DNA of 64,000 nt from Phormidesmis sp. (lineage in GTDB: Bacteria > Cyanobacteriota > Cyanobacteriia > Leptolyngbyales > Leptolyngbyaceae), in NCBI GenBank assembly GCA_965248535.1, contig CBDFJR010000005.1, positions 779,546 to 843,545 of the forward strand, in the 5' to 3' direction. The notes beneath the pieces were generated by a model that made no database searches, was not told the origin of the DNA, and saw only the letters and a list, made by a program, of their open reading frames with translations. The translations under genes and the position numbers were made by a program. Numbering within the stretch: position 1 is the stretch's first letter; each line of letters starts with the position of its first letter. Positions 1-64,000 of this stretch are shown one piece after another.

Positions 1-296
1 ACTAAAACCCAGGCGATCAGAGTGCCAAACACGCCGTTAAATAGAGCCGCCGCCAGCGATGTTGTAAAGGTCACATCATAGGTTGATAGCGCGATCGGGC
101 TAGTGGCAATTCGCCAAAAGTTAGCGGGGCTTTCGGTGCTCGCTTTGAGAAACATCGCGGCGAGGGGCAAAAACAACATCACACTCAGATAGCCGATCGT
201 GATGCGCCAAGTCCAAGGCACTTGAGCCAATCTAGTCAGCAGCGATTTCCGGGCGGGAGGCTTCTGAAGTTGATCGATTTGAGGAGAAGAAACCAT
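1..296 (-). CDS. cysT: Sulfate ABC transporter permease CysT, 5' part (runs off the left edge of the window)
   Basis: Manual translation from ATG at 296: MVSSPQIDQ...WRITIGYLSVMLFLPLAAMFLKAS...LSTYDVTFTTSLAAALFNGVFGTLIAWVL, typical CysT N-terminus; directly downstream of sbpA. Confidence 0.88.
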   Translation of the reverse strand, partial: MVSSPQIDQLQKPPARKSLLTRLAQVPWTWRITIGYLSVMLFLPLAAMFLKASTESPANFWRIATSPIALSTYDVTFTTSLAAALFNGVFGTLIAWVL

Positions 297-392
297 CGGC
301 GTAGTAAGCAAGTGAGATGAACGGTTTAAAGGGACAGTTCTTAAGAACCGCCCCAATTTTTTAAACCTCGGAGGTTTGAACCAGATCGGGCG

Positions 393-1527
393 TTATTTAA
401 TCGTTGCCTCGATTTGATCAAAGACTCCGCCGTCTTCAAAAAACTTCTTCTGGAAATCGTCCCAGCCCCCATAGTCTTTGATGGTGCCCAGAGTTTTCAC
501 CGCCGGGAATTTGTCTGTGTTTTCTTTCTGACTGGCGATCGCTGGATCAATGGGTCGATAGCCCAACTTGACAAACTCTTGCTGCGCCTCTGGCGTGAAC
601 AGGAACTTGACAAACCCTTCGGCGGCTTCGCGTGTGCCGTGCTTATCGACATTTTTATCGACCACCGCCACCGGAGTGTCGATCGAGATATTCACATCCG
701 GCACGGTATAAACCAGCTTTTCGCCTTTGTTTTTGGCGAGAATAATCTCGTTTTCGTAGTTAATCAATGCGTCGCCTTGACCTTGCTTAGAAAACGCGTC
801 TGTTGCTTCACGCGCATCTTTAGTCAGCACGGCCACATTTTTAAAAGCTTTTGTGGCAAAGTCTTTGGCTTTGGCTTCATCTGCGCCTGATTTGAGCGAC
901 GCATTCCACAACGCTAAAAAGTTCCATCGAGCCACGCCAGAGGTTTTGGGGTTTGCCGTCACCCACTTGACATCTTCTCTGGCTAAATCGTTGAAGCTCT
1001 TGATATTTTTAGGATTACCTTCGCGGGTGGTGATTGCCGCGACCGTTTTAGCCACGATGCCATTATTGGGCACTTTCGTATCCCAGCCTTCGTTGACTAG
1101 CCCGGCTTTGACTAGTTTGTTGGTGTCGCCAGCTAGGGCTAAATGCACGATATCGGCTTCTAGACCGTCGATCACGGCGCGAGTTTGAGTGCCCGATCCG
1201 CCATAGCTTTGCTTAAAGGTGACCGTCTGACCGCCATGATCTTTTTTCCACTGCTCAACAAATTTAGGAATGATCGCGTCGTGAGCCGTTTTAGGAATGG
1301 CATAGCCGACGAGGGTGAGTTCGACATCTCTCTGGTTTTGAGCCACAGGGCTACCTCCAGGACTGGTGGCCGTGGAGTTAGTTGTCCGCCCCGTTTGAGC
1401 AAGCTGCGATCGCCACACTCAGCGCCATCCCCACCATAAAAAGCGATGCAAAGCGCCGAATCGAATCAAATTTAACCTGACGGGCCAGATGTCTCCACCC
1501 TGCTAAAGCCCCTTGTCGAACCCCCAT
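393..1527 (-). pseudogene. sbpA: Sulfate ABC transporter substrate-binding lipoprotein SbpA, split by a +1 frameshift just after the lipobox (real or sequencing error)
   Basis: ORF 393..1418 has Sbp motifs (QSYGGSGTQTRAVIDGLEADIV, NPKTSGVARWNFL) but no signal peptide. The leader MGVRQ...SLFMVGMALSVAIAACS lies in another frame (ATG 1527, GGAG upstream) that stops at 1378. Span 1135 bp = 3n+1; C4 run at 1389-1392. Confidence 0.85.
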
Positions 1528-1833
1528 GATCGTGATCTCCCTTAATCTACAGTTCGTTGATCGGAATTTAGTACTTATCCTCTGACTGTTGATCCTAGCG
1601 GGAGAACGCCCAAAAAACAAGTAGAAAGTCCTTATTTTTGGTCGGGAAAGTGGGGATTAAAAAAAGGCGCGTTGATCGAGGTTCTAAACCGTGAATTTTA
1701 CAGGCTGAATTCTGGATTTTGAATAACCTTCCTAAAGGAGTTGCGCGATCGCTGATAAATTCAGTCTAGTAGTCAGAGAGCTTGTGGGCAAACCCCTGCT
1801 GTTGCTGATCGTCGCCCTACCCAAGGAACCTAA

Positions 1834-3759
1834 ATGACCAGACCCGCTCACCTGAGTCAATCGCATCGCAGAAAGTTTACGCGTTGGTTATTAAACGACG
1901 ATCGCAGCCATAAAGGGCGGCCGCCGCAACATGCTTGGTGGCAAGTGATGTGTCTAACAGGAGTCGATTATTTTTCGACCCTAGGCTATCAGCCAGGAAT
2001 CGCAGCGTTAGCGGCTGGCTCTTTGTCTCCGATCGCGACCCTGATTTTAGTGCTGTTGACGTTGTTTGGCGCGTTGCCGATCTATCGGCGCGTTGCTGAA
2101 AAAAGCCCCCATGGGGAGGGGTCGATCGCCATGCTTGAACATCTGCTGCCGTGGTGGCAAGGCAAGCTGTTTGTCTTGTGTCTGTTGGGGTTTGTGGCTA
2201 CTGACTTTATTATTACGATTACGCTTTCAGCCGCCGACGCGACAGCGCATATTCTCGAAAATTCTTTAACGCCTGCTATTCTTCACGGTCAGGAGATCGC
2301 GATCACACTGCTGCTAGTGGCGCTGCTAGGAGCCGTGTTTTTAAGAGGATTTCGAGAAGCGATCGGGCTTGCTGTTTCGTTAGTCGGCGTTTATTTGGTG
2401 TTGAATCTGGTCACCATCAGCGTTGGTCTCTACCAAATTTTGCAACACCCGATCGTGCTTTCAAACTGGCAAACCGCCCTCTTTGCCGAGCACGGAAATC
2501 CGTTTGCGATGATCGGGGTGGCGCTGCTGCTGTTCCCCCGGCTGGCGCTGGGTTTGTCAGGGTTTGAGACGGGCGTGGTGGTGATGCCGCTGGTCAAAGG
2601 GCATCCGAGCGACACCGAAGCGCAGCCTAAAGGCCGCATTCAAAACACTCATAAGCTGCTGACGATCGCGGCGCTGATTATGAGCTTTTTTCTGCTCACC
2701 AGCAGTCTGGTGACGACTTTGCTGATTCCGGCGGCAGAGTTTCAAACGGGCGGCAAAGCGAGTGGGCGGGCGCTGGCTTATCTGGCTCACCAATATTTAG
2801 GTGATGGATTTGGCACGGTTTATGACTTGAGCACGATCGCGATTTTATGGTTTGCAGGAGCCTCAGCAATGGCAGGGTTGCTCAACATTGTGCCGCGCTA
2901 TCTGCCGCGCTATGGCATGGCTCCTAATTGGGCACGGGCGACTCGTCCATTAGTGCTGGTTTATACGGCGATCGCGTTTGTGATCACGATCCTGTTTCGA
3001 GCCAATGTCGAGGCCCAGGGCGGAGCCTATGCGACCGGAGTTTTGGTTTTAATCAGTTCAGCCGCGTTTGCGGTGACATTATTGGCCCGCCATCGGCGAT
3101 CGCGGCGCGGCGTGATCACGTCTGGTCTCATTACCATTGTGTTTTTATACACCACAGTGGTAAATATCATTGAGCGACCCGAAGGGATTCGCATTGCCGC
3201 TTTTTTCATCAGTGCAATCATTCTTACGTCTCTGATTTCGCGAGTTTGGCGATCGACCGAGTTGCGAATCGAGAACATTGAGTTAGATGAAACGGCTCGG
3301 CGCTTTATTGCCGAAGAGAGTCAACACACGATTCGGCTGATTGCTAATCGCTTAAATGCAGGCGACGAGCGAGAATATTTCTTAAAAGAGAAAGAGGTTC
3401 GTGAAGATAATCACATTCCCGAAACCGATCCGATTCTGTTTTTAGAGGTGCAGGTGTCTGACGCGTCGGACTTTGGTGGCACCCTTCACGTCAGCGGCGT
3501 TCAGGTCGATCGCTACCGAATTTTGCGGATGAAAAGCGCGGCGGTTCCGAATGCGATCGCGGCTATTTTACTAGATCTCCGCGATCAGACCGACCAGTTG
3601 CCACACATCTATTTTGGGTGGGCAGAGGGCAATCCGATTCAGTATTTGCTGCGGTTTATTTTATTTGGCGAGGGTGACATTCCCGTGGTGACCCGCGAAG
3701 TGTTGCGACTGGCTGAAAAGAACCCCGATCGTCGTCCCACTATTCATGTGGGCGGTTAA
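1834..3759 (+). CDS. APC-superfamily permease (amino acid/cation transporter) with soluble C-terminal domain
   Basis: 641 aa, many TM segments, [10 protein letters not shown] in TM1 and GLSGFETG in TM6 as in APC/YdaO-like permeases. Confidence 0.75.
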
Positions 3760-3900
3760 GGAGATAATCAATTCTGTTGGTTAGTGATATCGATTTTGGG
3801 CACGACAATGCTATGCCCATATACCAAAAGCTATTACACATAGCCGATTTAGCTCTGATAGAATGCTATTGTTCATACCGTTGTCTACAGGAATTCAATA

Positions 3901-4698
3901 ATGGCTCGAAGACGTGTTTGGATTTTTCTCGCTGCGATTCTAGCTACGTTCTCGATCGCAACTAGCTGCGATTTTAGAAAATCTGATTCTAGCGTTACTC
4001 CATCTCAAACAAATTTGATTGTTTCGGCTGCTGTCAGCCTTAAAGATGCCCTAGACGAAATCAAGCGATCGTATCAGCAAAAAGCCTCTACAACCAGCCT
4101 GACCTATAATCTGGGCGCATCGGGCGCATTGATGCAGCAGATTCAAAACGGGGCCCCGGCTGATGTCTTTATTTCGGCAGCAAAGAAGCAAATGGACATT
4201 CTAGAGAAGGGGGGAGAGTTGCTGCCCAACACCCGCCGCGATTTGGTCAAAAATCAGTTGGTTTTGATTGTGCCTAAGGGATCGCAAAAAGCGACGAGTT
4301 TCGCCAGTTTAAGCGATGGGGCGATCCAGCGAGTGGCGATCGGAGAGCCGCGCAGCGTGCCAGCCGGACAGTATGCCGAGCAGGTTTTGCAGAAGCTCAA
4401 GATCTACGACGCATTAAAACCTAAATTTGTTTATGCCAATACAGTCCGGCAAGTGTTAGCAGCCGTCGAAAGCGGCAGCGCCGATGCAGGAATCGTCTAT
4501 CTGACGGACGCAAATTCGTCTCAGCAGGTCACGGTAGCGGCGATCGCGGCTGAAACCGATCATGCCCCGATCGTGTACCCGATCGCGGTGCTCAAAAACA
4601 GCAAAAATCCGCAGGCGGCCAAAGAATTTGTGCAATTTTTAGAGAGCGATTCAGGAAAGTCGATATTTAAAAAGTATGGGTTTATTGTTCCTAATTAA
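3901..4698 (+). CDS. modA: Molybdate ABC transporter substrate-binding protein
   Basis: Lipoprotein leader (ATSC), SAAVSLKDAL, GASGALMQQIQNGAPADVFISA, VPAGQYA motifs. Confidence 0.95.
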   Translation: MARRRVWIFLAAILATFSIATSCDFRKSDSSVTPSQTNLIVSAAVSLKDALDEIKRSYQQKASTTSLTYNLGASGALMQQIQNGAPADVFISAAKKQMDILEKGGELLPNTRRDLVKNQLVLIVPKGSQKATSFASLSDGAIQRVAIGEPRSVPAGQYAEQVLQKLKIYDALKPKFVYANTVRQVLAAVESGSADAGIVYLTDANSSQQVTVAAIAAETDHAPIVYPIAVLKNSKNPQAAKEFVQFLESDSGKSIFKKYGFIVPN

Positions 4699-4710
4699 AG
4701 TCCCGCAATA

Positions 4711-6519
4711 ATGCCCTCTGATCTATCTCCATTCTGGATCTCGCTCAAGACGGCTGCGGTTTCAACGGTGGTCACCTTTGTTATAGGCATTGCTGTAGCC
4801 TATTGGATGCTCAACTATCGCGGCAAAGGCAAAATCGTTTTAGAAGGACTTCTGATTTCGCCGTTGATTCTTCCGCCGACCGTCGTTGGATTCATTTTAC
4901 TATTACTATTGGGTAAAAATGGCGTAATCGGAAAGCTGCTGATTCCGCTTAACACTAGCGTTGTGTTTAGCTGGTCTGGAGCGGTCATTGCAGCGATCGT
5001 CGTCTCATTCCCCTTAATGTATCGCACCGCATTAGGCGCATTTGAACAAATTGATGCTAATTTTTTGCATGTTGCTCGCACCTTGGGCGCATCAGAATGG
5101 ACGGTTTTTCGGCGCATTCTTCTGCCCTTATCGCTTCCGGGCATTCTTGCCGGAACTCTGCTAACGTTTGCGCGGGCCTTGGGAGAATTTGGGGCAACGC
5201 TGATGCTGGCAGGCAACATTCCTGGTGAAACGCAGACGATGCCGATGGCGATCTATTTTGCGGTCGAAGCGAGTGCGACGGGTGAAGCCACTTTTTGGAC
5301 GATCGTGATTCTCTGCCTCTCGCTGTCGGGGCTTTTTGCCGTCAATGTTTATCAACACTCCAGACCACGATCGCGAATAAAGAGCCACAATCGGGCTATT
5401 TTCGCGTCCCTTTCTGCCGCTTCACCCGACTTATCTGCTGCCTCATCTGCCCTCTGGGTCACCCTTCAAAAGCCGCTTTCTGACTTTGATCTCACCGTGT
5501 CTTTTAGCGCCAATCAAGCCCCGATCGGTGTTTTGGGCGGCTCAGGAGCAGGCAAAACGATGCTGTTGCGCTGCATTGCCGGAGTCGAGACCCCCACACA
5601 GGGGCAAATCGTGCTCAATGGGCGGGTGTTGTTCGACTCAAAACGCGGCATTAATCTGCCGAGCCGCGATCGTCGAGTCGGGTTTGTGGTGCAAAACTAT
5701 GCCCTGTTTCCGCACATGACCATAGCGCAAAATATTGCCTTTGGGTTACCAAAATCGCTCGACGCAGGGCAGCAAGTTCACCAGCAGTTAGCCGCCCTAC
5801 ACCTGCAAGGATTGAGCGATCGCTATCCCCATCAACTGTCAGGCGGGCAACAGCAGCGAGTTGCCTTAGCTAGAGCGTTAGCCAGTCAGCCAGAGGCTTT
5901 GCTGCTAGACGAACCGTTTTCAGCCCTCGACACATGTTTGCGAAGTCAGATAGAGCAGCAGATGATCACCCGATTAGCCACCTATCCAGGGGTGACACTG
6001 CTGGTGACTCACAATTTAGAAGAAGTCTACCGGGTCTGCCCAAATTTGCTGGTGCTCGATCGGGGGCAAGCCGTCGCCCAAGGAGCGAAACACTTGATCT
6101 TTGATCGTCCCGAAACCTATACCGTGGCGCAACTGACGGGATGCAAAAATTTTGCCCGTGCGATCGCCATTTCTGCCACCCAAGTAGAGGCGATCGAGTG
6201 GGGAATTCGACTCACGATCGCGGCCCCGATTCCTCAATCACTCGCTTATATTGGCATTCGTGCCCATCAAATCACGTTTCTAGACCCCGCCACCCGCTTT
6301 GATCGAGGCCCTAATCACTTTGACTGCTGGCTAGTCAAAACGAGCGAAACGCCGCATCGCATGACCGTGTTTCTCAAATTCAATGCGCCGCCAACTCATG
6401 CAGAAGATTATCACCTACAAGCAGAAGTCTTTAAAGAAGCCTGGCTGGTTGTAGAGCAGCGATCGCTGCCGTGGTCTGTCAAATTAGACCGATCGCGACT
6501 GATTTTGATGACCGCTTAA
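4711..6519 (+). CDS. modBC: Fused molybdate ABC permease/ATPase ModBC
   Basis: N-terminal permease (LILPPTVVG, FARALGEFGAT), then ABC domain (GGSGAGKT, LSGGQQQRVALARAL, LLLDEPF). Confidence 0.93.
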   Translation: MPSDLSPFWISLKTAAVSTVVTFVIGIAVAYWMLNYRGKGKIVLEGLLISPLILPPTVVGFILLLLLGKNGVIGKLLIPLNTSVVFSWSGAVIAAIVVSFPLMYRTALGAFEQIDANFLHVARTLGASEWTVFRRILLPLSLPGILAGTLLTFARALGEFGATLMLAGNIPGETQTMPMAIYFAVEASATGEATFWTIVILCLSLSGLFAVNVYQHSRPRSRIKSHNRAIFASLSAASPDLSAASSALWVTLQKPLSDFDLTVSFSANQAPIGVLGGSGAGKTMLLRCIAGVETPTQGQIVLNGRVLFDSKRGINLPSRDRRVGFVVQNYALFPHMTIAQNIAFGLPKSLDAGQQVHQQLAALHLQGLSDRYPHQLSGGQQQRVALARALASQPEALLLDEPFSALDTCLRSQIEQQMITRLATYPGVTLLVTHNLEEVYRVCPNLLVLDRGQAVAQGAKHLIFDRPETYTVAQLTGCKNFARAIAISATQVEAIEWGIRLTIAAPIPQSLAYIGIRAHQITFLDPATRFDRGPNHFDCWLVKTSETPHRMTVFLKFNAPPTHAEDYHLQAEVFKEAWLVVEQRSLPWSVKLDRSRLILMTA

Positions 6520-6543
6520 AACCTCAATGTCTTTTATAGGGGT

Positions 6544-9000
6544 TTATCTGATACGAACTCTTTGAGAAATTTGAGTCCTTAGCTTAATCTGGTTGTACAA
6601 ATCGACTTCAGGATTTGAGTGACTGATAGACACAACTAATGCATATCTTTGCATATCGATTTCTCCTTGCTTCGCCCATTTTCGGGCACAACTGAGAACA
6701 AGATACATAGGCTGATCGAATCCTTTAGCTTGAGGAGAGATCTTAATTTTCCCTTGTTGGAGACATCCTTTTTTCCTCAAGTTGCTTCCGGGGAAAAGAT
6801 CTACAGAAATTCCTTTACCAGGATGCATCTTCCTCAATTCCTCTAAAGAGATTTCTGTAAACTCCTCTGTTGGAGCCTCTTTGCTAGCCTTAACAAAAGC
6901 ATTAATAATGCTCTCTTTATCAATATTTTTGAAAAGGTTGAATTCCATCGTGATTCCAAGGTAGGAGTCTCCTCGTGTTGGACGAGTGGGCGGATCAAAC
7001 GAAAGTGTAATTGATAATGTTCGAGTACCCTTGGTCTTCAGATATTCATTTGGAAGCGGGGGAATCTCAAATATCTGGAAGCTTCCCACAGGAATTTGTA
7101 CATCGTCTTCCAGAAGGACTACATAATTTTCAGCAGAGTATTTCGCTCGGAATAAGTCGGGCTGACCATATCCATAGATTTGTAACTGCTTCTGTAATTG
7201 CTTCTTGTCTTTGTCATTTTTTGCCTGGAAAACACGAGGAATTTCATTAGGCAAATTAGCTGAGTTTATAATTAATGCTCTAACCAAGTTTGAGGTTGCA
7301 TTTGGGAACTGAGTGAAGAGCTGGGCTGCCATATTAGCCACACGGGGAGCTGCAAAACTAGTCCCGCAATATGCACGAAACATTGATTTTGCATTATCTT
7401 TGGCAAGTGTCAGAATCGAAGCACCTGGTTCATTCGTGATTACACGGCTTCCATCAACAACTAAATCACCACCAAAATCCACAAGGTCAGGTTTAATCAT
7501 GCCATCGACACCAAATCCGCTCCTTGTAAACGGAGAAGGATATCCCTGAACCCGTGCAACTACACTTCTTTTGGCATCCTCAGTGTACTGAAGACTGCCA
7601 GACCCCAGCGAAAGTGAGCCAACTGTGAGAGCAATTGCCGAAGTAGCTGGTTCAATAATTCGTGCTTCTTCATTGAGCAAATAGTTTGGATAGTCGGTTC
7701 GCAACTGCTCCCCTGAACCTGCTTCGTAAGGCAAGTTACCTGCGGAAATAACGAATACCAAGTTCTTATGCTGGAATTCATAGGCAATTTCATCAATTTT
7801 TGCAGCAAGACGAAACTGCTTTTGCCCATCTCTAAACGCTAATCGAGGGTCTCCCAGAGAAATATTGATGACCTTGCAGTTTCCATAATTTTGCGTGAAA
7901 TATTGAATCGCATCATCCAATTGATTCTCTAGCAATGAATCTGGGTCGTACTCATTATTATGATCAGTAACACGAGCCGAGAAAAGCCAAGCTGTTGGTT
8001 GAAATAATCGATTTTTGACGCTTTGACTGATATCTCCATAGATTGCGATTCCCGATACGCCTGTGCCGTGACCACCTGTTTTCTCATCTCCATCATCGGA
8101 ACCTCCTGTAATAAATTCTCTAGCTGAATCTGGGAAAATCTCCGCTTCTCCCAGAGCAGGAGCAATCAGAGGATGTCCTTGGCGTACCCCGGAATCAATG
8201 ACTAGAATTCCACAGTTTTGCTCAGGAGGAGGATTAACTTCTGGCAAATCAGACAGTGGAATGTTGTACTCAGCAGGAGTCTCGAAGTTGGGTTTGGCTC
8301 TGCGGTCAATCTCCTTGACGAATTCCTCTTCTAGTAAGAGGTTGAGAACTTCTTGCACAATCTTAATCCTGGCTATGCAGAGGTATTCTCCTACGTAGCG
8401 ATCGCTAATCCTCATGGCAGAATTATCTGACCAATTTCTCAAGACCTGATCCAGGTCATCCAGGTACTTATTCATTTCAGCCCTGTCGCCCGTGTGCCAT
8501 AACTCTAAGTCAAGTGCAGCAAGCTCACTCGTCTGGATGGGTTCTAGTTCTAGTAGGCATCCAATTCGATCCGAAGGTTCTAGTGGCACCAACCCTTCAA
8601 TTGCATCTAAGTAACCGTATTCATATTCAGAGTCACTGATGCCACTATAGGCTTTTAAACGTGATCGGAATTGAGTCAGTTCTTTATCCGAAGTGAAAAC
8701 AACAATGGCTTTATTCGCCTTTGGTTCTTTGGCAAGTAGCGTTAATCCGAGTGGTGAGAGCGCACTCTCTTGCAACGTGCCGTCCGAACTCAGCTTAATT
8801 TTGAAGATGAGTTTTGGGTTTAGGTGAAACGGTGAAGTTTTTTGCTTGGAGCGTTGAGTCAATCCTGAAACCTGATCTAGCAGTTGTTGACCATGACTAC
8901 CGCGATCACTTCTGCGAGAGCCAAAGCCGCCACCACCTCTGCTACGTCGTGGTAGCTCGATACTGGTTCTCGGCAACTCTAGGTGCTCAAACTGACTCAC
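6544..9000 (-). CDS. ietS: S8 subtilase-family serine protease, IetS-like
   Basis: Catalytic triad motifs VIDSGV (Asp), GHGTGVSG (His), GTSFAAP (Ser); overlaps the upstream AAA ATPase by 14 bp. Confidence 0.82.
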   Translation of the reverse strand: MSQFEHLELPRTSIELPRRSRGGGGFGSRRSDRGSHGQQLLDQVSGLTQRSKQKTSPFHLNPKLIFKIKLSSDGTLQESALSPLGLTLLAKEPKANKAIVVFTSDKELTQFRSRLKAYSGISDSEYEYGYLDAIEGLVPLEPSDRIGCLLELEPIQTSELAALDLELWHTGDRAEMNKYLDDLDQVLRNWSDNSAMRISDRYVGEYLCIARIKIVQEVLNLLLEEEFVKEIDRRAKPNFETPAEYNIPLSDLPEVNPPPEQNCGILVIDSGVRQGHPLIAPALGEAEIFPDSAREFITGGSDDGDEKTGGHGTGVSGIAIYGDISQSVKNRLFQPTAWLFSARVTDHNNEYDPDSLLENQLDDAIQYFTQNYGNCKVINISLGDPRLAFRDGQKQFRLAAKIDEIAYEFQHKNLVFVISAGNLPYEAGSGEQLRTDYPNYLLNEEARIIEPATSAIALTVGSLSLGSGSLQYTEDAKRSVVARVQGYPSPFTRSGFGVDGMIKPDLVDFGGDLVVDGSRVITNEPGASILTLAKDNAKSMFRAYCGTSFAAPRVANMAAQLFTQFPNATSNLVRALIINSANLPNEIPRVFQAKNDKDKKQLQKQLQIYGYGQPDLFRAKYSAENYVVLLEDDVQIPVGSFQIFEIPPLPNEYLKTKGTRTLSITLSFDPPTRPTRGDSYLGITMEFNLFKNIDKESIINAFVKASKEAPTEEFTEISLEELRKMHPGKGISVDLFPGSNLRKKGCLQQGKIKISPQAKGFDQPMYLVLSCARKWAKQGEIDMQRYALVVSISHSNPEVDLYNQIKLRTQISQRVRIR

Positions 9001-10024
9001 AATTTTCTGCCTCTACGGACTTTTCCGAATTCGCTATTATACGGTTTCTCTCTAAATAACGCTCTACAGCAGTTTTTAAGTCAGCATGAGTAAGCTCTCG
9101 ATCACCGCGAAGAATAACAGTCTTAATTGTATCAATACAAATCCGTTCAATATCTGCACCAGTTGCCTTTTCTAAATCAGCAGCAAAATTTTCAAGATTA
9201 ATACTAGAATGTCGAATTCTGGAAAGATAGCGTTCCAAAAGTGCTGTTCGGAGTTTCAGGTTGGGCTTCCCAAAGAAAAGAACCTCGTCAAATCTTCTCC
9301 AAACGGCACTATCTAGCAGGGATTCATGATTCGTCGCTGCAATGAATAAGCTGTTACTGCTTGAGGTGTCGATGAGTTGAAGTAGACTGTTGACAAGTCG
9401 CTTAACCTCACCATGTTCATTAAGCGTGTTGCGATCTCTAGCGATCGCATCAAACTCGTCAAACAAAACAACCCACTCACCCTTTTCAACATAGTCGAAA
9501 ATTTTCTTTAGATTAGTTGCTGTTTCTCCTAGATAAGATGAAAACACTGCTGTTAGATTGACATAGACTAGCGGTATTCCTAGAACCCCAGAAAGTACTT
9601 TGGCGGTCAATGTCTTGCCACAGCCCGGGGGGCCGCAAAATAAAAGTTTTGATTTGGGTCGCAACCCATAAGCTTCTAAAACTTCTTGCTTTCGGTTTTC
9701 TAACGTCACGCGCTGCAAAATTGCCAAGTTATTCTGATTTAGAACGACATCATCCCAAGTTAAATCAAATGGCTTGATATCAATGAGCGATAATCCTGTC
9801 TCTCTGTCTTTCGGAACTTCAGGATAATTCTTGTAGAGAGTATTACTGGCAGGTAGGGCTTTAGAATGACCATTTTGCAGAATTCTTTCTAAATCTTTGG
9901 CAAGTAGATTATGGTTCTTACTCTTCTCTTCTTGAATTAGTTCCATAGCCGCAGCATAAAATCCCTCTCTCTCGTTGCGAGAGAAGCTTTGGAAAAGCTT
10001 TCTTATGATTTCTCCCCTCGCCAT
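8987..10024 (-). CDS. ietA: AAA+ ATPase, IetA-like
   Basis: Walker A GPPGCGKT, Walker B VVLFDEFD, sensor/Arg-finger AATNHESLLDSAVWRRFD; coupled to a subtilase gene. Confidence 0.85.
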   Translation of the reverse strand: MARGEIIRKLFQSFSRNEREGFYAAAMELIQEEKSKNHNLLAKDLERILQNGHSKALPASNTLYKNYPEVPKDRETGLSLIDIKPFDLTWDDVVLNQNNLAILQRVTLENRKQEVLEAYGLRPKSKLLFCGPPGCGKTLTAKVLSGVLGIPLVYVNLTAVFSSYLGETATNLKKIFDYVEKGEWVVLFDEFDAIARDRNTLNEHGEVKRLVNSLLQLIDTSSSNSLFIAATNHESLLDSAVWRRFDEVLFFGKPNLKLRTALLERYLSRIRHSSINLENFAADLEKATGADIERICIDTIKTVILRGDRELTHADLKTAVERYLERNRIIANSEKSVEAENCESV

Positions 10025-10396
10025 ATTCTGAAGCTGCGCTCGACTTTATTCAGCGCCTATAATGAGTACATTAGCACTATAGATATCATACCATCCTGAG
10101 ATTACGGGTTGGGAAATCTCGATCAGGCTAGCACTAAAATGCCGACCTATAGCTTTTCTTTAGCTGTTTTTTAGGGATAGCATGATAATCACTCGTGGTT
10201 TTCACAATTTCGATTTTGCTGTAGTAAAACGGTATTTGACTCCCGTCTACGCTAATTATGTATGCGATCGCATCTCAGGAAAATCCTTAAAAAGAATTTG
10301 AGGCTAAAGAGACGGATTCTCTGATCGTCACCCCATAGAATTTTTAAGGCAAAGATTGCACACTAGAAGATGATAGACATTCTAGGATTTTGCATC

Positions 10397-12472
10397 ATGT
10401 CTAATTCTGATCAAGCGTTGCGCTACCCCGCCACCCACAAAATCGAGCAGACCGACGACTATCATGGAGTCTCGATCGCTGACCCCTATCGATGGTTAGA
10501 AGATCCTGACTCTGACGAGACAAAGGCTTGGGTCGAAGCGCAAAATCAAATCACATTCGGATATTTGCAGCAAATTCCGGTGCGCGAAGCGATTCAGAAA
10601 CGCTTAACGCAACTCTGGGATTATGAAAAATACAGCGTTCCGTTTAAAGAAGGAAATCGCTATTTCTATTTCAAAAATGATGGATTGCAGAATCAAAGTG
10701 TTCTCTATACGCTCAATGCTTTAGACGCTGAACCGAGAGTTTTACTCGATCCTAACAAACTCTCAGATGACGGCACTGTGGCACTCTCGGGGCTATCGAT
10801 TAGCGAAGATGGAGCCTGGATGGCCTATGGATTGTCTACGTCTGGATCGGATTGGCAAGAGTGGCGAGTGCGAGAGATCGCAACGGGAAATGACACAAGC
10901 GATCGCTTGCAGTGGATCAAATTTTCTGGCGCATCGTGGACGCATGATCACAAAGGGTTCTTCTATTCTCGCTATGACGAGCCGAATGAGAAAACCAAGC
11001 TAGAAGACGCGAATTATTTTCAGAAACTTTATTATCATCGGCTTGGCACTGATCAGGCTGACGATAGTTTAATCTACGATCGCCCCGATCAAAAAGAATG
11101 GGGTTTTCAAGGTGGCGTGAGCGAAGACGGACAATATCTCATCGTTTCGGTTTGGCTGGGCACCGATCCGCGTAATCTGGTTTTCTACAAGGATTTGTCC
11201 AATCCTGATGCGCCTGTGGTCGAGCTAATTAGCGACTTTGAGGCGAGTTTTAGCTTTGTGGATCATGAGAAAAACCTGTTCTGGTTTCAGACCGATTTGG
11301 ATGCGCCACGGGGCCGAGTGATCGCGATCGACGTGACAAAGCCCGATCGTCCACAGTGGCAAGAAGTCATTCCTCAATCGGCAGAAACGCTCGAAAGTGT
11401 TGGCTTGCTCAATCAGCAATTTGTCGTCTCCTATCTCAAAGATGCGCGCAGCGAGGTCAAGATTTTTGATTTGGCGGGTGGATTCATTCGAGAGATCGCC
11501 CTACCCGGAATTGGCTCGGCGGGCGGATTTGACGGTAAGCGAGACGACACCGAAACGTTTTACAGCTTTACGAGTTTTACGACTCCGCCGACGATTTATC
11601 GCTATAACTTAGCGACGAATGAGAGTACGCTGTTTCGTCAGCCGCAGGTAGACTTTAACCCCGATGATTATGAGACTCGCCAAGTCTTCTACAGCAGCAA
11701 AGACGGAACGCAAGTGCCGATGTTTATTACCCACAAAAAGGGACTGAACCTCGATGGCAACAATCCGACGGAGCTTTATGCCTATGGCGGCTTTGGGATT
11801 TCGCTAACGCCTAGTTTTTCAGTCGGTAATTTAGTTTGGATGGAGCTTGGCGGCGTGTTTGCTCTGCCCAATCTGCGGGGCGGTGGCGAATATGGCGAAG
11901 ACTGGCATCAAGCCGGGACGAAGCTCAAAAAGCAAAATGTGTTTGACGACTTTATCGCAGCCGGGGAATGGCTGATTGCAAACGGATATACGTCATCGTC
12001 GAAACTGGCGATCGCCGGAGGCAGCAATGGCGGTCTGCTCGTCGGCGCGTGCATGACCCAACGCCCCGATCTGTTTGCGGCTGCTCTTCCGGCTGTCGGC
12101 GTGTTGGATATGCTGCGGTTTCACAAGTTCACGATCGGGTGGGCGTGGATGCCTGAATATGGCTCTCCAGAAGACCCAGAAGAATTCAAAGCGCTCTATG
12201 CCTACTCGCCGTTGCATCGACTCAAATCTGGCACGGCCTATCCTGCAACGCTGATTACAACCGCCGACCACGACGATCGGGTAGTGCCTGCCCACAGTTT
12301 TAAGTTTGCAGCGGCCCTGCAAGTGGCTCATTCAGGCGATCGTCCGGTTCTGATTCGAATTGAGACAAAAGCGGGTCACGGGGCGGGCAAACCCACCGCT
12401 AAAGTGATCGAGGAGATTGTCGATAAGTGGGCATTTCTAGTGAAAACCCTGGATTTTTCACCCACTCTTTAA
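10397..12472 (+). CDS. Prolyl oligopeptidase (peptidase S9A)
   Basis: DPYRWLED N-terminus, beta-propeller region, GGSNGG nucleophile, DHDDRV and AGHGAG motifs; start placed at MSNSDQ (ORF track begins 10370). Confidence 0.95.
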   Translation: MSNSDQALRYPATHKIEQTDDYHGVSIADPYRWLEDPDSDETKAWVEAQNQITFGYLQQIPVREAIQKRLTQLWDYEKYSVPFKEGNRYFYFKNDGLQNQSVLYTLNALDAEPRVLLDPNKLSDDGTVALSGLSISEDGAWMAYGLSTSGSDWQEWRVREIATGNDTSDRLQWIKFSGASWTHDHKGFFYSRYDEPNEKTKLEDANYFQKLYYHRLGTDQADDSLIYDRPDQKEWGFQGGVSEDGQYLIVSVWLGTDPRNLVFYKDLSNPDAPVVELISDFEASFSFVDHEKNLFWFQTDLDAPRGRVIAIDVTKPDRPQWQEVIPQSAETLESVGLLNQQFVVSYLKDARSEVKIFDLAGGFIREIALPGIGSAGGFDGKRDDTETFYSFTSFTTPPTIYRYNLATNESTLFRQPQVDFNPDDYETRQVFYSSKDGTQVPMFITHKKGLNLDGNNPTELYAYGGFGISLTPSFSVGNLVWMELGGVFALPNLRGGGEYGEDWHQAGTKLKKQNVFDDFIAAGEWLIANGYTSSSKLAIAGGSNGGLLVGACMTQRPDLFAAALPAVGVLDMLRFHKFTIGWAWMPEYGSPEDPEEFKALYAYSPLHRLKSGTAYPATLITTADHDDRVVPAHSFKFAAALQVAHSGDRPVLIRIETKAGHGAGKPTAKVIEEIVDKWAFLVKTLDFSPTL

Positions 12473-12657
12473 GTCAGACTCGCCTTCAGCATTGCTCTAT
12501 ACAGTTTTTACTTTCTGTATCGGTAAAGATGTATCGTGTCCTAGAGTCAAATCACCATAAACTTAGCTTCCGTGAGGAGGCTATTTTTTTCGCATAAAAG
12601 CCCCTAAACATAACGTCAGTCCGACGAGTTTCTCCGCTGCGTTCTCAGCAGCTTCTG

Positions 12658-12742
12658 CCCTCTAAATTCTCCCTGAATGGAAGACCTTAAGCCAAGACTA
12701 AATTTCTAGTTCAAAGTTCCCGAATTGGGGACTTTAGGGAGC
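12658..12742. repeat. Degenerate cyanobacterial palindromic intergenic element
   Basis: CCCTCTAAATTCTCCC...AAAGTTCCCGAATTGGGGACTTTAGGGAG resembles the CCCCCTAAATCCCCC...GGGGGATTTAGGGGG type repeat recalled from cyanobacterial genomes; arms imperfect. Confidence 0.35.
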
Positions 12743-12796
12743 TTCCCGGATTCACGATCGCATCCAACTACTTCTGTCAAACGAGGTTTATGTTAA

Positions 12797-12884
12797 GCAT
12801 AACGTTGCCCATCACCCGCCGCAGATCAACTTTGTAGTATACCGATCAACTCTCGGCGGTCGGTGTGCAGGGGCGTTGTTATGC
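12797..12884 (-). mobile_element. Integron attC site B (88 bp)
   Basis: Top (minus) strand GCATAACAACGCCCCTGCACACCGACCGCCG...GCGGCGGGTGATGGGCAACGTTATGC: complementary R''/R' boxes (GCATAAC/GTTATGC), imperfect L arms with extrahelical bases, 67 bp downstream of a minus-strand gene. Confidence 0.8.
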
Positions 12885-12951
12885 AGCGATAAATAACCAT
12901 GATGTTTCTCCATTTCATAAAACCTGGAAGAGATTCATAACCATCGGCGCA

Positions 12952-13284
12952 TTATGATAAAGCAAGCAGCGATAAGTTCTCATCTTCATAAAATAATTTG
13001 ATCGCGTCAAAATTCTGACGCAGCAAATTTTCAACCTGTGATGTCGAACAATTTCCAAGACGAAGCCAAATAACTTTCGGTGGATTTCCAGATACTAAGC
13101 TCAGGTCGTGCATATCCGCATCTTTCGAGACAATCATCAAATTCTTGTCTTTTGCATAATCCCAAACGATTGGATCGATTGTTGCCTTCATGCCCACGTC
13201 TCGAACGTGAAGCGAATTTGGGAAAAGATCACTTAAACGATTTGGCAACTTGGGCGACAAGTTTTCATCAAAAAGCAATTTCAT
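12952..13284 (-). CDS. DUF5615-family PIN-like toxin (VapC-type)
   Basis: LLFDENLS, IVSKDADM, PPKVIWLRLGN motifs; 4-bp overlap with the upstream DUF433 gene. Confidence 0.88.
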   Translation of the reverse strand: MKLLFDENLSPKLPNRLSDLFPNSLHVRDVGMKATIDPIVWDYAKDKNLMIVSKDADMHDLSLVSGNPPKVIWLRLGNCSTSQVENLLRQNFDAIKLFYEDENLSLLALS

Positions 13285-13511
13285 GCGGATAGTGGAGCAC
13301 TCATAAACCGACGCTCACGGTCGGCAGCATAAGCAATACAGGCTTTCAAATCTTCTCGCGTTAGATCAGGAAAATCGTCGAGAATTTCTGCTTCGGTCAT
13401 CTCGGAAGCTAGGTACTCAAGCACTTCATAAACCGTAATTCGCAAGCCACGTACACAAGGCTTACCACCGCGCTTATCGGGTTCGATCGTGATGTAATTT
13501 CGGTAGTTCAT
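13281..13511 (-). CDS. DUF433-family antitoxin
   Basis: ITIEPDKRGGKPCVRGLRITV...EILDDFPDLTREDLKACIAYAA is the DUF433 signature. Confidence 0.92.
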   Translation of the reverse strand: MNYRNYITIEPDKRGGKPCVRGLRITVYEVLEYLASEMTEAEILDDFPDLTREDLKACIAYAADRERRFMSAPLSA

Positions 13512-13570
13512 ATTAAAAGCATCTGAATGTTAATCAAATTGTAGCTTTGCAGTGGCGACTGATTCGCCCT

Positions 13571-13956
13571 TCACTTTAGATGATTTAGTTTCCACTCTAC
13601 CCACTCTGTATAAGTTTTAACCTTTGCGGGCGCATCCAAAACCTCAAAGTGCGACTTCGGATCAGTCAGCAAGTCCAAAACCAATTCCTCATACTCCTCT
13701 CGTGTAATCTCAAAAGGTTTCCACGAGCAACCTCCACTCATCCCAGCATCATATTGAGCTTTTCCGTCTGGAAAAGCCCATTAGGGAAAAACTCATTGGG
13801 CACACCCTGCTTTAACAAGTAACTTAATACATGAAAAGGTGGAATAAATTTATTTAACACGTAGGGCATCGCAAGTAGCAAATCCTTCAGCGTCCCTCTC
13901 GTCCAAATCCCGCCCGCGCAATGCATCGCATAAAGTTTAAAACGCAACTCTCTCAC
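13571..13956 (-). pseudogene. Frameshifted ~128-aa hypothetical cassette gene
   Basis: Frame 1 MRELRFKLYAMHCAGG...PNG (GTG 13956, GAGG upstream). A second frame AFPDGKAQYDAGMSGGCSWKPFEITREEYEELVLDLLTDPK...NHLK* is open to 13571. Span 386 bp = 3n-1. Confidence 0.6.
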
Positions 13957-14012
13957 CGAGCGATCGCCTCACCATTTACCTTCAAAAAACTTCCCAAACT
14001 ACAATCGAAGCG

Positions 14013-14798
14013 GCATAACGACTAAGATAAGCGGCGGCAGATAACCTTTGCATCCCCACAAAGATCTCGCGCCCGTCCGCTTCATCGACTTGTGTACGCC
14101 CAGCATGGGTGTGAACTAATGGGGTGAAAGTCCCCTGTCGGAGAACCAACGTCCAAATGATCCCAAAAGATCCGAGTGACGACAACGACTAGCTTAAGGT
14201 AAGGGCGTTTCCGCGAGGAAGGGTCTGAAGGAAGCCAGCGGCAAATCTGCGAGCTGACGGACAGAAACGTCATAGAAGGCTGAGATTCCTGTGGCAAGTG
14301 AGCACAACATCATGAAGCCTTTTGGTTCAGGGAACACAGTAAATGACGCAGTTGTGCAGAGACAGTTCACGTTCTTATCTGGGGAGATCTGCTCAAAGGG
14401 CGGTCTGAGGGTCTACGGGAGTCTGATTGAGGTCTAGCGGGAAACGGCTAGGGAGCCACGGAACCCTAAGGACATTCAGGCAGCGTGAGTCATGGCAACA
14501 GGACTCATGATTGAGCAGAAGTCAGCAGAGGTCATAGTAGCCAAACACTCACCGTAATGGGTGAGACAGGGTGAAGGGCTGAACCTTAGAAAGCAGGGAG
14601 GAGTTGCAAAGCTCGACTGGGCGATGAACCCGAACGGGGGAGCTATTTTGTCGGCGCTTAACTGCACAACCAGCCCTGGATATTCAGTTCTATTGAACTG
14701 GCTTGTCTAAAACTTTTCTGGGGACGCGCCCCGTGCGGAGCCGCACGCGGGGTGCCGTGGGGACTGGGGGAGAAAATCCCCTGGTTACCCGATTAGCC
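14013..14798 (-). mobile_element. Integron attC site A (86 bp once the intron is removed), interrupted by a group II intron
   Basis: Joining 14013-14093 to 14794-14798 gives top strand GGCTA^ACAAGTCGATGAAGCGGAC...GCCGCCGCTTATCTTAGTCGTTATGC with paired GAT(G)AAGCGG/CCGCTTATC L boxes. Confidence 0.85.
14094..14793 (+). ncRNA. Group IIC (attC-targeting) intron, ORF-less / internally deleted, 700 nt
   Basis: 5' end GTACGCCCAGCATGG...GGGGTGAAAGTCCCC; class C landmarks TCTGAAGGAAGC, AGTAAATGA, TTATCTGGGGAGATCT, AGAAGTCAGCAGAGGTCATAGTA; EBS1 ACAA (14304-14307) complementary to exon TTGT; DV GCGCCCCGTGCGGAGCCGCACGCGGGGTGC (14726-14755, CGC triad); DVI ending TACCCGAT; only ~130 nt of domain IV, no RT ORF. 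Confidence 0.93.
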
Positions 14799-14821
14799 TG
14801 CGTTTGCACTCACGCCGAGAA

Positions 14822-15187
14822 CTATAACTCATCAATCGTTACCAACCCACCTTCTGTGAACTGGATTACAAGCTCATGCTCGTCTAGCAAAGCAGTTCCA
14901 ATTAGAGGTCGCCGTCCTGTAGCAAACACACGAGCTTCTCGCTCCTCTCCGTTCCAAAGAATGATCGCTTTGTGCACTGGCAATATAACTCGGCTGTTAT
15001 CTGCCAAATTCGCACGCATATCATGTTTGAAAGGAAGATTCAGTAAAGCGACTGCTTCTGGCGGGAGACAAAGCTCATCTGTAAATCCTGTGTCTACTAC
15101 AAACTCAACTGGGAAGTCAGCGCGATTGGGAATCCGAAACGGGATGGTAATAATGGCGTGTCCGTCAGTAACAATACCCGAAATCAC
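14822..15187 (-). CDS. Clan AA (retropepsin-like) aspartic protease, AF_0612-like
   Basis: VVDTGF catalytic motif and C-terminal RRPLIGTALL; 121 aa; GTG start overlaps the upstream TGA by 4 bp. Confidence 0.85.
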   Translation of the reverse strand: MISGIVTDGHAIITIPFRIPNRADFPVEFVVDTGFTDELCLPPEAVALLNLPFKHDMRANLADNSRVILPVHKAIILWNGEEREARVFATGRRPLIGTALLDEHELVIQFTEGGLVTIDEL

Positions 15188-15459
15188 TTAACCACACGCT
15201 CCATGACACCACCACTAAAAGCCGCACCAACGTTGTACCCGATTTTGATCCCGAAGAGTCGGGCATTGGGGTGTTTCTCGCTCAAGTAGTCAGCGGCGCG
15301 TAAGCTATTTTCATCAACCTTGTAATCACCTGTCTCAATGTCAATGATGACGATCTTCCCGATGTTTTCTTCCACTTCCACCTCTTGGCGAATCCTGTCT
15401 TCGTATAGTTGCTCTGCACGTTGAGCAACTTCTTCGCGACTTAAAAGGATGGCTTGCAT
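15184..15459 (-). CDS. Small acidic protein translationally coupled to the aspartic protease (91 aa)
   Basis: MQAILLSREEVAQRAEQLYEDRIRQEVEVEENIGKIVIIDIETGDYKVDE...RLFGIKIG; start reassigned to ATG 15459 because the longer ORF overlaps the next gene. Confidence 0.75.
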   Translation of the reverse strand: MQAILLSREEVAQRAEQLYEDRIRQEVEVEENIGKIVIIDIETGDYKVDENSLRAADYLSEKHPNARLFGIKIGYNVGAAFSGGVMERVVK

Positions 15460-15538
15460 ATTCTGGCTCCCGATCGCTGTGTGGCTGTTGAAGAACCCCT
15501 TCATTATATCTTGTAAACGAAGCCTACAATGCCGACCA

Positions 15539-16075
15539 TTATTGCTTGATCCGAGCATACCAGCCGTAGGTTGTTCTCTGAGCCTTAGCACCTGTCCCTG
15601 AAAATCCTTCAAAAGAACCAGCCAAAGTGTATACCTTACCTGAACCCTCTCCATTTGAGAACATGTAGCCTGTATGAAATTGGAGAGTAGACGGATCTTT
15701 AGAATCAATGATTCTTATGAACGTGATCTTCTGGGCATCTTCATCCCAAAAACCATTGATCGGATTACCCATGACCGATCCTTGCACATTCCCGTTCACA
15801 TCAATAGCCGAAATTTTTAGCGTCCCTTCATATCCATTCCCATTAAATTGCCAGTCTCCAATTAGCAGGGATACTGAAGCATTGCTGGAATTGCTGGAAT
15901 TGCTAGAAGTTATAGGTAGCTGAGTGGATGGTGTAGGCGAAGCAGACTTATTGGAAGCAGAAAGTTTATCCCAGTTCGCAAACAGAGCTACAGCCACTGT
16001 GCCAATTAAACCAACCACAGCCAAAATAATCTGAGTGCGAGAATCTAACCCTTTGTTTTCATTATTATCTGTCAT
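15539..16075 (-). CDS. Hypothetical membrane-anchored protein (one TM, Ser/Asn linker, beta-rich domain)
   Basis: TM IILAVVGLIGTVAVALFA, SSNSSNSSN linker encoded by 9-bp tandem repeats, beta-strand-rich C-terminus with Trp/Gly turns. Confidence 0.7.
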   Translation of the reverse strand: MTDNNENKGLDSRTQIILAVVGLIGTVAVALFANWDKLSASNKSASPTPSTQLPITSSNSSNSSNASVSLLIGDWQFNGNGYEGTLKISAIDVNGNVQGSVMGNPINGFWDEDAQKITFIRIIDSKDPSTLQFHTGYMFSNGEGSGKVYTLAGSFEGFSGTGAKAQRTTYGWYARIKQ

Positions 16076-16159
16076 AGTGGTATACCACTGAAACAAACTG
16101 ATAGCGTCTTGTTACAAGTTGCACTACGATCGCTTGGCTCTGACCTCTGAACATTCCCA

Positions 16160-18019
16160 TCAAGGACAGGGAGTAGCTTTTGGAGGCGAATAAAGCGGCA
16201 CCCAGTTATCATTCGTAGCTACTACTGCGTTATATCGGCGTGTGTATAATCCGCCATCCTTGATTACAACAAGACGTGGTCTAAACCCCGTAGCACCAGA
16301 CCGAGTCATAATTTCAATTTGTGTGCTTCCTTTTAGCTCAGGGTCTGAATCTAATCTATTCCATGCTCCCCATGTCGAACCTGGTATCGCACTCACTTTC
16401 TGGCGTTGATAAATGGAAGTTACACTGTTTGAGTCCTTAGCCAAAAGATAAACATCCATTTGTCCGTTAGGATTAATTCCGGCTGCAATATCAAGCAGGG
16501 TCAATGTGGGTAGCCCTTCACTGAAAGATACCCAACCAGACCATTGATTGGAACTTGGACTCGAAATCTCCCAACTTGTTTTCACGTCGTTACCTGCTAT
16601 TAGAAAAATTTGCTGAAAACCACCAGTACTTGATGCAGCGATCGCACGAGAACCAGAGAATGTTCCAAGAAGTTTCTCTTGTTCCCAATTTGCATTCCAC
16701 GTATTCAGCTTTCGACGTGTGCGAATTTGTCCATCTGTATGAACAGTATAGAGCTGCATTGCTGTTGAGCCTGCGGACTGCGCTTCAATGTCAACTACGC
16801 TTCTCGACATCGCACTATCTGGAAACCACGTCTGCCAATCAGCCCAAACCCCAGGACTAGTCTCAAATTTATTCCAAATCTGAGAAGCCTTTGAGGTTTG
16901 ATTTTCTGCTTGAGCAAATATCCAACGTCTTCCATCAAGGGTTGTTGCAGAGGTAAGACGACCAAATAATAGGAGAGATGCGAACAATTTGGAATCACGG
17001 AAGTCGCGCCATTGATCAGCGGAGCGATAACCATCTGTACTATCAAGACTTGTCCAAGCTACTGAATTGAAAAAGACATCACCACTGGTTACCCCAAGCA
17101 ATTGTCCATTCCCATGTGTAGCTGTGAATCCTTTGGCGCGAACTGGTGCAAAAGCCCATGCATTTGTTCCGATTTCTCGGTTTGCGTTTTCTTCAGTCCA
17201 TGTGGAGGCATTACCGCTACCACCGCCACCCACCGTGGACATAATAGCTGGATTTGAAAAAGCATTGACGATTGTTGGTCCTCCAGATGCACCGCCTTCA
17301 TATGAGCAATCACTAAGAACTACGCCAAGTCCCTCTTGACGCTGCCCACTAGCTGTTGAGCAAACTGCATCCTTTCTCAACTTACAAGTGTTGTAATGTC
17401 CTAATCCGTTACTTCCAAGAAAATCACCCGAATATCCAAAAACAGTTACGTCAATTCCTTCAGAAGGAATGGGATTAGGGGTTGAATTAGAAGCAATCGT
17501 AGGCCAGTTTAGAAAGGTCGCTGGAAAATCAGGAACACCTGAGTTACTCGGCGGATTCCCCCGACTGTATGTACTTGGATCAAGTTCGACGATAGTCCAA
17601 TCCGCTCCAGGAACATAGGTACCACCGTCATTAATCTTGTTATCGTGACCAGTGCCAAAGACTATACGCTTTCCTCGGATTGAGGGACGGTAAGAATAGT
17701 TGGTGGCATTGGGGGTACCTACGAAAGCCGGTCGAAAAATGATATCGCCAGGGTTGACATTACGAGCAGCAAAACAATGCCTTGCTGTGATGATGTGGTT
17801 GGGTGCAAGATGAGTTGCGGTACAGTGTCCTCCACCTGGAAGGTCAAGTAGTCCAATTGCCCAAAGGTTTCTATTGGTTCTGAAGAATGCGTCGTCCATG
17901 CCAACCCGTGGATCACTTGAGCCATACCATGTCGCAGAAGCAGTGCTAGAGACAAAGAGCGAACTGAGGATGAAGGCAAAGAGCAATACCTTAATTCGGT
18001 CATACTTCTTGGGCGACAT
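16160..18019 (-). CDS. Secreted trypsin-like (S1) serine protease fused to a C-terminal Trp-rich beta-propeller lectin-like domain
   Basis: Signal peptide (LLFAFILSSLFVSSTASA); HCTATHLAPNHIITARHC (His), ADWTIVEL (Asp), GGASGGP (Ser); C-terminal ~45-50 aa repeats each ending in W-x-x-W (GVWADW, NANWEQ, NQWSGW, STWGAW). Confidence 0.82.
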   Translation of the reverse strand: MSPKKYDRIKVLLFAFILSSLFVSSTASATWYGSSDPRVGMDDAFFRTNRNLWAIGLLDLPGGGHCTATHLAPNHIITARHCFAARNVNPGDIIFRPAFVGTPNATNYSYRPSIRGKRIVFGTGHDNKINDGGTYVPGADWTIVELDPSTYSRGNPPSNSGVPDFPATFLNWPTIASNSTPNPIPSEGIDVTVFGYSGDFLGSNGLGHYNTCKLRKDAVCSTASGQRQEGLGVVLSDCSYEGGASGGPTIVNAFSNPAIMSTVGGGGSGNASTWTEENANREIGTNAWAFAPVRAKGFTATHGNGQLLGVTSGDVFFNSVAWTSLDSTDGYRSADQWRDFRDSKLFASLLLFGRLTSATTLDGRRWIFAQAENQTSKASQIWNKFETSPGVWADWQTWFPDSAMSRSVVDIEAQSAGSTAMQLYTVHTDGQIRTRRKLNTWNANWEQEKLLGTFSGSRAIAASSTGGFQQIFLIAGNDVKTSWEISSPSSNQWSGWVSFSEGLPTLTLLDIAAGINPNGQMDVYLLAKDSNSVTSIYQRQKVSAIPGSTWGAWNRLDSDPELKGSTQIEIMTRSGATGFRPRLVVIKDGGLYTRRYNAVVATNDNWVPLYSPPKATPCP

Positions 18020-18090
18020 AGTTCCCTATTTCCTTGCTGAACACCAACAGACAGTCTTTCATCTACCGCCCCAACCCAGATGACGAAGCA

Positions 18091-18179
18091 GGCTAACGAT
18101 TGAGTTGAACCGCACCAAATCAATCAAGCAACACCAACTTTAGTTGGTAGTGCGGTTAACCTTACGACTATTTGTAGCG
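18091..18179 (-). mobile_element. attC-like site C with an intact 3' half and a degenerate R'' half
   Basis: Minus strand ends GCGGTTCAACTCAATCGTTAGCC (compare classical ...GCTTAACTCAAGCGTTAG); arms GTTGAACCGCAC (18104-18115)/GTGCGGTTAAC (18150-18160); no clean TAAC at the R'' end. Confidence 0.5.
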
Positions 18180-18600
18180 TGTCGGTTCCAACGAAATGTT
18201 CTACGGAACTGGGTGGATGTAGTGTTCCCAATGGGTAACATTTATATCCAGTTCTCGTGGAACTATTGATTATACGGAAAATTTCCGTATATCTCCCCGA
18301 TTTAGGCAGATACCCGGAAACTTTCTGCATATCTCCCCTCACTTTTCATTAGGTATTCTGATTCTATGAGATCATATTCATTATTTCGTTGAGGAATTAT
18401 AAACCTTTAGGGACGATCGCGCCCCTCTCTTTCCCCAAAACCCGATCGCTCCTCCCAAAAAATTCAGCATTCCAAAAAACAAAAAACTCTAGTACAATAC
18501 ACCGCAGTGATGGAGTTGTGCCCCGAAGTCTGATGGACAAGATCAGAACTCCGAGGACTTCCATCCCTAAGTTAGTGCACTGATAACTCAGGAGGCGTTC

Positions 18601-18720
18601 ATGATTGTACACCGTCGGCTTTGCTATGGGATCTTGAAAGGCTGGAATCAAGATCCTGCATACAGATTTCACCCCAACACAATGTCTGAGAGATCCGTGT
18701 TTTTGTCCTCTTTGAACTAA
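18601..18720 (+). CDS. Possible 39-aa leader/small ORF, absent from the ORF track
   Basis: AGGAGG at 18590-18595, ATG 18601, MIVHRRLCYGILKGWNQDPAYRFHPNTMSERSVFLSSLN*; its stop lies in the loop of a 12-bp hairpin. Confidence 0.4.
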   Translation: MIVHRRLCYGILKGWNQDPAYRFHPNTMSERSVFLSSLN

Positions 18721-18737
18721 TCGAGAGGACAAAAACT

Positions 18738-19109
18738 ATGGCAGTTAGGACGATCGTTCCTAGCTCGATTTCGTTTACGGTTGAGTTAGGTTGCTCAATC
18801 GAAAAGCGTTATCGAGTCAGTGTCACTTTGGATTTACAAGAGCGTTATCTCTTCATGCCGTCTGGCATTCTCGTGAATGTTAGCGACAGCATTGAAGACT
18901 TCACCTCGCAACTGAGTGAGATTGCTTCTAATCAACTGGCATTTCTGAAGTGGGATGGCACGAGTGATTTGACGACAGAGTATCAAGTTGTTCGAGTGTT
19001 GCCCGGTTATCAAGTTGGACGTTCTCTCGTGAAGTTCAACATTGTTCTGGGTGAGGGTTCACTGATTCAAGTAGAGGAGTTGCACAACGAAACCAACATT
19101 CAACTCTAG
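18738..19109 (+). CDS. Hypothetical protein (123 aa)
   Basis: ATG with GAGGA RBS; no recognisable motif. Confidence 0.55.
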   Translation: MAVRTIVPSSISFTVELGCSIEKRYRVSVTLDLQERYLFMPSGILVNVSDSIEDFTSQLSEIASNQLAFLKWDGTSDLTTEYQVVRVLPGYQVGRSLVKFNIVLGEGSLIQVEELHNETNIQL

Positions 19110-19356
19110 AACAGTTGGGGTTAGAGATCCGTCGATGATCCCTTTGGGAGCCTGCAATGTGATCTGTTGGGTTATAGCGCTTGCCCCCAAAGCGGATTCA
19201 TCCTCATTACTGCTTTGCTCTTTGTTTAAAGTTGGAAGGTTGCCGTTCAGCTTGGTCATTCATCGGCCCAAGCGTGGCAAAGACATATATTTAGAAGCTT
19301 GGAAAACAGACGGTGAATCTATCCTCGAACCGAGTACACTACAAACTGTTTGATGG

Positions 19357-20766
19357 GTGCAGAAGTTGGGCTTGATCAAATCGCTACTTTCATCTCTAGG
19401 TAGAATGGACGCGCAAAAAACATTACGACAAAAAGGCAGGAAACCCCTGCTGCGGCTAACTAGCCTGCTAATCTTTGGAGGCATCTTTCTCGCCTTACCC
19501 GCCCGATCGCAGATCATTCCTCAAGCCACCGCCGCCGCCAGAGACACTCAGCGCCAACAGCAGGTCAACCAAACGCGCCCCGATCGCTACGATCTCAGCC
19601 GCCACCCCGTCAACGATGCCAACGAACGCTATTGGCGAAACTTGCTCTGGTCAACCGCCATCACAGAACCGCAGCTTGCGTCAGTCGATGGAGCAATCGC
19701 GCAAATTCTCTCGCTGACGGCTCGCCGGGGTCTCTCTAACGCCCAAGCCCGAACGCTGGAAATGGCGATGCAGGTTGGCACTCAGCTTTATCTCAGCAAC
19801 CCAACTCAATATGACGGCGTAAAGCAACAGTTTTTGCAAACCATCGATCGTAGCCCTGATGCAGAATGGGTGGCGATGGCGGTGTCGGCACTAGTGCAAG
19901 GAGGTGCCGAGACTGAACTGCGATCGCAGTGGCTGACCCTGATTCAGCAACGGTTTCCTCAATGGCGCGACGATCCGGCTCTGTTGACAACGCTGCGGAC
20001 GATCGAGAGTCTCGATCGCCCCCATCTCACTCCACCCTTAAAAGATCTGTTGACTTGGACGATTGCCCCTAACCAGCTTCAGATGTATGTGATTTGTCGC
20101 CCCGATCGTGGACTTCTCTGTCAAGCGATTTTAAAAGACCGTCGAGGGCAGTTTGTTCGTCAAGACGGTGAATTGTGGTCAGTGCCCTTGCTGACCCGAT
20201 CGCTGCATGGTTTATCGAGCGTCTTTACGCGGGGGCAAACTCCGCAGGGAGTCTACCGCATTGAGGGCAGCGTTCCGCAGCCGGATACGGAGTTTTTTAG
20301 AGCCTATGGCACCTTTCCTCTGGTCAAGCTATTTACGCCCTTTGAGCCGGGGGTAAAAGCCTTTTTGCCCAACCATCCGGGACAAATTGCTGGGCTGTCT
20401 GCCTATCAGTCGCTGCTGCCACCATCTTGGCGCAACGAGTTTGCAGTCCAGCAGAGCTATTGGGCAGGCAAAGCGGGTCGAGGTCTATTTAGAGTGCACG
20501 GCAGCGGCGAAGATCCTGGATTTTTTACCAACAATAGTCGCTACCCTGACAGTGCAGGCTGGAACCCGACGATCGGTTGTCTTTCTGCCCTAGAACTCTA
20601 TGACCAAACGGGACGACTTCAGCAAGCCGACATGCCCAAGATTTTGAGCGCTCTAACCGCCGCAGGTGGACGGGATTTTTCGGGCTACTTGATGGTGGTT
20701 GAAGTTCCCGATCGTGCCAACGCTCCGATCTCAAAGCAAGAGATTGAGTCCGTGCTGAGAGAATAA
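19357..20766 (+). CDS. Conserved cyanobacterial exported protein with a possible L,D-transpeptidase (YkuD)-like catalytic motif
   Basis: Signal/TM region (LLIFGGIFLALPARS), GQTPQGVYRI, and RVHGSG...PTIGCL His/Cys motif; start codon uncertain. Confidence 0.55.
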   Translation: MQKLGLIKSLLSSLGRMDAQKTLRQKGRKPLLRLTSLLIFGGIFLALPARSQIIPQATAAARDTQRQQQVNQTRPDRYDLSRHPVNDANERYWRNLLWSTAITEPQLASVDGAIAQILSLTARRGLSNAQARTLEMAMQVGTQLYLSNPTQYDGVKQQFLQTIDRSPDAEWVAMAVSALVQGGAETELRSQWLTLIQQRFPQWRDDPALLTTLRTIESLDRPHLTPPLKDLLTWTIAPNQLQMYVICRPDRGLLCQAILKDRRGQFVRQDGELWSVPLLTRSLHGLSSVFTRGQTPQGVYRIEGSVPQPDTEFFRAYGTFPLVKLFTPFEPGVKAFLPNHPGQIAGLSAYQSLLPPSWRNEFAVQQSYWAGKAGRGLFRVHGSGEDPGFFTNNSRYPDSAGWNPTIGCLSALELYDQTGRLQQADMPKILSALTAAGGRDFSGYLMVVEVPDRANAPISKQEIESVLRE

Positions 20767-20885
20767 AGGTTTTCTGCTAAATCGCTTGATATAAGAATCA
20801 GAGATTTGGCAGATGTGCTCCATAACACCTTAAGATCTCTTCAAAACCAGTTAGATCTAGCAACGGAGTTGCTGTTAACGCCGAT

Positions 20886-22742
20886 ATGAAGCTATCCCCA
20901 TGGACAAAGTTGCTCAGTCTGTTAAAACGCGGGTATTTAAAGTCTAGGCTGAACCGATTGATTGCGATTAGCCTATCGCTGTTTATCTTGACTTTTTCCC
21001 TCGTGGTTGCTACGTCAAATGGGATGCTGTCTAATCTCTCACAGATCAATTCTGCTGGGGTGGCGCTGCTAGCGACGAAGAAGTTTTCGCCGATTCTCTC
21101 TAGGTTTGAGATTTCGTTAACTCCCCTGTGTCGCCAAGGCACCTCGATCGGATATCAAGCTTCAACTTCGATCGGCAACTTGGCGGCGGGCAGCGCAAAT
21201 CACTCGGTGCGAGATGCAAACGTTAGCGGACTGCTAGAGGCGATCGCTCCGGCTTGGAAAGACGCGATCGTGGCTCCCCCGTTTCCTCAAATTCATGGGC
21301 GGGCCCGATTGGCAAAAGTTCCGGTGATCATGTATCACGACATCATTGCTGAGAAGCAAGTCTTTTTTGATGTCACTCCCGCAGAGTTTGAGGCAGCGCT
21401 GCAACTGATTCAAAAAAATGGTCTCACGCCTGTGAGTTTTGATCAGCTAGTCGAGCATCTCAAAACTGGAATTCCGTTGCCCAAAAAGCCGATCGTGCTG
21501 ACGTTTGATGATGGTTATCAAGGGCATTACAAATTTGTATATCCCCTGCTAAAGAAGTATGGATATCCCGCAGCGTTTGCGATTTATCCGGCTAAAGTAG
21601 GCACCACAAAGGGACGATCGAGCGTTAGCTGGGATCAAGTTCGAGAAATGGCCGCCGATCCACTAGTCACGATCGCGTCTCATAGTCTCACCCATCCTCT
21701 CGATTTGAGAGAGATGACCGACGCACAGCTTCAGCAAGAATTGGTCGAGTCAAAGCGCATTTTAGAAAAAGAACTCAGTCAATCGATCAAATATTTTATC
21801 TATCCGTCGGGCAAAAACGACGATCGCGTTCAGCAAGGCATTCAGCAAGCTGGGTATGAAGCCGCTTGGACGATGAACGACGAAGAAACTCGATTTGCGG
21901 CAGATTCAGACAATTTGTTGACGATCGATCGCATCGGTCAGTCTCAGTTAGCCGAGGTGATCGAAAAAGCTGATGGCGGGCCGTCTCTAAGCTTTTTGGG
22001 CAACTCATCAAACTTCTATGCGCCCGTGCAACTCACGCGCACCAAAGTCGGCAAGGTGCCGCTCATCTTTGCTTCTGGCGGCAAACCGATCACCATTCAC
22101 GCAGACAGCCGCTATCAGGTGCCTGAGATTGCTGCTAAAACGACGGCGATCGCGGCGGTTGACGGCGCTTTTTTCTCGCTCAAGTCTCTCGATTCTAATC
22201 AGATGATTGGGCCGGTTTTGAGTCAAACAACGGGCCGATTTGTTCGAGGTAACCCTGGAGAATTGCCCCTGATTAAAGGACGACCTTTGGTGTTGATCAG
22301 TGCCAGCACGGTGCGATTTGTGCCCTTTGATCCCAGTCGTCACAACACGCAAGCAGGCATGGAGAGCGACTTACCAGGGCTGACTGATGCGTTTGTGGCG
22401 GCGGCTTGGTTAGTCAAAGACGGTCAGCCTCAAGAGGCTCAAAGCTTTGGCAAACTCTATGGATTTGATGCCGAGCGCGATCGGGCCTTTTGGGGCATTG
22501 ATTGGGCAAACCGTCCGGTGGTCGGCGTGTCGGGCGATTATGTCAACTCGGTGAAGTTTGGAGAAGTGCTCAGTCGGGCCGGGCTGCGTGATGCGATCAT
22601 GCTCGACTCAGGGGCGAGCGCCTCGCTGGCCTATCAGGGTCAATCGATGATGAGCTATACGCCGCGCCCAGTTCCTCATGTGGTAGCGCTGTTGCCGCCT
22701 GAGTCAGGGTCAGATGCGGCTTGCAAAGTGGCCTCTAACTAA
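20886..22742 (+). CDS. Polysaccharide deacetylase (CE4) with a C-terminal phosphodiester-glycosidase (NAGPA-like) domain
   Basis: PVIMYHD, LTFDDGY, IASHSLTH, YFIYPSG motifs; C-terminal AAVDGAFF, RAFWG, AIMLDSGAS. Confidence 0.85.
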   Translation: MKLSPWTKLLSLLKRGYLKSRLNRLIAISLSLFILTFSLVVATSNGMLSNLSQINSAGVALLATKKFSPILSRFEISLTPLCRQGTSIGYQASTSIGNLAAGSANHSVRDANVSGLLEAIAPAWKDAIVAPPFPQIHGRARLAKVPVIMYHDIIAEKQVFFDVTPAEFEAALQLIQKNGLTPVSFDQLVEHLKTGIPLPKKPIVLTFDDGYQGHYKFVYPLLKKYGYPAAFAIYPAKVGTTKGRSSVSWDQVREMAADPLVTIASHSLTHPLDLREMTDAQLQQELVESKRILEKELSQSIKYFIYPSGKNDDRVQQGIQQAGYEAAWTMNDEETRFAADSDNLLTIDRIGQSQLAEVIEKADGGPSLSFLGNSSNFYAPVQLTRTKVGKVPLIFASGGKPITIHADSRYQVPEIAAKTTAIAAVDGAFFSLKSLDSNQMIGPVLSQTTGRFVRGNPGELPLIKGRPLVLISASTVRFVPFDPSRHNTQAGMESDLPGLTDAFVAAAWLVKDGQPQEAQSFGKLYGFDAERDRAFWGIDWANRPVVGVSGDYVNSVKFGEVLSRAGLRDAIMLDSGASASLAYQGQSMMSYTPRPVPHVVALLPPESGSDAACKVASN

Positions 22743-23026
22743 AAAGTGAGTTGATAAGAAGCGGCAGCCTTGGCCGTCTCTGAGAGATATCTCTCAAGAG
22801 TGATGTTTAAACCGATCGCGCCTTTTAAAGTTGTCCGATAAGCAGGGCTTCTTGGCGATCGTCAGGTGCCCATTATGGTTTATTAACCGGGTGCTCTTGT
22901 TGTGCTGCTGGCGCTCAGACGATATCAGCGTTCCTTAAAAGCTCGTCTTATGTTGACTCTTGCAGCGTTTATCTCTGACTAATTCTTATATTTCCTCACC
23001 GCTCAGAGTGGCTCAATATTTTTGCT

Positions 23027-24328
23027 ATGACCCAAAACCTTTGGCAGTCAGGATTTTTAGATCGAGCGCGATCGACCACACCCATTCTGGCGATCGCTCT
23101 AACAGTGGGGTTGTCCGCAAGCGGGTGTCAATCATCCGATCGCAAGGCCAGCGCCACCGCCCCACCACCCCCCTTAGTCAAAGTTCAACAAATTAACTCA
23201 GCCCAGATTGAAGAAAGCTCCGAGTTTGTTGGATCGCTAGAGGCTCCGCAGAGAGTGACGCTTCAACCGCAAATTCAAGGGCGAATTAGTTCGATCTTAG
23301 TAGCAAGCGGTCAGCGAGTGCAGCAAGGTACGCCCATTCTGGAGTTGAGCATTGACCAGACAGAAGCCAACGTCAACAGCGCTAGCGCTTCTGCCAACGC
23401 CACCAGAGCCGGGCTGGGAACTGCTCAGGCACAGCTTGCAGCCACCCAAGCGGCCCGCGACAAAGCGGCCGCAAACGTTCAACTTCAGCAGACGCAGTTC
23501 AATCGCTATCAGAGCCTTGCTCGTGATGGTGCCGTTCCTCAGCAGCAGCTAGATATTGCTAGAAATAATTTGCAAACGGCGATCGCCGATCTCAGTGCCG
23601 CCGACAAACAGGTAAACGCGTCGCAGGCAGGAGTGCAACAATCTCAAGCCAATATTAAAGCGGCAGATGCCCAAGTGGCAGCTAGTCAAGTCAATCTCAA
23701 TTTCAAGCGGGTTGTGGCTCCAGTCACAGGGGTTGTGGGCGATTTTCCGGTGAAGGTGGGCGATTATGTCAACACGGGGCAGACCCTGACCACGATTATT
23801 CAGACCGATGCCTTTGATCTCAATTTGGCGATCCCGTCTAGTCGCTCTGCTCAGTTGCGGTCTGGACTTCCGGTCGAACTGATTGATCCCACGACTAAAA
23901 AGCGATTGTCAACAGGCTCGATCGGGTATATCGCTTCGACAACTGACCCGACTCAGCAGACCATCTTGAGTAAAGGGCGGTTTCCAAACTCTAACGGGCT
24001 GTTGCGAGATGGGCAATATGTTCAAGCCCGTGTAGTCTGGAACCGCAAACCGGGAGTGTTAGTGCCCACCGAGGCTGTTTTGCCGATCGGGGGTCAAAAC
24101 TTTGTGTTTGTGACCGTCAACAAGACGGATGACTCTGGCAAAACTCAAACCTTGGCGCATCAGGTGCCCGTTACCTTGGGCGACATCCAGGGGCAAAATT
24201 ATCAGGTTTTGCAGGGACTAGAGCCTGGTGCATCGGTGATTGTGTCTGGCGTGTCAAAGCTCAAAGAAGGGGTCACCGTTGCGCCTCAAGACAACAACCC
24301 TCCGCAATCTCAAGCGTCCCAATCTTAG
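23027..24328 (+). CDS. RND efflux periplasmic adaptor (MFP) lipoprotein
   Basis: Lipobox LSASGC, lipoyl-like halves, coiled-coil, VVAPVTGVVG; upstream of an RND permease. Confidence 0.92.
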   Translation: MTQNLWQSGFLDRARSTTPILAIALTVGLSASGCQSSDRKASATAPPPPLVKVQQINSAQIEESSEFVGSLEAPQRVTLQPQIQGRISSILVASGQRVQQGTPILELSIDQTEANVNSASASANATRAGLGTAQAQLAATQAARDKAAANVQLQQTQFNRYQSLARDGAVPQQQLDIARNNLQTAIADLSAADKQVNASQAGVQQSQANIKAADAQVAASQVNLNFKRVVAPVTGVVGDFPVKVGDYVNTGQTLTTIIQTDAFDLNLAIPSSRSAQLRSGLPVELIDPTTKKRLSTGSIGYIASTTDPTQQTILSKGRFPNSNGLLRDGQYVQARVVWNRKPGVLVPTEAVLPIGGQNFVFVTVNKTDDSGKTQTLAHQVPVTLGDIQGQNYQVLQGLEPGASVIVSGVSKLKEGVTVAPQDNNPPQSQASQS

Positions 24329-24340
24329 GAGACCCCGATC

Positions 24341-27300
24341 GTGATTTTGTCTATCGCTGATCTGTTCATCAAGCGACCCGTTTTAACAACTGTCTGCACG
24401 ATCGTGATTGCGTTGTTGGGGGCTGTGTGTTTACCGCTATTGCCGATTGAATATATTCCGCAAATTGCGCCGATTCAAGTGCAGATCTCAGCGTCTTATG
24501 TAGGGGCTGATCCCGAAACGATCGAGACGACGGTTACCACCCCGATTGAGCGCAAACTGAATGGAACACCGGATCTGTCCTACTTTACGTCCAGTACTGT
24601 AGCAGGCACCAGCAGCATCTCGGCCTACTTTCCGGTCAACACCGACAAATACATCGACCAAGTGAACGTGCAGAACAATCTGCAACAGGCGATCCCCCTA
24701 TTGCCTACGTCAGTGCAACAACAAGGAGTCACCGTTAAGACAGCTTCCACGAGTATTTTGTTGGTCTATGGGTTCTACTCACCCGACAACACTTATGACT
24801 CAACGTTTGTAAGCAACTATGTTGATCTATATGTAAACGACGAGATGGCCAGGGTGCCCGGTGTGGGGCAGGTCAACGTGTTTGGACAGCATCAATACGC
24901 CATGCGGTTTTGGCTCGACCCGAATGCGTTGGCGAGTCGCGGCGTGACGGTTGGCGATGTGGTCAGTGCGGTGCAGTCTCAAAACGTGGTGGTTGGCGGA
25001 GGTGCGATCGGGACTGAACCCTCACCGCCGGGACAACGCTATCAGATTCCGCTCAAGCTACAAGGACAGTTTAAGAACGCATCCGACGCAGAAAATATTG
25101 TGATTCGAGCCGGAAGCGGCGGCAATATAATTCGGCTGAAGGATGTAGGCCATGCCGAACTCGGCTCTCAAACCTATAGCAGCAGTGCCAAAGTCAACGG
25201 CAAACCTGGCGTAGCATTAGCTATCTATCAGTTGCCGGGTAGTAATGCGCTTGATGTGGCCAAACAAATCGAAGCCCGCATGGAAGAATTGAAGCAAGGC
25301 TTTCCACCAGGGATCACCGTCGAGCCTGTGTATGACACCGTGCGCTTTATCGAAGAATCGAACAAAGAGGTGATCTACACCCTGCTCGAAGCAGTTGGAC
25401 TAGTGGTTTTAGTCATTTTTGTATTTTTGCAAAACTGGCGGGCAACAGTAATCCCCACGATCGCCATCCCGGTTTCGTTAATCGGAGCCTTTATTTTTGC
25501 TAAACTGCTCGGATTTTCGATCAATAGTTTGACGATGTTTGGCTTAGTGCTGGCAACTGGACTGGTTGTGGATGACGCGATTCTAGTGATCGAAGCGGTC
25601 ACCGCCAAAATTGAACAAGGCAAAACTGCTAAGCAAGCCAGCTTTGAAGCGATGGACGAGTTGACCGGGGCAATCTTGGCCACGTCGCTGGTGTTAATGG
25701 CGGTGTTTGTTCCGGTGGCGTTTTTTCCGGGCGCAACGGGATTGTTGTATCGGCAGTTCGCGTTGATTATTGCCTTCTCGATCGCCGTTTCAACGTTCAA
25801 CGCGCTCACGTTCAGTCCGACGATCGCGGCTATTCTGTTGCGCCCTGCTCAAGAAGCTCGTGGGCCCTTGGGCTGGTTTTTTGGCAAATTTAATCAAGGG
25901 TTTGACTGGACACGATCGCGCTATCGGTCTCTAGCACAGTGGCTACTGCGAATTCGATATCTGGTGTTGGGTGTGTTTGTAGTGGGACTAGCCGCCACGC
26001 TTTTGATCTTTAGGGCTGTGCCGTCGGGGTTTGTGCCCGGTGAGGATCAAGGCTCCATTCAAGGCATTATTCAAGGGCCTGATATCGCCTCGCTGCAATA
26101 CACCAATGATATTCTTGACCAGGTGCATCACGTCTTTGAAGGAGTGCCCGAAATCCGATCGACGGCCACGATCGCTGGGGCAGGCTTCAACGGCAACGCC
26201 GCCAACCAAGGTATCTTTTTTGCCAACCTCAAGTCTTGGGATGAGCGCAAAGGAGCCGCCCAATCTGTGACCGCCCTGATTAAACGCCTCAACGGAGAGT
26301 TTTCCAAAAAAGTCACGGGTGCAACGGCGTTGGCCTCCAGTCCGCCTCCGATTCGGGGGTTTAGCCCGCTAGGGGGGGTGAATATGCAGCTTCAAGACAC
26401 CACCAACGGTCGATATACGTTTCAAGAATTCGCGGCTAATGCTCAAGCAATTTTACAAAAAGCAAATCAGTCTGGCGTGTATGCTCCTCCTGCATTTACT
26501 CAATTCACTCCGAACACTCCTAAGTATGAAATCAATATCAACCGCGATCAGCTAAGTGCTCTGAATGTTGACTTTCAAACGGCTCTAACAACGCTTGGCA
26601 CCAGTATTGGCTCATCGTTTGTTAACCAATTTGTTCTAGGACAGCGCTATTACCAAGTCTATGTGCAGCTAGACGGACAGTATCGCAACAAGCCTGAAGA
26701 TCTCAGACAGCTTTATGTGCGATCGCGGGATGGCAAAATGGTGTCGATGGAGCAGTTGGTGTCGATTAAACCCTACAACGGGCCTGCCGTCATTTCTCAC
26801 TTCAACGGCTATCGATCGATTTTGCTGCAAGGTGCTCAAGCTCCGGGCTATAGCAGCGGTCAAGCGATCGAGACGATGCAGCAAGCCTTTAAAGCCTCTA
26901 ACGTCACGGGCATCAAGTTCGATTGGGCAGATCTGAGCCGAGAAGAGGTGGCCGCAGGCAGTTTAGGAGCCTTGATTTTCCTGTTTGGGATCATCATGGT
27001 GTTCTTAGTGTTGTCAGCGCAATACGAAAGCTACATCGATCCGTTGATTATTTTGCTGACGGTGCCCTTGGCGATTCTCGGCGCACTGGGCGCAATCTGG
27101 CTGCGGCGACTGATCGAGCCAACCTTGGCAAACGACGTGTATTGCAATATTGCCCTCGTGATGTTAATCGGTTTGGCGAGTAAAAACGCCATTTTGATTG
27201 TTGAGTTTGCCAATCAAGCTATGGAAGACGGACAAAGCATTGCTGAGGCTGCAATCACTGCCTCTCAAGAACGCTTTCGCCCGATTTTGATGACCTCGAT

Positions 27301-27592
27301 CGCTGCCTTGGTCGGATTTTTCCCTCTGGTCATCGCCAGCGGAGCCGGGGCTAATGCTCGCCACTCGTTGGGAACCGCCGTTTTTGGCGGGTTGCTGGTC
27401 TCGACCATTTTGAGTTTGCTTGTGGTTCCGGTGCTCTATGTGATTATCAAAAATCTAGAAGTTCGCTTCTTAAAGCGCCGCCCTGACCGATCGCAGCCTC
27501 CTGCATCTCCTAACGGCGGACAGCCGCAGCCCGTGGGCAGTGGCAATTTAGATCCCCGCAGCGAACCATCGGCTAACCCGACCGAGCGTTAA
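24341..27592 (+). CDS. RND efflux permease (AcrB/HAE1 family)
   Basis: FIKRPVL start, GLVVDDAILV, IGLASKNAILIVEFA, RFRPILMTS. Confidence 0.96.
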   Translation: MILSIADLFIKRPVLTTVCTIVIALLGAVCLPLLPIEYIPQIAPIQVQISASYVGADPETIETTVTTPIERKLNGTPDLSYFTSSTVAGTSSISAYFPVNTDKYIDQVNVQNNLQQAIPLLPTSVQQQGVTVKTASTSILLVYGFYSPDNTYDSTFVSNYVDLYVNDEMARVPGVGQVNVFGQHQYAMRFWLDPNALASRGVTVGDVVSAVQSQNVVVGGGAIGTEPSPPGQRYQIPLKLQGQFKNASDAENIVIRAGSGGNIIRLKDVGHAELGSQTYSSSAKVNGKPGVALAIYQLPGSNALDVAKQIEARMEELKQGFPPGITVEPVYDTVRFIEESNKEVIYTLLEAVGLVVLVIFVFLQNWRATVIPTIAIPVSLIGAFIFAKLLGFSINSLTMFGLVLATGLVVDDAILVIEAVTAKIEQGKTAKQASFEAMDELTGAILATSLVLMAVFVPVAFFPGATGLLYRQFALIIAFSIAVSTFNALTFSPTIAAILLRPAQEARGPLGWFFGKFNQGFDWTRSRYRSLAQWLLRIRYLVLGVFVVGLAATLLIFRAVPSGFVPGEDQGSIQGIIQGPDIASLQYTNDILDQVHHVFEGVPEIRSTATIAGAGFNGNAANQGIFFANLKSWDERKGAAQSVTALIKRLNGEFSKKVTGATALASSPPPIRGFSPLGGVNMQLQDTTNGRYTFQEFAANAQAILQKANQSGVYAPPAFTQFTPNTPKYEININRDQLSALNVDFQTALTTLGTSIGSSFVNQFVLGQRYYQVYVQLDGQYRNKPEDLRQLYVRSRDGKMVSMEQLVSIKPYNGPAVISHFNGYRSILLQGAQAPGYSSGQAIETMQQAFKASNVTGIKFDWADLSREEVAAGSLGALIFLFGIIMVFLVLSAQYESYIDPLIILLTVPLAILGALGAIWLRRLIEPTLANDVYCNIALVMLIGLASKNAILIVEFANQAMEDGQSIAEAAITASQERFRPILMTSIAALVGFFPLVIASGAGANARHSLGTAVFGGLLVSTILSLLVVPVLYVIIKNLEVRFLKRRPDRSQPPASPNGGQPQPVGSGNLDPRSEPSANPTER

Positions 27593-27708
27593 ACCGCTCA
27601 CTCATTACAACAGATAAAGATTTTGTGGCGATCGTAGATCTCCTTGCGACAATTGAGGCAGAAGTCAACCATCCATCAGGTGAATTTTTGTCTTAGGAGC
27701 TAGGTGCT

Positions 27709-27975
27709 ATGAACACCAGACTGATTTGTTTCTCAGGCGTGGTGACTGCCCTTGTAGGCGCAGGAATTGGGGTGATTGCAGCAAGCCTGTTTCCGTCTCC
27801 CTACACCAGTCAGATCTATCAAAATTTAGATCGGAAATATGCGATCGTAGGCGGCGTTGCTGGCTTGCTGATCGGCTCCTGTCAAGAGATGATTCGAGAA
27901 GCTAAGGAAGAACGCGATATTGAAGACGAGTTGCTTCAAGATCTAGAAAAAGCGCTGCGATCGCGGAAATCTTGA
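27709..27975 (+). CDS. Small two-TM hypothetical protein
   Basis: GGAG RBS, two hydrophobic segments, charged tail. Confidence 0.7.
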   Translation: MNTRLICFSGVVTALVGAGIGVIAASLFPSPYTSQIYQNLDRKYAIVGGVAGLLIGSCQEMIREAKEERDIEDELLQDLEKALRSRKS

Positions 27976-28069
27976 TCCACCCTTTCAGCTAGGGCAACCT
28001 GTCTGACGCTGCTCCGATCGTCCCACTTCAAACCCCCACACTTTGGGAAGATTGCCGCCAGAGACCCGA

Positions 28070-29341
28070 TTACGTTGTCATTTCTAAAGGTTCGCTCAAC
28101 AGTTTTCGACGCAGATGATCTAGGGCACTACAGGCGCTAACGTGGCGCACCCACTCCCGCCCTCTAGCCCCAAACTGATGGGCAAAGCTCGTCACCTGCT
28201 TACCCGGCCCCGCTAGCCCAATGTAGACTAACCCCACAGGCTTGGTGTCAGTGCCGCCATCGGGCCCGGCGATGCCTGTGATGCTCACTCCCCAAGTTGT
28301 GTTGAGCCGCGATCGCACCCCCACGGCCATTTGTTGGGCCACGGCTGCGCTGACGGCTCCCTCTTGGGCTAGGGTCTCAGGGTCAACGCCCAGCAGCGCC
28401 ACTTTGACCGAGTTGTCATAGGAAATTACGCCGCCCCAAAAATAGCGCGAGCTACCTGAAACGCTGGTCAACATCTGCCCCAAGCCGCCGCCCGTGCAAG
28501 ATTCTGCCACGCTAAGGGTGGTTTGAGTCACCGTCAGCAAGTCACCGACCACGGACGCGATCGTCTCTTCGTCACTGCCATAGCAGTCAAGCCCGCCAAT
28601 CTGCCTAAGTTGGGCTTCAACAGGGGCGATGATCTGGTGCGCCGCCTCTTCAGACACCGCCTTGGCAGAAATACGAAGCTTGACTTCCCCAAAATTGGCG
28701 TAGGGAGCGACGGTCGGATTTTGCAATTCAAAAAAATCGGATACTTTTTCAGACAGACTCGACTCTGCCAGACCCCAAAACTTCAAGATCCGACTCACAA
28801 TCATTTCTTGACCCCACCCCTGGCGCTTTAGATAGGGCACGGCCGTTTGTTGCCACATTTCCTTCATCTCAGTCGGCACCCCCGGAAACGTGAGAATCGT
28901 CAGGCTGGGTTGCGGCTGCCAGATTATGCCCGGAGCGCTGCCCACCGGATTGTAGAGAACCGTTGCCCCTTGGGGTATCAAGGACTGTTTGCGGTTGTTG
29001 TCGGTCATTTCTCGCCCGCGTTGAGCAAACTTTTGGGCAATATCTGCCATGACTTCTGAGCTTTCAATCAGCGGCGTGTCAAAAAAATCAGCGATCGTGG
29101 CAGTCGTCAAATCATCGGGGGTCGGCCCTAACCCACCTGTAAATATTAGGATTTCTGACCGCTCACAGGCAGTAGCGATCGCCCGTTTAAGCCGATCGGG
29201 GTTATCGCCTACAACCGTCTGATAATAGTGAGGAATGCCCAACTGAGCGAGTTGCTGCGCGATGAACTGAGCATTGGAATTCAAAATATTGCCCAGCAAT
29301 AGCTCAGTGCCGACGCTGATAATCTCTGCGCTTGAACTCAT
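28070..29341 (-). CDS. cinA: Competence/damage-inducible protein CinA (NMN deamidase fusion)
   Basis: AEIISVGTELLLG, TGGLGPTPDDLT, SVAESCTGG, SITGIAGP. Confidence 0.96.
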   Translation of the reverse strand: MSSSAEIISVGTELLLGNILNSNAQFIAQQLAQLGIPHYYQTVVGDNPDRLKRAIATACERSEILIFTGGLGPTPDDLTTATIADFFDTPLIESSEVMADIAQKFAQRGREMTDNNRKQSLIPQGATVLYNPVGSAPGIIWQPQPSLTILTFPGVPTEMKEMWQQTAVPYLKRQGWGQEMIVSRILKFWGLAESSLSEKVSDFFELQNPTVAPYANFGEVKLRISAKAVSEEAAHQIIAPVEAQLRQIGGLDCYGSDEETIASVVGDLLTVTQTTLSVAESCTGGGLGQMLTSVSGSSRYFWGGVISYDNSVKVALLGVDPETLAQEGAVSAAVAQQMAVGVRSRLNTTWGVSITGIAGPDGGTDTKPVGLVYIGLAGPGKQVTSFAHQFGARGREWVRHVSACSALDHLRRKLLSEPLEMTT

Positions 29342-29370
29342 AAACTAAACCTGAAGGATTTAAAGCCTCA

Positions 29371-30414
29371 TCATCTCGCGGTTCGCCACACTTGCCAACT
29401 CGTGAACGTGAGCAGAGCCGTCGCCGCGATCGCATAGGCTAAACCACTCGGCATTCCTGAAACCGCCAGGGCCAAACTGCCCACCCAGAGCGTCAGCGAG
29501 TAGATAAACAGAACGGCTAACCGATGCGACAGCCCGGCTTGCAGCAAACGGTGATGCAGGTGACGTTTGTCAGCGATAAACGGAGACTTGCCGTGACGGA
29601 GGCGATCGAGAATCACCGCCGACATATCGATAATCGGCACCGCCAAAATCACATAGGGCAGCAAAACAGCGACCGTCGTCACACTCTTGACCAGCCCAAT
29701 TACGCCAACCCCAGCTAGTGTAAACCCAATAAAGTAGGCTCCTCCATCCCCCATAAAAATCTGAGCCGGGTTGAAGTTATAGCGCAAAAATCCCAGCGTT
29801 CCACCCGCTAGGGCCGCCGCAATCAGGGCTGCTGCGGGCTGCTGCATAAACAGACAGGTGATCAGCATCACAACGGCAGCAATCCCAGAAACGCCTGCTG
29901 CTAGACCATCTAGACCGTCGATCCAGTTAACGGCGTTGGCCATGCCCACCAGCCAAATCACGGTGATCGGGAGGCTCACCCAGTCAGCCAAGGGAAACAA
30001 CCCAGAAAGCGGGTTGGTCAAAAACTCGATTTGCACGCCCGCTTTCCAAGCCAGGCTGGCCACAATAATTTGTAAAATTAATCGCGTCTTGGGAGACAAA
30101 TTAAATAAGTCGTCTGCAAGCCCGATCAAAAAGAAGGCAAGCCCCCCGATCGTCACGCCCCAGACCTCATATTCTTTACCAGGTGGCAAGATGCCAAACC
30201 CGCCAGTCCACCAAACAACCAGCAGCGCCGAGACGACCCCTAAAAAGATCGAGACACCGCCCAAGCGCACCATCGGACGCTGATGAACCTTGCGACCCCC
30301 AGGCAGATCGACTCGTCCGCTTTTTAGACCAATCTTCTTAACAAGCGGGGTGCTCCAGAAGACGACCAGCACAGAAACTGTAAAGGCAAGAAAGTGATAC
30401 AGATGAAAGGGCAT
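29371..30414 (-). CDS. MraY-like/WecA undecaprenyl-phosphate GlcNAc-1-P transferase (glycosyl transferase family 4)
   Basis: GLADD, NAVNWIDGLDGL, FNPAQIFMGDGG, HLHHRL motifs. Confidence 0.92.
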   Translation of the reverse strand: MPFHLYHFLAFTVSVLVVFWSTPLVKKIGLKSGRVDLPGGRKVHQRPMVRLGGVSIFLGVVSALLVVWWTGGFGILPPGKEYEVWGVTIGGLAFFLIGLADDLFNLSPKTRLILQIIVASLAWKAGVQIEFLTNPLSGLFPLADWVSLPITVIWLVGMANAVNWIDGLDGLAAGVSGIAAVVMLITCLFMQQPAAALIAAALAGGTLGFLRYNFNPAQIFMGDGGAYFIGFTLAGVGVIGLVKSVTTVAVLLPYVILAVPIIDMSAVILDRLRHGKSPFIADKRHLHHRLLQAGLSHRLAVLFIYSLTLWVGSLALAVSGMPSGLAYAIAATALLTFTSWQVWRTAR

Positions 30415-30701
30415 CTGAAAATAGCAGTAGGGAGGACAGGAAGTTGTCAGGCAGAGTTTACTACATCTCAGATGATACTCAGCAAAGAATTATTAAGCAC
30501 ATCTATTTTAGTGAAGATGCAAAAATCTCTTGCGAGGGATCGGGCATGCCCATTTCAGCCCAGAGGACAATTAATTTCCACGAGCTAAAACCTGTGAGGC
30601 GACCTCTACAAAATAGGGCACTCGTGAGAATGCCCTACCCGTCCTATTTCTCCTTTAGGGATTGAGAACCCGGAAACCCAGGCAAATTCTCGCGCTTGTG
30701 C

Positions 30702-31985
30702 TCAAACCAGGGCCGCAACAGGCTGAGAAAGATGGGGATAAAGCGGAAAGCGATCGCAGAGCGCAGCCACGCGGCGACGGCAATCTTGAGCAACCGTCTC
30801 ATCGTCAGGGCTGAGAAGCCGATCGGCAATAATGTTTGCGATCTCAGTAAACTCAACCGTGCCCATGCCGCGAGTGGTCATCGCAGGAGAGCCTAATCTC
30901 AGACCGCTCGTGACAAACGGCGAGGCTGGATCAAAAGGCACCGTGTTTTTGTTGGCCGTGATGTTGACTCCGCTCACCAACTGATCAGCGAGTTTGCCCG
31001 TCATGGCGATCGAGCGCAGGTCTACCAGCATTAAGTGATTGTCGGTGCCCCCCGAAACGATCTTGAACTGGCGTTTCTGAAGTTGCGCCGCCATTGCTTG
31101 GGCGTTTTCGATCACATGACCACAATAGGTTTTAAACTCTGGCTTGAGGGCTTCCCCAAAGGCGACGGCTTTACCTGCAATGACGTGTTCTAACGGCCCA
31201 CCTTGCGAGCCAGGAAAAACGGCTTTATCCAGTTGCTTGCCCAAGTCAGCATCTCGCGTGAGAATCAACCCGCCTCTTGGCCCGCGTAGAGTTTTATGAG
31301 TCGTCGTCGTCACAACATCGCAGTAGGGCAATGGGTTGGGGTGAAGCCCGGTGGCAACCAGTCCGGCGATGTGGGCAATGTCTGCCAGGAGATGAGCGCC
31401 AATTTCATCAGCGATCGCCCGAAACTTGTCAAACTGGATCACTCGCGGATAGGCGGAATACCCACAGATCAGCATTTTAGGACGATGCTTCAGCGCTAAC
31501 TCTCGAATCTGATCATAGTCAAGCTGCTCAGTTTCTTGGCTCACGCCATAGTCAGAGACGTTGAACCACTTGCCCGACACGTTGACAGGTGACCCATGAG
31601 TCAGGTGCCCCCCGTGGGACAGATCCATGCCCATGATCGTGTCACCGGGCTTGAGCAGAGCCAGAAAAACCGCAAAGTTTGCCTGGGCACCTGAGTGAGG
31701 CTGCACGTTGGCGTGAGCGGCCCCAAATAATTCTTTAGCCCGATCGATGGCGAGTTGCTCGACGCGATCGACAAACTCACACCCCCCGTAATAGCGCTTG
31801 CCGGGCAGCCCCTCTGCATATTTGTTGGTTAACACTGAGCCTTGGGCTGCCATCACCGCAGGAGACGTAAAGTTTTCGCTTGCAATCAGTTCGAGGTGAT
31901 CCTGTTGCCGATGAAGCTCCTGCTGAATCAGGTCGGCGATCGCGGGATCAGCGCTTGCCAAGAAGTCTGAGTTAGTCTGAGTCAC
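30702..31985 (-). CDS. glyA: Serine hydroxymethyltransferase
   Basis: [38 protein letters not shown]. Confidence 0.99.
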
Positions 31986-32138
31986 TGGGCAAATTCCTAA
32001 ATTTAGAGGGTGAAACTAATGGTTTTTGAACGCTGGGCTAGCCGTAGAGCTTGCTGAGGAATCGATCATAGCGTCGTTTGTTTGTGACTTAACGAGTTAG
32101 TTGTAAATTTCGTAGAAAATTTCTCCAGGGATTTTCTG

Positions 32139-34325
32139 TCAACTATGGGAATGGGTGCCGTTGATGGTTTCACGTCCCAAAACGGTGACGGGGGGCTGAT
32201 GAGATTGCGCCATCATCGCCTCTTCAACCCTGCGCGGCAGATGGATATCTACGCCGTTAATAATTGCCCCTAGCAGCTTGTGATCGTCTGTTTCGCTGAG
32301 ATGGTCGATCGCCTCGGTCAAAATGCTTTCTTGGGTCACACCCGGACGGGTGACCATCACCAGCCCATCACTATAGGGTTCTAACAGCAGCGCATCATTG
32401 CAGCGACTCAAGGCAGGGGTGTCTAGCACGACGAGATCAAATCGCCCTCTGGCATCTTCCAAAAGGCGGCGCATCTCGCTTGATTCGAGAATCGAAGCCG
32501 CCTGACGCTGCGGCCCCACACTCGGCACCACATAGAGATTTTCGACCTCTGGCGCAAGCCGAACGCAGTCGCTAATCTGCCCGTAATAGCGCAAGGGTTC
32601 TAGAAGGCTGTCGGGGTCGGCTACCAGATTTACGTAGGCTGCTTTGGAGGGCGATCGTAGATCTGCCTCAATCAATAGTGTGCGCTTTCCGGCTCTGGCC
32701 GACGCGATCGCCAGATTATAGGCGCTGACGGTTTTGCCTTCATCGGCGATCGTGCTGGTCAACAAGATCACGCGCAGCGTTTTGTTTTCTGTCAAGCGCA
32801 GCTTACTGCGGAGCCGTTCATAATAGTCAAAATAAGGAGAATCTGAGCGTACTAAAACCGGAGAGTCTTTGACATCCCAACTCTTGACCAGCGGCAGTGA
32901 GCCGAGCAGGGTAACATCTCGTGATCGCAGGGCCTCCCGCAGATCGTCTTCGGTGTAGAATTTGCCTTCCATAGTGTCGAGCAGAAAAATTACCCCTCCG
33001 CCGACCAGCAAGCCGACCAACCCCCCGATCGCTAGCGTTAGCGGAATGCTCTTAGAGGCTTTGGGTAGAGTCGGCAGCAGAGACGGCGCTTTGGCGAGAT
33101 TGAGGCTGCTCACCGTTTCAACTTCGGCGGCTCTGGCATCGACCAGTTTGACCTGCATCTGATCGTGAAGGGCTTTTTTGAGCCGAACTTGATCTTCTAA
33201 GCGGGTGCGTTCTAGCTGGCGATTAGGCACGATCGCAAACTGTTGCCGCAGGGTCTGCTCCGATCGCACCGTTGAGACTAACTGCTGCTGCAAGACATCC
33301 TGTTGAGTTTTGAGACCGACTAGGGTATTGGCTAACTGCTGTCGAGCCGGGTCGAGACTGCTGTCTTGCCGCACGGTGTTTGCAAAGGGAGCCGCAACCC
33401 CGTTGCCGCCCATCACTTCTCTAGCGCGTTTTTGAAGCTGTTCTTCTAAGGTTTGCTGCTGTTTGCGGAGGTTGATCAAATCGGGATGTTCGGGCCGCAG
33501 ATCTTTACTTTTAAGGGAAATCTGCGCCTCGACTTGCTGAATCTGGGCCCGCAGGCTAGCCAAAAGAGGATCGGCACTCAAAGCCGCAGAGACATAGGCC
33601 TGATTGGGGTCTAACCCTAGCCGTTGCTCTAAACTGCGAATCTGGGCGTTAGTGCCATCAAGTTGCAGTTGTAGCTGTCTCTGCTGATTTTCGCTGCCCG
33701 TGATGGCACCGATCAGTGTTCCGTTTTGGGCCGCCAGCAGTTGAGGGCCTTCGACCCGATCGTAGTCTTCTAACACTTGCTCAGAAGCTCTGAGATCGCT
33801 CGACACTTTGGGCAATCGCTGATTGATCGCGTCGATCACGGCTCGCAGTCGGGCTGAGTTGTTGAGCCGACTCTGTTCGACAATGCGCTGGCTAAATTGT
33901 TGAACTACCGCGATCGCTCGTTTGGGGTCTTCGTCACTATAAGAGACACTGACTTGAGCAGCGCCCCCTGCGGGAGCCGTCTGACCTTTGGCAGCTTTGG
34001 GCACATCGACTTCTACCTTGGCGTTTCTCACCACTTCGAGCGGCGGAATGCCGACTTCTTTGGCCACCGCTTCGATCATCTCTCTGGGCACGAGCGAGTC
34101 GCTGGTAAAGGTTTCGATCGGCTGTCTCAGTTCGGTGCCGATCGTCGAAAAGGCGATCGGTGGACGGTTAGAAACCAACAGCGCATTGGCTTGATAGATC
34201 CGGGCTGGGTCGGGCAGAGACACCACCACGCCCGCCGCCGCCATGCCCAAAAACACCCCGGCTGGGATGGCCCACTTATAGCGATCGACGGCCAGCAGAT
34301 AGCGCTTAACGATTGGCGGAGTCAT
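32139..34325 (-). CDS. wzc: Wzc/GumC-like polysaccharide co-polymerase with a BY-kinase-type domain
   Basis: Two TMs around a coiled-coil periplasmic region; ILLTSTIADEGKT, LLIEADLRSP, LVVLDTP. Confidence 0.85.
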   Translation of the reverse strand: MTPPIVKRYLLAVDRYKWAIPAGVFLGMAAAGVVVSLPDPARIYQANALLVSNRPPIAFSTIGTELRQPIETFTSDSLVPREMIEAVAKEVGIPPLEVVRNAKVEVDVPKAAKGQTAPAGGAAQVSVSYSDEDPKRAIAVVQQFSQRIVEQSRLNNSARLRAVIDAINQRLPKVSSDLRASEQVLEDYDRVEGPQLLAAQNGTLIGAITGSENQQRQLQLQLDGTNAQIRSLEQRLGLDPNQAYVSAALSADPLLASLRAQIQQVEAQISLKSKDLRPEHPDLINLRKQQQTLEEQLQKRAREVMGGNGVAAPFANTVRQDSSLDPARQQLANTLVGLKTQQDVLQQQLVSTVRSEQTLRQQFAIVPNRQLERTRLEDQVRLKKALHDQMQVKLVDARAAEVETVSSLNLAKAPSLLPTLPKASKSIPLTLAIGGLVGLLVGGGVIFLLDTMEGKFYTEDDLREALRSRDVTLLGSLPLVKSWDVKDSPVLVRSDSPYFDYYERLRSKLRLTENKTLRVILLTSTIADEGKTVSAYNLAIASARAGKRTLLIEADLRSPSKAAYVNLVADPDSLLEPLRYYGQISDCVRLAPEVENLYVVPSVGPQRQAASILESSEMRRLLEDARGRFDLVVLDTPALSRCNDALLLEPYSDGLVMVTRPGVTQESILTEAIDHLSETDDHKLLGAIINGVDIHLPRRVEEAMMAQSHQPPVTVLGRETINGTHSHS

Positions 34326-34338
34326 AGAACCTCGTGAT

Positions 34339-35646
34339 ACGTGGGAAACTCAGTGTCTTCAGACCTGAGAGGAAAACGGTTGCTTCGCAGTTCCGCAAAG
34401 GGGTAATCGCGTGGTTTTAACCACCGTATTCTTTCTGGATGAGTTATAATTGACTCATGACTCAATCCCTGTCTGTGAAATGTAAGCTGATAGTCCCTTC
34501 TAACTTTCGTCCACAAATTGACGAGACGTTGGAAGGGTTTTCGCTTGCCTGTAATCAGATCTTGGAAGTCGCAAAACGTGAGAATTGCTGGAACACCACG
34601 AAGCTTCACCATCTGGTTTATAAACCAGTTAGAGAGGCAACGGGGTTGAAAGCAAACCATGTTTGCCAAGCGATTCGTCGCGTGATTGGCAACGTCAAAG
34701 CCGTCAAACAAGTCCACAAATTTAGACCCACCTCTTTGAGTCTGGACGTTCGCACGTTCAAGTATGTGGAGGAAAGTCAAACCGTCGGAGTCACCCTCAA
34801 GTCTGGACGAGTTCAATTTGCCCTGTCTATTGGGGGCTATCAAATCGCCTTGCTCAGAGGTCAAACTTTGACCAGTGCAACGCTGAACAAAACCAAAAAA
34901 GGCGACTACTACGTCAACTTTGTAGTTGAGCTTGAAACGCCGCCTACTGGCAAAACTCCCAAGGTAATTGGGGTTGATTTGGGACGGCGTGACATTGCCA
35001 CAACCAGCACTGAAAAGAGTTGGAGTGGAGAGAAGATTCAATCTGTCCGTGACCGATATAGCAAGGTCAGAGCCAACGTTCAATCCAAACGCACTCGGTC
35101 TAGTCGCAGACTGACGAGACGGCTTTCTGGGAGAGAACGGCGGTTTCAGGAATGGTTGAATCACAACATCAGCAAGCAACTCGTGCAAGACGCTAAATCG
35201 CAGAATGCAGCCCTGGCTTTTGAAGACTTGACCCACATCAGAGAGAGTCTGAACCAGAAGCCTAGAAGCAAAGTAGAGCGACGTAGAACCAATAATTGGG
35301 CGTTCTATCAACTCCGCTTGTTCGTGGGCTACAAGGCTGCAATCGCGGGGGTTGCTGTAATTTTCGTGCCACCTGCTTACACAATCTCAAACCTGCAACC
35401 GATGCGGACATCTTCACCCCGTCAAAGGGAAAAGTTATCGCAACGGGAAGCGGTTTAAGTGTGGTCACTGCGGGTTTGAGCATGATGCTGACGTGAATGC
35501 GGCTAAGAATATTGCTGCTTTGGGGTTGTCTGTAAGCCAGCCCGAAAGTCCGGGGCTGAGTTGTCAACTAGCGGGTCAGATGACCCTCTTTCCGACGATT
35601 CAAAACTGTGGCTAAAGCTCAGTCCCTTTAAGGCTGAGTTGCTTAC
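34339..35646 (+). mobile_element. IS200/IS605-family element, TnpB-only (IS1341-like); left boundary approximate
   Basis: Left hairpin GAAACTCAGTGTCTTCAGACCTGAGAGGAAAC (34345-34376); right hairpin AAGCTCAGTCCCTTTAAGGCTGAGTTGCTTAC ending 35646; no tnpA. Confidence 0.85.
34457..35615 (+). pseudogene. tnpB: RNA-guided endonuclease TnpB with a +1 frameshift before the zinc finger
   Basis: RuvC-I VIGVDLG, RuvC-II LAFEDL. Removing one A at 35383-35384 restores PAYTSQTCNRCG...CGHCGFEHDADVNAAKNI to a stop at 35615; span 1159 = 3n+1. Confidence 0.9.
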
Positions 35647-35685
35647 AGCAGCACACGACAGAAGGTAAATTAAGGGGACGATCGG

Positions 35686-36849
35686 TTAATTGCCATTGTT
35701 ATTGTTAGCTGGGCCAAAGAGATTGCTAGCGCCTCTCCCCAGTTCTCTAAAAAATAATAAGAAGCCCAAAACATCTCGAAACGGTTGGGTAAACACATTG
35801 AGGGCATAGGTGACCCTGCCGACCAAGGTGCGACCGATCACAATCACGTCGTTGTCCTCAAGCGCCAGGTTTTGGGCCATGTCTCCCAGGATGACTTTTT
35901 TGCCATCAATTTCTCGTGAGACGGCTTTTTGCTGAATCGGGTCAAATCGAATCAGGGCAATTCTTCGCAGGTCAGAGGCATCGGGGTTGACGGCGGCGGC
36001 GGTGAGCGCGTCTAAAAAGGTGCTGCCACTGGGAAGCACGACATTGCCTAACCCACCTCTTGCATAGCTTAAAACTCGCACTGAGATCTGAGGCTTGACC
36101 AAAGTCGATCGAGCGACTAAGCCACGATCGTAGTCTTTTTCTGCCCCCGGCTCTAGTTTAGAAACGATCACCACATCCCCATCTTGCAGCCGCAGGTCGG
36201 GCAGAGCGGTGCCGTTTTTGAGAGGAGCGATTAAATCTAGGGTTTCTTCTAGGGTTGAGCCGTCATTTAAGGTGCGGCGCACAATCACCGATCGTAGGTC
36301 TGCCCGTTGGGTGGCTCCTCCGGCAGTCAGCAGCGCTGATGAGATGCGGCTAGGAGCTTGCAGGGGATAAACGCCCGGACGAGAAATTTCTCCGGTTAGC
36401 GTCACCAGCACCGGGCGTTGATTGGTCAGGGCCAGCAGCACGATCGGGTCAATCACAAATCGATTCACCCCTTGCCGGACTTTTTCTTGAGCTTGCTCGA
36501 TCGTTAATCCCTGAAGTCCAATCTTGCCCAAGAGCGGGGTTGTGATGTTGCCATCTTGATCGATGACCGCCTGAAAGTTGAGATCTGGAAACCTCTGAAC
36601 GACCACGCCAACGGCATCTCCGGCTCCTAATCGATAGAGATTAAAGGAGTTTGGTGGGGCTGCGGGCTGAAGGATCGGGGCTTTTGAAGCGGGCGCAGCG
36701 GGGGGCAGCGGAGTTTGACCGAGAGCCACTTGAGGAGACTGAACGGCGATCGTTCCCAGCAAAATGGCAACGGGCAAAGTCGAGGTGACCCCATAAACAC
36801 TGGACAGAGACCACGCTATAAACTGACGACTCACGGCGATCGGGGTCAT
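35686..36849 (-). CDS. wza: Polysaccharide export protein with SLBB domains (Wza-like)
   Basis: YRLGAGDAV, DGNITTPLLGKI, GEISRPGVY, LEDNDVIVI. Confidence 0.88.
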   Translation of the reverse strand: MTPIAVSRQFIAWSLSSVYGVTSTLPVAILLGTIAVQSPQVALGQTPLPPAAPASKAPILQPAAPPNSFNLYRLGAGDAVGVVVQRFPDLNFQAVIDQDGNITTPLLGKIGLQGLTIEQAQEKVRQGVNRFVIDPIVLLALTNQRPVLVTLTGEISRPGVYPLQAPSRISSALLTAGGATQRADLRSVIVRRTLNDGSTLEETLDLIAPLKNGTALPDLRLQDGDVVIVSKLEPGAEKDYDRGLVARSTLVKPQISVRVLSYARGGLGNVVLPSGSTFLDALTAAAVNPDASDLRRIALIRFDPIQQKAVSREIDGKKVILGDMAQNLALEDNDVIVIGRTLVGRVTYALNVFTQPFRDVLGFLLFFRELGRGASNLFGPANNNNGN

Positions 36850-37011
36850 GGAAAATTTGCTAGATAATCGGTTTCAGACGCTCTCAGGGCTGGGGATGAA
36901 ATCATCTCGGTAGCTCGACTCCGACTGGGTTTAGGTCACGATTCTAAGCTGTTGCTATTGTATCTCTCAGCCCTTAGACCGATGATTTTAAGTTCGATTT
37001 GGGTTTGCCTT

Positions 37012-37737
37012 TCAGGACTTTAGAACCCCCGACATCAGGCTTGACTGCACGGCTTGAGCCAGAGACTCTAAAGCGGGCCAGTGCTGATCGATCGTATCCA
37101 GTGGCTCGATCGGCATCCACACGCTGACTGCCACCCAGGGAATGCGGCGATTTTGCCACTGAGCCACCCGATCGGCAAAAAACCAGCGATCGGGGCTGGG
37201 GTGTCCGCCTGTTGACCAGGCATACCATTGCAGCACCGCGTAGGTCTGTCGTCGAACAGGCTGTGAGTTACCCGGTTTGGGTTTGGTCAGCCCTCTAAAA
37301 AATTGCGCCGTCACTTTGACAGCGGGTTGAGATAGGGTGAAGTCAACCCGGCGATCGCCCTCGGTTTCCCAGCTTTGAAAGCCGTTGATATCGCTCCACT
37401 CAACTTCGGGCTGTTCGCGGTTGCCCTTCTGCGGAAACAACAGCAAAATCGCCTTAGTCTGACTGGAATTGACGAGTTCTTGCCGCAGCCATTTGTGCTC
37501 GCCAACTTGGGTGGCCTCGCGCTTGAGGGTCTGCCACCCCGGCACCGTTAACCCCACCTGCCGCAGTTTGGTCAATTGAGAGAGGGTCGCCACCTTGGGC
37601 GGCTCGACCCACCGCCACTTGCCTGAGAGATAGCCCGGAACGGCCCCGATCGCCACCAACATCAGCAGCAGCCAGAGTAGGGCAATTTTAGACCAATAGA
37701 GATGCAGAGATTTGCGGAGAGACCTGATCATTGTCAA
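37012..37737 (-). CDS. Cyanoexosortase B system-associated protein
   Basis: GAVPGYLSGKWRW, QPEVEWSDI, QWYAW motifs; directly downstream of the exosortase. Confidence 0.82.
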   Translation of the reverse strand: MTMIRSLRKSLHLYWSKIALLWLLLMLVAIGAVPGYLSGKWRWVEPPKVATLSQLTKLRQVGLTVPGWQTLKREATQVGEHKWLRQELVNSSQTKAILLLFPQKGNREQPEVEWSDINGFQSWETEGDRRVDFTLSQPAVKVTAQFFRGLTKPKPGNSQPVRRQTYAVLQWYAWSTGGHPSPDRWFFADRVAQWQNRRIPWVAVSVWMPIEPLDTIDQHWPALESLAQAVQSSLMSGVLKS

Positions 37738-37758
37738 AAATTAAACAGGATTTGCAAC

Positions 37759-38649
37759 CTAATCAGCCGGGGAGAAATGTTGATCGAGCAAATTCACGAG
37801 CACGACGAGCAGACCCAACATCAAGGCCGAGTAGACATCGCCGCCCCAGCCTTGATGAAGCCAGTCAAAGGCCTGGTCTTTTCCAGTGCCGTGAAAGTAG
37901 GTCAGAAGGGTGTTGCGAAGGATATTAGCACTGATGCTAATCACTCCAGTGCAGCCGAGAAACAGAATTGAGATAATGCGCGATCGCAGCAAATCTGTCC
38001 AATAAAGCAGCATTAACGCGACATATAAACTCGTAAACAGCATTTTTAGCCCCGCGCAGTAGGGGGCCACTTCGACAATTTGCCCATTAACGTAGAGATA
38101 AATTTGCTCAACAGTGACATTTAGACCCAGTTGGTTAAGAATAAAGCCTGCTGTGCTCGCGATAAAACTTTGCAGCGGCAAGGTGTAAGGCGCGATTAAA
38201 TAGGGAATCTCGCTCGGCGTTGCCAAAAATACCAGCAGCAAGGCAAAACTTTGCAGCTTTAAACCCGGTAATCCCTTTAGCCAGAGACAAATTCCGGCTA
38301 GCAAAACCGGGAGTGACAGATTGACAAAATCGGGCAATCCACTCAGATAAAAAGCTCCGGCGACGAGCAGCAAGAGCGCGCCGCCGAATTTTTCTAACCC
38401 GATCGGGGGCTGACTCGGTTCCTCTAATCGCTGCCACCGTTTGCGATTCACCCAGGCGACATAGGCCGCAAACGGCAGCCCGATTACCCCGTGGCTAAAA
38501 TATTCGTGCTCAATGCTGATGCTTTTGCGAAGCCATCCATCTAGCCAATGCAGCAAGAGGGGGGCATAGAGCAACGTCAATAGTCCCATCAGGGCAACGC
38601 TGCTCCCATAGCGATCGACAAGCGGAGAAGAAAAAAGACGAATTCGCAT
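37759..38649 (-). CDS. crtB: Cyanoexosortase B
   Basis: EHEYFSHG, VEVAPYCAGL (Cys), NILRN (Arg), WLHQGWG (His); crtB here is the exosortase symbol, not phytoene synthase. Confidence 0.9.
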   Translation of the reverse strand: MRIRLFSSPLVDRYGSSVALMGLLTLLYAPLLLHWLDGWLRKSISIEHEYFSHGVIGLPFAAYVAWVNRKRWQRLEEPSQPPIGLEKFGGALLLLVAGAFYLSGLPDFVNLSLPVLLAGICLWLKGLPGLKLQSFALLLVFLATPSEIPYLIAPYTLPLQSFIASTAGFILNQLGLNVTVEQIYLYVNGQIVEVAPYCAGLKMLFTSLYVALMLLYWTDLLRSRIISILFLGCTGVISISANILRNTLLTYFHGTGKDQAFDWLHQGWGGDVYSALMLGLLVVLVNLLDQHFSPAD

Positions 38650-38653
38650 GGCG

Positions 38654-39850
38654 TTACGTCGAGAGCAGCAGGGCTGACTGAGCAGTTAAAGAAGCGTCTA
38701 ACACCTCTACAACGCGGTGAATCTGCGGGTCATTCAACCCTGGATACATCGGTAGAGACAAAATCTCTTGACATAAAGTTTCAGCGATCGGAAAGTCGCC
38801 CACCCGATAGCCCAACTCTTGAAACGCGGGCTGAAGGTGACACGGCAGCGGGTAATGAATTCCGGTTTGAATGCCTTCTTGAGCAAATTGCATTTGCAGC
38901 GAGTCGCGATCGAGCTTACAGGCAGGCAAGCCGTCCCGCGCCTCGGCCATCACTCTGATCACATAGAGGTGATAGACGTGCCCTTGGCCACATTGGTTTT
39001 GCATTGGCAAGATCCCTTGAGCGTGTAGCGGTTTAAGAAGCGTGGTGTATTGGTCGGCAATGTGGGCCCGATCGCGGTTCCAGTCTTCGAGATGGGGCAG
39101 CTTCACGTTTAAGACCGCCGCTTGGATGGTGTCTAAACGGCTGTTGGTGCCTTGCTCAGTGTGAAAATATTTACGGGGTGCCCCATAGTTTCGCAGTGCT
39201 CTCACCCTTTGAGCGATCGTTTCATCGCCCGTAATCACCATGCCCCCGTCACCCAAAGCACCCAAATTTTTAGCGGGGTAGAAACTAAAGGCTGCGGCAG
39301 CGCCAATCGACCCGGCTCGATAGCCTTCTCGCTCGGCTAAGTGGGACTGAGCCGCGTCTTCAAAGATCACCAAGTCATAGGTGTGGGCGAGATCGAGCAA
39401 AAGCGTCGGTGACACCATTTGCCCATAGAGATGCACTGGAATGATGGCGCGGGTTTTGGGGGTGATCGCTTTTTCGGCGGCGGCGAGATCGATCAGGGCT
39501 GTTTTAGCGTCACAGTCCACTAAAACTGGGGTTGCGCCCGATCGCTGGATGCCGATCAGGGTGGCGATAAAGGTGTTGGCGGGCAAGATCACTTCATCGC
39601 CTTTGCCAATGCCGCAGGCTTGCAGCCCTAGAGCGATCGCGTCAGTGCCGCAGGCAACCCCGATGCCGTGGTGCGATCGACAGGCCGCCGCAAACGCTTG
39701 CTCAAACTCACCCAAGGCTTGACCCAACACATAATCGCCCCGCAGCATCACCTCTCGGATGGCTTGCTCAATCTGCGCTTGAAGAGGCTGGTGTTGAGCC
39801 GAGAGGTCAACAAACGGAATCTTAGCTGAAAGGCTAGGCATAAAAAGCAT
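38654..39850 (-). CDS. DegT/DnrJ/EryC1/StrS sugar aminotransferase
   Basis: IPFVDL, ACGTDAI, PVHLYGQ, EDAAQSH, FSFYPAKNLGALGDGG. Confidence 0.95.
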   Translation of the reverse strand: MLFMPSLSAKIPFVDLSAQHQPLQAQIEQAIREVMLRGDYVLGQALGEFEQAFAAACRSHHGIGVACGTDAIALGLQACGIGKGDEVILPANTFIATLIGIQRSGATPVLVDCDAKTALIDLAAAEKAITPKTRAIIPVHLYGQMVSPTLLLDLAHTYDLVIFEDAAQSHLAEREGYRAGSIGAAAAFSFYPAKNLGALGDGGMVITGDETIAQRVRALRNYGAPRKYFHTEQGTNSRLDTIQAAVLNVKLPHLEDWNRDRAHIADQYTTLLKPLHAQGILPMQNQCGQGHVYHLYVIRVMAEARDGLPACKLDRDSLQMQFAQEGIQTGIHYPLPCHLQPAFQELGYRVGDFPIAETLCQEILSLPMYPGLNDPQIHRVVEVLDASLTAQSALLLST

Positions 39851-40128
39851 TAACGATGAAGGATTGGGAGCTAAGTATAAACGCTAATCTAGTCAGAAGT
39901 CATGAGTCAGTAAGCGAACATACCTAAACCATGAAGACTCTGTAAATTTTCTGAGAGACTCTGTGAATTTTGCAGTCTTCGTTGACAATCCTTAGGCAAA
40001 TGAGGGAGCGATCGGACGTGTGCAGTCAGTGAAATTACCTCGTTGAGAATCCCGAACTCAGAGTACCCACGGCCCAGCCCTTCACCTCAAGTTCAAAAAA
40101 TCTTTTGGGGGCTACCCAACTATAGAGA

Positions 40129-41259
40129 CTAAAAATCTACGCCACGCTTCAGATCGATGCCCTTCTCAGCGTAGTGTTTGTGACAAATCATCTCAGAGTG
40201 CACCGTGGCCAAGTCAAAGTAGGCGAGAGGATTTTTACACCGCCCGGTGATGATGATTTCGGTATCACGAGGTTTGCGAAGCAGGGCCTGCACGATCGGT
40301 TCTTCAGGCAGCAGTTCCAAATCCACCGTCGGATTTAGCTCGTCTAGAATGATGGTCTTGTAAAGCCCCGACGCGATCGCCGCCCGGGCAATTTCCCAAG
40401 CTCGTTCTGCCTCGACATAATCGAGTTCTTGCTGCTGACCGCGCCAGACGATCGCATCGCGCCCCGATCGCTGGTGATCGACCAAGTTTGGATAAATTTG
40501 ACGCAGCGCCGCGATCGCCGCATCTTCGGTGTAGCCCGCCCCACCTTTGAGCCACTGCATAATCAGCACCCGGTGAGATTTGTCTTGCCCAATGCCCTTG
40601 CCGATCGCTTGCAGAGCTTTTCCCAAAGCGCTCGTAGACTTTCCCTTGCCTGACCCAGCATAGATTTCGATCCCGGCGATGCCCTGCTTGGCCATCGGGT
40701 GATAGAGCGGTCGCATCTCTGAATGCAGGTCAGCAATATCAACCAATTTTTGCGGTGCGCCGCGACCTGTGGCGATGATCTCCATCGGTTCGGGCTTGCG
40801 TTTGAGAGTGCTGATCACATCGTCGATCGGCAGCAGCCCCAAATCCAAAACCGGATTCAGTTCATCCATGACCACGACGGAATAAAGACCGGACGCGATC
40901 GCGCCTTTGGCCACATCCCACCCGCGTTGAGCTTCTTGACGATCGAACTTGGTAATCTCGTCTGCCCCAAAATAGTCGGCTCTGCCCGTCCGAACTTGGT
41001 CAATCAGATGGGGAAACCCACGCTGAAGAGCTTGAATAGCCGCATCTTCGTCATAGGTGCGCCCCGGCCCCTTTAAGAACCGCAGCAGCAAGACGCGAGT
41101 TTGAGAAAAATTGTGAATGCCCAAACCAATCGATCGCAACACTACACCCAGCGCCGCCTGAGACTTTCCCTTTCCGGCACCGTCATAAACGTGAATCTGC
41201 CCGATCATCCGCTCCGATCGCGCTTGAGCCGTCCGAATGCCAATGCCCGTTCTGGTCAT
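40129..41259 (-). CDS. cobO: Cob(I)yrinic acid a,c-diamide adenosyltransferase, tandem two-domain cyanobacterial form
   Basis: Two repeats with GAGKGKSQAA / GSGKGKSTSA and VVMDEL / IILDEL...ITGR. Confidence 0.9.
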   Translation of the reverse strand: MTRTGIGIRTAQARSERMIGQIHVYDGAGKGKSQAALGVVLRSIGLGIHNFSQTRVLLLRFLKGPGRTYDEDAAIQALQRGFPHLIDQVRTGRADYFGADEITKFDRQEAQRGWDVAKGAIASGLYSVVVMDELNPVLDLGLLPIDDVISTLKRKPEPMEIIATGRGAPQKLVDIADLHSEMRPLYHPMAKQGIAGIEIYAGSGKGKSTSALGKALQAIGKGIGQDKSHRVLIMQWLKGGAGYTEDAAIAALRQIYPNLVDHQRSGRDAIVWRGQQQELDYVEAERAWEIARAAIASGLYKTIILDELNPTVDLELLPEEPIVQALLRKPRDTEIIITGRCKNPLAYFDLATVHSEMICHKHYAEKGIDLKRGVDF

Positions 41260-41569
41260 AGCCTTTTGTTTCCCTCGTGCAGCTTTGGTGTAGCGACGTT
41301 GACCCTGACCAGATTAGCAGGTAAACGCTCAATCGACGCTACATATAGCGGTCAAATACAAGCTAGAAAAATGATCGGTTACGTCTTGATCCCTGCGTAG
41401 AATTCGCTATCATTTGAGAAGCTAGAAAAAATGATCAAGCTAACGGTTGGTTTTCCGGTTGCATCCTGTTAATATTTGATCAGGTTTTCGTGAAGTTTTG
41501 ATTTTGTCTAGGTTCGTCTTAGACAGAGCAGTAAACAGTCCAAGCGATATTCAAGGAGCCGTCTGTTCA

Positions 41570-41707
41570 ATGGATTACATTGAAAAGGTGCTGGAAAAGC
41601 TGAAAGAGTGGACTCGCAGACTCATCGAAGCTCTGCTAGGGCCAGACGTTCAACCCGAAGCGGAGCCGATCCCCGTGCCTGTGAATGACCCGCAGCGCCG
41701 CCGCTAA
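41570..41707 (+). CDS. Small conserved hypothetical protein (45 aa)
   Basis: AAGGAG RBS; [14 protein letters not shown]...[12 protein letters not shown]; start moved to ATG 41570. Confidence 0.75.
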
Positions 41708-41730
41708 CCCGTTGTTTCAATTTAACCTGT

Positions 41731-42171
41731 TTGCAAAGCATTTTGGTTCTCCACGGGCCTAACCTCAATCTTCTGGGTAAACGAGAGCCTGGGATTTATG
41801 GGGCCGTCACGCTGGACGAAATAAATCAGATGTTGGAGCGAGAGGCTCAGATTTTGCAGGTTGTCACGATTGCCCTGCAATCCAATCACGAGGGTGATCT
41901 AGTAGATGCCATTCATCTGGCTCAAGATCAGCATCAAGGCATTTTGATCAACGCTGGGGCTTATACTCACACAAGTGTGGCCATTCGGGACGCGATCGCA
42001 GCCGTCAATCTCCCAACAGTCGAGGTGCATCTCAGCAATATTTATCGGCGCGAAGCCTTTCGTCATCATTCCTATATCGCGGCGGTGGCGATCGGGCAGA
42101 TTAGCGGGTTTGGGGCTGAGAGCTACCGATTAGGGTTGCAGGCTCTGGTCAGTCATCTCAGCCCGCTTTAG
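41731..42171 (+). CDS. aroQ: Type II 3-dehydroquinate dehydratase
   Basis: [34 protein letters not shown]. Confidence 0.98.
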
Positions 42172-42223
42172 GCATGTTTAAAGCAAAAGCTCTCTAGAGG
42201 CGTTGAGTTCAGCGTCTTTTTTA

Positions 42224-42616
42224 ATGGAATCCACCGTTTATTTAGCCGTCAACGGCACGTTAATGCGAGGGTTAGAGCTAAACAGAAACCTGGTTTCAGT
42301 CGGAGCAACTTTTGTGCGAGAAGCCACGACTGAACCCGCTTATCGGCTTTGGTCGATCGCCGATCGTCACCCCGCCATGCTGAAAGTTACGGAAGGCGGA
42401 GTCGCGATCGCCGTTGAAGTCTGGGCAGTGCCTGCATCGGGAGTCAGCACTTTATTGAGGCTAGAGCCTGCGGGATTGTGTATTGGCAAGGTGCGACTAT
42501 CAGACGGAGAAGAGGTTTTGGGCGTGCTGGGAGAACCCTTTCTCTGTGAAGGACAGCCAGAAATCACCCAGTTTGGCGGGTGGCGATCATACCTTCGTGA
42601 CGCGGCAAAAGCTTAA
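42224..42616 (+). CDS. Stand-alone allophanate-hydrolase C-terminal / gamma-glutamylcyclotransferase-like protein
   Basis: LAVNGTLMRGLELN, AVEVWAVP, GKVRLSDG, ITQFGGWRSY resemble the AtzF C-terminal domain. Confidence 0.72.
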   Translation: MESTVYLAVNGTLMRGLELNRNLVSVGATFVREATTEPAYRLWSIADRHPAMLKVTEGGVAIAVEVWAVPASGVSTLLRLEPAGLCIGKVRLSDGEEVLGVLGEPFLCEGQPEITQFGGWRSYLRDAAKA

Positions 42617-42687
42617 AAATTAAAGGAATTTAACTTCAAACCGACGATTCGCTTCTACGTTAACTAATCAGAGCTTGCGGAGTTGCC

Positions 42688-42873
42688 ATGACCGAGCCAA
42701 GAGACTTGACCGAATCTGTCGAGAGCATCGCTGCGCTAATCGGGTTGCCGATCAATCCGGCTGATCGTCTGGGAGTGGTGGCAAACCTTGAGCGAATTCA
42801 CACGATCGCCCAACTCGTCATAGAGTTTCCTCTGCCTGAAGAGATTGAAGCCGCCCCGGTATTTGAACCATGA
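42688..42873 (+). CDS. DUF4089 / AtzG-HpxX-like small amidase partner
   Basis: 61 aa ending LPEEIEAAPVFEP; 4-bp overlap with the amidase gene. Confidence 0.8.
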   Translation: MTEPRDLTESVESIAALIGLPINPADRLGVVANLERIHTIAQLVIEFPLPEEIEAAPVFEP

Positions 42874-44258
42874 GTCCCTCTTTCCCCGATGCCCTTCAGA
42901 TTGCCGCCACCATCCGGCAACAAGACGTGTCTGCGCGATCGGTGGTGGCCGATGCTCTTGCCCGCATTGCAAAACACGATCAGCGCTACAACTGTTTTAC
43001 AACAGTTCTGGCTGAGTCAGCGCTGGCAGATGCTGATCGGATCGATCACGCGATCGCAGCAGGTCAAGAACCGGGGACTCTGGCAGGGGTGCCGTTTGCG
43101 GTCAAAGATTTGTTTGATATTCAAGGGGTGACCACCTTAGCAGGGTCTAAAATCAACGCCACAAACCCCCCTGCGAGCCAAGACGCAACTCTGGTAATGC
43201 GCCTCAAACAAGCTGGGGCCGTGCTGGTGGGGGCCCTGAATATGGATGAATATGCCTACGGGTTCACTACTGAAAATGCTCACTATGGGGCATCGCGCAA
43301 CCCTCACGATATCAGTCGCACAGCAGGCGGATCGTCAGGTGGCTCGGCGGCCGCGATCGCCGCTGGCCTAGTGCCGATTACCTTGGGGTCTGATACCAAC
43401 GGCTCGATCCGGGTGCCGTCTGCTCTGTGTGGAATTTTTGGTCTCAAGCCGACCTATGGACGGCTATCGCGATCGGGCGCTCATTTGTTCTCAAGCAGTC
43501 TGGATCATGTGGGTGGATTTGCCCGATCGACTCGCGACATTGCCACCCTTTTTGATCTGCTGCAAGGCTCTGATCCCACTGATCCCGTTTGCACTCAGCG
43601 TCCGCCTCAGCTTTGCACCCCAGACCTTTATAAAGGATCGGAGGGACTGCGGATCGCGATCGCCGATGGCTATTTTGCAGAAGGGGCCGAACCCGACGTG
43701 TTTGCAGCAGTCGAACAGATCGCCAAAGCGTTGGGCGCAAGTCAACGAGTCACGATTCCCGAAGCCCACCGTGCTCGTGCGGCAGCGTTTGTGATCACCT
43801 CCTGCGAGGGGGCAAATTTGCATTTTGCAGATCTAAAGACGCGACCTCAAGATTTTGACCCGGCAACCCGCGATCGCTTCTTAGCAGGCTGTCTCATTCC
43901 GGGTCACTGGTATGTGCAGGCACAGCGATTTCGACGGTGGTATCGCGATCGGGTTCGTGAAATCTTTCAACACGTCGATATCATTCTGGCTCCGACTACG
44001 CCCTGCTCTGCGCCACTAATTGGTCAAGAATATATGACTTTAAACGGAGTCGAAGTCCTGGTTCGTCCAAACTTGGGCATGTTTACTCAGCCGCTTTCAT
44101 TGATTGGCTTGCCGATTATTTCGGTGCCCGTCCAGCGATCGGGTCAATTGCCGCTAGGAGTGCAAATTATCGCCGCTCCCTATCAAGAAGCTCTCATTTT
44201 AAGAGTCGCTTCCGAACTGGAGAGCCGTGGCATTGTATCGGCTCCTGTGCCGGACTAA
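42870..44258 (+). CDS. atzE: AtzE-family amidohydrolase (amidase signature)
   Basis: AVKDLF (Lys), GGSSGGSAA, GSDTNGSIRVPS, NMDEYAYGFTTEN. Confidence 0.85.
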   Translation: MSPSFPDALQIAATIRQQDVSARSVVADALARIAKHDQRYNCFTTVLAESALADADRIDHAIAAGQEPGTLAGVPFAVKDLFDIQGVTTLAGSKINATNPPASQDATLVMRLKQAGAVLVGALNMDEYAYGFTTENAHYGASRNPHDISRTAGGSSGGSAAAIAAGLVPITLGSDTNGSIRVPSALCGIFGLKPTYGRLSRSGAHLFSSSLDHVGGFARSTRDIATLFDLLQGSDPTDPVCTQRPPQLCTPDLYKGSEGLRIAIADGYFAEGAEPDVFAAVEQIAKALGASQRVTIPEAHRARAAAFVITSCEGANLHFADLKTRPQDFDPATRDRFLAGCLIPGHWYVQAQRFRRWYRDRVREIFQHVDIILAPTTPCSAPLIGQEYMTLNGVEVLVRPNLGMFTQPLSLIGLPIISVPVQRSGQLPLGVQIIAAPYQEALILRVASELESRGIVSAPVPD

Positions 44259-44291
44259 AAATTCACGTTCCTCTATCTCTATAAGGTTGCT

Positions 44292-45266
44292 ATGAAGAAA
44301 TCAGTATGGGTCGGTTCTCTGCTGCTAATGCTCTCTGCCGGGTTGAGCCTAAAGCCGATCGTAGCTCCTGCGATCGCCAAGCAGGTAGTCACCCAGCCGA
44401 CCCCCTCGACCGCCCCAGCGTCTCACTCTAAGGTCGAGCTAGTGACCCCAGGCGCGCAGCCTCGTCAAGTTCTGCGCTTTAAGCCAGCCGTGAACACGAT
44501 CGAAACCACTACTATCACCTTGAATACGGCGATGGAACTGTCGGTTTCAGGGCTGCCGAATGGGCCAAAATCAACCAACCTGCCCTCAACCCTGATAAAG
44601 ATGGAAACCGTGGTGACTCAAATCGACCCCAACGGAGATGTTCACTATAAGTTTCGCTACACCGATGCCGACATGAAAGGCGATGCCTCAATTCCGCCGG
44701 GGGTGGTTAACACAGCGCGCACTCAAATCAAGAAAATAGTTGGCTTGAGCGGCTCTTTGGTCATGGACGATCGGGGAAACACCAAAAAGACCACCCTGAG
44801 CATTCCTAAAGGGGTCGATGCCATGACTCGCCAAATGCTAGAGCAGTCCTTCCGATCGCTAGAGCAGCTTTCTGCCCCTCTGCCTGAAGGAGCGATCGGG
44901 GTAGGCGCACAGTGGAGGGCGCTGGTGCCTGTCAAGATCTATGGAATCATGCTCAATCAGACAGAAACCTATGAGCTAGTGAGCCTGAAAGATGGCATTG
45001 CCACCCTAAAGGTGGGCGTTGAACAGCAGGCCCAGAGCCAAAAGCTGACGTTTCCAGGGATGCCAAAAGGGGCAACGGCGACTCTAAAATCTCTCAACAC
45101 GACCGGGCAGGGAGAGATCAAGGTGCGGTTCGATCGCTTGCTGCCACCCATTGCTACGCTTTCGATGACCTCGGCGGCTGAGATGCAAACGACTAATCCT
45201 AGAACATCTGAACTGGTGACGATCGCCACCAAAACCCAGCTAGACATGAAGTTGCAGTCTAAATAG
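44292..45266 (+). CDS. Exported hypothetical protein (DUF6263-like)
   Basis: Signal peptide, LVTPGAQPRQVLRF, PLPEGAIGVGAQW. Confidence 0.6.
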   Translation: MKKSVWVGSLLLMLSAGLSLKPIVAPAIAKQVVTQPTPSTAPASHSKVELVTPGAQPRQVLRFKPAVNTIETTTITLNTAMELSVSGLPNGPKSTNLPSTLIKMETVVTQIDPNGDVHYKFRYTDADMKGDASIPPGVVNTARTQIKKIVGLSGSLVMDDRGNTKKTTLSIPKGVDAMTRQMLEQSFRSLEQLSAPLPEGAIGVGAQWRALVPVKIYGIMLNQTETYELVSLKDGIATLKVGVEQQAQSQKLTFPGMPKGATATLKSLNTTGQGEIKVRFDRLLPPIATLSMTSAAEMQTTNPRTSELVTIATKTQLDMKLQSK

Positions 45267-45267
45267 C

Positions 45268-46092
45268 TTAATTGCCTGGCCCGATGCGATTGAGCAGTTT
45301 GCGAATTGTGTCGCGATCGTCGGCAGTTGGCACGGCTTCTAGATAGGCTTCGAGATCTTGACGCGCCTCAATCCAGCGATGAGTCCGAAAGTAGAGAATG
45401 CCGCGATCGCGCAACTCAAACGCCGCATTGGGAAACAGCAGCAAAATGCGCTCGATCGCGGTTAAAACTTTTTCCAACTCGCCGCGATTGAGATAGATTG
45501 CTTTTAAATTCGTTAACATTCTGGCTAAAAACTGTCGAGGGGTGACGGCCGCTAAAAATTGGGACTGCATCTCAACCGATTGACCAGACAGTTGATTGAG
45601 TCGATCTTGACAATCTTGAGGAAACAGAATCTCGCCCTTGTCAAACGCATCTACAAAAATCTCCATGTCTGCTTGAATCGGACGAATCAAAAAGTGTCCG
45701 GGCATCCCAACTCCTACCATCGGAAAGTCTAACCGTTGCGCGATCGCTAAATAGACCAGCGATAGCGTGATCGGAATTCCAGTCCGCCGATCAATCACAT
45801 CATTCAAAAAACTATTGCGAGGGTCATAATAATCTTCAGTGTTTCCAGAAAATCCTAAATTCTCATACAAATAGTGATTAATAGTTTTAAGAATCTTTAA
45901 GGGATAAGACTCGATCGGCAGTTGGTCTCTAATCTCATCTGCGATCGTATCCAACGCATTTAGATAGTCATCGACCTCTAAATCTGGATACTCTTCTTGA
46001 GCTATATAAAGGGCTGCTTTCTCTAAACTGATTTGCTCATCGGGTTGTCGAACTTCTTGATAAAAATGCTGTCTAGCTAACGAAAAATCCAT
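45268..46092 (-). CDS. SirB1 / transglutaminase-like protein with a C-terminal TPR
   Basis: YYDPRNSFLNDVIDRRTGIPITLSLVY, GVGMPGHFL, ELRDRG. Confidence 0.9.
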   Translation of the reverse strand: MDFSLARQHFYQEVRQPDEQISLEKAALYIAQEEYPDLEVDDYLNALDTIADEIRDQLPIESYPLKILKTINHYLYENLGFSGNTEDYYDPRNSFLNDVIDRRTGIPITLSLVYLAIAQRLDFPMVGVGMPGHFLIRPIQADMEIFVDAFDKGEILFPQDCQDRLNQLSGQSVEMQSQFLAAVTPRQFLARMLTNLKAIYLNRGELEKVLTAIERILLLFPNAAFELRDRGILYFRTHRWIEARQDLEAYLEAVPTADDRDTIRKLLNRIGPGN

Positions 46093-46119
46093 AAATAATC
46101 ACTCAGTTAAACTCAAACT

Positions 46120-47661
46120 TTACTGCCTATAATCTCCGCCCGAACCATATTTCCAGGACTGAATTTGACGATGCCAATAATACACTTGATGCGGGGATAA
46201 AGTCTCGATCAAAGGCTCTAATTTTTCCCCCAATGGATAGAGAGCCGAATAAAAAGCCAGATTAATCGCGTGTTTCAGCCAATCTAACAAGGTCAACACT
46301 CCGACTTGAGGAATGATTTTGAGCACGATCGCCGGGTGGCGCATCGCCGTGTTAATCAAAGTTTGAAACAGGGGAATAAATTGCACCACATCCTGAAGGA
46401 AGGGTTTGAGAACCGGATCGCCAAGCTGCTGCATTTCTTGAAAGACAATCGAGAGTAGCTGATTAATTTGATCTGGCGCGATCGCTTGATCAACCTTGAC
46501 GCTCATCGCTTTTTGAAACAGCCACGTCACAGCTAAATTAGGCTGATAGGGCTGCAAGGGTGCTAACCCTTTTCGACTCAAACTATCAGTTTTTAACGCT
46601 TCGTCAAGGCCCTGAGTCAATCGATTTAAGTGGCGCACCATTGCCCCAAAGCCCCCAAAGCTCAAGGGTGATTGGCTGCTGCTGCTGTCTCCGATCGGCA
46701 AAATGCGATCCCACTTTGGTTTGAGGGGACTGTCACGATAGCAGGGAAAAAATCCAAACAACGCCCGCTGAAAGTTTAGATCAGAAAGCTTGACGTTTTG
46801 ATAGTCAGGCAGCAATCGTAAATACTCTTCAAATAGGGCTTCTAGGGTCAAGCGATCGGGGTGAGCATCGACATAAGTAAACAGATAAGTTGTTCTGCCA
46901 TCGCGGGCTGGAAAGGCTTCCCAAAAATATTGGCATTGCTGCTGCAATGGCGTGAATGAAACCATCAAATCCCCAGAATTATGATCAGGAAATCCGGTGG
47001 CACAACTGCCCACGACCAAGCAGACAGCATCTGGTTTTTGCCCTTGTCTGGCTTGTCGCACCACAGGCGAAAAATAGCCCATCGCATCTAGCATCAGTCG
47101 CGCCGTAAATCTTCCTTGAATCGACACTCCATTGGGATGAATAGTTACCGCTTCAAACGGTGTTTTTTCATACAACAATCCCCCTGCGTTTAGAAACGTT
47201 TGTTTCAAGGTTTCTAATAGAAAAACGGGATTGATCCCCAGATTTAGCACATCTTCTACAAAGACATCAGAGCCACCCAGAAAGCTAACTCGAACCGGAT
47301 TAAATTCGCTAGAAATTGCTTCTTCTAATTCTGCTTCAGTCAGCAATCCTAACTCAATAAACACCTGCAATTCTTGACGCGAAATATTCCATTCTTGCGA
47401 TCGTCCCTGCAAGATTCCTCGCTCTAATAGGGCAACCCGCCAACCTTTTCGAGCTAGAGCCGCACCGATCAAAATTCCCAAGGTGCCGCCACAAATCACG
47501 ACATCCCACTCTACGTTCTCTAATAAATCATCACTCTCATGAACGACCGTAGCAACGGGCAATGTCTCGTCTCGCAGGGCTTTCCACAAGGCATCCGATC
47601 GCCGCAACCCGACCAGCCCATCACCCGGAATTTGCGAGAGAATTTGTTCAGTTAGCGTCAT
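46120..47661 (-). CDS. cruP: Lycopene-cyclase paralog CruP (FAD-dependent)
   Basis: DVVICGGTLG, QEWNISRQEL, QSPLSFGGFG, LQPYQPNLAVTWLFQ; ~510 aa. Confidence 0.78.
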   Translation of the reverse strand: MTLTEQILSQIPGDGLVGLRRSDALWKALRDETLPVATVVHESDDLLENVEWDVVICGGTLGILIGAALARKGWRVALLERGILQGRSQEWNISRQELQVFIELGLLTEAELEEAISSEFNPVRVSFLGGSDVFVEDVLNLGINPVFLLETLKQTFLNAGGLLYEKTPFEAVTIHPNGVSIQGRFTARLMLDAMGYFSPVVRQARQGQKPDAVCLVVGSCATGFPDHNSGDLMVSFTPLQQQCQYFWEAFPARDGRTTYLFTYVDAHPDRLTLEALFEEYLRLLPDYQNVKLSDLNFQRALFGFFPCYRDSPLKPKWDRILPIGDSSSSQSPLSFGGFGAMVRHLNRLTQGLDEALKTDSLSRKGLAPLQPYQPNLAVTWLFQKAMSVKVDQAIAPDQINQLLSIVFQEMQQLGDPVLKPFLQDVVQFIPLFQTLINTAMRHPAIVLKIIPQVGVLTLLDWLKHAINLAFYSALYPLGEKLEPLIETLSPHQVYYWHRQIQSWKYGSGGDYRQ

Positions 47662-47741
47662 ATAACACCCCCAAATCAGTCTTAAGATATCGCGATCGCG
47701 CCTTGCCGATCAGCGTCGCCAGATCGCGCCAGCAAAGAAAT

Positions 47742-48908
47742 TTAACCGTCTGCGATCCCCAGCGCGATCGCGGCGTTCTGTCCCCCAAACCCAAAACTTA
47801 GGCAAAGGCTAGCCTGAACTGGAGTCGATCGCGCCCTTCTCACAAAATCTAGATCAAACTCAGGTGATTTTAACCCGACACAGGGGGGCAATATCTGGCG
47901 CTGCAACGCCATCAAGCAAAAAGCCGCCCCTAGCGCTCCCGATGCCCCGATCGTGTGCCCCGTCGCTCCCTTAGTCGAACTCACAGGCACCCCAGATGGA
48001 AACAACTGCTGAATTAAGTGAGCTTCATGGCGATCGTTGAGTCGCGTCGAAGTGCCGTGGGCGTGAATATAGTCGATGTCTTGAGAGGCAAGGTGGCTGC
48101 GCTTTAGGCATTGCCGAACGGCAGCGATCGCCGCTTTGTTGGTTGGCTCTGGCGCACTGACATGATGCCCGTCGGCGGTTAACCCAACGCCTAAAATTTG
48201 ACCGTAGATTCTAGCGCCGCGATCGTGAGCTAGCGCCGCAGATTCGAGCACTAAAACCGCTCCTCCCTCGCCCAAGACGAGGCCCTCACGATCGCTGTCA
48301 AACGGATAGCAGCCCGTCTTTGCTAAAGCGCCCATGCGCTCAAAGCCAATTAGCGTTAATGGTGTGATCGCGGCTTCGACGGCTCCGGCAATGACGCGCT
48401 GACACTGCCCCGATCGGATCAGTTCATAGCCTTGAGCGATCGCCCAAATTCCGGTAGAACAGGCTGCCATAGGCGAGAGCACCGGGGCACAGGTTTGCAG
48501 AAGACGAGCAGCAGCAATCGCCGCCGCATTGGGCAACGTCTTTAACCACCCACTTAAAAAAATTGACTCTTCTAAATAGGATTGTCGAGTTAATTTCTCC
48601 CACTCAGCCTGATTGCCTCGACTTGACCCCACCACCACCCCACACTCCACTAGCGGCAGATCAAGCCCCGCATCTTGAAGTGCGTCCAACACGATTTGTT
48701 GAGTAAGTGACTCTAGCTCCACAGGTTGGTGAGCAATGAAGGCGAGGGGTCTTGGCGCTAACTCTAAAAAGGGTTGGCTGAGACGAATGCCCGATCGTGC
48801 CTCAACCAACCCCTTCCAGCTAGCGTCTAAATTCCCCAAGGCTGAAGCCAGCCCGATTCCAGTCACCACAACATCCATACCCAGATTCAGTTTTGAGATT
48901 TTAGTCAA
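47742..48908 (-). CDS. Beta-ketoacyl-ACP synthase (FabF-like)
   Basis: VVVTGIG, AACSTG (Cys), HAHGTST, SSTKGATGH, SFGFGGQNA; probable start ATG 48878. Confidence 0.9.
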   Translation of the reverse strand: MTKISKLNLGMDVVVTGIGLASALGNLDASWKGLVEARSGIRLSQPFLELAPRPLAFIAHQPVELESLTQQIVLDALQDAGLDLPLVECGVVVGSSRGNQAEWEKLTRQSYLEESIFLSGWLKTLPNAAAIAAARLLQTCAPVLSPMAACSTGIWAIAQGYELIRSGQCQRVIAGAVEAAITPLTLIGFERMGALAKTGCYPFDSDREGLVLGEGGAVLVLESAALAHDRGARIYGQILGVGLTADGHHVSAPEPTNKAAIAAVRQCLKRSHLASQDIDYIHAHGTSTRLNDRHEAHLIQQLFPSGVPVSSTKGATGHTIGASGALGAAFCLMALQRQILPPCVGLKSPEFDLDFVRRARSTPVQASLCLSFGFGGQNAAIALGIADG

Positions 48909-48928
48909 CGTCTCAAAACCAAGGGTGA

Positions 48929-49684
48929 TTAACCTTTTTTGAGGGTTTCGATGCCCTGGGTCACTTTGGCAGACTCAATGCGATCGCCCTGCTGAATCTT
49001 ATCGACAACTTCCATGCCCTGAGTCACATAGCCAAACACGGCATAATCACCATCTAAAAATTGCAGGTCAGCCAGCGCAAAATAAAACTGCGAAGAGGCA
49101 GAATCAGGAAACGCCGATCGGGCCATCGCCACCGCGCCGCGAGTGTGCTTAAGCTTAGGATTTTTAGACTCCAAGGTTTTGCTATAGACAATGGCAGCGC
49201 TAGCTTTGTCAGGCTTGATCTCTAATGGAATGCTGCGAGGCTGATTCGTCGCCGGATCGATGTAGCCCCCCGTTCCCAACTGCTCTAGCGGAAAGTTGGG
49301 ATTTTTGCCCTGCGGGTCGCCGCCCTGCACGACAAACGGCTGCGGCTCTCGCACCACCCGGTGAAACACCAGACCGTCATAGACTTTTTTATCAACTAAA
49401 TCAACAAAATTACCAGCGGTGATCGGGGCATCAATGCCGTTGACCTCGATCGTGATCGGGGCACCCTTCACCGTCATCACAACGGTTGCTTTGCCCTCTA
49501 AACGAGGCAGATTTGCTGCTTGAGGAGAAGAACTTGGAACAGCAGGCACCGCAGTCGTAGCAGAGGGAGATGCAGATGGGGAACTGGTGGGAGCAGAAGA
49601 ACTTGCTTGCGGATTGCAGCCCACGATCGCGAAGATGGCGATCGCCAAAGTCGATAAAAGCCAGTTTCGGATTTTTGTCTGCAT
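48929..49684 (-). CDS. Cyclophilin-type peptidyl-prolyl isomerase (lipoprotein)
   Basis: Lipobox IVGC; APITAGNF, FHRVV, GAVAMARS, SASSQFY, YAVFG. Confidence 0.95.
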   Translation of the reverse strand: MQTKIRNWLLSTLAIAIFAIVGCNPQASSSAPTSSPSASPSATTAVPAVPSSSPQAANLPRLEGKATVVMTVKGAPITIEVNGIDAPITAGNFVDLVDKKVYDGLVFHRVVREPQPFVVQGGDPQGKNPNFPLEQLGTGGYIDPATNQPRSIPLEIKPDKASAAIVYSKTLESKNPKLKHTRGAVAMARSAFPDSASSQFYFALADLQFLDGDYAVFGYVTQGMEVVDKIQQGDRIESAKVTQGIETLKKG

Positions 49685-49802
49685 TTTTAGTTACCCATTT
49701 CAACAAAGCCACCTAATATCTTATCGCTCAGGTGCCCAAATTTGAGAGGCCAACCCTCCAAGAGGCATCCCATCCAGTGACTTTTCTAGACCTCATTAAT
49801 CA

Positions 49803-50369
49803 TTACAACCCCTCTAGAGGCACGCTCAAAAATCTAGCCAGTTCTGCGGCTTCGTTTTCTAGCTCAGACAGAGCCAGAGGTTGACCTACCCGCGTCAGCG
49901 GAATATCTCGCATTCCCTTGACTCGCAGATAGAGCGATCGTCGCGGGTTAACCCCTTCTCTGAGAATTGCTTTGACCGCTTGCACATCGCTCAACTGACC
50001 GTTTAACTCAATCTTGCGATTTTTGCCCGGAAACCCCCAGCGAAAAATCGCCAACCGCCCCGTCTGCTTGTTGAACTCGTTGTAGCCGCCGCCTAAATCC
50101 CAGGCAATGCTCAACCATAGATAAGCAGCTAGCAGCAGCGCAGCCACGCCATAAAACCCCATCACCAACCCCTGCGGCACAAAGATCAACTTAGTAGGGT
50201 CGGCAAACGGTAAGAAGTTGGTTTTGGTGTAACTAGAAATCGAGGCTAGCAAAAACCCGGTTCCCCCGATCGAGACCACGATCGCCCACCAATAGTTACT
50301 AAACCGTCTCGACCCTAAAATCTGCTGGCGCAGAACGAGATCATTTGTAGAGGCTGTCTGTGCAGTCAT
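49803..50369 (-). CDS. ycf4: Photosystem I assembly protein Ycf4
   Basis: GSRRFSNYWWA, FVPQGLVMGFYG, FRWGFPGKNR, IPLTRVG; start moved to ATG 50369. Confidence 0.97.
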   Translation of the reverse strand: MTAQTASTNDLVLRQQILGSRRFSNYWWAIVVSIGGTGFLLASISSYTKTNFLPFADPTKLIFVPQGLVMGFYGVAALLLAAYLWLSIAWDLGGGYNEFNKQTGRLAIFRWGFPGKNRKIELNGQLSDVQAVKAILREGVNPRRSLYLRVKGMRDIPLTRVGQPLALSELENEAAELARFLSVPLEGL

Positions 50370-50622
50370 GAGATCACTAGACCCTAAAAAAGTTACAAAT
50401 TGAGCGCGCAAACCCCGATCGCGCCGCGACACAAAAGGTTCGGCAACCCTGGCAAAACTCAACCTGCGATCTTAAAAGCCAGACCGCTAGAAACCTTGAA
50501 TCGTGCCCAGGCAATACTAGCCTAATCTATTACCGCGTCATCAAGGTTCAAAAAATCCCAGAGCGATGCGGTTTATTCCGACTCATACCAATTTGATTTG
50601 TGAATGCGACAGATCCGCACGA

Positions 50623-50680
50623 GGGCACGGCAGTGCCATGCCCGTACAAAAAGCGTAGGGGCATGGCACTGCCGTGCCCC
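50623..50680. repeat. Inverted pair of GTAG-type REP-like palindromes
   Basis: GGGCACGGCAGTGCCATGCCCGTAC-AAAAAGC-GTAGGGGCATGGCACTGCCGTGCCCC. Confidence 0.65.
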
Positions 50681-50842
50681 GTCGGATTAAACGATCAGTC
50701 GCAATTGCATCCGAAATCGGTATCAGGTTCGCAGATTGCACAAAACCAGGCGCAGCACCGCCCAAGAGCGGCATCAGGGACTGGCCTTGCCGTGCTCACA
50801 GACTGCGATGATCTTCTACTAACCTGATTTAATTTACATCCC

Positions 50843-53023
50843 TTAGAAATGCTCTGTCTCCCGACCATTGGGCAACAGCACTTGCAAAATGTCTTTAAAG
50901 GGCTGGTCTTCTTGAATCAGTTCTTCCACATCGGCTCCAGTCAGCGGCTTAGAAAACAGATAGCCTTGGGCATATTCACATTTCAAGGCTTTGAGTTGCG
51001 CCAGTTGCTTAGTGGTCTCGACCCCTTCAGCGACGACATCCATGCCCAAGTTCCAGGCTAGGGTGATGATGGTTCTCACCAGTTCTAATTTCTCGCCATC
51101 GACATCGACACGGCTGATAAAGGAGCGATCGATCTTGAGCAAATCCATCGGAAAGCGATAGAGATAGCCCAGCGACGAGTAGCCCGTGCCAAAGTCATCT
51201 ACTGATAGCTGAATGCCCATCGCTTTAAGCTGCAACAGCATATCCATCGCGCTCTCAGTGTTTTCCATGATGGCGCTTTCAGTGATTTCTAGCTTTAAAT
51301 AGTGAGCCTCTAGCTCAGTGTCAGCTAATATTTGACGAATCTGTTTAATTAGACTCGGCTGAGAAAATTGGCGACTCGATAAGTTGACACTGATGCTCAA
51401 AGGCGGCTGACTCGGAAAAGCGGCGTGCCAAGCTTTCATTTGACGACAAGCCTCGCGCAACACCCACTGTCCGAGCGGAATGATTAACCCAGTTTCTTCG
51501 GCCATCGGCACAAATTTCACCGGAGACACTAGTCCCTGTTCGGGGTGCTGCCAGCGCACTAGGGCTTCAAACCCCATAATTTTGCCCGTTGCCAGGGCCA
51601 CGATCGGTTGATAGTAGAGCAAAAATTCTTGCCGCTCTACGGCTCTTCGCAGGTCATTTTCGAGTTGCAGCAAGTTGACCACTCGCGTGTGCATTTCTGT
51701 ATCAAAGACTTCGTGGCAGGCTTTGCCCGATGCCTTGGCGCGATACATGGCGATGTCTGCGCCACGCAAGAGATCTTCGGGTAGCTCATAGGCGGTCGTG
51801 CTCAAGGTGATGCCGATGCTCGCAGACGTAAACACCTCGTGCCCGTTGAGATTAAACGGAGTCGAGAGCGCTTTGTGCACCCGCTCGGCAATTTTCTTGG
51901 CATCTTCTAGGTTTTGAATGCGCTCTAGCAGAATGGTAAACTCGTCGCCGCCCAGCCGCGAGACCATATCTTCACGACTCACGCAGGCTTCTAGCCGTCG
52001 AGCGATCGCGATTAAAAGCTGATCGCCGATCAGGTGCCCTAGACTGTCGTTGATCACTTTGAAGCGATCGAGGTCTAAAAACAGCACCGCAAACTGATGA
52101 TCGGCACTTTGTTGAGCGCGGGCCACGGTCTGGGCCAACCGCTCCATAAACAGCAGACGATTGGGCAAGCCAGTCAGCGAGTCGTGAAAGGCGTTGCGAC
52201 GCAATTGTTCTTCGACCTGCTTGCGCTCAGTGACCTCGCGCATCACCGACACAAAGTGGGTCACTTGCCCCTGCTCATTGCGAATCGGCACTGTGTTGAG
52301 ATCAACCCAAAACCGCGAGTTGTCTTTGTGATAGAGAATCAATTCAGCTTTGACGGCTTCAAACTTGAGCAGGCTAGCGCGAATTCGGGCGATTTCGCTG
52401 GCTGAGGTGTGCGTGCCAAACAGCAACTGGGCCGACTTGCCGATCACTTCAGCCGAGGTGTGACCCGTGGCTCTCAAAAAGGCATCGTTGACATAGACGA
52501 TCCGCAGGCTCAGTGGGTCGGGGGTCGGCTCTACCTGGGAGATCATCACTATTTCATTGGCATTCACCACGACTGATTCTAAAAGGCGCAGATATTCTTC
52601 TAGCCACTTGCGCTCTGTGATGTCTTTGACGGTGATCAGGGTGCCTGTGGGGTCTCCTTGATTGGTGCAGAGCAGGGTCACGTTGACTTCTGCCCAAAAT
52701 TTTCTGCCGTCTTTGCGTTTGAGTTGTCCTTCTTGCCAGCCATAGAAGTTTTGGCGGTCTTGCTCAGGCTGCTCGGTGTGAAACTGGAGCCAGCCTTCGA
52801 TCGCTGAGAAAAATTGGTGGGCAGGTTTGCCGACCATTTCTGCCACTGAGCAGCCTACCAGCTTTGCCATGCGAGAGTTGACATGCAAAACGCAATCGTC
52901 TAGATCGGTGATGACGACCCCATCATTGAGATTTTCTACAACGGTGCGAAGCAGCCAATCTGGTTCTTGAAGAGTGGTTAAAAGTGCGGTCACAGGTTGG
53001 GTGATGGAGTGATCAATCGCCAT
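50843..53023 (-). CDS. PAS-PAS-GGDEF-EAL diguanylate cyclase/phosphodiesterase
   Basis: Two PAS/PAC domains, HDSLTGLPNR, LGGDEF, GFEALVRW, DDFGTGYSSL. Confidence 0.95.
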   Translation of the reverse strand: MAIDHSITQPVTALLTTLQEPDWLLRTVVENLNDGVVITDLDDCVLHVNSRMAKLVGCSVAEMVGKPAHQFFSAIEGWLQFHTEQPEQDRQNFYGWQEGQLKRKDGRKFWAEVNVTLLCTNQGDPTGTLITVKDITERKWLEEYLRLLESVVVNANEIVMISQVEPTPDPLSLRIVYVNDAFLRATGHTSAEVIGKSAQLLFGTHTSASEIARIRASLLKFEAVKAELILYHKDNSRFWVDLNTVPIRNEQGQVTHFVSVMREVTERKQVEEQLRRNAFHDSLTGLPNRLLFMERLAQTVARAQQSADHQFAVLFLDLDRFKVINDSLGHLIGDQLLIAIARRLEACVSREDMVSRLGGDEFTILLERIQNLEDAKKIAERVHKALSTPFNLNGHEVFTSASIGITLSTTAYELPEDLLRGADIAMYRAKASGKACHEVFDTEMHTRVVNLLQLENDLRRAVERQEFLLYYQPIVALATGKIMGFEALVRWQHPEQGLVSPVKFVPMAEETGLIIPLGQWVLREACRQMKAWHAAFPSQPPLSISVNLSSRQFSQPSLIKQIRQILADTELEAHYLKLEITESAIMENTESAMDMLLQLKAMGIQLSVDDFGTGYSSLGYLYRFPMDLLKIDRSFISRVDVDGEKLELVRTIITLAWNLGMDVVAEGVETTKQLAQLKALKCEYAQGYLFSKPLTGADVEELIQEDQPFKDILQVLLPNGRETEHF

Positions 53024-53261
53024 GGTGAACTCCTCTGTGCTCTCTGCTCTGAGACGCGACTAAATTGAGAGCTTGACTTCTAAAATCTGGTTTATGCAAG
53101 GCTTTTAAGAGGGTTATCAATCAGAAAATAATCACAAGCGATCGCGGTCAGAGCCTTCGCTTACAGGACTTGTAGACTCAGTTTGCCCAATTTTTTTAAG
53201 AAACTTGGACGTTAGGTAAAGTTTTTTGAGTGGACAAAGTTTTGAATCAGCCGTCAATAAA

Positions 53262-54125
53262 TCACAGGGTTTTTAGAAACTGAGTGATCACGTCTGCCAT
53301 CTCAGAGGCGTGATTTTGCGGCAGCGCGTGATCGGCGTTGGGCAGGATGGCGAGTTGAGCACGGGCGATCGCGGTGGCATAGGTTTGACTGTGCCAGAGG
53401 GGAATTGTTTCGTCTCGATCGCCTGTCATGACCAAGGTCGGCACTCGCAGCCGATGAATTTCAGTTTCTACGGTGTCGATCGCGTCTTCAGGTCGAATGC
53501 GATCGACGAGGAACGATCGAGCGGCGGGCTGGGCGTTTAGCTCGCGGCGGGCCCAGACGATCGTGTCTAATGCCTGGCTGTGGCCTGCTAATTTCACGAG
53601 AGGTTTCGCGATCGCGAGGGCCCAATCCACGATCGGGGTTTGCCATAATAAAGGACGCAAATGGTCATAGCGCCCCGCAAAACTATCATCTCGAATGCCT
53701 GCCGGAGCCGCGAGCAGCAATCCTTTAACAGCATCGGGATACTGCAAGGCATAGGCCGCGGCGACCCAGCCCCCAAACGAGTGTCCTAAGACATAGCAGG
53801 GATCAAGCTGCAACGCTTTGACGACTTGCCGCACAAAGGCAACTTCTTTGGCAACGTCATAGCGGATGTGGGGTTTGGCAGACGCTCCGAACCCCAGCAG
53901 ATCTAAGCTAATGCAGTGAAACTGATCTTTTAGCCGCTCCATCAGGGGGAGCCAGTTAGTGCTGTTGCCCAAAAACCCGTGCAGCATTAATAGAGGGGTT
54001 CCTTGCCCGGCTTCTAGGTAGGCAGCCGATTGAGGCGTGCGATCGAGCGAGTCAAAGTCTAAATGGATTTGCAGCAAGCGCTGTTGATGAACAGGTGTTT
54101 CCACGGGGTGTTGGTCTAACTTCAC
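53262..54125 (-). CDS. Alpha/beta-fold hydrolase
   Basis: LHGFLG, DLLGFG, GHSFGG nucleophile, GDRD acid, DHAL His. Confidence 0.92.
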   Translation of the reverse strand: MKLDQHPVETPVHQQRLLQIHLDFDSLDRTPQSAAYLEAGQGTPLLMLHGFLGNSTNWLPLMERLKDQFHCISLDLLGFGASAKPHIRYDVAKEVAFVRQVVKALQLDPCYVLGHSFGGWVAAAYALQYPDAVKGLLLAAPAGIRDDSFAGRYDHLRPLLWQTPIVDWALAIAKPLVKLAGHSQALDTIVWARRELNAQPAARSFLVDRIRPEDAIDTVETEIHRLRVPTLVMTGDRDETIPLWHSQTYATAIARAQLAILPNADHALPQNHASEMADVITQFLKTL

Positions 54126-54223
54126 TCAATCTTAACTTGACACCCTCACCGGATTTGAGACAGACGCGATAGCGTGGAGAAGGGGAGTTCTAAAGCCGTG
54201 GTTTCCCTGAGAGGTTTTTGATC

Positions 54224-54583
54224 ATGAAGATTCGATATAGTGCCGCGATCGTTGTCAGCTTATTGGGGATGGGTTGGCTGGGGTCTGCTGCTCAGGCAAA
54301 CGGAGGGGGAGGGCTGACTTCCTCTCAGCTACAGCGATTTTCGCGGGATTTGGTGCCGTCGAGTTCGCAAGATTTTTTTAGACAAGGGCAAGAGCAGCGA
54401 GAGCAAGAGATTCAGCGGCTCGATCATCCAAGTCTCAATTCCACTGAGCGACTGCTGAAGGTTGAGCCGCAGATTCAAAGCCGGGACGATCGCGCTCAAA
54501 CGGTCTGGCAGCAGCGCTCAACTCCCCAAAAAGCAGCCGATATCAAGCCTTCTAGCCGAGAAGGAAGAAGGGTGTCTCCGTAA
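54224..54583 (+). CDS. Small secreted hypothetical protein
   Basis: Signal peptide MKIRYSAAIVVSLLGMGWLGSAAQA; SQDFFRQGQEQREQEIQRL. Confidence 0.7.
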   Translation: MKIRYSAAIVVSLLGMGWLGSAAQANGGGGLTSSQLQRFSRDLVPSSSQDFFRQGQEQREQEIQRLDHPSLNSTERLLKVEPQIQSRDDRAQTVWQQRSTPQKAADIKPSSREGRRVSP

Positions 54584-54648
54584 GGTCACGCTACAACTAA
54601 TAATTTCTGATGAATTTGTCCCAAATCATACCTAAGCACGGGTGTTGT

Positions 54649-54691
54649 GTAGTATTTTATACTTATAGTGACGGTTCATCGTTGATAAAGT
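54649..54691 (+). promoter_or_regulatory. Putative NtcA-activated promoter
   Basis: GTAgtattttaTAC (54649-54662) = GTA-N8-TAC, followed 23 nt later by TAAAGT (TAN3T). Confidence 0.5.
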
Positions 54692-54777
54692 GCCAGTAAA
54701 GCGCCCCCTGAAGTTTGAAAAAACTCATTGCACCCACTCAACAGCAAGTACTTACGATTACTCAGGAGACTGTGAAG

Positions 54778-55062
54778 ATGTCTGTGGAAAGTGCAACTCG
54801 ATTTTTGACAGCGGCGGCTCAAGATCAAATTATTCGTGAAAAATTTATGGCGGTGGCCTCGCCCGAAGAGTTTCTCAAAATCTCTGACCAGTTAGGCTAT
54901 TGCTTTACGATCGCCGAGCTTGAACAGCTCATCCAAGACTGTAGCCAAGGCGTGATGGTCAGACGATCGACCGGGGTTTGGAAGTGGCTGCGGAGCGTTA
55001 ACTGGCTAGAGCGCTCGAGTCATGCTCTTCATCAAGGGCAGCAGGCGTTTGCCGGAGCATAA
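54778..55062 (+). CDS. Nif11-like leader peptide family protein
   Basis: MSVESATRFLTAAAQDQIIREKF...EEFLKISDQLGYCFTIAEL; CAGGAG RBS upstream of ATG 54778. Confidence 0.8.
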   Translation: MSVESATRFLTAAAQDQIIREKFMAVASPEEFLKISDQLGYCFTIAELEQLIQDCSQGVMVRRSTGVWKWLRSVNWLERSSHALHQGQQAFAGA

Positions 55063-55155
55063 AACGGGGAAGCGATCGGCTGCTCAAACGTCGCGATCTT
55101 TGCAGTTTGTAAAGCGCGGCGTTTAGCTGATTGCCTGATTTGCGATGATTGAGGG

Positions 55156-57108
55156 ATGAAATTTTTCTCAACCTTCATCACCGCTATTGTTGCAGTTGTT
55201 CTCCTCCCTTCGCTTATGGTTTTTGCTCAAGGGGCCGCGATCGTGCCCAACGAAAATTTAGTCGCTGACGGCATTCCTACCATTCCGGCGGTGCTGGCCG
55301 AAACGGTCGATCGCTATACGCAGTTCCGATCGGCAAGTTTGTCGAGTTGGCACCCAACTAAGCGAGAAATGCTGATTTCGACTCGTTTTGCAGACACGCC
55401 CCAGGTGCATCGGGTCAAGTTTCCTTTGGGCAGCCGCCAGCAGATGACCTTCTTTCCTGAACGGGTCAGCGGCGCAACTTACCAGCCGACTCAAGGAAGT
55501 TATTTTGTCTTTAGCAAAGACATTGGGGGCAACGAGTTTAGCCAAAATTATCGCTATGACTTTGAGACGGGCGACGTGACGCTGTTGACCGACGGCAAAT
55601 CAAAAAATAGTCGCGGGATCTGGTCTCATCGCGGCGATCGCGTCATCTACACCTCCACTCGGCGCACGGGGCAGGACACTGACTTCTACAGCATTGATCC
55701 CACCCATCCCCAGAGCGATCGCTTGCTGTCTACCGTCGAAGGCGGCGGCTGGGGCGGGTTGAGTTGGTCGCCCGACGATCGTCAACTGCTGATGCAGGAA
55801 TATGTATCGGTTAACGAAAGCTATCTTTGGCTGATGGACACGCAATCGGGTCAAAAAACGCTGATCACGCCCAAAGGGGGAAAGGAAAAGATTGCTTACC
55901 AAAGCGGCGTGTTTAGCAAAGACGGCAAAGGTTTGTATGTGATCAGCGATCGTGACTCTGAGTTTTCTCGGCTCTCTTATCTTGATCTAGCCACCTCTCA
56001 ACCCACCTATCTAACCAGCCAAATTGCGTGGGATGTCGAGGATTTTGACCTGTCTGAAGATGGCAAACACCTTGCCTTTGTCACCAACGAAGCCGGAGCC
56101 AGCGTGCTTCATGTCTTAGACACGGCCACCCGCAAAGAGATTTTGCTGCCAAAATTGCCTGTAGGACTGGTGTATGGCATCACCTGGCACCGCAATAATC
56201 AAGATTTAGGCTTTACGTTGATATCTGCCCGATCGACCGCCGATGTTTATTCTTTAAATCTGGTGACGAATAAACTCGATCGCTGGACAGAGAGCGAGAC
56301 AGGAGGCTTGAATACTGCCCGGTTTGCAGAGCCTGAACTGGTGCGATGGAAGAGTTTTGACCAGCAATCAATTTCTGGATTTCTCTATCGTCCGCCTGCC
56401 AAATTTACGGGCAAACGTCCGGTGATGATCGACATTCACGGCGGGCCAGAAGGGCAATTTCGCCCCGTGTTTTTAGGACGCGCCAACTATTACTTAAACG
56501 AGTTGGGTATGGCGATGATCTTTCCCAACGTGCGCGGCTCTACCGGATATGGCAAAACGTTTCTGACGCTAGACAACGGAGTTTTGCGCGAAGATTCGGT
56601 CAAAGACATCGGCGCACTGCTAGATTGGATCGCGACTCAACCCGACCTTGACAAAGACCGAATTTTAGTCACGGGCGGCAGCTATGGCGGCTATATGTCG
56701 CTGGCGGTGGCCACTCACTATAGCGATCGCATCCGAGCCTCGATCGATATTGTCGGCATCTCTAACTTCGTCACGTTTCTTGAAAAAACCGAAGGCTATC
56801 GGCGAGATTTGCGCCGCGTGGAATATGGCGACGAACGCGACCCCAAAATGCGGGAGTTTTTGCTGAAAATTTCGCCCGTCAACAACGCCGATCGCATCCA
56901 AAAACCGCTGTTTGTGATTCACGGCAAAAACGATCCGCGAGTGCCGCTCAACGAAGCTGAGCAGATCGTCGCCACCGTGCGAAAAAACAAGGTTCCGGTT
57001 TGGTATCTCATGGCAAAAGACGAAGGACACGGATTTTCTAAGAAGAAAAACGTTGACTTTCAGTTCTATGCCACAGTCACCTACGTCAAAGAAACCCTGC
57101 TGAAATGA
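55156..57108 (+). CDS. Secreted S9-family peptidase with a beta-propeller domain
   Basis: Signal peptide, DIHGGPE, PNVRGSTGYG, GGSYGG, NDPRVP, DEGHGF. Confidence 0.93.
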   Translation: MKFFSTFITAIVAVVLLPSLMVFAQGAAIVPNENLVADGIPTIPAVLAETVDRYTQFRSASLSSWHPTKREMLISTRFADTPQVHRVKFPLGSRQQMTFFPERVSGATYQPTQGSYFVFSKDIGGNEFSQNYRYDFETGDVTLLTDGKSKNSRGIWSHRGDRVIYTSTRRTGQDTDFYSIDPTHPQSDRLLSTVEGGGWGGLSWSPDDRQLLMQEYVSVNESYLWLMDTQSGQKTLITPKGGKEKIAYQSGVFSKDGKGLYVISDRDSEFSRLSYLDLATSQPTYLTSQIAWDVEDFDLSEDGKHLAFVTNEAGASVLHVLDTATRKEILLPKLPVGLVYGITWHRNNQDLGFTLISARSTADVYSLNLVTNKLDRWTESETGGLNTARFAEPELVRWKSFDQQSISGFLYRPPAKFTGKRPVMIDIHGGPEGQFRPVFLGRANYYLNELGMAMIFPNVRGSTGYGKTFLTLDNGVLREDSVKDIGALLDWIATQPDLDKDRILVTGGSYGGYMSLAVATHYSDRIRASIDIVGISNFVTFLEKTEGYRRDLRRVEYGDERDPKMREFLLKISPVNNADRIQKPLFVIHGKNDPRVPLNEAEQIVATVRKNKVPVWYLMAKDEGHGFSKKKNVDFQFYATVTYVKETLLK

Positions 57109-57398
57109 AGCACCTCAAATCTTGGCTTGAAGCCTGCAATCAGCCGCCAATTGAGTACGGGCAGAGTCTTGCCGTGTTCCTAGTCTTCGCAAATAGCCGA
57201 CAATTTTAGATCCGCGATCGCAACTGCCTTAGATTTGAGCAAGATTGTCACCCGGCCGTCTCAGGCAATGTCATAATGAAATCTGCTTGGTTTCCATCCC
57301 GATCGCAGTCCTTGATTTTCATGGGCTAGACGGCGCACCGATGGAACCGTCACCACATCAGAGCGTTCTGATTAACACTCAACCCCACGTAGGAAGTT

Positions 57399-57746
57399 AT
57401 GTCACAAGGACAGGGATTTGGCTTTGGTCTGGGCAAAATGAAGGAACTAAAAGAAGCCTTCCAAAAAGCTCAACAAGTTCAAGAAGGAGCAAAGCGCCTT
57501 CAAGAAGAACTCGAACAAATGCGAATTGAGGGCGAATCGAGCGGCGGGCTGGTTAAGGTTGTGCTGAGTGGCAACCAAGAGCCGATCGATGTCACCATCT
57601 CTGCCGATGCGATGAAAGAGTCGCCAGAGCTAGTGGCTGATCTCGTGTTAGCAGCCATGCAAGACGCTTACACTAAATCAACCGCCACCATGCGCGAGCA
57701 AATGGAAGAACTGACGGGTGGGCTAAATCTGCCGGGTCTAGGCTAG
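57399..57746 (+). CDS. ybaB: YbaB/EbfC nucleoid-associated protein
   Basis: [42 protein letters not shown]. Confidence 0.93.
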
Positions 57747-57770
57747 ATCGCTGACTTTAGGCTTTTTATT

Positions 57771-57814
57771 AACCGGGCTAACCGATTCATTTAAAATACG
57801 GTAGCCCGGTTTTT
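57771..57814 (+). terminator. Hairpin with a short U-tract after ybaB
   Basis: AACCGGGCTA(A)CCG...CGGTAGCCCGGTT followed by TTT. Confidence 0.4.
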
Positions 57815-57827
57815 GCATTCAAAAAAG

Positions 57828-58325
57828 ATGACTTATCGATTACTCTTCGTTTGCTTGGGCAACATTTGTCGATCGCCCTCCGCCGAAAATATTATGAATC
57901 ACCTCATTCACCAAGCTGGATTAGCGGACAAAATTCAGTGCGACTCGGCAGGCACGTCAAGCTATCACATCGGCAGTCAGCCCGATCGCCGCATGACTCT
58001 AGCTGCTAACCTGCGAGGCGTTGAGTTAGTAGGTCAGGCCCGCCAGTTTACCAAGGCTGATTTTGAAGCATTTGACCTAATTTTAGCGATGGATCGCGAC
58101 AACTATGAGGGAATTTGTGCCCTCGATCGGGCTGGTCGCGATCGTCACAAAGTCCGGTTGATGTGTGATTTTTGCACCCGCCACTCGCTCAAGCAGGTGC
58201 CTGATCCCTACTATGGCGGTGAAGAAGGCTTTAATCAGGTGATTGATCTGCTGTTTGATGCTTGTGAGGGGCTGCTGGATTGGGTCGTCAAAACAGAAGG
58301 ACTGACTCGAATTCACAATCTTTGA
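57828..58325 (+). CDS. Low-molecular-weight protein-tyrosine phosphatase
   Basis: CLGNICRS P-loop, DSAGT, VPDPYYG. Confidence 0.96.
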   Translation: MTYRLLFVCLGNICRSPSAENIMNHLIHQAGLADKIQCDSAGTSSYHIGSQPDRRMTLAANLRGVELVGQARQFTKADFEAFDLILAMDRDNYEGICALDRAGRDRHKVRLMCDFCTRHSLKQVPDPYYGGEEGFNQVIDLLFDACEGLLDWVVKTEGLTRIHNL

Positions 58326-58345
58326 AGTCAGTGTAATCTTTGAAG

Positions 58346-59002
58346 TCAGTGTAATAAATGGTGCTCCATCGCAAACCGAACTAGCTCGGCTCGATTGCTG
58401 GTGTCGGTTTTTCTGAGCAGGCTGCTGACGTGTTTTTCAACCGTGCGGGGACTGAGATGCAGCTTGTCACCAATTTGGCTATTAGAGAGTCCTTCGCTTA
58501 AAAAATACAGCACTTCTGTTTCACGATCGGTCAAGTCTACGATCACGGTTGGCGCATAGATGATCCCCCTAGCAGCGGAGTCATTGCCCCCAACTGTCTG
58601 CACTCGCGATCGCCACTCAGACTCAATCATCTGCGATCGCTCTAGCAAATTGCGAACCACTGCGCCTAGCTCAGATAACTCAAACGGCTTGGCCAGATAG
58701 ACATCGCAGCCCAACTGATAGCCCAAAACTCGCTCTTTAGGGTCAGTGCGCCCAGTGAGAAACACCACGGGCAACAGGCGCAGTGAGGGTTGCCGCCGCA
58801 CCTGTCTGACCAGTTCATAGCCATCCATCTGGGGCATCGTGATGTCGGTCACGATCAGGTGAGGCTGATAGGTTTCGACCATCCCAAGGGCTTCTTTGCC
58901 ATTCTCAGCGGCAATCACTGAGTAACCGGAGGCTTCGAGATAGTCGCCAATTGAAAGGCGTGTGCCGGAATCGTCGTCAGCAACCAAGATCGTCAGGGGC
59001 AT
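58346..59002 (-). CDS. NarL/FixJ-family response regulator (REC + LuxR HTH)
   Basis: VADDD, VTDITMP, YLAKP; LTDRETEVL...GLSNSQIGDKLHLSPRTVEKH. Confidence 0.95.
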   Translation of the reverse strand: MPLTILVADDDSGTRLSIGDYLEASGYSVIAAENGKEALGMVETYQPHLIVTDITMPQMDGYELVRQVRRQPSLRLLPVVFLTGRTDPKERVLGYQLGCDVYLAKPFELSELGAVVRNLLERSQMIESEWRSRVQTVGGNDSAARGIIYAPTVIVDLTDRETEVLYFLSEGLSNSQIGDKLHLSPRTVEKHVSSLLRKTDTSNRAELVRFAMEHHLLH

Positions 59003-59133
59003 GGAACTACGTCAATTTGCGAACTTAATCACTAGGGTAGGTCAAGTTCACATCAAAGCGTCGCTCAGATTATCATTTCACAGCTAAAAATTAAGGCTTT
59101 CTGGGGGCGCTCTGGCAAGGTTGAGCCATCCGC

Positions 59134-59182
59134 TTGACAGGGGAGGTTAGTACGAGGATACTAAAAATAGTACTATTATACT
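59134..59182 (+). promoter_or_regulatory. Sigma70-type promoter overlapped by two LexA-box-like sites
   Basis: TTGACA (59134-59139), 17 nt, GATACT; AGTACgaggATACT (59149-59162) and AGTACtattATACT (59169-59182). Confidence 0.45.
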
Positions 59183-59219
59183 ATATGATCCTTAAATTCG
59201 TCAGCCCCCAGGAGCCAAC

Positions 59220-60173
59220 ATGAGAGAACTGAAATCAGACGATCAGAGTCAACCCGATCGGGCCGAATCTGACCCTAACTCTTTCTCTTCTACCTTAAAA
59301 GCAACGGCGGCTGATCTCGATCGCGTCGAGGCACCGTCTTTAGTCGAGGCACCGCCCCCAAGCACTCTCGCCCGCAAGCGTCGCGCCACGACCCCAAAAA
59401 CAGCCGCCAAAATCAAACAGCAGACTCCGCTCAAAGCAAAACAAACGCCATCGACCCAAATTAAGTCAATTTGGGAGCCAACTCAGCCCTCGATCGTGGC
59501 GCAATTTCAGCACTTAGAGCAAGAGTTGCGACAGCTAAAAACTCAAGCCGATCAGATCAATCAACAGTCCATTGAGATCAAATCTGAGATGCAGGCCCTG
59601 CGAACGATCGCCCACACTGCCCATCCCCCAACTGCGGCAACGCAGCCGCCCTCAGCCGCTAGTCAATCGGCCGAACTCAACATTCCACCATTTTTGCTCA
59701 ATCGTCGCGCCGCTAACCCTGAGCCTGTTGCTGCCGCTTCGGAGGATAGACTAGGCAGGCAGGCTCCTGCTGACTCACCGATCGAGACTCCTGCCCCCCT
59801 CACCTCAGCCCAGTCTTTAGAAACTCCGCCCAGATTCTCAACGGCTCCGCGCCCCACAACGGCAGTGACTCCCCGTCGCCGCACCCTCCGCTCTGGTTGG
59901 CGGCAACTCCGGCCTTGGCTGCAACTGCCGCAGACGAGAGGCGCGATCGCAGCCGATGCCGTGATCTGGACAGCCGCCGCCGCCGGGCTTCGCATTGGGC
60001 TAACTCTGTTGACAAAAAGTTTGCCGTTTTTAAGTTTGCCGATCGTGCTCTTGCTGTTTGTCCCGGCTGTGTTAGCAGGTTATCTGTCCTTCTGCGTGCC
60101 TAAATCTAGCCCAGTTTTGATCTACCGCTTGCTGCTGCTGACGCTGGGGCTATTGCTCGGAGGAAAACTATGA
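59220..60173 (+). CDS. Hypothetical protein: Pro/Ala-rich, coiled-coil, C-terminal TMs
   Basis: Low-complexity N-terminus, heptad region, three hydrophobic C-terminal segments; CCAGGAG RBS. Confidence 0.7.
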   Translation: MRELKSDDQSQPDRAESDPNSFSSTLKATAADLDRVEAPSLVEAPPPSTLARKRRATTPKTAAKIKQQTPLKAKQTPSTQIKSIWEPTQPSIVAQFQHLEQELRQLKTQADQINQQSIEIKSEMQALRTIAHTAHPPTAATQPPSAASQSAELNIPPFLLNRRAANPEPVAAASEDRLGRQAPADSPIETPAPLTSAQSLETPPRFSTAPRPTTAVTPRRRTLRSGWRQLRPWLQLPQTRGAIAADAVIWTAAAAGLRIGLTLLTKSLPFLSLPIVLLLFVPAVLAGYLSFCVPKSSPVLIYRLLLLTLGLLLGGKL

Positions 60174-60553
60174 GGCTCTCTAGACCCTTTAACCCTAAGC
60201 ACCTGCTGGCAGGAGCCGCCGCACTGCTGGCATTAGGGCTGTTTGTTGACCTGCGAAGCTTTCCATCGTGGGGCACAAAATCGGGTGCCGATCTCTGCCC
60301 ATCAAGCGCATCTTCCCAGGGCAAACTGACCGAGCAACAGGTGGCTAAACTGTTGACCGTGGCAGAAGGCGATCAAAAAACCAAAATTCGGGAAATTGCA
60401 CGGGAGCCTGCTTGCAAATTGCCAAGTTTGCAGGTGCGAGCCGGATCGATCGCTGAACGAGAAGTCTATGGGCTAAAATTTGACCCACAAACGTGGATTG
60501 TGGTTCTCTATGAAGGTGATCAGTATGCAGGCTATAAATTCCGGCTGCGCTAG
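60170..60553 (+). CDS. Hypothetical membrane-anchored protein
   Basis: 4-bp overlap with the upstream gene, N-terminal TM, WIVVLYEGDQYAGY. Confidence 0.7.
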   Translation: MRLSRPFNPKHLLAGAAALLALGLFVDLRSFPSWGTKSGADLCPSSASSQGKLTEQQVAKLLTVAEGDQKTKIREIAREPACKLPSLQVRAGSIAEREVYGLKFDPQTWIVVLYEGDQYAGYKFRLR

Positions 60554-61007
60554 GGCAAGACTGCTACTCTTCGGCACATCGCTGATTTGGACATCGCTTT
60601 TTTTAAGTAGCTGCGCGTCTCAACCCGCTGATCCACCCCCGATCGACCTCCAGCTATTTCAAAAATGGCAACTGCAACCCGGAGATACGATCGCGGGCTA
60701 CACCGTCTTGGGCGGGTTGGGAGATATCTCGATCGCGCTCAGGGGCAGTCCGGCCTATGCCCCTTTTGATGGTGAAGCGCAGATAGACAAGCGTGGCTGT
60801 GTTTTCTTTTCGACCGCAGAAATTCCGGCTTACAAATTTCGGTTTTGTGGGCTAAACGCGCCCCACCTCGGACAACTGAGACAAGGCGAGACGATCGGCA
60901 AAGGTGACACGATGCAGTTTGCCGCGCTTCGCAAACAGCCAGACGGCACTTGGGCGATCGTAGAACCTGCCAAAGGCATTTTAGAACGGACGCTCAAACC
61001 CTCGTGA
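60480..61007 (+). CDS. Hypothetical lipoprotein
   Basis: LFLSSC lipobox, WQLQPGDTIAGY, GGLGDISI; true start probably downstream of 60480. Confidence 0.65.
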   Translation: MTHKRGLWFSMKVISMQAINSGCARARLLLFGTSLIWTSLFLSSCASQPADPPPIDLQLFQKWQLQPGDTIAGYTVLGGLGDISIALRGSPAYAPFDGEAQIDKRGCVFFSTAEIPAYKFRFCGLNAPHLGQLRQGETIGKGDTMQFAALRKQPDGTWAIVEPAKGILERTLKPS

Positions 61008-61018
61008 CCTGGGTAGAG

Positions 61019-61822
61019 TTAAAACTCGCGAATAGAGAAAATTAGCGACGCGATCGTCAGCACGAGAATGATGTAAATCAGCGCATACAGCCCGTTTCCC
61101 AGCAGCACTTCAGAGCTGGGAATTAGATGATAAGCTGCCTGATTTTTGAGATCTAGCCGAGCCAGATCGGGCAGCACGAAATAAAGCCCCTGCGTGACTG
61201 ACTCGATCGCCGGATTTTTTGTCAACTTGCCCAGCGTCACCAGATCGCGACTAAGTTGACCCATGAGATAAACTGCAACCGTAAACAAGATCGCTAGCAG
61301 AGAGCTTGTAAACACCCCAAACCCAATGGCCACGGCTGTGATCAGCGATAGCTGCAAAAACAAAAAGCTCGAAGAAATCACGATATCGCGCCCTGAAAAA
61401 GGCACTTGATAGACCGACAGCACCCCCAGCGCGATCGCGGTCATCGCGACCACCAGCACCGCCAACACCGCCGATAGCCCCCAGTGTTTACCCACGATAA
61501 ACTCGGTGCGGCTGACGGGTTTAGCAATCAAGACAAAAACGGTGCGTTTTTCGATCTCTTTGTTGACCAACCCTGTGCCCACAAAGACGGCGATCAGCAA
61601 GCCTAGAACGCTCATGGCTGCCAAGCTCAGATCCAGCAAGATTTTTTTCTCAGTGGTGGCGGCGATTTCGGGCAACAGCCGCCCGGCCAGAATCAATGCC
61701 AACCCATAGAAGCCGATCAGATAGAGAATGCGATCGCGAATCACTTCTCTAAAAACATTCATCGCGATCGTCACCACTCTACTCAGGGTGCCGCCCACGC
61801 TAACAACAGTCTGCTGATTCAT
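61019..61822 (-). CDS. fraE: ABC-2 type permease, FraE-like
   Basis: NVFREVIRDRILY, NKEIEKRTV, LIAKPVSR, LPDLARLDLKN; third gene after fraC and fraD. Confidence 0.8.
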   Translation of the reverse strand: MNQQTVVSVGGTLSRVVTIAMNVFREVIRDRILYLIGFYGLALILAGRLLPEIAATTEKKILLDLSLAAMSVLGLLIAVFVGTGLVNKEIEKRTVFVLIAKPVSRTEFIVGKHWGLSAVLAVLVVAMTAIALGVLSVYQVPFSGRDIVISSSFLFLQLSLITAVAIGFGVFTSSLLAILFTVAVYLMGQLSRDLVTLGKLTKNPAIESVTQGLYFVLPDLARLDLKNQAAYHLIPSSEVLLGNGLYALIYIILVLTIASLIFSIREF

Positions 61823-61830
61823 AAAAATCC

Positions 61831-62844
61831 TTAAATGGGCGTTTGGGGAGGAATCGGCTGCGGCTTGCTAGATGCCTGACATTTAACGGTGCCGATCGTG
61901 GGCGATCGCGGCACCGATTTTCCCGATGAGATCACCTCAAAATCAGCAGGCGGCCCGGCTTTGTGCCCTTGACTAATCTGACACGCCTTCGTGACGTAAT
62001 AGCCTTCAGTCTTAGCGCTCGGCCCCTGCCAGATGGCTTGCAGTTCTAAAACATATTGGGTGTCAGGCAGCACTCGCCCGCGTAGATCCCAGAGAGTGTT
62101 CTCAGTCCGACGGGTCATTTTTGCCTGCGCGTCGGCAGCTAGTTTTGAGATTTCTTGATTCAACTGTTCTGGCGAGAGCCAGCGTTCTACCTCTGCCCAA
62201 GGCTTACCTTCTAAGCGAGTTTTCAAGCTTTGCTCGGCGGCATCTAACAGGTTAATGCCTTTGACATCAGGCTGCCTTTCGGGATATAGCTCGACCACAA
62301 AAGCGCTGCGCCTAAAATCGTCAGAGCGAATGGTGGGATAGGCGATCAGCCAATCTTGCAGCAAGAAATGCAGTTGAAACCAGCAGCTAATCACCAAATT
62401 GCTCAAGAGCATCAAAATGATATCTTGGCGATCGCCAGGCTTGGGAATGGCATAGGTCGGCGTTTTCTTCTTAGAGTCAGTTTTGATAAACCGAGGAACC
62501 GCCCACAGCAGCGCTGAAACCGGAGGCCAGCTAATAAAAGAAGCCGGGGTCGGGGTGCCGTTCCAACTGCCAAACAGCCAGAGACACACGATCGCGCCTA
62601 CAATCCACGGCCCGGTAAACAGCCCGCCAAAGGTCAGCTTTTTCTTAACCGCGCCATCGTAGGTAAACCACCAAACGCTGGTCACCAAAAACAGCCAGCC
62701 AAAGTTTGCAATGATGGGCTGAATGGGCGGATTGGTGATGCTGGCTACAATCACCGAAAACACGCTCAGGCAGATCAAAGTTTGCCAAGAGGCCCAGCCA
62801 GGAGCCTGCAAGCTCTTCCGAATTTGGTCAAAAAAAGTGATCAT
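61831..62844 (-). CDS. fraD: Septal junction protein FraD (DUF5357)
   Basis: WASWQTLICLS, N-terminal TMs plus a periplasmic domain; between fraC and the ABC permease. Confidence 0.8.
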   Translation of the reverse strand: MITFFDQIRKSLQAPGWASWQTLICLSVFSVIVASITNPPIQPIIANFGWLFLVTSVWWFTYDGAVKKKLTFGGLFTGPWIVGAIVCLWLFGSWNGTPTPASFISWPPVSALLWAVPRFIKTDSKKKTPTYAIPKPGDRQDIILMLLSNLVISCWFQLHFLLQDWLIAYPTIRSDDFRRSAFVVELYPERQPDVKGINLLDAAEQSLKTRLEGKPWAEVERWLSPEQLNQEISKLAADAQAKMTRRTENTLWDLRGRVLPDTQYVLELQAIWQGPSAKTEGYYVTKACQISQGHKAGPPADFEVISSGKSVPRSPTIGTVKCQASSKPQPIPPQTPI

Positions 62845-62886
62845 GATGCCGATGAAAAAGGTCTAGACGGTAAGCTATGAGAGGGT

Positions 62887-63420
62887 TTAGAGCATGGGGT
62901 CAAAAAGCAGGCGCAGCCCAATCAGCAGCGTGATAGCGCTAAAGCTAATGGCATTTGCCCACAAAACCGCTAGCGGACGGTTAGGCACATTGGCAAAAGC
63001 GGCTCGCTGCCCTCGCTTGCCTTGAAACTTGGCGACGGCTTTGGCTTCGGTTTCTGCATCTTTTTTCAGTCCGAGCAGCAGTTCTAGCCAGGTGATCGCT
63101 TCAAGTTTGACTAAAAAAGTGGCGATGAAGCTGACAAACGCCAGCCCGATCAGCAGCGGAGGGTTGGTGGTCAGATCAAAAAAGATATAGCTGATTAGCT
63201 GTGAGCGTAGCTCAGGTGACAGCAGTGGCTCGGTGACAAAAAAGAGCATCCAGCCAATCACGGTTGACAGGAGATTGGTTGTCGCCGCAAATTGAATGCT
63301 GATTTTGCGCTCAAGGCCCAAGCGGCTTCGCAGCACCATCGATTCTAGAGCGATCGCGGTCACCAAAAACAAAAGTTGAAACAGAACCGCTCGCAGAGGC
63401 AAGACATCAAAAAAGGGCAT
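62887..63420 (-). CDS. fraC: Filament integrity protein FraC
   Basis: LPLRAVLFQLLFLVTAIALES, NLLSTVIGW, VLWANAIS; start moved to ATG 63420. Confidence 0.85.
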   Translation of the reverse strand: MPFFDVLPLRAVLFQLLFLVTAIALESMVLRSRLGLERKISIQFAATTNLLSTVIGWMLFFVTEPLLSPELRSQLISYIFFDLTTNPPLLIGLAFVSFIATFLVKLEAITWLELLLGLKKDAETEAKAVAKFQGKRGQRAAFANVPNRPLAVLWANAISFSAITLLIGLRLLFDPML

Positions 63421-63573
63421 GGTCACCAGAAGAGTAGGACGATCGCTCTGAGCTTCGCAAAGCAAATCAGCACCGTGATCACAGACGATTTTACGTTCAG
63501 TCGGCTCATCTGCACAGAAAGTTTTGCGATTTGGGCGGTGGTAAGCAGGATAACCGACACTTTATAGCCCATA

Positions 63574-63921
63574 GTGAGAGAATTGCTGGTCAGGAAATCT
63601 TCAAAAGCAACTCTGTTAAAGATGCTGTCGTGGTTGCCTGGTATGTCAAGCCAGGTCAAGAGATTCCGGCGCATTCCGGCGCACTTCCATCCCGATGGGC
63701 AAGACACTTGGACAATTTTATCGGGAGCAGGCACTTATTTTCTAGACACCGCAGGCACTACCCAGGCGATCGCCGCCGGAGATGTGGTGATTGCCCCGAT
63801 CGGCTGCGTGCACGGGGTGATAAATCAGGAGGATCAGCCGTTGGTGTTTATTTCGGTCGTATCTCCCGCCGAGGCAGGCTATCAAAGGGTTTCAGCAGAC
63901 GATGCAATTGCCCTGCATTAG
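63574..63921 (+). CDS. Cupin domain protein
   Basis: PAHFHPDGQDTWTILSGAG and APIGCVHGVIN cupin motifs. Confidence 0.9.
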   Translation: MRELLVRKSSKATLLKMLSWLPGMSSQVKRFRRIPAHFHPDGQDTWTILSGAGTYFLDTAGTTQAIAAGDVVIAPIGCVHGVINQEDQPLVFISVVSPAEAGYQRVSADDAIALH

Positions 63922-64000
63922 ACGTTCTGCATCCATTCCGGGTCGCCTCATTTTGAATGCCCAACTTCACTACTAAACCCCTTTGAGCTTGTCGTCTCAA

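Follow-up and report, generated by a model that had tools for sequence, protein, structure and literature searches.

The region is very probably the remnant of a sedentary integron of a filamentous cyanobacterium of the Leptolyngbyales (Phormidesmis-related), consisting of a platform, a platform-linked site (E3) and two cassettes, from which intI was deleted, into which an intron was later inserted, and whose array is now frozen. Integrons are bacterial gene-capture systems, and their attC sites are recombined by the integron integrase (IntI) as folded single-stranded DNA. In the window, i.e. the whole stretch of 64 kb that was analyzed, the array would run leftward on the minus strand. The platform would comprise a spacer and 40-nt repeats (18180-18340), next to which intI, expected on the plus strand, is probably deleted, with ~100 nt remaining as a scar. 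E3 would follow on the left of the platform, then cassette A ending in E2, and cassette B ending in E1, with the recombinogenic bottom strands on the window plus strand. The cassettes would have been captured by IntI-mediated recombination at the AA|C of the R' boxes. After this capture an ORF-less group IIC-attC intron would have retrohomed into the R'' box of E2, the reverse transcriptase presumably being provided in trans. At present the array is most likely frozen, as there is no integrase in cis and the R-box halves of E2 lie 700 nt apart; the loss of the distal box and bulged T in E3 would be a further ground. The cassette genes would then persist as ordinary accessory genes. The features are summarized in Table 1.

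Table 1. Features of the array and its surroundings in the window
Feature	Position	Strand	Remarks
Cassette B	12803-14018	-	Two translationally coupled small gene pairs; ORF calls and Pfam
E1, terminal attC site	12797-12884	+ (bottom strand on +)	GCATAAC...GTTATGC, 88 nt
DUF433 and DUF5615/PIN-like pair, cassette B	13511-12952	-	Pfam: DUF5615 2.6e-35, DUF433 5.8e-25
orf72/orf56 pair, cassette B	13956-13571	-	ORFs
Cassette A	14019-18096	-	Four genes; 3.4 kb without intron, unusually large
E2, attC site up to TTGT	14013-14093	+	R' = GCATAAC 14013-14019; R1 match
Group II intron, ORF-less, IIC-attC kind, 700 nt	14094-14793	+	Rfam matches
E2, 3' remainder of R'', TAGCC (last 5 nt)	14794-14798	+	Beyond intron
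Clan AA aspartic protease, 121 aa, cassette A	15187-14822	-	TIGR03698 84 bits, cut-off 57
92-aa protein, cassette A	about 15462-15184	-	Coupled with aspartic protease gene
Membrane-anchored protein, 185 aa, cassette A	16096-15539	-	ORF
Secreted trypsin-like protein, 619 aa, cassette A	18019-16160	-	Trypsin_2, weak, 9.6e-5
E3, attC-like, platform-linked	18091-18179	+	GGCTAAC...TTGT-AGCG, 89 nt; R1 match
Conserved spacer between E3 and repeats, 84 nt	18180-18263	+	Ends GTGGAAC; homologous to L114
Platform repeats, n=2	18268-18340	+	Direct repeat D1, spacing 40 nt
Deletion scar, ~100 nt	18345-18444	.	Comparison with L114
Conserved element, directly downstream of intI in L114	18445-19110	+	82-85% identity to relatives

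Properties of the attC-like sites

Three elements in the same orientation, E1, E2 and E3, are located close to where the first-pass annotation had placed elements of 86, 88 and ~89 bp, and they are the only matches of a covariance model (R1) in 64 kb, searched on both strands with filters off. All three matches are on the plus strand: E2 (14013-14093) with 83.9 bits and E 1.3e-21, E1 (12797-12879) with 45.8 bits and E 1.1e-10, and E3 (18091-18175) with 19.4 bits and E 0.0044; the next match in the window has E = 3. The earlier description of two sites as clean and one as half-degenerate was also borne out. In E1 the R' box occupies 12797-12803, with the crossover between A12802 and C12803, and the R'' box 12878-12884; the two are complementary over the full 7 bp and follow the pattern RYYYAAC ... 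GTTRRRY. E2 is 86 nt long without the insert at 14094-14793, and its boxes (GCATAAC/GT^TAGCC) follow the pattern after removal of the intron: joining 14093 to 14794 restores TTGTTAGCC, which is complementary to GGCATAAC. Intron-free forms of E2 (...ACTTGT|TAGCCTGC...) are present in contigs of runs X1 and X2, with loose ends at 14093. In E3 the R' box (18091-18097) is intact, the R'' box is degenerate and departs from the distal pattern, and the usual bulged T is missing.

Long but imperfect hairpins are obtained for E1 and E2; each has an R box of 7 bp and an internal loop. On the plus strand the 3' arm is 2-5 nt longer than the other and carries bulged T and C/G, a mark of the bottom strand, in register with attC_aadA1; for the E1 hairpin the DNA fold has z = -2.8. 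E3, a weak site, folds differently from E1 and E2, and two compensatory changes hint at an inner hairpin. A naive scan for R boxes and folding energy did not single out E1, E2 or E3, and their confirmation rests on the model-based test.

A CALIN is defined as a cluster of attC sites lacking an integron integrase (Cury et al. 2016, PMC4889954). In the window at least two attC sites are clustered on the same strand, no more than 4 kb apart (E1-E2, 1.1 kb; E2-E3, 3.3 kb counted from 14798 or 4.0 kb with the intron), and tblastn returned no intI in 64 kb below E 0.8. Each of the eight intervening ORFs is encoded on the minus strand, as had been observed before.

Platform and probable loss of intI

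The end of the spacer stands at the place of the attI junction (xCTAAC) of other cyanobacterial integrons. The spacer contains long invariant stretches across seven sequences and is 93-96% identical to positions 1-103 of L114, which lie upstream of an intact intI. L114 (MAG JBBRPT01) is the closest relative found, with a prolyl oligopeptidase 93% identical to that of the window. The two platform repeats comprise TTTCCGTATA at 18282, TAGGCAGA at 18303 and TTTCTGCATA at 18322, and a palindrome, TATACGGAAAATTTCCGTATA, is located at 18271-18291. The repeat motif occurs in most cyanobacterial IntI loci with a period of 40-41 nt, at about -200, -160, -120 and -80 from the intI start. The platform, a putative attI side, shares homology with the DNA upstream of intI in L114 and bears the 40-nt repeats.

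Positions 18167-18312 of the window match 1-147 of L114, and 18445-19110 match 1300-1957. At the place of the scar L114 has ~1.1 kb, comprising two further repeats and the whole intI (311-1270, intact, 320 aa), which has no counterpart in the window; no functional intI is found at 18345-18444, its expected position in a complete integron. Since the window flanks match both sides of the intact L114 intI and intI itself is absent, the array would therefore have been orphaned by deletion in place. The first-pass annotation had left open whether the solo array is served by a distant IntI or orphaned; the sequence comparison favors the latter, the platform being kept and intI cut out relative to L114, and a distant IntI is less favored.

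The conserved element to the right of the scar contains a 123-aa ORF (18738-19109), and neither element nor ORF gave a match in Pfam or NCBIfam searches. It lies at the same relative position, with 82-85% identity, in L114, L194, L196 and L197. In runs X1 and X2 it is covered roughly 50-80× as deeply as unique parts of the window, and because it is a high-copy repeat, its adjacency in several genomes is a weaker proof of synteny than that of a unique sequence. Two Phormidesmis genomes, L196 and L197, have likewise lost intI at this position, the latter with a larger loss of repeats; L194 keeps an N-terminal IntI remnant of 24 aa.

E3 is found at 83-92% identity in L194-L198, with the platform conserved alongside. 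It is conserved together with the platform in six genomes and is a lineage-conserved, platform-linked site, not an ordinary cassette attC; the original reading was corrected on this point. Comparison of the locus in relatives places the start of homology between genomes at the R' box of E3 (xxxxAA|C), and to its left the window differs from the Phormidesmis MAG L196. Counterparts of E1 and E2 are found in arrays next to intI in other cyanobacteria: attCs of intI-upstream arrays in Leptolyngbya PCC 7375 (L132) and in L184 share 88% identity with E1, and an attC of the L126 array shares 85% with E2. The stems of E2 are nearly identical to those of an attC in L087. Capture by IntI is suggested because the likeness between genomes stops exactly at the E3 R' box and because other integrons contain homologs of the cassettes and attCs; this points indirectly to attC recombination at the window sites.

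Group II intron in E2

The intron was recognized by matches to RF02001 (127.8 bits), RF01998 (63.7 bits) and RF00029 (43.5 bits), all above the gathering thresholds. The RF00029 match ends exactly at the intron end (14793), and a group II ribozyme with domains I-VI is present. The intron is inserted at TTGT/T in the R'' box of the E2 bottom strand, in opposite orientation to the cassette genes, with the junctions ACTTGT|GTACGCCC ... CCCGAT|TAGCC and the same geometry as introns in L082. IIC-attC introns characteristically enter attC bottom strands at TTGT/T and are oriented against the cassettes (PMC7923331, PMC3001079). The 5' end, GTACGCCCAGCATGGG, and the target geometry are the same as in introns of the class 1 sites attC_aadA1 and attC_fosE, and the RNA is 68% identical over 500 nt (domains I-III) to ORF-bearing IIC-attC introns of class 1 integrons.

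Compared with S.ma.I2 and its relatives (PMC3001079, PMC7923331), the window intron shares the insertion site in R'' and a nearly identical 5' end, but it lacks an intron-encoded protein (IEP) and has ~140 nt in place of the ~1.4-kb ORF. The monophyletic IIC-attC clade is defined by the IEP; the window intron is likened to it by RNA and insertion site. Copies of 698-703 nt with 86-91% identity are found in other Leptolyngbyales.

State of the array

It is unlikely that the array represents a live CALIN, whose cassettes are still excised and reshuffled in trans by an IntI encoded elsewhere in the genome. E1 is intact, as are the R' boxes of all three sites, but the bottom-strand hairpin of E2 cannot form as such because it is split by 700 nt, and with E3 lacking a proper R'' box and the bulged T, neither cassette therefore has two sound flanking sites. 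Half of all CALINs lie in replicons encoding IntI (Cury et al., PMC4889954), and runs X1 and X2, which hold the window DNA, contain contigs 83-90% identical to cyanobacterial intI; however, the depths of these contigs do not fit that of the unique window sequence, the samples being mixed and the organism not assignable. The difference from L196 to the left of E3 would be in keeping with reshuffling, yet a clean R'-to-R' excision joint was not found in runs X1 and X2, and the sole E1-E3 joint (12823 to 18093) misses the crossover point and is supported by 24 nt. A frozen array is accordingly the preferred reading.

Covariance model and its validation

R1 was made in this analysis from 19 sites of other genomes, with none from the window, as a substitute for the attC model of IntegronFinder. 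Its training alignment shows compensatory changes in 11 of the 12 stem pairs. R1 may favor one attC subfamily because it was trained on intron target sites. On plasmid pB of Kovacikia minuta it finds five sites upstream of an intact integron integrase (468 bits on TIGR02249, cut-off 265), and two sites of a class 1 integron, attC_aadA1 and attC_fosE, are recognized with 36.7 and 23.8 bits, respectively, their bulged bases lying in register. The occurrence of this attC family upstream of intI elsewhere and the recognition of class 1 attCs support the initial reading as a CALIN-like array, and E1-E3 appear, on sequence grounds, to belong to an attC family arrayed upstream of genuine integron integrases in other cyanobacteria. 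The weak score (19 bits) and atypical form of E3 count against the integron reading.

Group IIC introns generally insert after terminator hairpins (PMC4424553), and the elements might accordingly be a hairpin-repeat family (terminator-like, REP or MITE-like) of mere intron landing pads and no integron sites, a notion in keeping with the training of R1 on such landing sites and with E3-like elements lacking a clear array in L195, L197 and L198. It is nevertheless highly improbable, as R1 sites are tied to intI (in 80 IntI loci, 55 of 56 sites are on the intI strand and 54 upstream of intI), canonical class 1 attCs are recognized, R'/R'' boxes and asymmetric attC bulges are present, and a complete integron uses the same attC family.

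The first-pass annotation had seen no tyrosine recombinase on either side, and none was found in the window by tblastn with two IntI queries, IntI1 (best E 0.86) and the Kovacikia IntI (best E 3.2). A complete integron whose integrase was missed, as too divergent for two queries or as lying beyond the window after one of the rearrangements that can split chromosomal integrons (PMC4889954), is scarcely credible, since the geometry puts intI on the plus strand just right of the repeats, where ~100 nt of non-coding DNA are followed by the element found downstream of intI in L114, and the ORFs flanking the array carry no recombinase domain. The remnant of an integron that lost its intI in place remains the preferred reading.

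Comparison with known systems

Integrons, CALINs and attC-targeting introns are all known already, Cyanobacteria included. The earlier view that attC sites and CALINs are known mainly from Proteobacteria, with the find as a taxonomic surprise, was overstated, as Cyanobacteria are already on record as carrying both integrons and attC sites (PMC4889954, PMC2426708, PMC8352920). Nor is the assumed chromosomal location supported, because related cyanobacteria have such arrays on megaplasmids.

The array shares with the complete integrons of Leptolyngbyales (Kovacikia minuta CCNUW1 pB, NZ_CP083584; L114) the R1 attC family, the orientation rule (bottom strands on the intI strand, cassettes opposite) and the 40-nt TTTCCGYATA repeats upstream of the intI position. 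In contrast to them, it lacks intI and two of the four repeats, and the window clade has an extra conserved 170 nt (E3 and spacer) between the repeats and the variable part. Relative to attC_aadA1, the classical 60-bp 59-base element, the bottom-strand order is the same, with R' xCTAACG, the L' stem and a bulged T, followed likewise by 6 bp, a bulged base, a stem and TTGT|TAG. The cyanobacterial sites differ in length (86-88 nt) and have a loop of ~35 nt; E2-type sites carry C, and not the G of attC_aadA1, as second bulged base, and in the E1 type three bulges of one base each are spaced by 3 bp.

Like the CALINs of the 2016 survey, the array carries cassettes of unknown or toxin-antitoxin-like function and no resistance genes (PMC4889954). 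It also resembles the 95% of survey CALINs without a recognizable intI trace (PMC4889954) in having no intI pseudogene; unlike them, it has a recognizable platform, and its origin can be traced from the retained attI-side platform and the DNA downstream of intI. Most arrays without intI in that survey showed no visible link to an integrase (PMC4889954), whereas in the present case an intact relative matches the platform and the two flanks of the lost intI, which makes the array a clear, traceable example of CALIN origin; the loss of intI from the same platform in two Phormidesmis genomes adds to this. The knowledge of integron mechanism is unchanged by the finding. What is gained is an attC model that works for Leptolyngbyales, together with a series of integrons, some complete and some decayed, in which the ORF-less intron family, the 40-nt repeats and the structure of attI could be studied.

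An attI-side architecture for Leptolyngbyales, which was not found described in the literature searched, is put forward tentatively, with doubts outweighing confidence. Four TTTCCGYATA units spaced by 40 nt would lie upstream of intI; in the Phormidesmis clade, E3, at 84 nt from the repeats, would be a fixed proximal crossover replacing a simple attI core; and an ORF-less 700-nt IIC-attC derivative, presumably mobilized in trans, would have spread through the attC sites of the order.

Gene cassettes

The crossover points in the R' boxes of E2 and E1 delimit cassette B, and the genes of each of its two pairs overlap by 4 nt (13738-13741 and 13281-13284). R1 found no attC inside cassette A. Four ORFs each in cassettes A and B, compared with the usual one or two, count against the integron reading. 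Several cassette genes form toxin-antitoxin-like pairs, which may favor retention. An applied importance of the cassette genes (secreted protease-like, aspartic protease pair, PIN-like/DUF433 pairs) is not evident. The pair of 92-aa and 121-aa genes recurs beside attCs or upstream of intI in L130 (85.6% nucleotide identity), L134 and L099. The G+C content of the array is 43-47%, compared with 50-55% in the flanks.

Layout of the locus

The features of the array stretch are listed in the table. Eight ORFs lie between the terminator of the prolyl oligopeptidase gene and the 469-aa ORF, all on the minus strand, and the G+C content is 43-47% within the array versus 50-55% outside it. When single-stranded, E1 and E2 fold into long imperfect hairpins: a terminal stem of 7 bp is followed by an internal loop and then by an inner stem with single-base bulges on its 3' arm; the fold of E3 is unlike these. 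The number of ORFs per cassette exceeds the usual number, and no internal site was found by R1, a covariance model built from sites of other genomes; cassettes A and B may be fused cassettes. Several of the cassette genes form small coupled pairs of toxin-antitoxin type, a frequent content of such arrays (PMC7923331). The closest relatives at the oligopeptidase locus (L001-L003) have only the gene and its terminator in common with the window, with both flanks different. Their likeness ends at about 12593-12602, and some 200 nt of unassigned sequence (12600-12796) separate the terminator from E1.

Features of the array stretch
Feature	Position	Strand	Remarks
Prolyl oligopeptidase gene	10370-12472	+	terminator is left border of the array stretch
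E1	12797-12884	+	starts GCATAAC, ends GTTATGC
Cassette B	14018 to 12803		four ORFs
E2	14013-14093 and 14794-14798	+	starts GCATAAC, ends GT^TAGCC (^, intron)
Cassette A	18096 to 14019		four ORFs
E3	18091-18179	+	starts GGCTAAC, ends TTGT-AGCG
469-aa ORF	starts 19357		right border of the array stretch

Identification of the attC sites

When pairs of complementary R boxes were scanned for and ordered by folding energy, E1-E3 did not stand out from chance hairpins. Because this simple scan was unselective, R1 was built as an independent test from 19 of the intron-preceding elements of the baited loci described below, none of them from the window. In the 19-element alignment, compensatory changes are present at 11 of 12 inner-stem pairs. 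The window was searched with R1 over the full 64 kb, on both strands and with filters off. Only E2 (83.9 bits, E 1.3e-21), E1 (45.8 bits, E 1.1e-10) and E3 (19.4 bits, E 0.0044) matched, all on the plus strand; the next match had E = 3. The three attC-like elements in the same orientation that the first-pass annotation had claimed are thereby confirmed.

Four lines of sequence comparison say that the E1-E3 family are attC sites. First, an annotated integron integrase on Kovacikia minuta plasmid pB, which scores 468 bits on TIGR02249 (cut-off 265), has five plus-strand R1 sites immediately upstream of its gene. Second, an R1 search of 80 loci fetched with the Kovacikia integrase as query gave 56 sites, 55 of them on the intI strand and 54 upstream of intI. 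These counts reflect integron geometry, in which the cassettes point away from intI and the strand of intI carries the bottom strands of the sites. Third, R1 recognizes attC_aadA1 (36.7 bits) and attC_fosE (23.8 bits) of a class 1 integron, whose two bulged positions are in register with the model. Fourth, parts of the window are found again in other arrays: attCs of Leptolyngbya PCC 7375 and of one further locus share 88% identity with E1, and an attC in L126 shares 85% with E2. The clan AA aspartic protease (TIGR03698) and the 92-aa protein coupled to it have counterparts upstream of intI in L130 and L134 and, in L099, beside an attC that bears an intron. Cyanobacterial integrons and attC sites have already been published, including a phylum-specific attC model (PMC4889954, PMC2426708, PMC8352920).

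A solitary R1 match (39 bits, E 4e-8) lies at 2924-3002 of L003, a Phormidesmis MAG, some 7 kb upstream of that MAG's prolyl oligopeptidase gene and away from any array seen. In a Stenomitos MAG (L096, 341-922) the gene of a tyrosine recombinase lies some 120 nt from an attC that bears an intron; being FimB/FimE-like and only 193 aa long, the protein was rejected as an IntI and may be a cassette-borne invertase.

Loss of the integrase

From the geometry of the array, intI should lie directly right of E3 on the plus strand. The earlier statement that no tyrosine-recombinase ORF lies on either side was borne out: tblastn of the window with Kovacikia IntI and IntI1 as queries gave nothing better than E 0.86, and the ORFs neighbouring the expected position hold no recombinase domain. 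The integron locus (L114) of the closest relative found (MAG JBBRPT01), whose prolyl oligopeptidase is 93% identical to that of the window, has an intact intI. Window 18167-18312 aligns with L114 1-147 (93-96% across the first 100 nt) and window 18445-19110 with L114 1300-1957 (82%). Between these flanks L114 contains two further repeats and the intI gene (311-1270, 320 aa), and the window just about 100 unrelated nt. Among related genomes, a Phormidesmis MAG (L196) matches window 18086-19109 continuously, likewise without intI; P. priestleyi ULC007 (L197) has no intI and one repeat left; and in L194 IntI is reduced to 24 N-terminal codons. The matched flanks and the losses in relatives argue that the array was orphaned by deletion of intI in place. 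As the loss recurs in related genomes, it would not be recent. The reading as a CALIN (an attC cluster without intI) was right, with orphaning the better supported of the two origins first proposed; the element is an integron-derived CALIN, an already known kind.

A second type of decay is seen in Nodosilinea sp. LEGE 07088, where four attCs are followed by an intI of about 90 N-terminal codons with an in-frame stop (L084, 7049-7330); other contigs of this strain (L117, L122) carry intact IntI genes. In Myxacorys chilensis, a C-terminal IntI half with 74% identity to Kovacikia IntI sits at the edge of the locus (L195, 2-385), 5 kb from a relic of E3 plus platform, the integrase-proximal part to its right, which suggests a second integron or a rearranged one.

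Present state of the array

Cassettes A and B would have been inserted by IntI at the AA/C positions. The R'' box of E2 now lies 700 nt from the rest of its hairpin, and E3 has neither a proper R'' nor the bulged T. Neither cassette is therefore flanked by two sound sites, an integrase is absent in cis, and the orphaned array is probably immobile. There may be an integrase elsewhere in the same genome: two public runs with window DNA also contain intI-like contigs, but the depths of these contigs do not match the window and the samples are mixed.

Contigs of the four best public runs were compared with the window and L114, in mixed samples where repeats pile up; they gave no firm evidence of an IntI elsewhere in this genome or of cassette excision. 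In one contig of run X2 (depth 27), position 12823 within E1 is followed directly by 18093 at the beginning of E3, so that 5269 nt are missing. This joint is off the R' crossover points and has 24 nt of support on one side; instead of excision, the contig may reflect a different locus whose attC arms are similar.

Nature of E3

E3 and the next 84 nt are conserved with the platform in six genomes. Left of E3 these genomes have nothing in common, the likeness starting at the R' box, at xxxxAA/C, which is the bottom-strand cut position of integron integrases. This speaks against E3 as the attC of a cassette captured recently; it is a fixed, platform-linked site where the variable part starts. Either it could be a fossil attC, left by an ancestral first cassette that had no ORF, or it could belong to this clade's attI. 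Two compensatory changes among seven sequences in its inner hairpin hint weakly at a maintained structure. In L195, L197 and L198, R1 found no convincing array to the left of the E3-like element, so these loci are uninformative on cassette turnover.

Platform repeats and the adjoining element

Right of E3 lie two 24-nt repeats spaced 40 nt apart (18268-18340). Their core, TTTCCGYATA, recurs with a period of 40-41 nt in most of the cyanobacterial IntI loci examined, at about -200, -160, -120 and -80 relative to the start codon of intI and usually in four units (for example L084 6850-7040, L112 14760-14960, and upstream of intI in L113-L166), and TAGGCAGA is frequent between the units. The units could be accessory binding sites of IntI or operators of a regulator.

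The element at 18445-19110 lies directly right of the deletion scar, and its L114 counterpart directly downstream of intI. It contains a 123-aa ORF that matches no family, preceded by a possible ORF of 39 aa. Further copies occur in L114 (2545-2676), L194, L196 and L197. In runs X1 and X2 it is covered about 50-80 times as deeply as unique window sequence, which marks it as a high-copy repeat.

Group II intron in E2

The 700-nt insert that splits E2 is a plus-strand group II intron, with three Rfam families above threshold and the domain V-VI match ending exactly at 14793. It matches 399 plasmid records, including a copy 87% identical on a Kovacikia minuta megaplasmid and relatives 67-77% identical in enterobacterial and Pseudomonas plasmids. 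On one plasmid with such a relative, the matches are the textbook group IIC-attC introns of a class 1 integron; they lie between blaVIM-2, fosE, aadA1 and qacEdelta1, with the cassettes on the other strand. The junctions are alike: ...GAATTGT/GTACGCCCAGCATGGG...CCCGAT/TAGAC at attC_aadA1 and ...GACTTGT/GTACGCCCAGCATGGG...CCCGAT/TAGCC in the window. By the published rule, such introns insert into the attC bottom strand at TTGT/T in R'', opposite to cassette transcription, and cases in CALINs are known (PMC7923331, PMC3001079). With a 23-nt stretch of the intron as bait, 29 loci were recovered, mostly from Leptolyngbyales; in almost all of them an element of about 81 nt, xCTAACG...TTGT, precedes the intron.

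A limited literature search found no description of three features, each of which might be new: the arrangement of 40-nt repeats upstream of intI in Cyanobacteria, the conserved proximal site that resembles attC, and the family of ORF-less attC introns.

Near-full-length members of this ORF-less family (698-703 nt, 86-91% identity) occur in L081, L087, L092, L095, L097, L099 and L111, across several Leptolyngbyales genera and nearly always within an attC. The upstream element is atypical in L092 and L111, and L099 carries the label of a Rhizobium MAG, perhaps through a binning error. On Kovacikia minuta plasmid pA (L081, 12001-12190) a 3' fragment of the intron is followed by two copies of TAGCCTGCGCTGGTAAAGC... 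with the 3' half of an attC between them, which looks like a tandem or aborted insertion or recombination of intron copies.

Follow-up and report, generated by a model that had tools for sequence, protein, structure and literature searches.

Most descriptions of IIC-attC introns concern proteobacterial integrons and elements that encode a reverse transcriptase. In a 64,000-nt stretch of cyanobacterial DNA from Phormidesmis sp. (hereafter the window), an intron of this type appeared to split an attC site while carrying no reverse transcriptase (RT) of its own. This raises the question of what such an element is: a dead relic, a ribozyme that acts without any protein, or a mobile copy that depends on a protein encoded elsewhere.

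The first-pass annotation had proposed a 700-nt class C intron on the strand opposite to the cassette genes, and this was borne out by three Rfam matches within 14094..14793 (+ strand), an interval that runs from GTACG to CCCGAT. RF02001 (group-II-D1D4-3) matched a domain I segment at 14207..14373 (+) over the full length of the model, with 127.8 bits (E 6e-26). RF01998 (group-II-D1D4-1) matched a segment between domains I and IV at 14484..14579 (+) with 63.7 bits, and the first hairpin of this segment has compensatory changes relative to the copy from Kovacikia described below. RF00029 matched at full length over 14724-14793 (+) with 43.5 bits against a gathering score of 40, and ended exactly at 14793; this match came from a local E-value scan, the filters having dropped RF00029 in the Rfam run over the whole window. 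The terminal domains, for which such a check had been proposed, score as those of a group II intron.

A group II intron has as its domain V (DV) a 34-nt helix with a catalytic triad and a bulge, and a domain VI (DVI) in which an A bulges out 7-8 nt before the 3′ end. In the RF00029 alignment, DV lies at 14725..14756 (+) with its CGC triad at 14725-14727, and its pairs are kept in all copies. DVI follows at 14758..14791 (+), with compensatory changes in its stem and a bulged branch-point A at 14787; a script placed this unpaired A seven bases from the 3′ end of the intron. Domains I-III are conserved. The 5′ end, GTACGCCCAGCATGGG at 14094, is the same as that of RT-encoding IIC-attC introns on an E. 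coli class 1 integron plasmid and on a Vibrio plasmid, and the GUGYG-like start of the RNA, GUACG, is identical in all IIC-attC relatives. The junctions read ...CGACTTGT/GTACGCCCAGC...CCCGAT/TAGCCTGC.... By these matches, 14094-14793 comprises the whole RNA of a group II intron, and all its catalytic and recognition elements are intact.

Class IIC introns recognise their targets by 3-4 bp of EBS1-IBS1 pairing and by EBS3-IBS3, with an upstream stem-loop in place of IBS2. According to the RF02001 alignment, EBS1 (ACAA, 14304..14307, + strand) lies in the terminal loop GCACAACA of a domain I hairpin, and this loop is conserved in all copies. It is complementary to IBS1 (TTGT, 14090..14093, + strand), the last four bases of the 5′ exon. 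The pairing extends over 4 bp, the next position sets C opposite C, and an attC hairpin lies directly upstream. EBS1, IBS1, the CGC triad and DVI, all named in the first-pass annotation, were each located by script. A 7-nt complementarity between the exon (14079-14085) and the intron (14312-14318) was rejected as chance; its intron part is paired within the EBS1 hairpin.

By definition, an IIC-attC intron interrupts the R'' box on the bottom strand of an attC, at TTGT/T (IBS1/IBS3), and is oriented against the cassettes; introns in CALINs are included (PMC7923331, PMC3001079). The intron in the window is inserted in this manner. The 5′ exon side of the attC bottom strand (14013..14093, + strand) comprises a GCATAAC box at 14013-14019, the L boxes and the loop down to TTGT, while the T (IBS3) and AGCC at 14794..14798 (+) are the remainder of the split R'' box, GT/TAGCC. 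Removal of the intron restores GTTAGCC, and the rebuilt 97-nt site folds into a long imperfect hairpin of attC type on the + strand, which upholds the earlier placing of the insertion in an R'' box of the attC bottom strand. The TTGT flank is present at 25 of the 29 related introns listed, a T directly follows the intron in all related copies, and intron-less versions of the same junction are present in public data. A second attC of the same type, at 12797..12884 (+), is empty and offers a free TTGT/T target at 12876-12880. These two are the only attC-type sites in the window, called from box sequences and folding and not from the IntegronFinder model.

The genes around the two sites are all on the - strand, so that the intron, on the + strand, is antisense to the cassette genes. 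Two overlapping genes at 14822..15708 (-), which belong to the attC carrying the intron, encode a retropepsin-like protein of 121 aa that has a DTG motif, together with an upstream partner; neither has a Pfam match, and the pair is multi-copy in the source strain. Between the two attCs (12952..13956, -) are a 72-aa ORF and a pair assigned to DUF433 and DUF5615 (PIN-like) by a Pfam scan. The outer flanks carry large housekeeping-type genes, such as that for serine hydroxymethyltransferase, and there are 71 HIP1 sites in the window against about one expected; by these signs the window is cyanobacterial chromosome-like DNA, an origin that its nearest relatives also support. No integrase (Phage_integrase) was found among the 30 larger ORFs of the window, which include all those of 250-470 aa, and no intI therefore lies beside the attC sites as in a complete integron. 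Two or more attC sites within 4 kb with no intI nearby constitute a CALIN (PMC4889954). The two attCs without an integrase in the window thus make up a CALIN, and the label "cassette 1" in the first-pass annotation, which implies an integron platform, is not supported.

With GT and TAGCC held 700 nt apart, the R box of the folded bottom strand cannot form as it does in an intact attC. It can fairly be expected, as had been suggested earlier, that the split attC would recombine poorly while the intron is in place. Such a loss of recombination would matter only where the genome encodes an integrase at some other locus.

The intron was compared with plasmid sequences, among which blastn returned 373 records. 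Nucleotides 1-510 and 634-700 of the intron align with ltrA-carrying introns at 67-77%, and ltrA begins where the similarity ends. On the E. coli plasmid NZ_LT985250 the immediate neighbours of a related ltrA intron, which lies on the opposite strand, are the class 1 integron genes qacEdelta1 and sul1, and a Vibrio campbellii plasmid carries another such relative. These RT-encoding relatives share the TTGT/T flanks and the DV of the window intron. As a proxy for IEP clade, the ribozyme is alignable at 67-77% with introns whose IEPs lie in attCs of integrons, and a remnant of about 30 codons in domain IV aligns with the N-termini of those IEPs. By every RNA-level feature compared, the intron is a member of the IIC-attC lineage, and the earlier claim of a class IIC-attC intron lacking an RT/maturase gene holds, both from the Rfam matches and from homology to ltrA introns everywhere except the ORF. 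It resembles introns of the type of S.ma.I2 from Serratia marcescens in its alignable ribozyme, its GTACGCCCAGCATGGG 5′ end, the CGC of DV and the ACAA of EBS1, and IIC-attC introns at large in its TTGT/T target and antisense orientation; occurrence in CALINs has also been reported for these (PMC7923331, PMC3001079). Unlike them, it has no RT ORF, its domain IV measures 140 nt instead of about 1.35 kb, its host is cyanobacterial and not proteobacterial, and a simple sigma-70 scan predicted no outward promoter (Pout).

What remains of the coding region is contained in domain IV (DIV; 14584..14723, + strand), which has a basal stem (14584-14593 paired with 14714-14723) and a conserved inner arm. 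A decayed IEP frame of about 30 N-terminal codons (14604..14696, +) begins with a TTG start behind a Shine-Dalgarno sequence, GGGAGGAG. From the TTG at 14604 it reads LQSSTGR, a stop at codon 8, TRTGELFCRRLTAQPALDIQFY and a second stop, the TGA at 14694-14696. The stretch LQSSTGR, stop, TRTGELFCRRLTAQPALDIQF lines up with the N-terminal sequence of intact IEPs, LSHLNTRTPSGDDVTQRSDMKPAFSNDLF, and equals it in length residue by residue. Only about 35 nt separate this frame from DV, whereas the DIV of full-length relatives, about 1.35 kb, encodes an IEP of 443-449 aa; a remnant this short followed so soon by DV implies that about codons 31 to 433 were deleted. Relative to RT-encoding IIC-attC introns, about 1.2 kb of ORF is missing.

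A 28-codon ORF was correctly noted before, from ATG 14624 to TAA 14708-14710, as was the lack of an RT, but this ORF is not what is left of the RT gene: its frame differs from that of the IEP remnant and is shifted in the Kovacikia copy, where it is not conserved. The RT/maturase that an autonomous intron carries in DIV is thus represented here by the decayed frame of about 30 codons, beside the unrelated frame of 28.

DIV may nevertheless be under constraint as RNA. RNAalifold was applied to DIV, DV and DVI of three cyanobacterial ORF-less copies and one each from Agarivorans and Shewanella, and returned 62 pairs, 24 of which keep their pairing through changes on both sides. The compensated pairs include the DIV basal stem and the inner arm with its hairpin CCCGAACGGG, and helix differences between the window and the Kovacikia copies are compensated. 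As pairs in DIV covary, DIV would be a maintained RNA structure and not decaying filler; the alignment, being of five sequences only, is supportive of this.

Further members of the family were sought in cyanobacterial sequence. Plasmid pA of Kovacikia minuta CCNUW1 carries a 698-nt ORF-less copy that is 86.7% identical over its full length, DIV included, and lies in a related attC. This copy (A) and a second complete Kovacikia copy (B) are 99.86% identical to each other and lie 270 kb apart in attCs that differ on both sides; the target of copy A is TAGT, one mismatch to EBS1. The same replicon contains a 5′-truncated copy (nt 180-700) and a 3′ fragment, both with an exact CCCGAT/TAGC junction. 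Truncation at the 5′ end with an intact 3′ junction is the pattern expected from abortive target-primed reverse transcription, which it may reflect here. All four or five places on pA that match the intron are ORF-less or truncated.

A lineage-specific 28-mer matched six metagenome contigs. Three complete copies in one metagenome are each of 700 nt and ORF-less; they are mutually 100% identical and are followed by three different 3′ exons and cassettes. In two of these loci (L124 and L125) the attC half that precedes the intron, 80 nt long, is identical. A Leptolyngbyales MAG contig begins inside another ORF-less copy. A scan of genome contigs with a broad DV pattern gave at least 119 loci, mostly gammaproteobacterial, with one cyanobacterial contig (L020) among the matches listed.

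Two sequencing runs, X1 and X2, contain the unique flanks of the window without differences, so that their origin is the source strain or one almost identical to it. The exact intron contig in X1, which spans 14375-14795, is sequenced to a depth of 95, against 12-22 for the unique flanks, and in X2 the matching intron contig has a depth of 229 against about 45; these ratios indicate roughly five identical copies of the intron in the source strain. X1 also contains a second ORF-less subfamily at similar depth and several minor variants, and at least three further ORF-less DIV variants occur in the source-strain runs. The attC core itself reaches a summed depth of 1,500-2,000 in these runs, compared with 12-22 for unique DNA, which corresponds to attC-like sites on the order of a hundred. 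Several X1 contigs are paralogous sites without an intron, reading ...TTGT/TAGCC.... This is a multi-copy ORF-less family which, to judge from copy number and near-identity, is apparently still spreading. The near-identity of copies could partly reflect gene conversion.

A protein for such spread was looked for in several data sets. A YADD-type RT is absent from the window and from about 150 kb of cyanobacterial loci, and no IEP that could act in trans was found in about 88 kb of Kovacikia pA, which covered all intron-matching places. All complete metagenome hits are ORF-less and provide no IEP. A full-length sister intron bearing an RT, for which a search of the source strain had been proposed, did not appear either: every contig of the source strain that spans DIV with at least 80% likeness is ORF-less, with no ORF-containing variant among them. 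The IEP of an intact Agarivorans intron has at least 8,000 homologues, and the best 120 of these, all at least 77% identical, include no discernible cyanobacterial partner. As no cognate RT occurs in any cyanobacterial sequence searched, we infer that the protein is supplied in trans.

It seems likely, on this evidence, that the intron belongs to a non-autonomous, ORF-less IIC-attC family of filamentous cyanobacteria which reverse-splices into attC sites with an RT that is probably provided in trans. An ancestor would have lost about 1.2 kb of the RT/maturase gene from DIV, in a deletion that would have left the ribozyme entire and spared the basal part of DIV, along with the Shine-Dalgarno sequence and some 30 codons of the N-terminus. 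The RNA would then recognise the folded attC bottom strand by its hairpin, by the 4-bp ACAA/TTGT pairing and by the T at +1, and would reverse-splice into that strand. A DNA copy would be made by an RT encoded elsewhere, probably an IEP that a related autonomous intron supplies in trans. The idea of a non-autonomous mobile copy, put forward in the first-pass annotation, gains from the near-identical copies in different attCs, the 5′-truncations, the copy number and the covariation from DIV to DVI, whereas the IEP in trans that it also called for was not found in the sequence searched.

There is precedent for such an arrangement. ORF-less TeI3 introns have been shown experimentally to be mobilised by driver IEPs in the cyanobacterium Thermosynechococcus (PMC2882425), and according to reviews an ORF-less intron in a bacterium is almost always accompanied by related IEPs (PMC4424553). 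In Thermosynechococcus elongatus the TeI3 introns, which belong to IIB/CL and depend on the driver IEPs of TeI4, likewise have an internal deletion in DIV that leaves N- and C-terminal remnants and keeps DIVa; the remnant frame is broken, the ORF-less form is commoner than the ORF-containing one, the insertion sites pair well between EBS and IBS, and the host is again a cyanobacterium (PMC2882425). The two differ in that TeI3, as a IIB intron, homes through EBS1 and EBS2, whereas the family described here uses the IIC hairpin and a 4-bp EBS1. Furthermore, the driver IEP of TeI3 is known, whereas none has been located for the present family, which spans several genera and environments. An analogy may also be drawn with MITE-like transposon derivatives, which are short and internally deleted, keep their recognition parts and outnumber the autonomous parent; unlike these DNA transposons, the intron is a retroelement that works through RNA and supplies the catalytic RNA itself.

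The gammaproteobacterial loci allow an ORF-less form to be compared with its intact relatives. ORF-less copies of 629-727 nt were found in Agarivorans sp. QJM3NY_25, Shewanella sp. 10N.286.48.A6 and an uncultured bacterium; each copy has TTGT/TA flanks, and their DIV measures 132-139 nt with similar end points. In a neighbour-joining tree of ribozyme cores, ORF-less copies cluster with local full-length introns. The Agarivorans copies both adjoin and group closest with an intact intron encoding a 443-aa IEP, a pattern consistent with a "driver IEP" in those genomes. Descent of the ORF-less copies of both phyla from one ancient lineage was considered, DIV being alike in length and ends, but was not established, since the cores cluster with local full-length introns. 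One of the loci from the scan (L010) adds a further point against it: it has a clean, in-frame mini-ORF of 41 codons and looks like an independent and recent deletion of an intron of the type found at another locus, L003.

Whether the family is transcribed was examined in public metatranscriptomes. Up to 61% of the sampled 31-mers of the intron are shared with metatranscriptomes from ice, in which contigs of the family reach a depth of about 2,000 and some run across exon-intron junctions; the homologous cassette-attC junction without an intron is also present at high depth. The family is present in environmental RNA preparations, in contigs that are strandless and could include DNA carry-over. 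No lariat, circle or back-splice joint was seen in four metatranscriptomes, a weak negative given strandless contigs, and among the contigs searched, likewise strandless, no proven ligated-exon product derives from the window locus.

These results bear on the suggestion that deletion of the ORF left an immobile, non-splicing fossil, sitting passively in a decaying attC cluster. The first-pass annotation had counted the lack of an IEP in trans as pointing that way, and none was found in the window, the parts of Kovacikia pA covered, the metagenome hits or the source-strain contigs across DIV, nor in the other related cyanobacterial sequence searched; the stops in the reading-frame remnant, the cluster of attC sites without an integrase and the failure of the sigma-70 scan to predict a sense-strand promoter upstream are in keeping with it as well. 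A fossil is unlikely all the same, since the catalytic and recognition elements are all intact and the exact variant occurs about five times in the source strain, the paired positions covary instead of decaying, relatives have spread very recently and the family is present in RNA.

A second possibility is that no protein of its own is involved at all. HYERs are hydrolytic endonucleolytic ribozymes, a recently described class of ORF-less IIC introns (Liu et al., Science 2024, as described in PMC12990946 and PMC11754743), and an intron of this type might act on single-stranded attC DNA as an RNA-only endonuclease or integrate by itself, or else might use an unrelated host RT. The accounts of HYERs in those two papers, in which IIC introns that lack an ORF cleave DNA and RNA by hydrolysis, would agree with this, as would the lack of a cognate IEP in repeated searches of the cyanobacterial data, which covered parts of the cyanobacterial genomes. 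Compared by those descriptions, HYERs and the window intron are alike as naturally ORF-less group IIC RNAs of about 0.6-0.7 kb. HYERs, however, hydrolyse RNA and DNA at a 6-nt target site and some of them dimerise, whereas EBS1 of the window intron pairs with 4 nt only, and the accounts of HYERs given in the citing literature mention no attC association. The DIV arm with its Shine-Dalgarno sequence and start region resembles the DIVa of ORF-less introns mobilised in trans (PMC2882425), the gammaproteobacterial ORF-less copies co-reside with an intact IEP, and the 5′-truncated DNA copies imply reverse transcription, all of which make a protein-independent ribozyme of HYER type very unlikely. 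It is quite unlikely, too, that the family as a whole lacks any cognate IEP and is a HYER-like, RNA-only element that cuts or reverse-splices into the attC bottom strand across several cyanobacterial genera; were it so, it would spread by itself or be retained by the host, and would parasitise or regulate the recombination of integron cassettes in those genera.

Spread at the DNA level, by cassette shuffling by an integrase or by homologous recombination or gene conversion between attC repeats, is suggested by the highly repeated and similar attC cores of the source strain and by the 80-nt upstream half shared by L124 and L125, but is highly improbable given the 99.86% identical Kovacikia introns A and B in attCs unlike on both sides, the three metagenome copies with different 3′ exons immediately downstream, the 5′ truncations with precise 3′ junctions that are typical of abortive cDNA synthesis, and insertion exactly at TTGT/T.

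The IIC-attC lineage also inhabits cyanobacterial attC arrays, where, in all the sequence searched, it takes only the 700-nt ORF-less form, which is multi-copy, structurally conserved, present in environmental RNA and apparently still mobile. Bacterial group II introns without an ORF are, according to reviews, rare and short-lived (PMC4424553), and the literature searched, outside which several key subscription papers lie, contains no description of ORF-less IIC-attC introns or of cyanobacterial ones. Integron cassettes could be frozen in place by such an intron. For annotation it follows that elements of this kind are missed by intron searches based on the RT, and intron-split sites by attC finders. 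The family may offer a natural system in which to study mobilisation of a IIC ribozyme in trans or without a protein of its own, and its compact attC-targeting RNA might serve as a tool.

Among the matches listed, domain IV measured about 132-140 nt in all the ORF-less group IIC-attC copies compared, which came from two phyla: those at the gammaproteobacterial loci L010, L018, L034, L036, L045 and L116, and the intron studied here (domain IV at window 14584-14723). Every one of these domains kept a Shine-Dalgarno sequence with about 30 N-terminal codons, and also retained about 35 nt upstream of domain V. In L010 the remnant is an intact, in-frame 41-codon mini-ORF whose end points are those of the other ORF-less copies. 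The common form would be explained either by recurrence of the same deletion or by selection that keeps only this form.

Of the copies on Kovacikia minuta plasmid pA, two are complete (L001 6001-6698 and L130 12923-13620), share 99.86% identity and lie in separate attCs that differ from each other. Two further copies (L130 22810-23329 on the minus strand and approximately 11985-12094 on the plus strand) are 5'-truncated with exact 3' junctions, a signature of retrotransposition.

In the 5' exon of the window copy, GCTTCAT (14079-14085) is complementary over 7 nt to ATGAAGC (14312-14318) on the 3' side of the hairpin that holds EBS1. As this pairing is absent from the Kovacikia copy, the complementarity is probably due to chance.

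Besides the intron-bearing attC, the window contains one more of that type at 12797-12884, on the downstream side of two paired DUF433/DUF5615 (PIN-like) genes, and inside this site is a vacant TTGT/T target (12876-12880). In sequencing runs X1 and X2 of the source strain, or a near-identical one, contigs with the attC core (14018-14085) had depths adding up to 1,500-2,000, compared with 12-22 where the DNA is unique. Related attC sites outside the window would accordingly appear to number in the order of a hundred in the source cyanobacterium. Adjoining the intron-bearing attC, on the minus strand at 14822-15708, a gene encoding a retropepsin-like protein of 121 aa with a VDTGFTDE motif is overlapped by its partner gene upstream; neither had a match in Pfam. 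The source strain has multiple copies of this pair as well, with depths of 200-450 compared with 12-22, and the pair is strongly represented in ice metatranscriptomes.

Contigs from metatranscriptome runs X8 and X11 match the intron up to window 14540, beyond which they run on as TTTCCTTGTGAAACGAAGGGACGAACATGA and further, over 165 nt in all. They represent a divergent relative in which D3/domain IV is different, and this could be an ORF-containing form.

A Thiolinea sp. MAG (L117 259-6042) contains a head-to-tail series of three full-length IIC-attC introns with a period of 1,928 nt, in which each intron begins where the one before it ends. The series may represent a tandem multimer, the result of repeated insertion at an intron boundary, or an assembly artefact. 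The endosymbiont of Lamellibrachia barhami (L014 4973-5365) has a 393-nt mini derivative, far below the size of other ORF-less copies, with intron-type 5' and 3' ends and flanks TTGT|TAGG.

Elsewhere in the window, an ORF at 34457-35458 (+) bears an OrfB_IS605 (TnpB-like) domain and is overlapped by a 329-aa antisense ORF which, like the 469-aa ORF at 19357-20766 (+) and the 317-aa ORF at 59220-60173 (+), had no Pfam match.

What the first reader, a model, noticed from the sequence alone, without database searches (positions are those of the whole stretch)
14019..18096. Boundary complementarity defines an unusually large four-gene cassette
Seen: the crossover at 18097-18088 reads GTTAGCCTGC on the minus strand and is the perfect 10-bp complement of the R'' side of attC A (GCAGGCTA|AC). 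No attC-like sequence lies between the four genes. Established: a cassette's R'' is complementary to the R' bases at its own 5' end, and most cassettes carry a single short ORF. Inference: protease-lectin, membrane protein and the small-protein/aspartic-protease pair move as one 3.4-kb unit, large for a cassette.
Basis: partly seen in the sequence, partly recalled or inferred. Interest (0 to 1): 0.7.

Follow-up and report, generated by a model that had tools for sequence, protein, structure and literature searches.

The report
Large four-gene integron cassette, confirmed
A 3.4-kb block of four genes in a Phormidesmis-like cyanobacterium is a real integron gene cassette, because the same block, 99.9% identical, sits at another position in an integrase-bearing integron; but it is a composite built on a widespread two-gene cassette, and here it is probably frozen, since the integrase gene is deleted and an intron splits its recombination site.

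Summary
GCAGGCTAAC occurs once in the window (18088-18097). Its reverse complement is the R'' of the attC after the fourth gene, split by an ORF-less group II intron (14094-14793). No attC lies between the genes. A covariance model built from six local attCs scores at most 8.3 bits inside the block, against 74-84 bits for the real sites, and the intergenic gaps do not fold.

The decisive evidence is metagenome contig L007. It carries an integron-integrase gene and holds the same block (5 substitutions and one 9-bp indel in 3.3 kb) as cassette 4. The junction lies exactly at G|TTAGCCTGC, behind a different attC and before a different downstream cassette.

- The upstream site in the window is the attI-like site, not an attC.
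- intI has been cleanly deleted (18409|18415).
- GTTAGCCTGC is a core shared by several cassettes, not a private signature.
- The cassette is a mosaic. The small-protein/aspartic-protease pair plus this attC is a module spread across cyanobacteria, and it carries variable cargo upstream.

One point is unexplained: identity with L007 collapses at the R''/intron boundary, and the attC bodies are not orthologous.

Verdict: a new, large member of a known kind.

The parts
   Evidence: It is 98% identical to L007 713-956, which is the first G|TT site after intI there. It matches the attC model only weakly (14-24 bits). It has no canonical R'', and the bulged base is on the wrong arm (reading).
18282..18409 (-). 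Integron 5' region: 40-bp tandem repeats (2 copies here, 4 in L007) and a TATAAT-containing stretch, ending at the intI deletion scar 18409|18415
   Evidence: Homology to L007 561-688 and to L165 108-229. L165 1192-1891 resumes at window 18415, so the whole intI ORF is missing. A repeat-number variant is seen in sequencing runs.
18088..18096 (-). Cassette 5' end, TTAGCCTGC (the R' remainder that belongs to this cassette)
   Evidence: Identity with L007 starts exactly here.
16160..18019 (-). g619: secreted trypsin-like serine protease fused to a PLL/PHL-type beta-propeller lectin-like C-terminal domain
   Evidence: Pfam Trypsin_2, E 9.6e-5, below the curated cutoff. Foldseek matches Photorhabdus PLL lectins at E 3.5e-9, but on a low-confidence model. 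Only 6 homologues were found.
15539..16075 (-). g185 (178 aa from ATG 16075): N-terminal transmembrane helix, Ser/Asn-rich linker, and a C-terminal 8-stranded beta-barrel
   Evidence: AlphaFold2 pLDDT is above 90 for residues 70-178. The top Foldseek hits are weak and avidin-like (E 1e-3). There is no Pfam, NCBIfam or PADLOC hit.
15184..15459 (-). g92 (91 aa): conserved partner of the aspartic protease, with its own conserved upstream region carrying a -10-like box
   Evidence: It lies immediately upstream of the g121 homologue in 66 of 70 cyanobacterial loci. Nucleotide homology of the module begins 0-50 nt upstream of its ATG.
14822..15187 (-). g121: clan AA (retropepsin-like) aspartic protease; its start overlaps the g92 stop (GTGA)
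   Evidence: NCBIfam TIGR03698, 84 bits against a cutoff of 57. A DTG motif is present in the sequence.
14794..14803 (-). 5' part of the attC A R'' (GCAGGCTA, preceded by AC), on the cassette side of the intron
   Evidence: The same R'' is intact in L014, L099, L102, L114 and L141.
14094..14793 (+). ORF-less group II intron inserted at TTGT|TAGCC of the attC bottom strand, opposite in orientation to the cassette genes
   Evidence: Rfam RF02001 at 127.8 bits, RF01998 at 63.7 bits, and RF00029 (domains V-VI) at 43.5 bits, the last ending exactly at 14793. Insertion site and orientation are as described for group IIC-attC introns (PMC7923331, PMC3001079).
14019..14093 (-). attC A body (AC of R'', L'', loop, L', up to the G of R' at 14019)
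   Evidence: Covariance model score 73.7 bits. It folds as a canonical hairpin. It is 84-87% identical to the attCs that follow g92-g121 in Rhizonema and Stigonema contigs.
12803..14018 (-). Next cassette: broken ORFs 13571-13956 plus a DUF433/DUF5615 (PIN-like) pair at 12952-13511, ending in attC0 (12797-12884)
   Evidence: Pfam DUF433 E 6e-25 and DUF5615 E 3e-35. attC0 scores 84.4 bits. Its R'' GCTGCATAAC matches the 5' end GTTATGCCGC at 9 of 10 positions.

Best explanation
The segment 18096-14019 (minus strand) is one genuine integron gene cassette. It is the first cassette behind the attI-like site of a chromosomal integron in a Leptolyngbyales (Phormidesmis-like) cyanobacterium.

Shown:
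- Its 5' end is an IntI-type G|TT crossover.
- It ends in a canonical attC.
- No attC lies inside it.
- A 99.9% identical copy occupies position 4 of an intI-bearing integron, with different neighbours on both sides.

Inferred:
- The unit was captured as a whole by IntI recombination at G|TT.
- It is transcribed from the integron promoter region, and probably also from a second promoter in front of g92.

The cassette is a composite. The 3' module (promoter-like region, g92, g121, attC with R'' GCAGGCTAAC) is a cassette tail spread horizontally among cyanobacteria. It occupies the position that classical toxin-antitoxin pairs hold in neighbouring cassettes, so it is probably an addiction-like or selfish pair. 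The 5' cargo varies between relatives. Here it is a secreted serine protease fused to a propeller lectin, plus a membrane-anchored beta-barrel protein that also accompanies a different (metzincin) protease-lectin in relatives.

In this genome the system is frozen. intI has been cleanly deleted, and a group IIC-attC-type ORF-less intron separates R'' from the rest of the attC.
For: - Boundaries: the 10-mer is unique in the window. Junction alignments put the crossover at exactly CG|TTAGCCTGC in two contexts, and the downstream cassette differs.
- Identity profile: 5 substitutions and one 9-bp indel over 18096-14794.
- attC family: the six sites fold canonically. The model finds 17 sites in 11 loci. 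88.5% of cells are paired against 30-46% in slid controls, 16 of 22 pairs carry compensatory changes, and 0 of 500 shuffles reach the observed value.
- No internal attC.
- Integron identity: the L007 N-terminal IntI fragment scores 230 bits on TIGR02249 over the N-terminal half of the profile, below the 265-bit whole-protein cut-off because the contig ends there. Full-length relatives score 454 and 477 bits against that cutoff.
- intI deletion.
- Intron.
- Module structure: g92-g121 are paired in 66 of 70 loci, none of which has g185 or g619. The orthologous attC directly follows g121 in L099, L102 and L114. The same frame (5' end and R'') carries other cargo in L141. g185h-g92h-g121h follow a metzincin-lectin gene in L014.
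- Population data: the cassette contig ends inside attI in two runs, and an intI-bearing variant is present in one of them (X1).
Against: - The near-identity with L007 stops within 8 nt of the R''/intron boundary. The intron is only about 84% identical, and the attC body is non-orthologous (62% identical, against 84-87% to the Rhizonema/Stigonema attCs). A simple IntI move of the whole cassette would carry the attC along.
- No excised circle or empty site was observed. The runs available are assembled contigs, which drop rare forms.
- No intact intI was seen next to this cassette. L007 is cut inside intI, and in L165 the intI ORF stops after 194 aa.
- The functions of all four proteins are inferred. 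The g619 model has low confidence.
- The toxin-antitoxin-like role of g92-g121 has no experimental or database support.
Confidence: 0.85

Rival explanations
1. Fused cassettes. The block arose when two or three once-separate cassettes (g619; g185; g92-g121 with the attC) lost the attC sites between them. It is a single cassette only secondarily. This concerns origin and is compatible with the main explanation.
For: - Each module occurs without the others: a g619 fragment or homologues alone, g185 alone between transposases, and g92-g121 alone in 66 loci.
- L099 keeps a 3'-half attC remnant between an upstream gene and g92.
- A decay series of the attC after g121 is seen in other genomes.
- L007 c5 shows a degenerate attC before a DUF433 gene.
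Against: - No attC remnant is detectable in either gap.
- The 5' end is a perfect 10-bp complement of the R'' of the g92-g121 attC, and the same frame recurs in L141 with other cargo. A fusion would normally keep the upstream cassette's 5' end. This argument is weak, because only a few core types circulate in this family.
- g185 is linked to g92-g121 at 75% nucleotide identity in L012-14, so that junction is old.
Confidence: 0.45
2. The block never moved as a unit. The two contexts differ only because other cassettes were inserted at attI in the L007 lineage and the downstream part was exchanged by recombination at intron copies. The four-gene block is a static, vertically inherited part of the array.
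For: - Insertion of c1-c3 at attI would by itself produce the upstream difference.
- The break of identity on the 3' side lies at the intron, not at an IntI crossover.
- The attI region is 98% identical between the two sequences.
Against: - The block is 99.9% identical, whereas the attI-proximal region is 90-98% identical and the intron 84%. This favours recent exchange of the block itself.
- In the L007 array the block follows an ordinary attC (c3), with the junction exactly at G|TT.
- Sequencing runs show attI joined to more than one first cassette in the same sample.
Confidence: 0.2
3. Chance inverted repeat. The 10-bp complementarity is coincidental, and the region is ordinary chromosomal DNA next to hairpin-forming repeats.
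For: Nothing in the data favours this, beyond the shortness of the repeat.
Against: - The 10-mer is unique, with an expected count of 0.12.
- The flanking attCs score 74-84 bits and show covariation.
- An integron integrase is adjacent in L007.
- The crossover is confirmed by comparison of the two contexts.
Confidence: 0.01

Closest known systems
Gene cassettes of sedentary chromosomal integrons (e.g. the Vibrio superintegron), including multi-gene and toxin-antitoxin cassettes
   Same: - Bounded by a G|TT crossover and ends in an attC hairpin, with R''/R', an unpaired spacer and bulged bases.
- Sits in an array behind intI/attI.
- Neighbouring cassettes carry classical TA pairs (ParE, PIN, DUF433/DUF5615).
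- The cassette's R'' is complementary to its own 5' end.
   Different: - Four genes and 3.4 kb, against the usual single ORF of under 1 kb and the '~2 kb largest known' of PMC4889954.
- The host is a cyanobacterium.
- Most cassettes in this family combine cargo genes with a two-gene pair just before the attC.
- The local intI is deleted.
Group IIC-attC introns (S.ma.I2 of Serratia marcescens and relatives)
   Same: - Inserted in the bottom strand of an attC, at R'', after TTGT, in the orientation opposite to the cassette genes, so that the gene is separated from its attC (PMC3001079, PMC7923331).
- A related copy that encodes a reverse transcriptase (TIGR04416, 406 bits) sits in another attC of L007.
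   Different: - The window copy has no ORF (700 nt).
- Class C membership of the RNA or of the reverse transcriptase was not tested phylogenetically.
- The host phylum is different.
CALIN (cluster of attC sites lacking an integron integrase; Cury et al. 2016)
   Same: The window holds two attCs within 4 kb and no intI.
   Different: The attI-like site and the integron 5' region are retained. The loss of intI can be seen as a clean deletion by comparison with L007 and L165, so this is a decapitated integron rather than a dispersed attC cluster.
Fused cassettes of class 1 integrons (two genes sharing one attC after loss of the intervening site; from my own knowledge)
   Same: Several genes of independent origin share one attC.
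   Different: No attC remnant is left between the genes here, and the block is much larger, with four genes.
Photorhabdus PLL/PHL seven-bladed propeller lectins
   Same: The C-terminal ~270 residues of g619 superpose on them (Foldseek E 3.5e-9, TM about 0.5 normalised by the target).
   Different: - Sequence identity is 16-20%, and the model confidence is low to moderate.
- The domain is fused to a trypsin-like protease.
- Sugar binding is untested.

Membership tests
Integron gene cassette | 3' end formed by an attC site: imperfect inverted repeat R''-L''...L'-R' with conserved AAC/GTT, folding as a hairpin | tested here: met
   Spliced attC A folds canonically and scores 73.7 bits on the family model. 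Across 17 sites, 88.5% of cells are paired and 16 of 22 pairs carry compensatory changes.
Integron gene cassette | 5' boundary at the G|TT crossover of the preceding recombination site | tested here: met
   Alignment of the window against two L007 sites places the switch of homology exactly at CG|TTAGCCTGC.
Integron gene cassette | No further attC inside the unit | tested here: met
   With filters off, the covariance model gives at most 8.3 bits, in coding sequence. The intergenic gaps fold no better than shuffles.
Integron gene cassette | Same unit found at different positions or in different arrays (mobility as a unit) | tested here: met
   The block is first behind attI in the window and fourth in L007, at 99.9% identity, with different neighbours on both sides. 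Caveat: the attC body is not co-inherited.
Integron gene cassette | IntI-dependent excision as a circle and re-integration | not testable with these tools
   Only assembled contigs of runs were available, and no circle junction was seen. The test needs an in vivo assay.
Integron (platform) | intI gene of the integron-integrase subfamily next to the array | tested here: not met
   The window has no IntI (tblastn; Pfam). intI is cleanly deleted at 18409|18415. The feature is met in the homologous array: the L007 N-terminal half scores 230 bits on TIGR02249 (below the 265-bit whole-protein cut-off because the contig ends inside the gene), and full-length relatives score 454 and 477 bits.
Integron (platform) | attI site adjacent to intI, where the first cassette is joined | tested here: inconclusive
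   The site at 18097-18207 is defined as attI by position only: it is the first G|TT site 394 bp from the intI start in L007. It also resembles an attC weakly (14-24 bits). IntI binding was not tested.
Group IIC-attC intron | Group II ribozyme domains present and complete | tested here: met
   RF02001, RF01998 and RF00029 all score above their gathering thresholds. Domains V-VI end at the inferred 3' splice site, 14793.
Group IIC-attC intron | Inserted at R'' of the attC bottom strand after TTGT, opposite in orientation to the cassette genes | tested here: met
   The junction reads GACTTGT|intron|TAGCCTGC on the + strand, and the genes are on the minus strand. Intron-less orthologous sites exist. 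The definition is taken from PMC7923331.
Group IIC-attC intron | RNA or IEP belongs to the class C attC lineage by phylogeny | not tested
   The window copy has no ORF. The related L007 reverse transcriptase was identified only as a group II RT/maturase (TIGR04416).
Type II toxin-antitoxin pair (for g92-g121) | Two small co-transcribed genes, one toxic and the other neutralising, with a match to a known TA family | tested here: not met
   The architecture fits: overlapping genes, their own upstream region, a conserved pair in 66 of 70 loci, and horizontal spread. But there is no match to TA or defence families and no literature support. Toxicity is untested.
Clan AA aspartic protease (TIGR03698) | Profile score above the curated cutoff; DTG active-site motif | tested here: met
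   g121 scores 84 bits against a cutoff of 57.35. VDTGFT is present in the sequence.
Trypsin-like serine protease (for the g619 N-terminus) | Pfam score above gathering; His/Asp/Ser triad motifs | tested here: inconclusive
   Trypsin_2 scores 23.6 bits against a cutoff of 27.6. TARHC and GASGGP motifs are visible in the sequence. The homologue P0002 carries PF00089.

The most novel reading that the evidence does not exclude
The same gene block (99.9% identical) is joined, exactly at the intron insertion point in R'', to two different ORF-less introns (84% identical) and to two non-orthologous attC bodies. The window keeps the attC native to the g92-g121 module, whereas L007 carries one of another subfamily. 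This could be natural evidence that group IIC-attC-type introns re-tool cassettes by exchanging or joining attC sites and gene blocks. Possible routes are recombination between intron copies or homing with co-conversion of the 5' exon, as proposed but never observed in the Leon and Roy model of cassette formation. Together with the recurring frame '5' core, variable cargo, g92-g121, attC', it would suggest a carrier cassette that recruits new cargo.
Probability: 0.3. Interest if true: 0.7.

Novelty: new member of a known kind. Interest (0 to 1): 0.45.

Why it matters
Integron cassettes are usually described as single promoterless genes of about 0.5-1 kb. Software defaults rest on that picture: the 4-kb clustering threshold was justified by '~2 kb largest known cassettes'. 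This case documents a 3.4-kb four-gene cassette, with comparative proof of its boundaries, and a 5-kb neighbour in a related array. With the intron, the spacing between recombination sites is 4,078 bp, just above that default threshold, so such arrays could be split or missed.

It also shows in one locus how a cyanobacterial chromosomal integron decays, through a clean deletion of intI, intron invasion of attC and erosion of attC sites.

The small-protein/retropepsin pair is flagged as a widespread, horizontally moving cassette module of unknown function.

If the intron-linked exchange of attC bodies is real, it bears on the old open question of how cassettes acquire their attC sites.

Tried and rejected
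- A crude AAC...GTT pair scan with folding over the whole window was too noisy to use. It was replaced by a covariance model.
- A search for g619 relatives in 185,579 reference genomes found none.
- Exact look-ups of g121 found nothing, and g92 was found only in L007 and in the source genome.
- A metagenome scan for the cassette-specific 3' end GTGAGTGCAAACGCAGGCTAA gave 0 hits.
- Promoter and terminator consensus scans inside the cassette found no more sites than shuffles did. The candidate promoter before g92 rests only on conservation.
- PADLOC gave no defence-system match for any of the six proteins tested.
- The AlphaFold2 model of g619 has low confidence (mean pLDDT 52), so only the C-terminal propeller match is used, and with caution.
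- The orthologous locus next to the prolyl-oligopeptidase gene in three close relatives has no integron, so it gave no synteny-based insertion history.
- I considered and rejected the idea that L007 is a de Bruijn chimera at the intron. The two introns share no long identical stretch, since mismatches begin 9 nt into the intron.
- I considered a simple crossover between intron copies as the cause of the identity break. It was rejected because no part of the intron is near-identical (63-93% per 100 nt).

Full report
**What is in the sequence**

All four genes lie on the minus strand:
- g619, 16160-18019
- g185, 15539-16075
- g92, 15184-15459
- g121, 14822-15187

The + strand at 18088-18097 reads GCAGGCTAAC, and this 10-mer occurs once in the 64-kb window. 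Just past the stop of g121 the + strand reads TTAGCCTGC (14793-14801). Upstream of that lies a 700-nt group II intron on the + strand (14094-14793). Rfam gives RF02001 at 127.8 bits and RF01998 at 63.7 bits. RF00029 (domains V-VI) scores 43.5 bits and ends exactly at 14793. Removing the intron restores ...CGACTTG|TTAGCCTGC, which on the minus strand is an attC beginning with R'' GCAGGCTAAC.

**The flanking sites are real attCs**

I collected six attCs: two from the window and four from contig L007. All fold as canonical hairpins, with R''/R' pairing, an unpaired spacer, a long bulged stem and a variable loop. RNAalifold gives a consensus with compensatory changes.

A covariance model built from these six scores 84.4 bits on attC0 (12794-12887) and 73.7 bits on attC A. 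It finds nothing else above noise in the whole window. Extended to 17 sites from 11 loci:
- 88.5% of cells are paired, against 30-46% when partners are slid.
- 16 of 22 pairs show changes on both sides.
- No shuffle out of 500 reaches the observed value.

**No hidden attC**

With filters off, the best matches inside 14806-18090 are 8.3 bits (14980-15005, inside g121) and 5.3 bits. The copy in L007 gives the same result. Only two gaps could hold a short attC. Folded as single-stranded DNA on either strand, they give z-scores of +0.5, +0.9, -0.6 and -0.4, against -2.4 for attC0. g92 and g121 overlap by GTGA.

**The comparative test**

The 619-aa protein has only six relatives in 5.8 billion proteins. 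One is identical and lies on an ENA metagenome contig of 13.4 kb, L007. L007 begins inside an integron-integrase gene. That gene scores 230 bits on TIGR02249 over the N-terminal half of the profile, below the 265-bit whole-protein cut-off because the contig ends there. Full-length relatives L166 and L167 score 454 and 477 bits, above the cutoff of 265. Behind intI come:
- 40-bp tandem repeats
- a recombination site ending G953|T954
- cassette c1: a QueC-like gene split by an IS, plus an antitoxin/ParE pair
- cassette c2: a 186-aa repeat protein plus a PIN pair; its R'' is split by a group II intron that encodes a reverse transcriptase
- cassette c3: 357 bp
- cassette c4: the four-gene block
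- cassette c5

These are read.

Alignments show that the window site upstream of the block is 98% identical to the first site after intI in L007. Homology switches exactly at CG|TT. In the window, TTAGCCTGC (the block) follows. In L007, TTATGCGGC (c1) follows. The block in L007 follows the unrelated attC of c3, again at CG|TTAGCCTGC. Downstream, the window continues with G|TTATGCCGC and a DUF433/DUF5615 cassette, whereas L007 continues with G|TTAGCCTGC and c5.

From 18096 to 14794 the two copies differ by five substitutions and one 9-bp indel in a Ser/Asn repeat of g185.

1. *The upstream site is attI-like.* It is attI by position, being the first crossover 394 bp from the intI start in L007. 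That explains its weak attC score (14-24 bits), its lack of a canonical R'', and its bulge on the wrong arm.

2. *The window has lost intI.* tblastn finds no IntI in the window. Phormidesmis priestleyi contig L165 has the order repeats, intI, then a 123-aa gene. In the window, position 18409 (equivalent to the intI start) abuts 18415 (equivalent to the sequence after intI). The intI ORF in L165 itself stops after 194 aa.

3. *The 10-bp core is shared.* GTTAGCCTGC also begins L007 c5 and two cassettes of L141. Across this family, complementarity between a cassette's own 5' end and its R'' runs from 7 to 11 bp.

**The cassette is a mosaic**

- A truncated g619 (the C-terminal 406 aa, 85% nucleotide identity) sits in a non-integron context. 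There, homology ends 9 nt after the stop.
- More distant g619 homologues have other neighbours.
- A g185 homologue occurs alone between transposase genes.
- g185h-g92h-g121h (79, 75 and 67% amino-acid identity) occur together in L012-14. There they follow a different gene, encoding an HExxH metalloprotease fused to beta-propeller repeats. They are followed by an intron-less attC with the same R'' GCAGGCTAAC.
- The g92-g121 pair is conserved in 66 of 70 cyanobacterial loci, none of which has g185 or g619. Identity reaches 93% at the amino-acid level across orders.
- In Rhizonema (L099, L102) and Stigonema (L114) contigs the pair is followed directly by an intact attC. Its body is 84-87% identical to the window's attC A.
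- Other genomes show that attC in stages of decay: 5' half only, collapsed to R''-AC-TTGGTCGTTA, or R'' only.
- L141 has the frame attC-G|TTAGCCTGCTT, a 149-aa gene, g92h, g121h, then GCAGGCTAAC.
- L099 keeps a 3'-half attC remnant between an upstream gene and g92.

So the 3' module (g92, g121 and this attC) is an old, horizontally spread cassette tail. The genes in front of it vary. Whether the cargo arrived by fusion of cassettes or by insertion is not resolved.

**Gene functions (inferred)**

- g619 has a signal-like N-terminus and a weak Trypsin_2 match with recognisable His and Ser motifs. Its C-terminal region matches Photorhabdus PLL/PHL propeller lectins, but only on a low-confidence model.
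- g185 has a transmembrane helix, a low-complexity linker and a confidently predicted eight-stranded barrel. The barrel's resemblance to avidins is weak.
- g121 is a clan AA aspartic protease (TIGR03698).
- g92 has no family.

Neighbouring cassettes end in classical toxin-antitoxin pairs: ParE, PIN and DUF433/DUF5615. The g92-g121 pair occupies the same position, has overlapping genes and has its own conserved upstream region. An addiction-like role is therefore plausible, but it is unsupported by any database or paper I could find.

**An unexplained feature**

Identity with L007 collapses within 8 nt of the intron's 3' end. The introns are only about 84% identical, ranging from 63 to 93% per 100 nt with no near-identical segment. 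The attC bodies beyond them belong to different subfamilies: 62% identity to each other, while the window's body is 84-87% identical to the native attC of the module.

An IntI move carries the attC with the cassette, so this needs a second process. One possibility is independent intron invasions together with replacement of the attC body, for example homing with co-conversion of the 5' exon. Another is some intron-linked recombination, as in the Leon and Roy model in which introns join genes and attC sites (summarised in PMC7923331 and PMC3001079). A simple crossover inside the intron is excluded by the identity profile.

Contigs of two sequencing runs add three observations:
- The cassette contig ends inside attI, a branch point, so attI is joined to more than one first cassette in those samples.
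- One run carries a version with a diverged g121 5' half, which points to recombination among paralogous tails.
- One contig shows the intron-less junction. This rests on 13 nt only.

**Host and locus**

The adjacent prolyl oligopeptidase is 92-93% identical to those of Leptolyngbyales and Phormidesmis MAGs. Their homology to the window ends about 120 bp after that gene, and they have no integron there.

**Size in context**

Without the intron the cassette is 3,378 bp. With it, the two crossovers are 4,078 bp apart. Cury et al. 2016 took about 2 kb as the largest known cassette and 4 kb as the clustering threshold. A 2026 preprint reports that recovery of Vibrio cassettes falls with size, and that a cassette with attCs 4 kb apart was not recovered. 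Within this cyanobacterial family, large cassettes recur. L012 has a 5.0-kb cassette holding one 1,613-aa helicase gene, and its R'' is also split by an intron.

**Verdict**

This is an unusually large, composite member of a known kind of element. In this genome it is probably immobile. One feature, the exchanged attC body at the intron, is open and worth following.

Noticed in passing
window 18409-18415 (compare L165 229-1192 and L007 1-561): The integron-integrase gene is cleanly deleted, from its start codon to just past its stop. The attI-side repeats and the downstream 123-aa gene (18738-19109) remain. In P. priestleyi BC1401 (L165) the intI ORF stops after 194 aa, and in the Phormidesmis MAG L171 only residues 51-172 match.
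   Followed up: yes
window 18282-18360; L007 632-790: 40-bp tandem repeats (GGGGAGATAYNNNGAAAGTKTCSGGGTATCTGCCYAAATC) lie between intI and the attI-like site. There are 2 copies in the window and 4 in L007. A copy-number variant is seen in three sequencing runs. They could be integrase-binding or regulatory sites.
   Followed up: partly
window 14794-14810 versus L007 10620-10640, and window 14019-14093 versus L007 11330-11405: Between the two copies of the cassette, identity drops from 99.9% to about 84% exactly at the intron boundary, and the attC bodies are non-orthologous. This points to an intron-linked exchange of attC bodies.
   Followed up: partly
L012 about 1727-6729: A single 1,613-aa DEAD/ResIII helicase gene forms a 5.0-kb cassette. 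Its 5' end GTTATGCCGCC and R'' GGCGGCATA|AC are complementary over 11 bp, and the R'' is split by a related intron.
   Followed up: partly
L095, L100, L103, L106, L111, L112 (just after the g121 homologue): These loci form a graded decay series of the same attC in different cyanobacteria: 5' half only, body collapsed to R''-AC-TTGGTCGTTA, or R'' only. This shows that the small-protein/aspartic-protease pair is often a relic of a former cassette.
   Followed up: partly
window 12803-14018: The second cassette holds a DUF433/DUF5615 (PIN-like) pair at 12952-13511, plus two adjacent ORFs (13738-13956 and 13571-13741). The two ORFs look like one broken gene and have no family match.
   Followed up: partly
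L007 1020-2340: The QueC-like gene of cassette 1 is interrupted by an IS that carries a DDE_Tnp_1 transposase. The IS is flanked by a repeated GGTTATGAACT, so the cassette grows from about 1.5 kb to 2.7 kb.
   Followed up: no
L014 3-1355: A different secreted protease-lectin precedes the g185-g92-g121 homologues. It has an HExxH metzincin-like domain and propeller repeats with weak CV39L/beta-propeller-lectin matches. This suggests a functional link between g185 and protease-lectin genes of either catalytic class.
   Followed up: partly
window 15039-15223, as seen in run X2: One sequencing run carries the cassette with a diverged 5' half of g121 and 3' end of g92 (22 differences), while the remaining 2.9 kb are identical. 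Depth over g121, the intron and the attCs is 10-50 times that of the cassette body, so these parts are multi-copy in the community.
   Followed up: no
window 34457-35455: This ORF has OrfB_IS605 / Cas12f-like TNB domains (a TnpB-type gene). It is unrelated to the integron.
   Followed up: no
window 19453-19461: GTTAGCCGC, adjacent to GCAGGCTAG, lies inside the 5' end of ORF 19357-20766. It resembles the cassette cores but scores only 6.3 bits on the attC model, so it is probably a chance match.
   Followed up: partly
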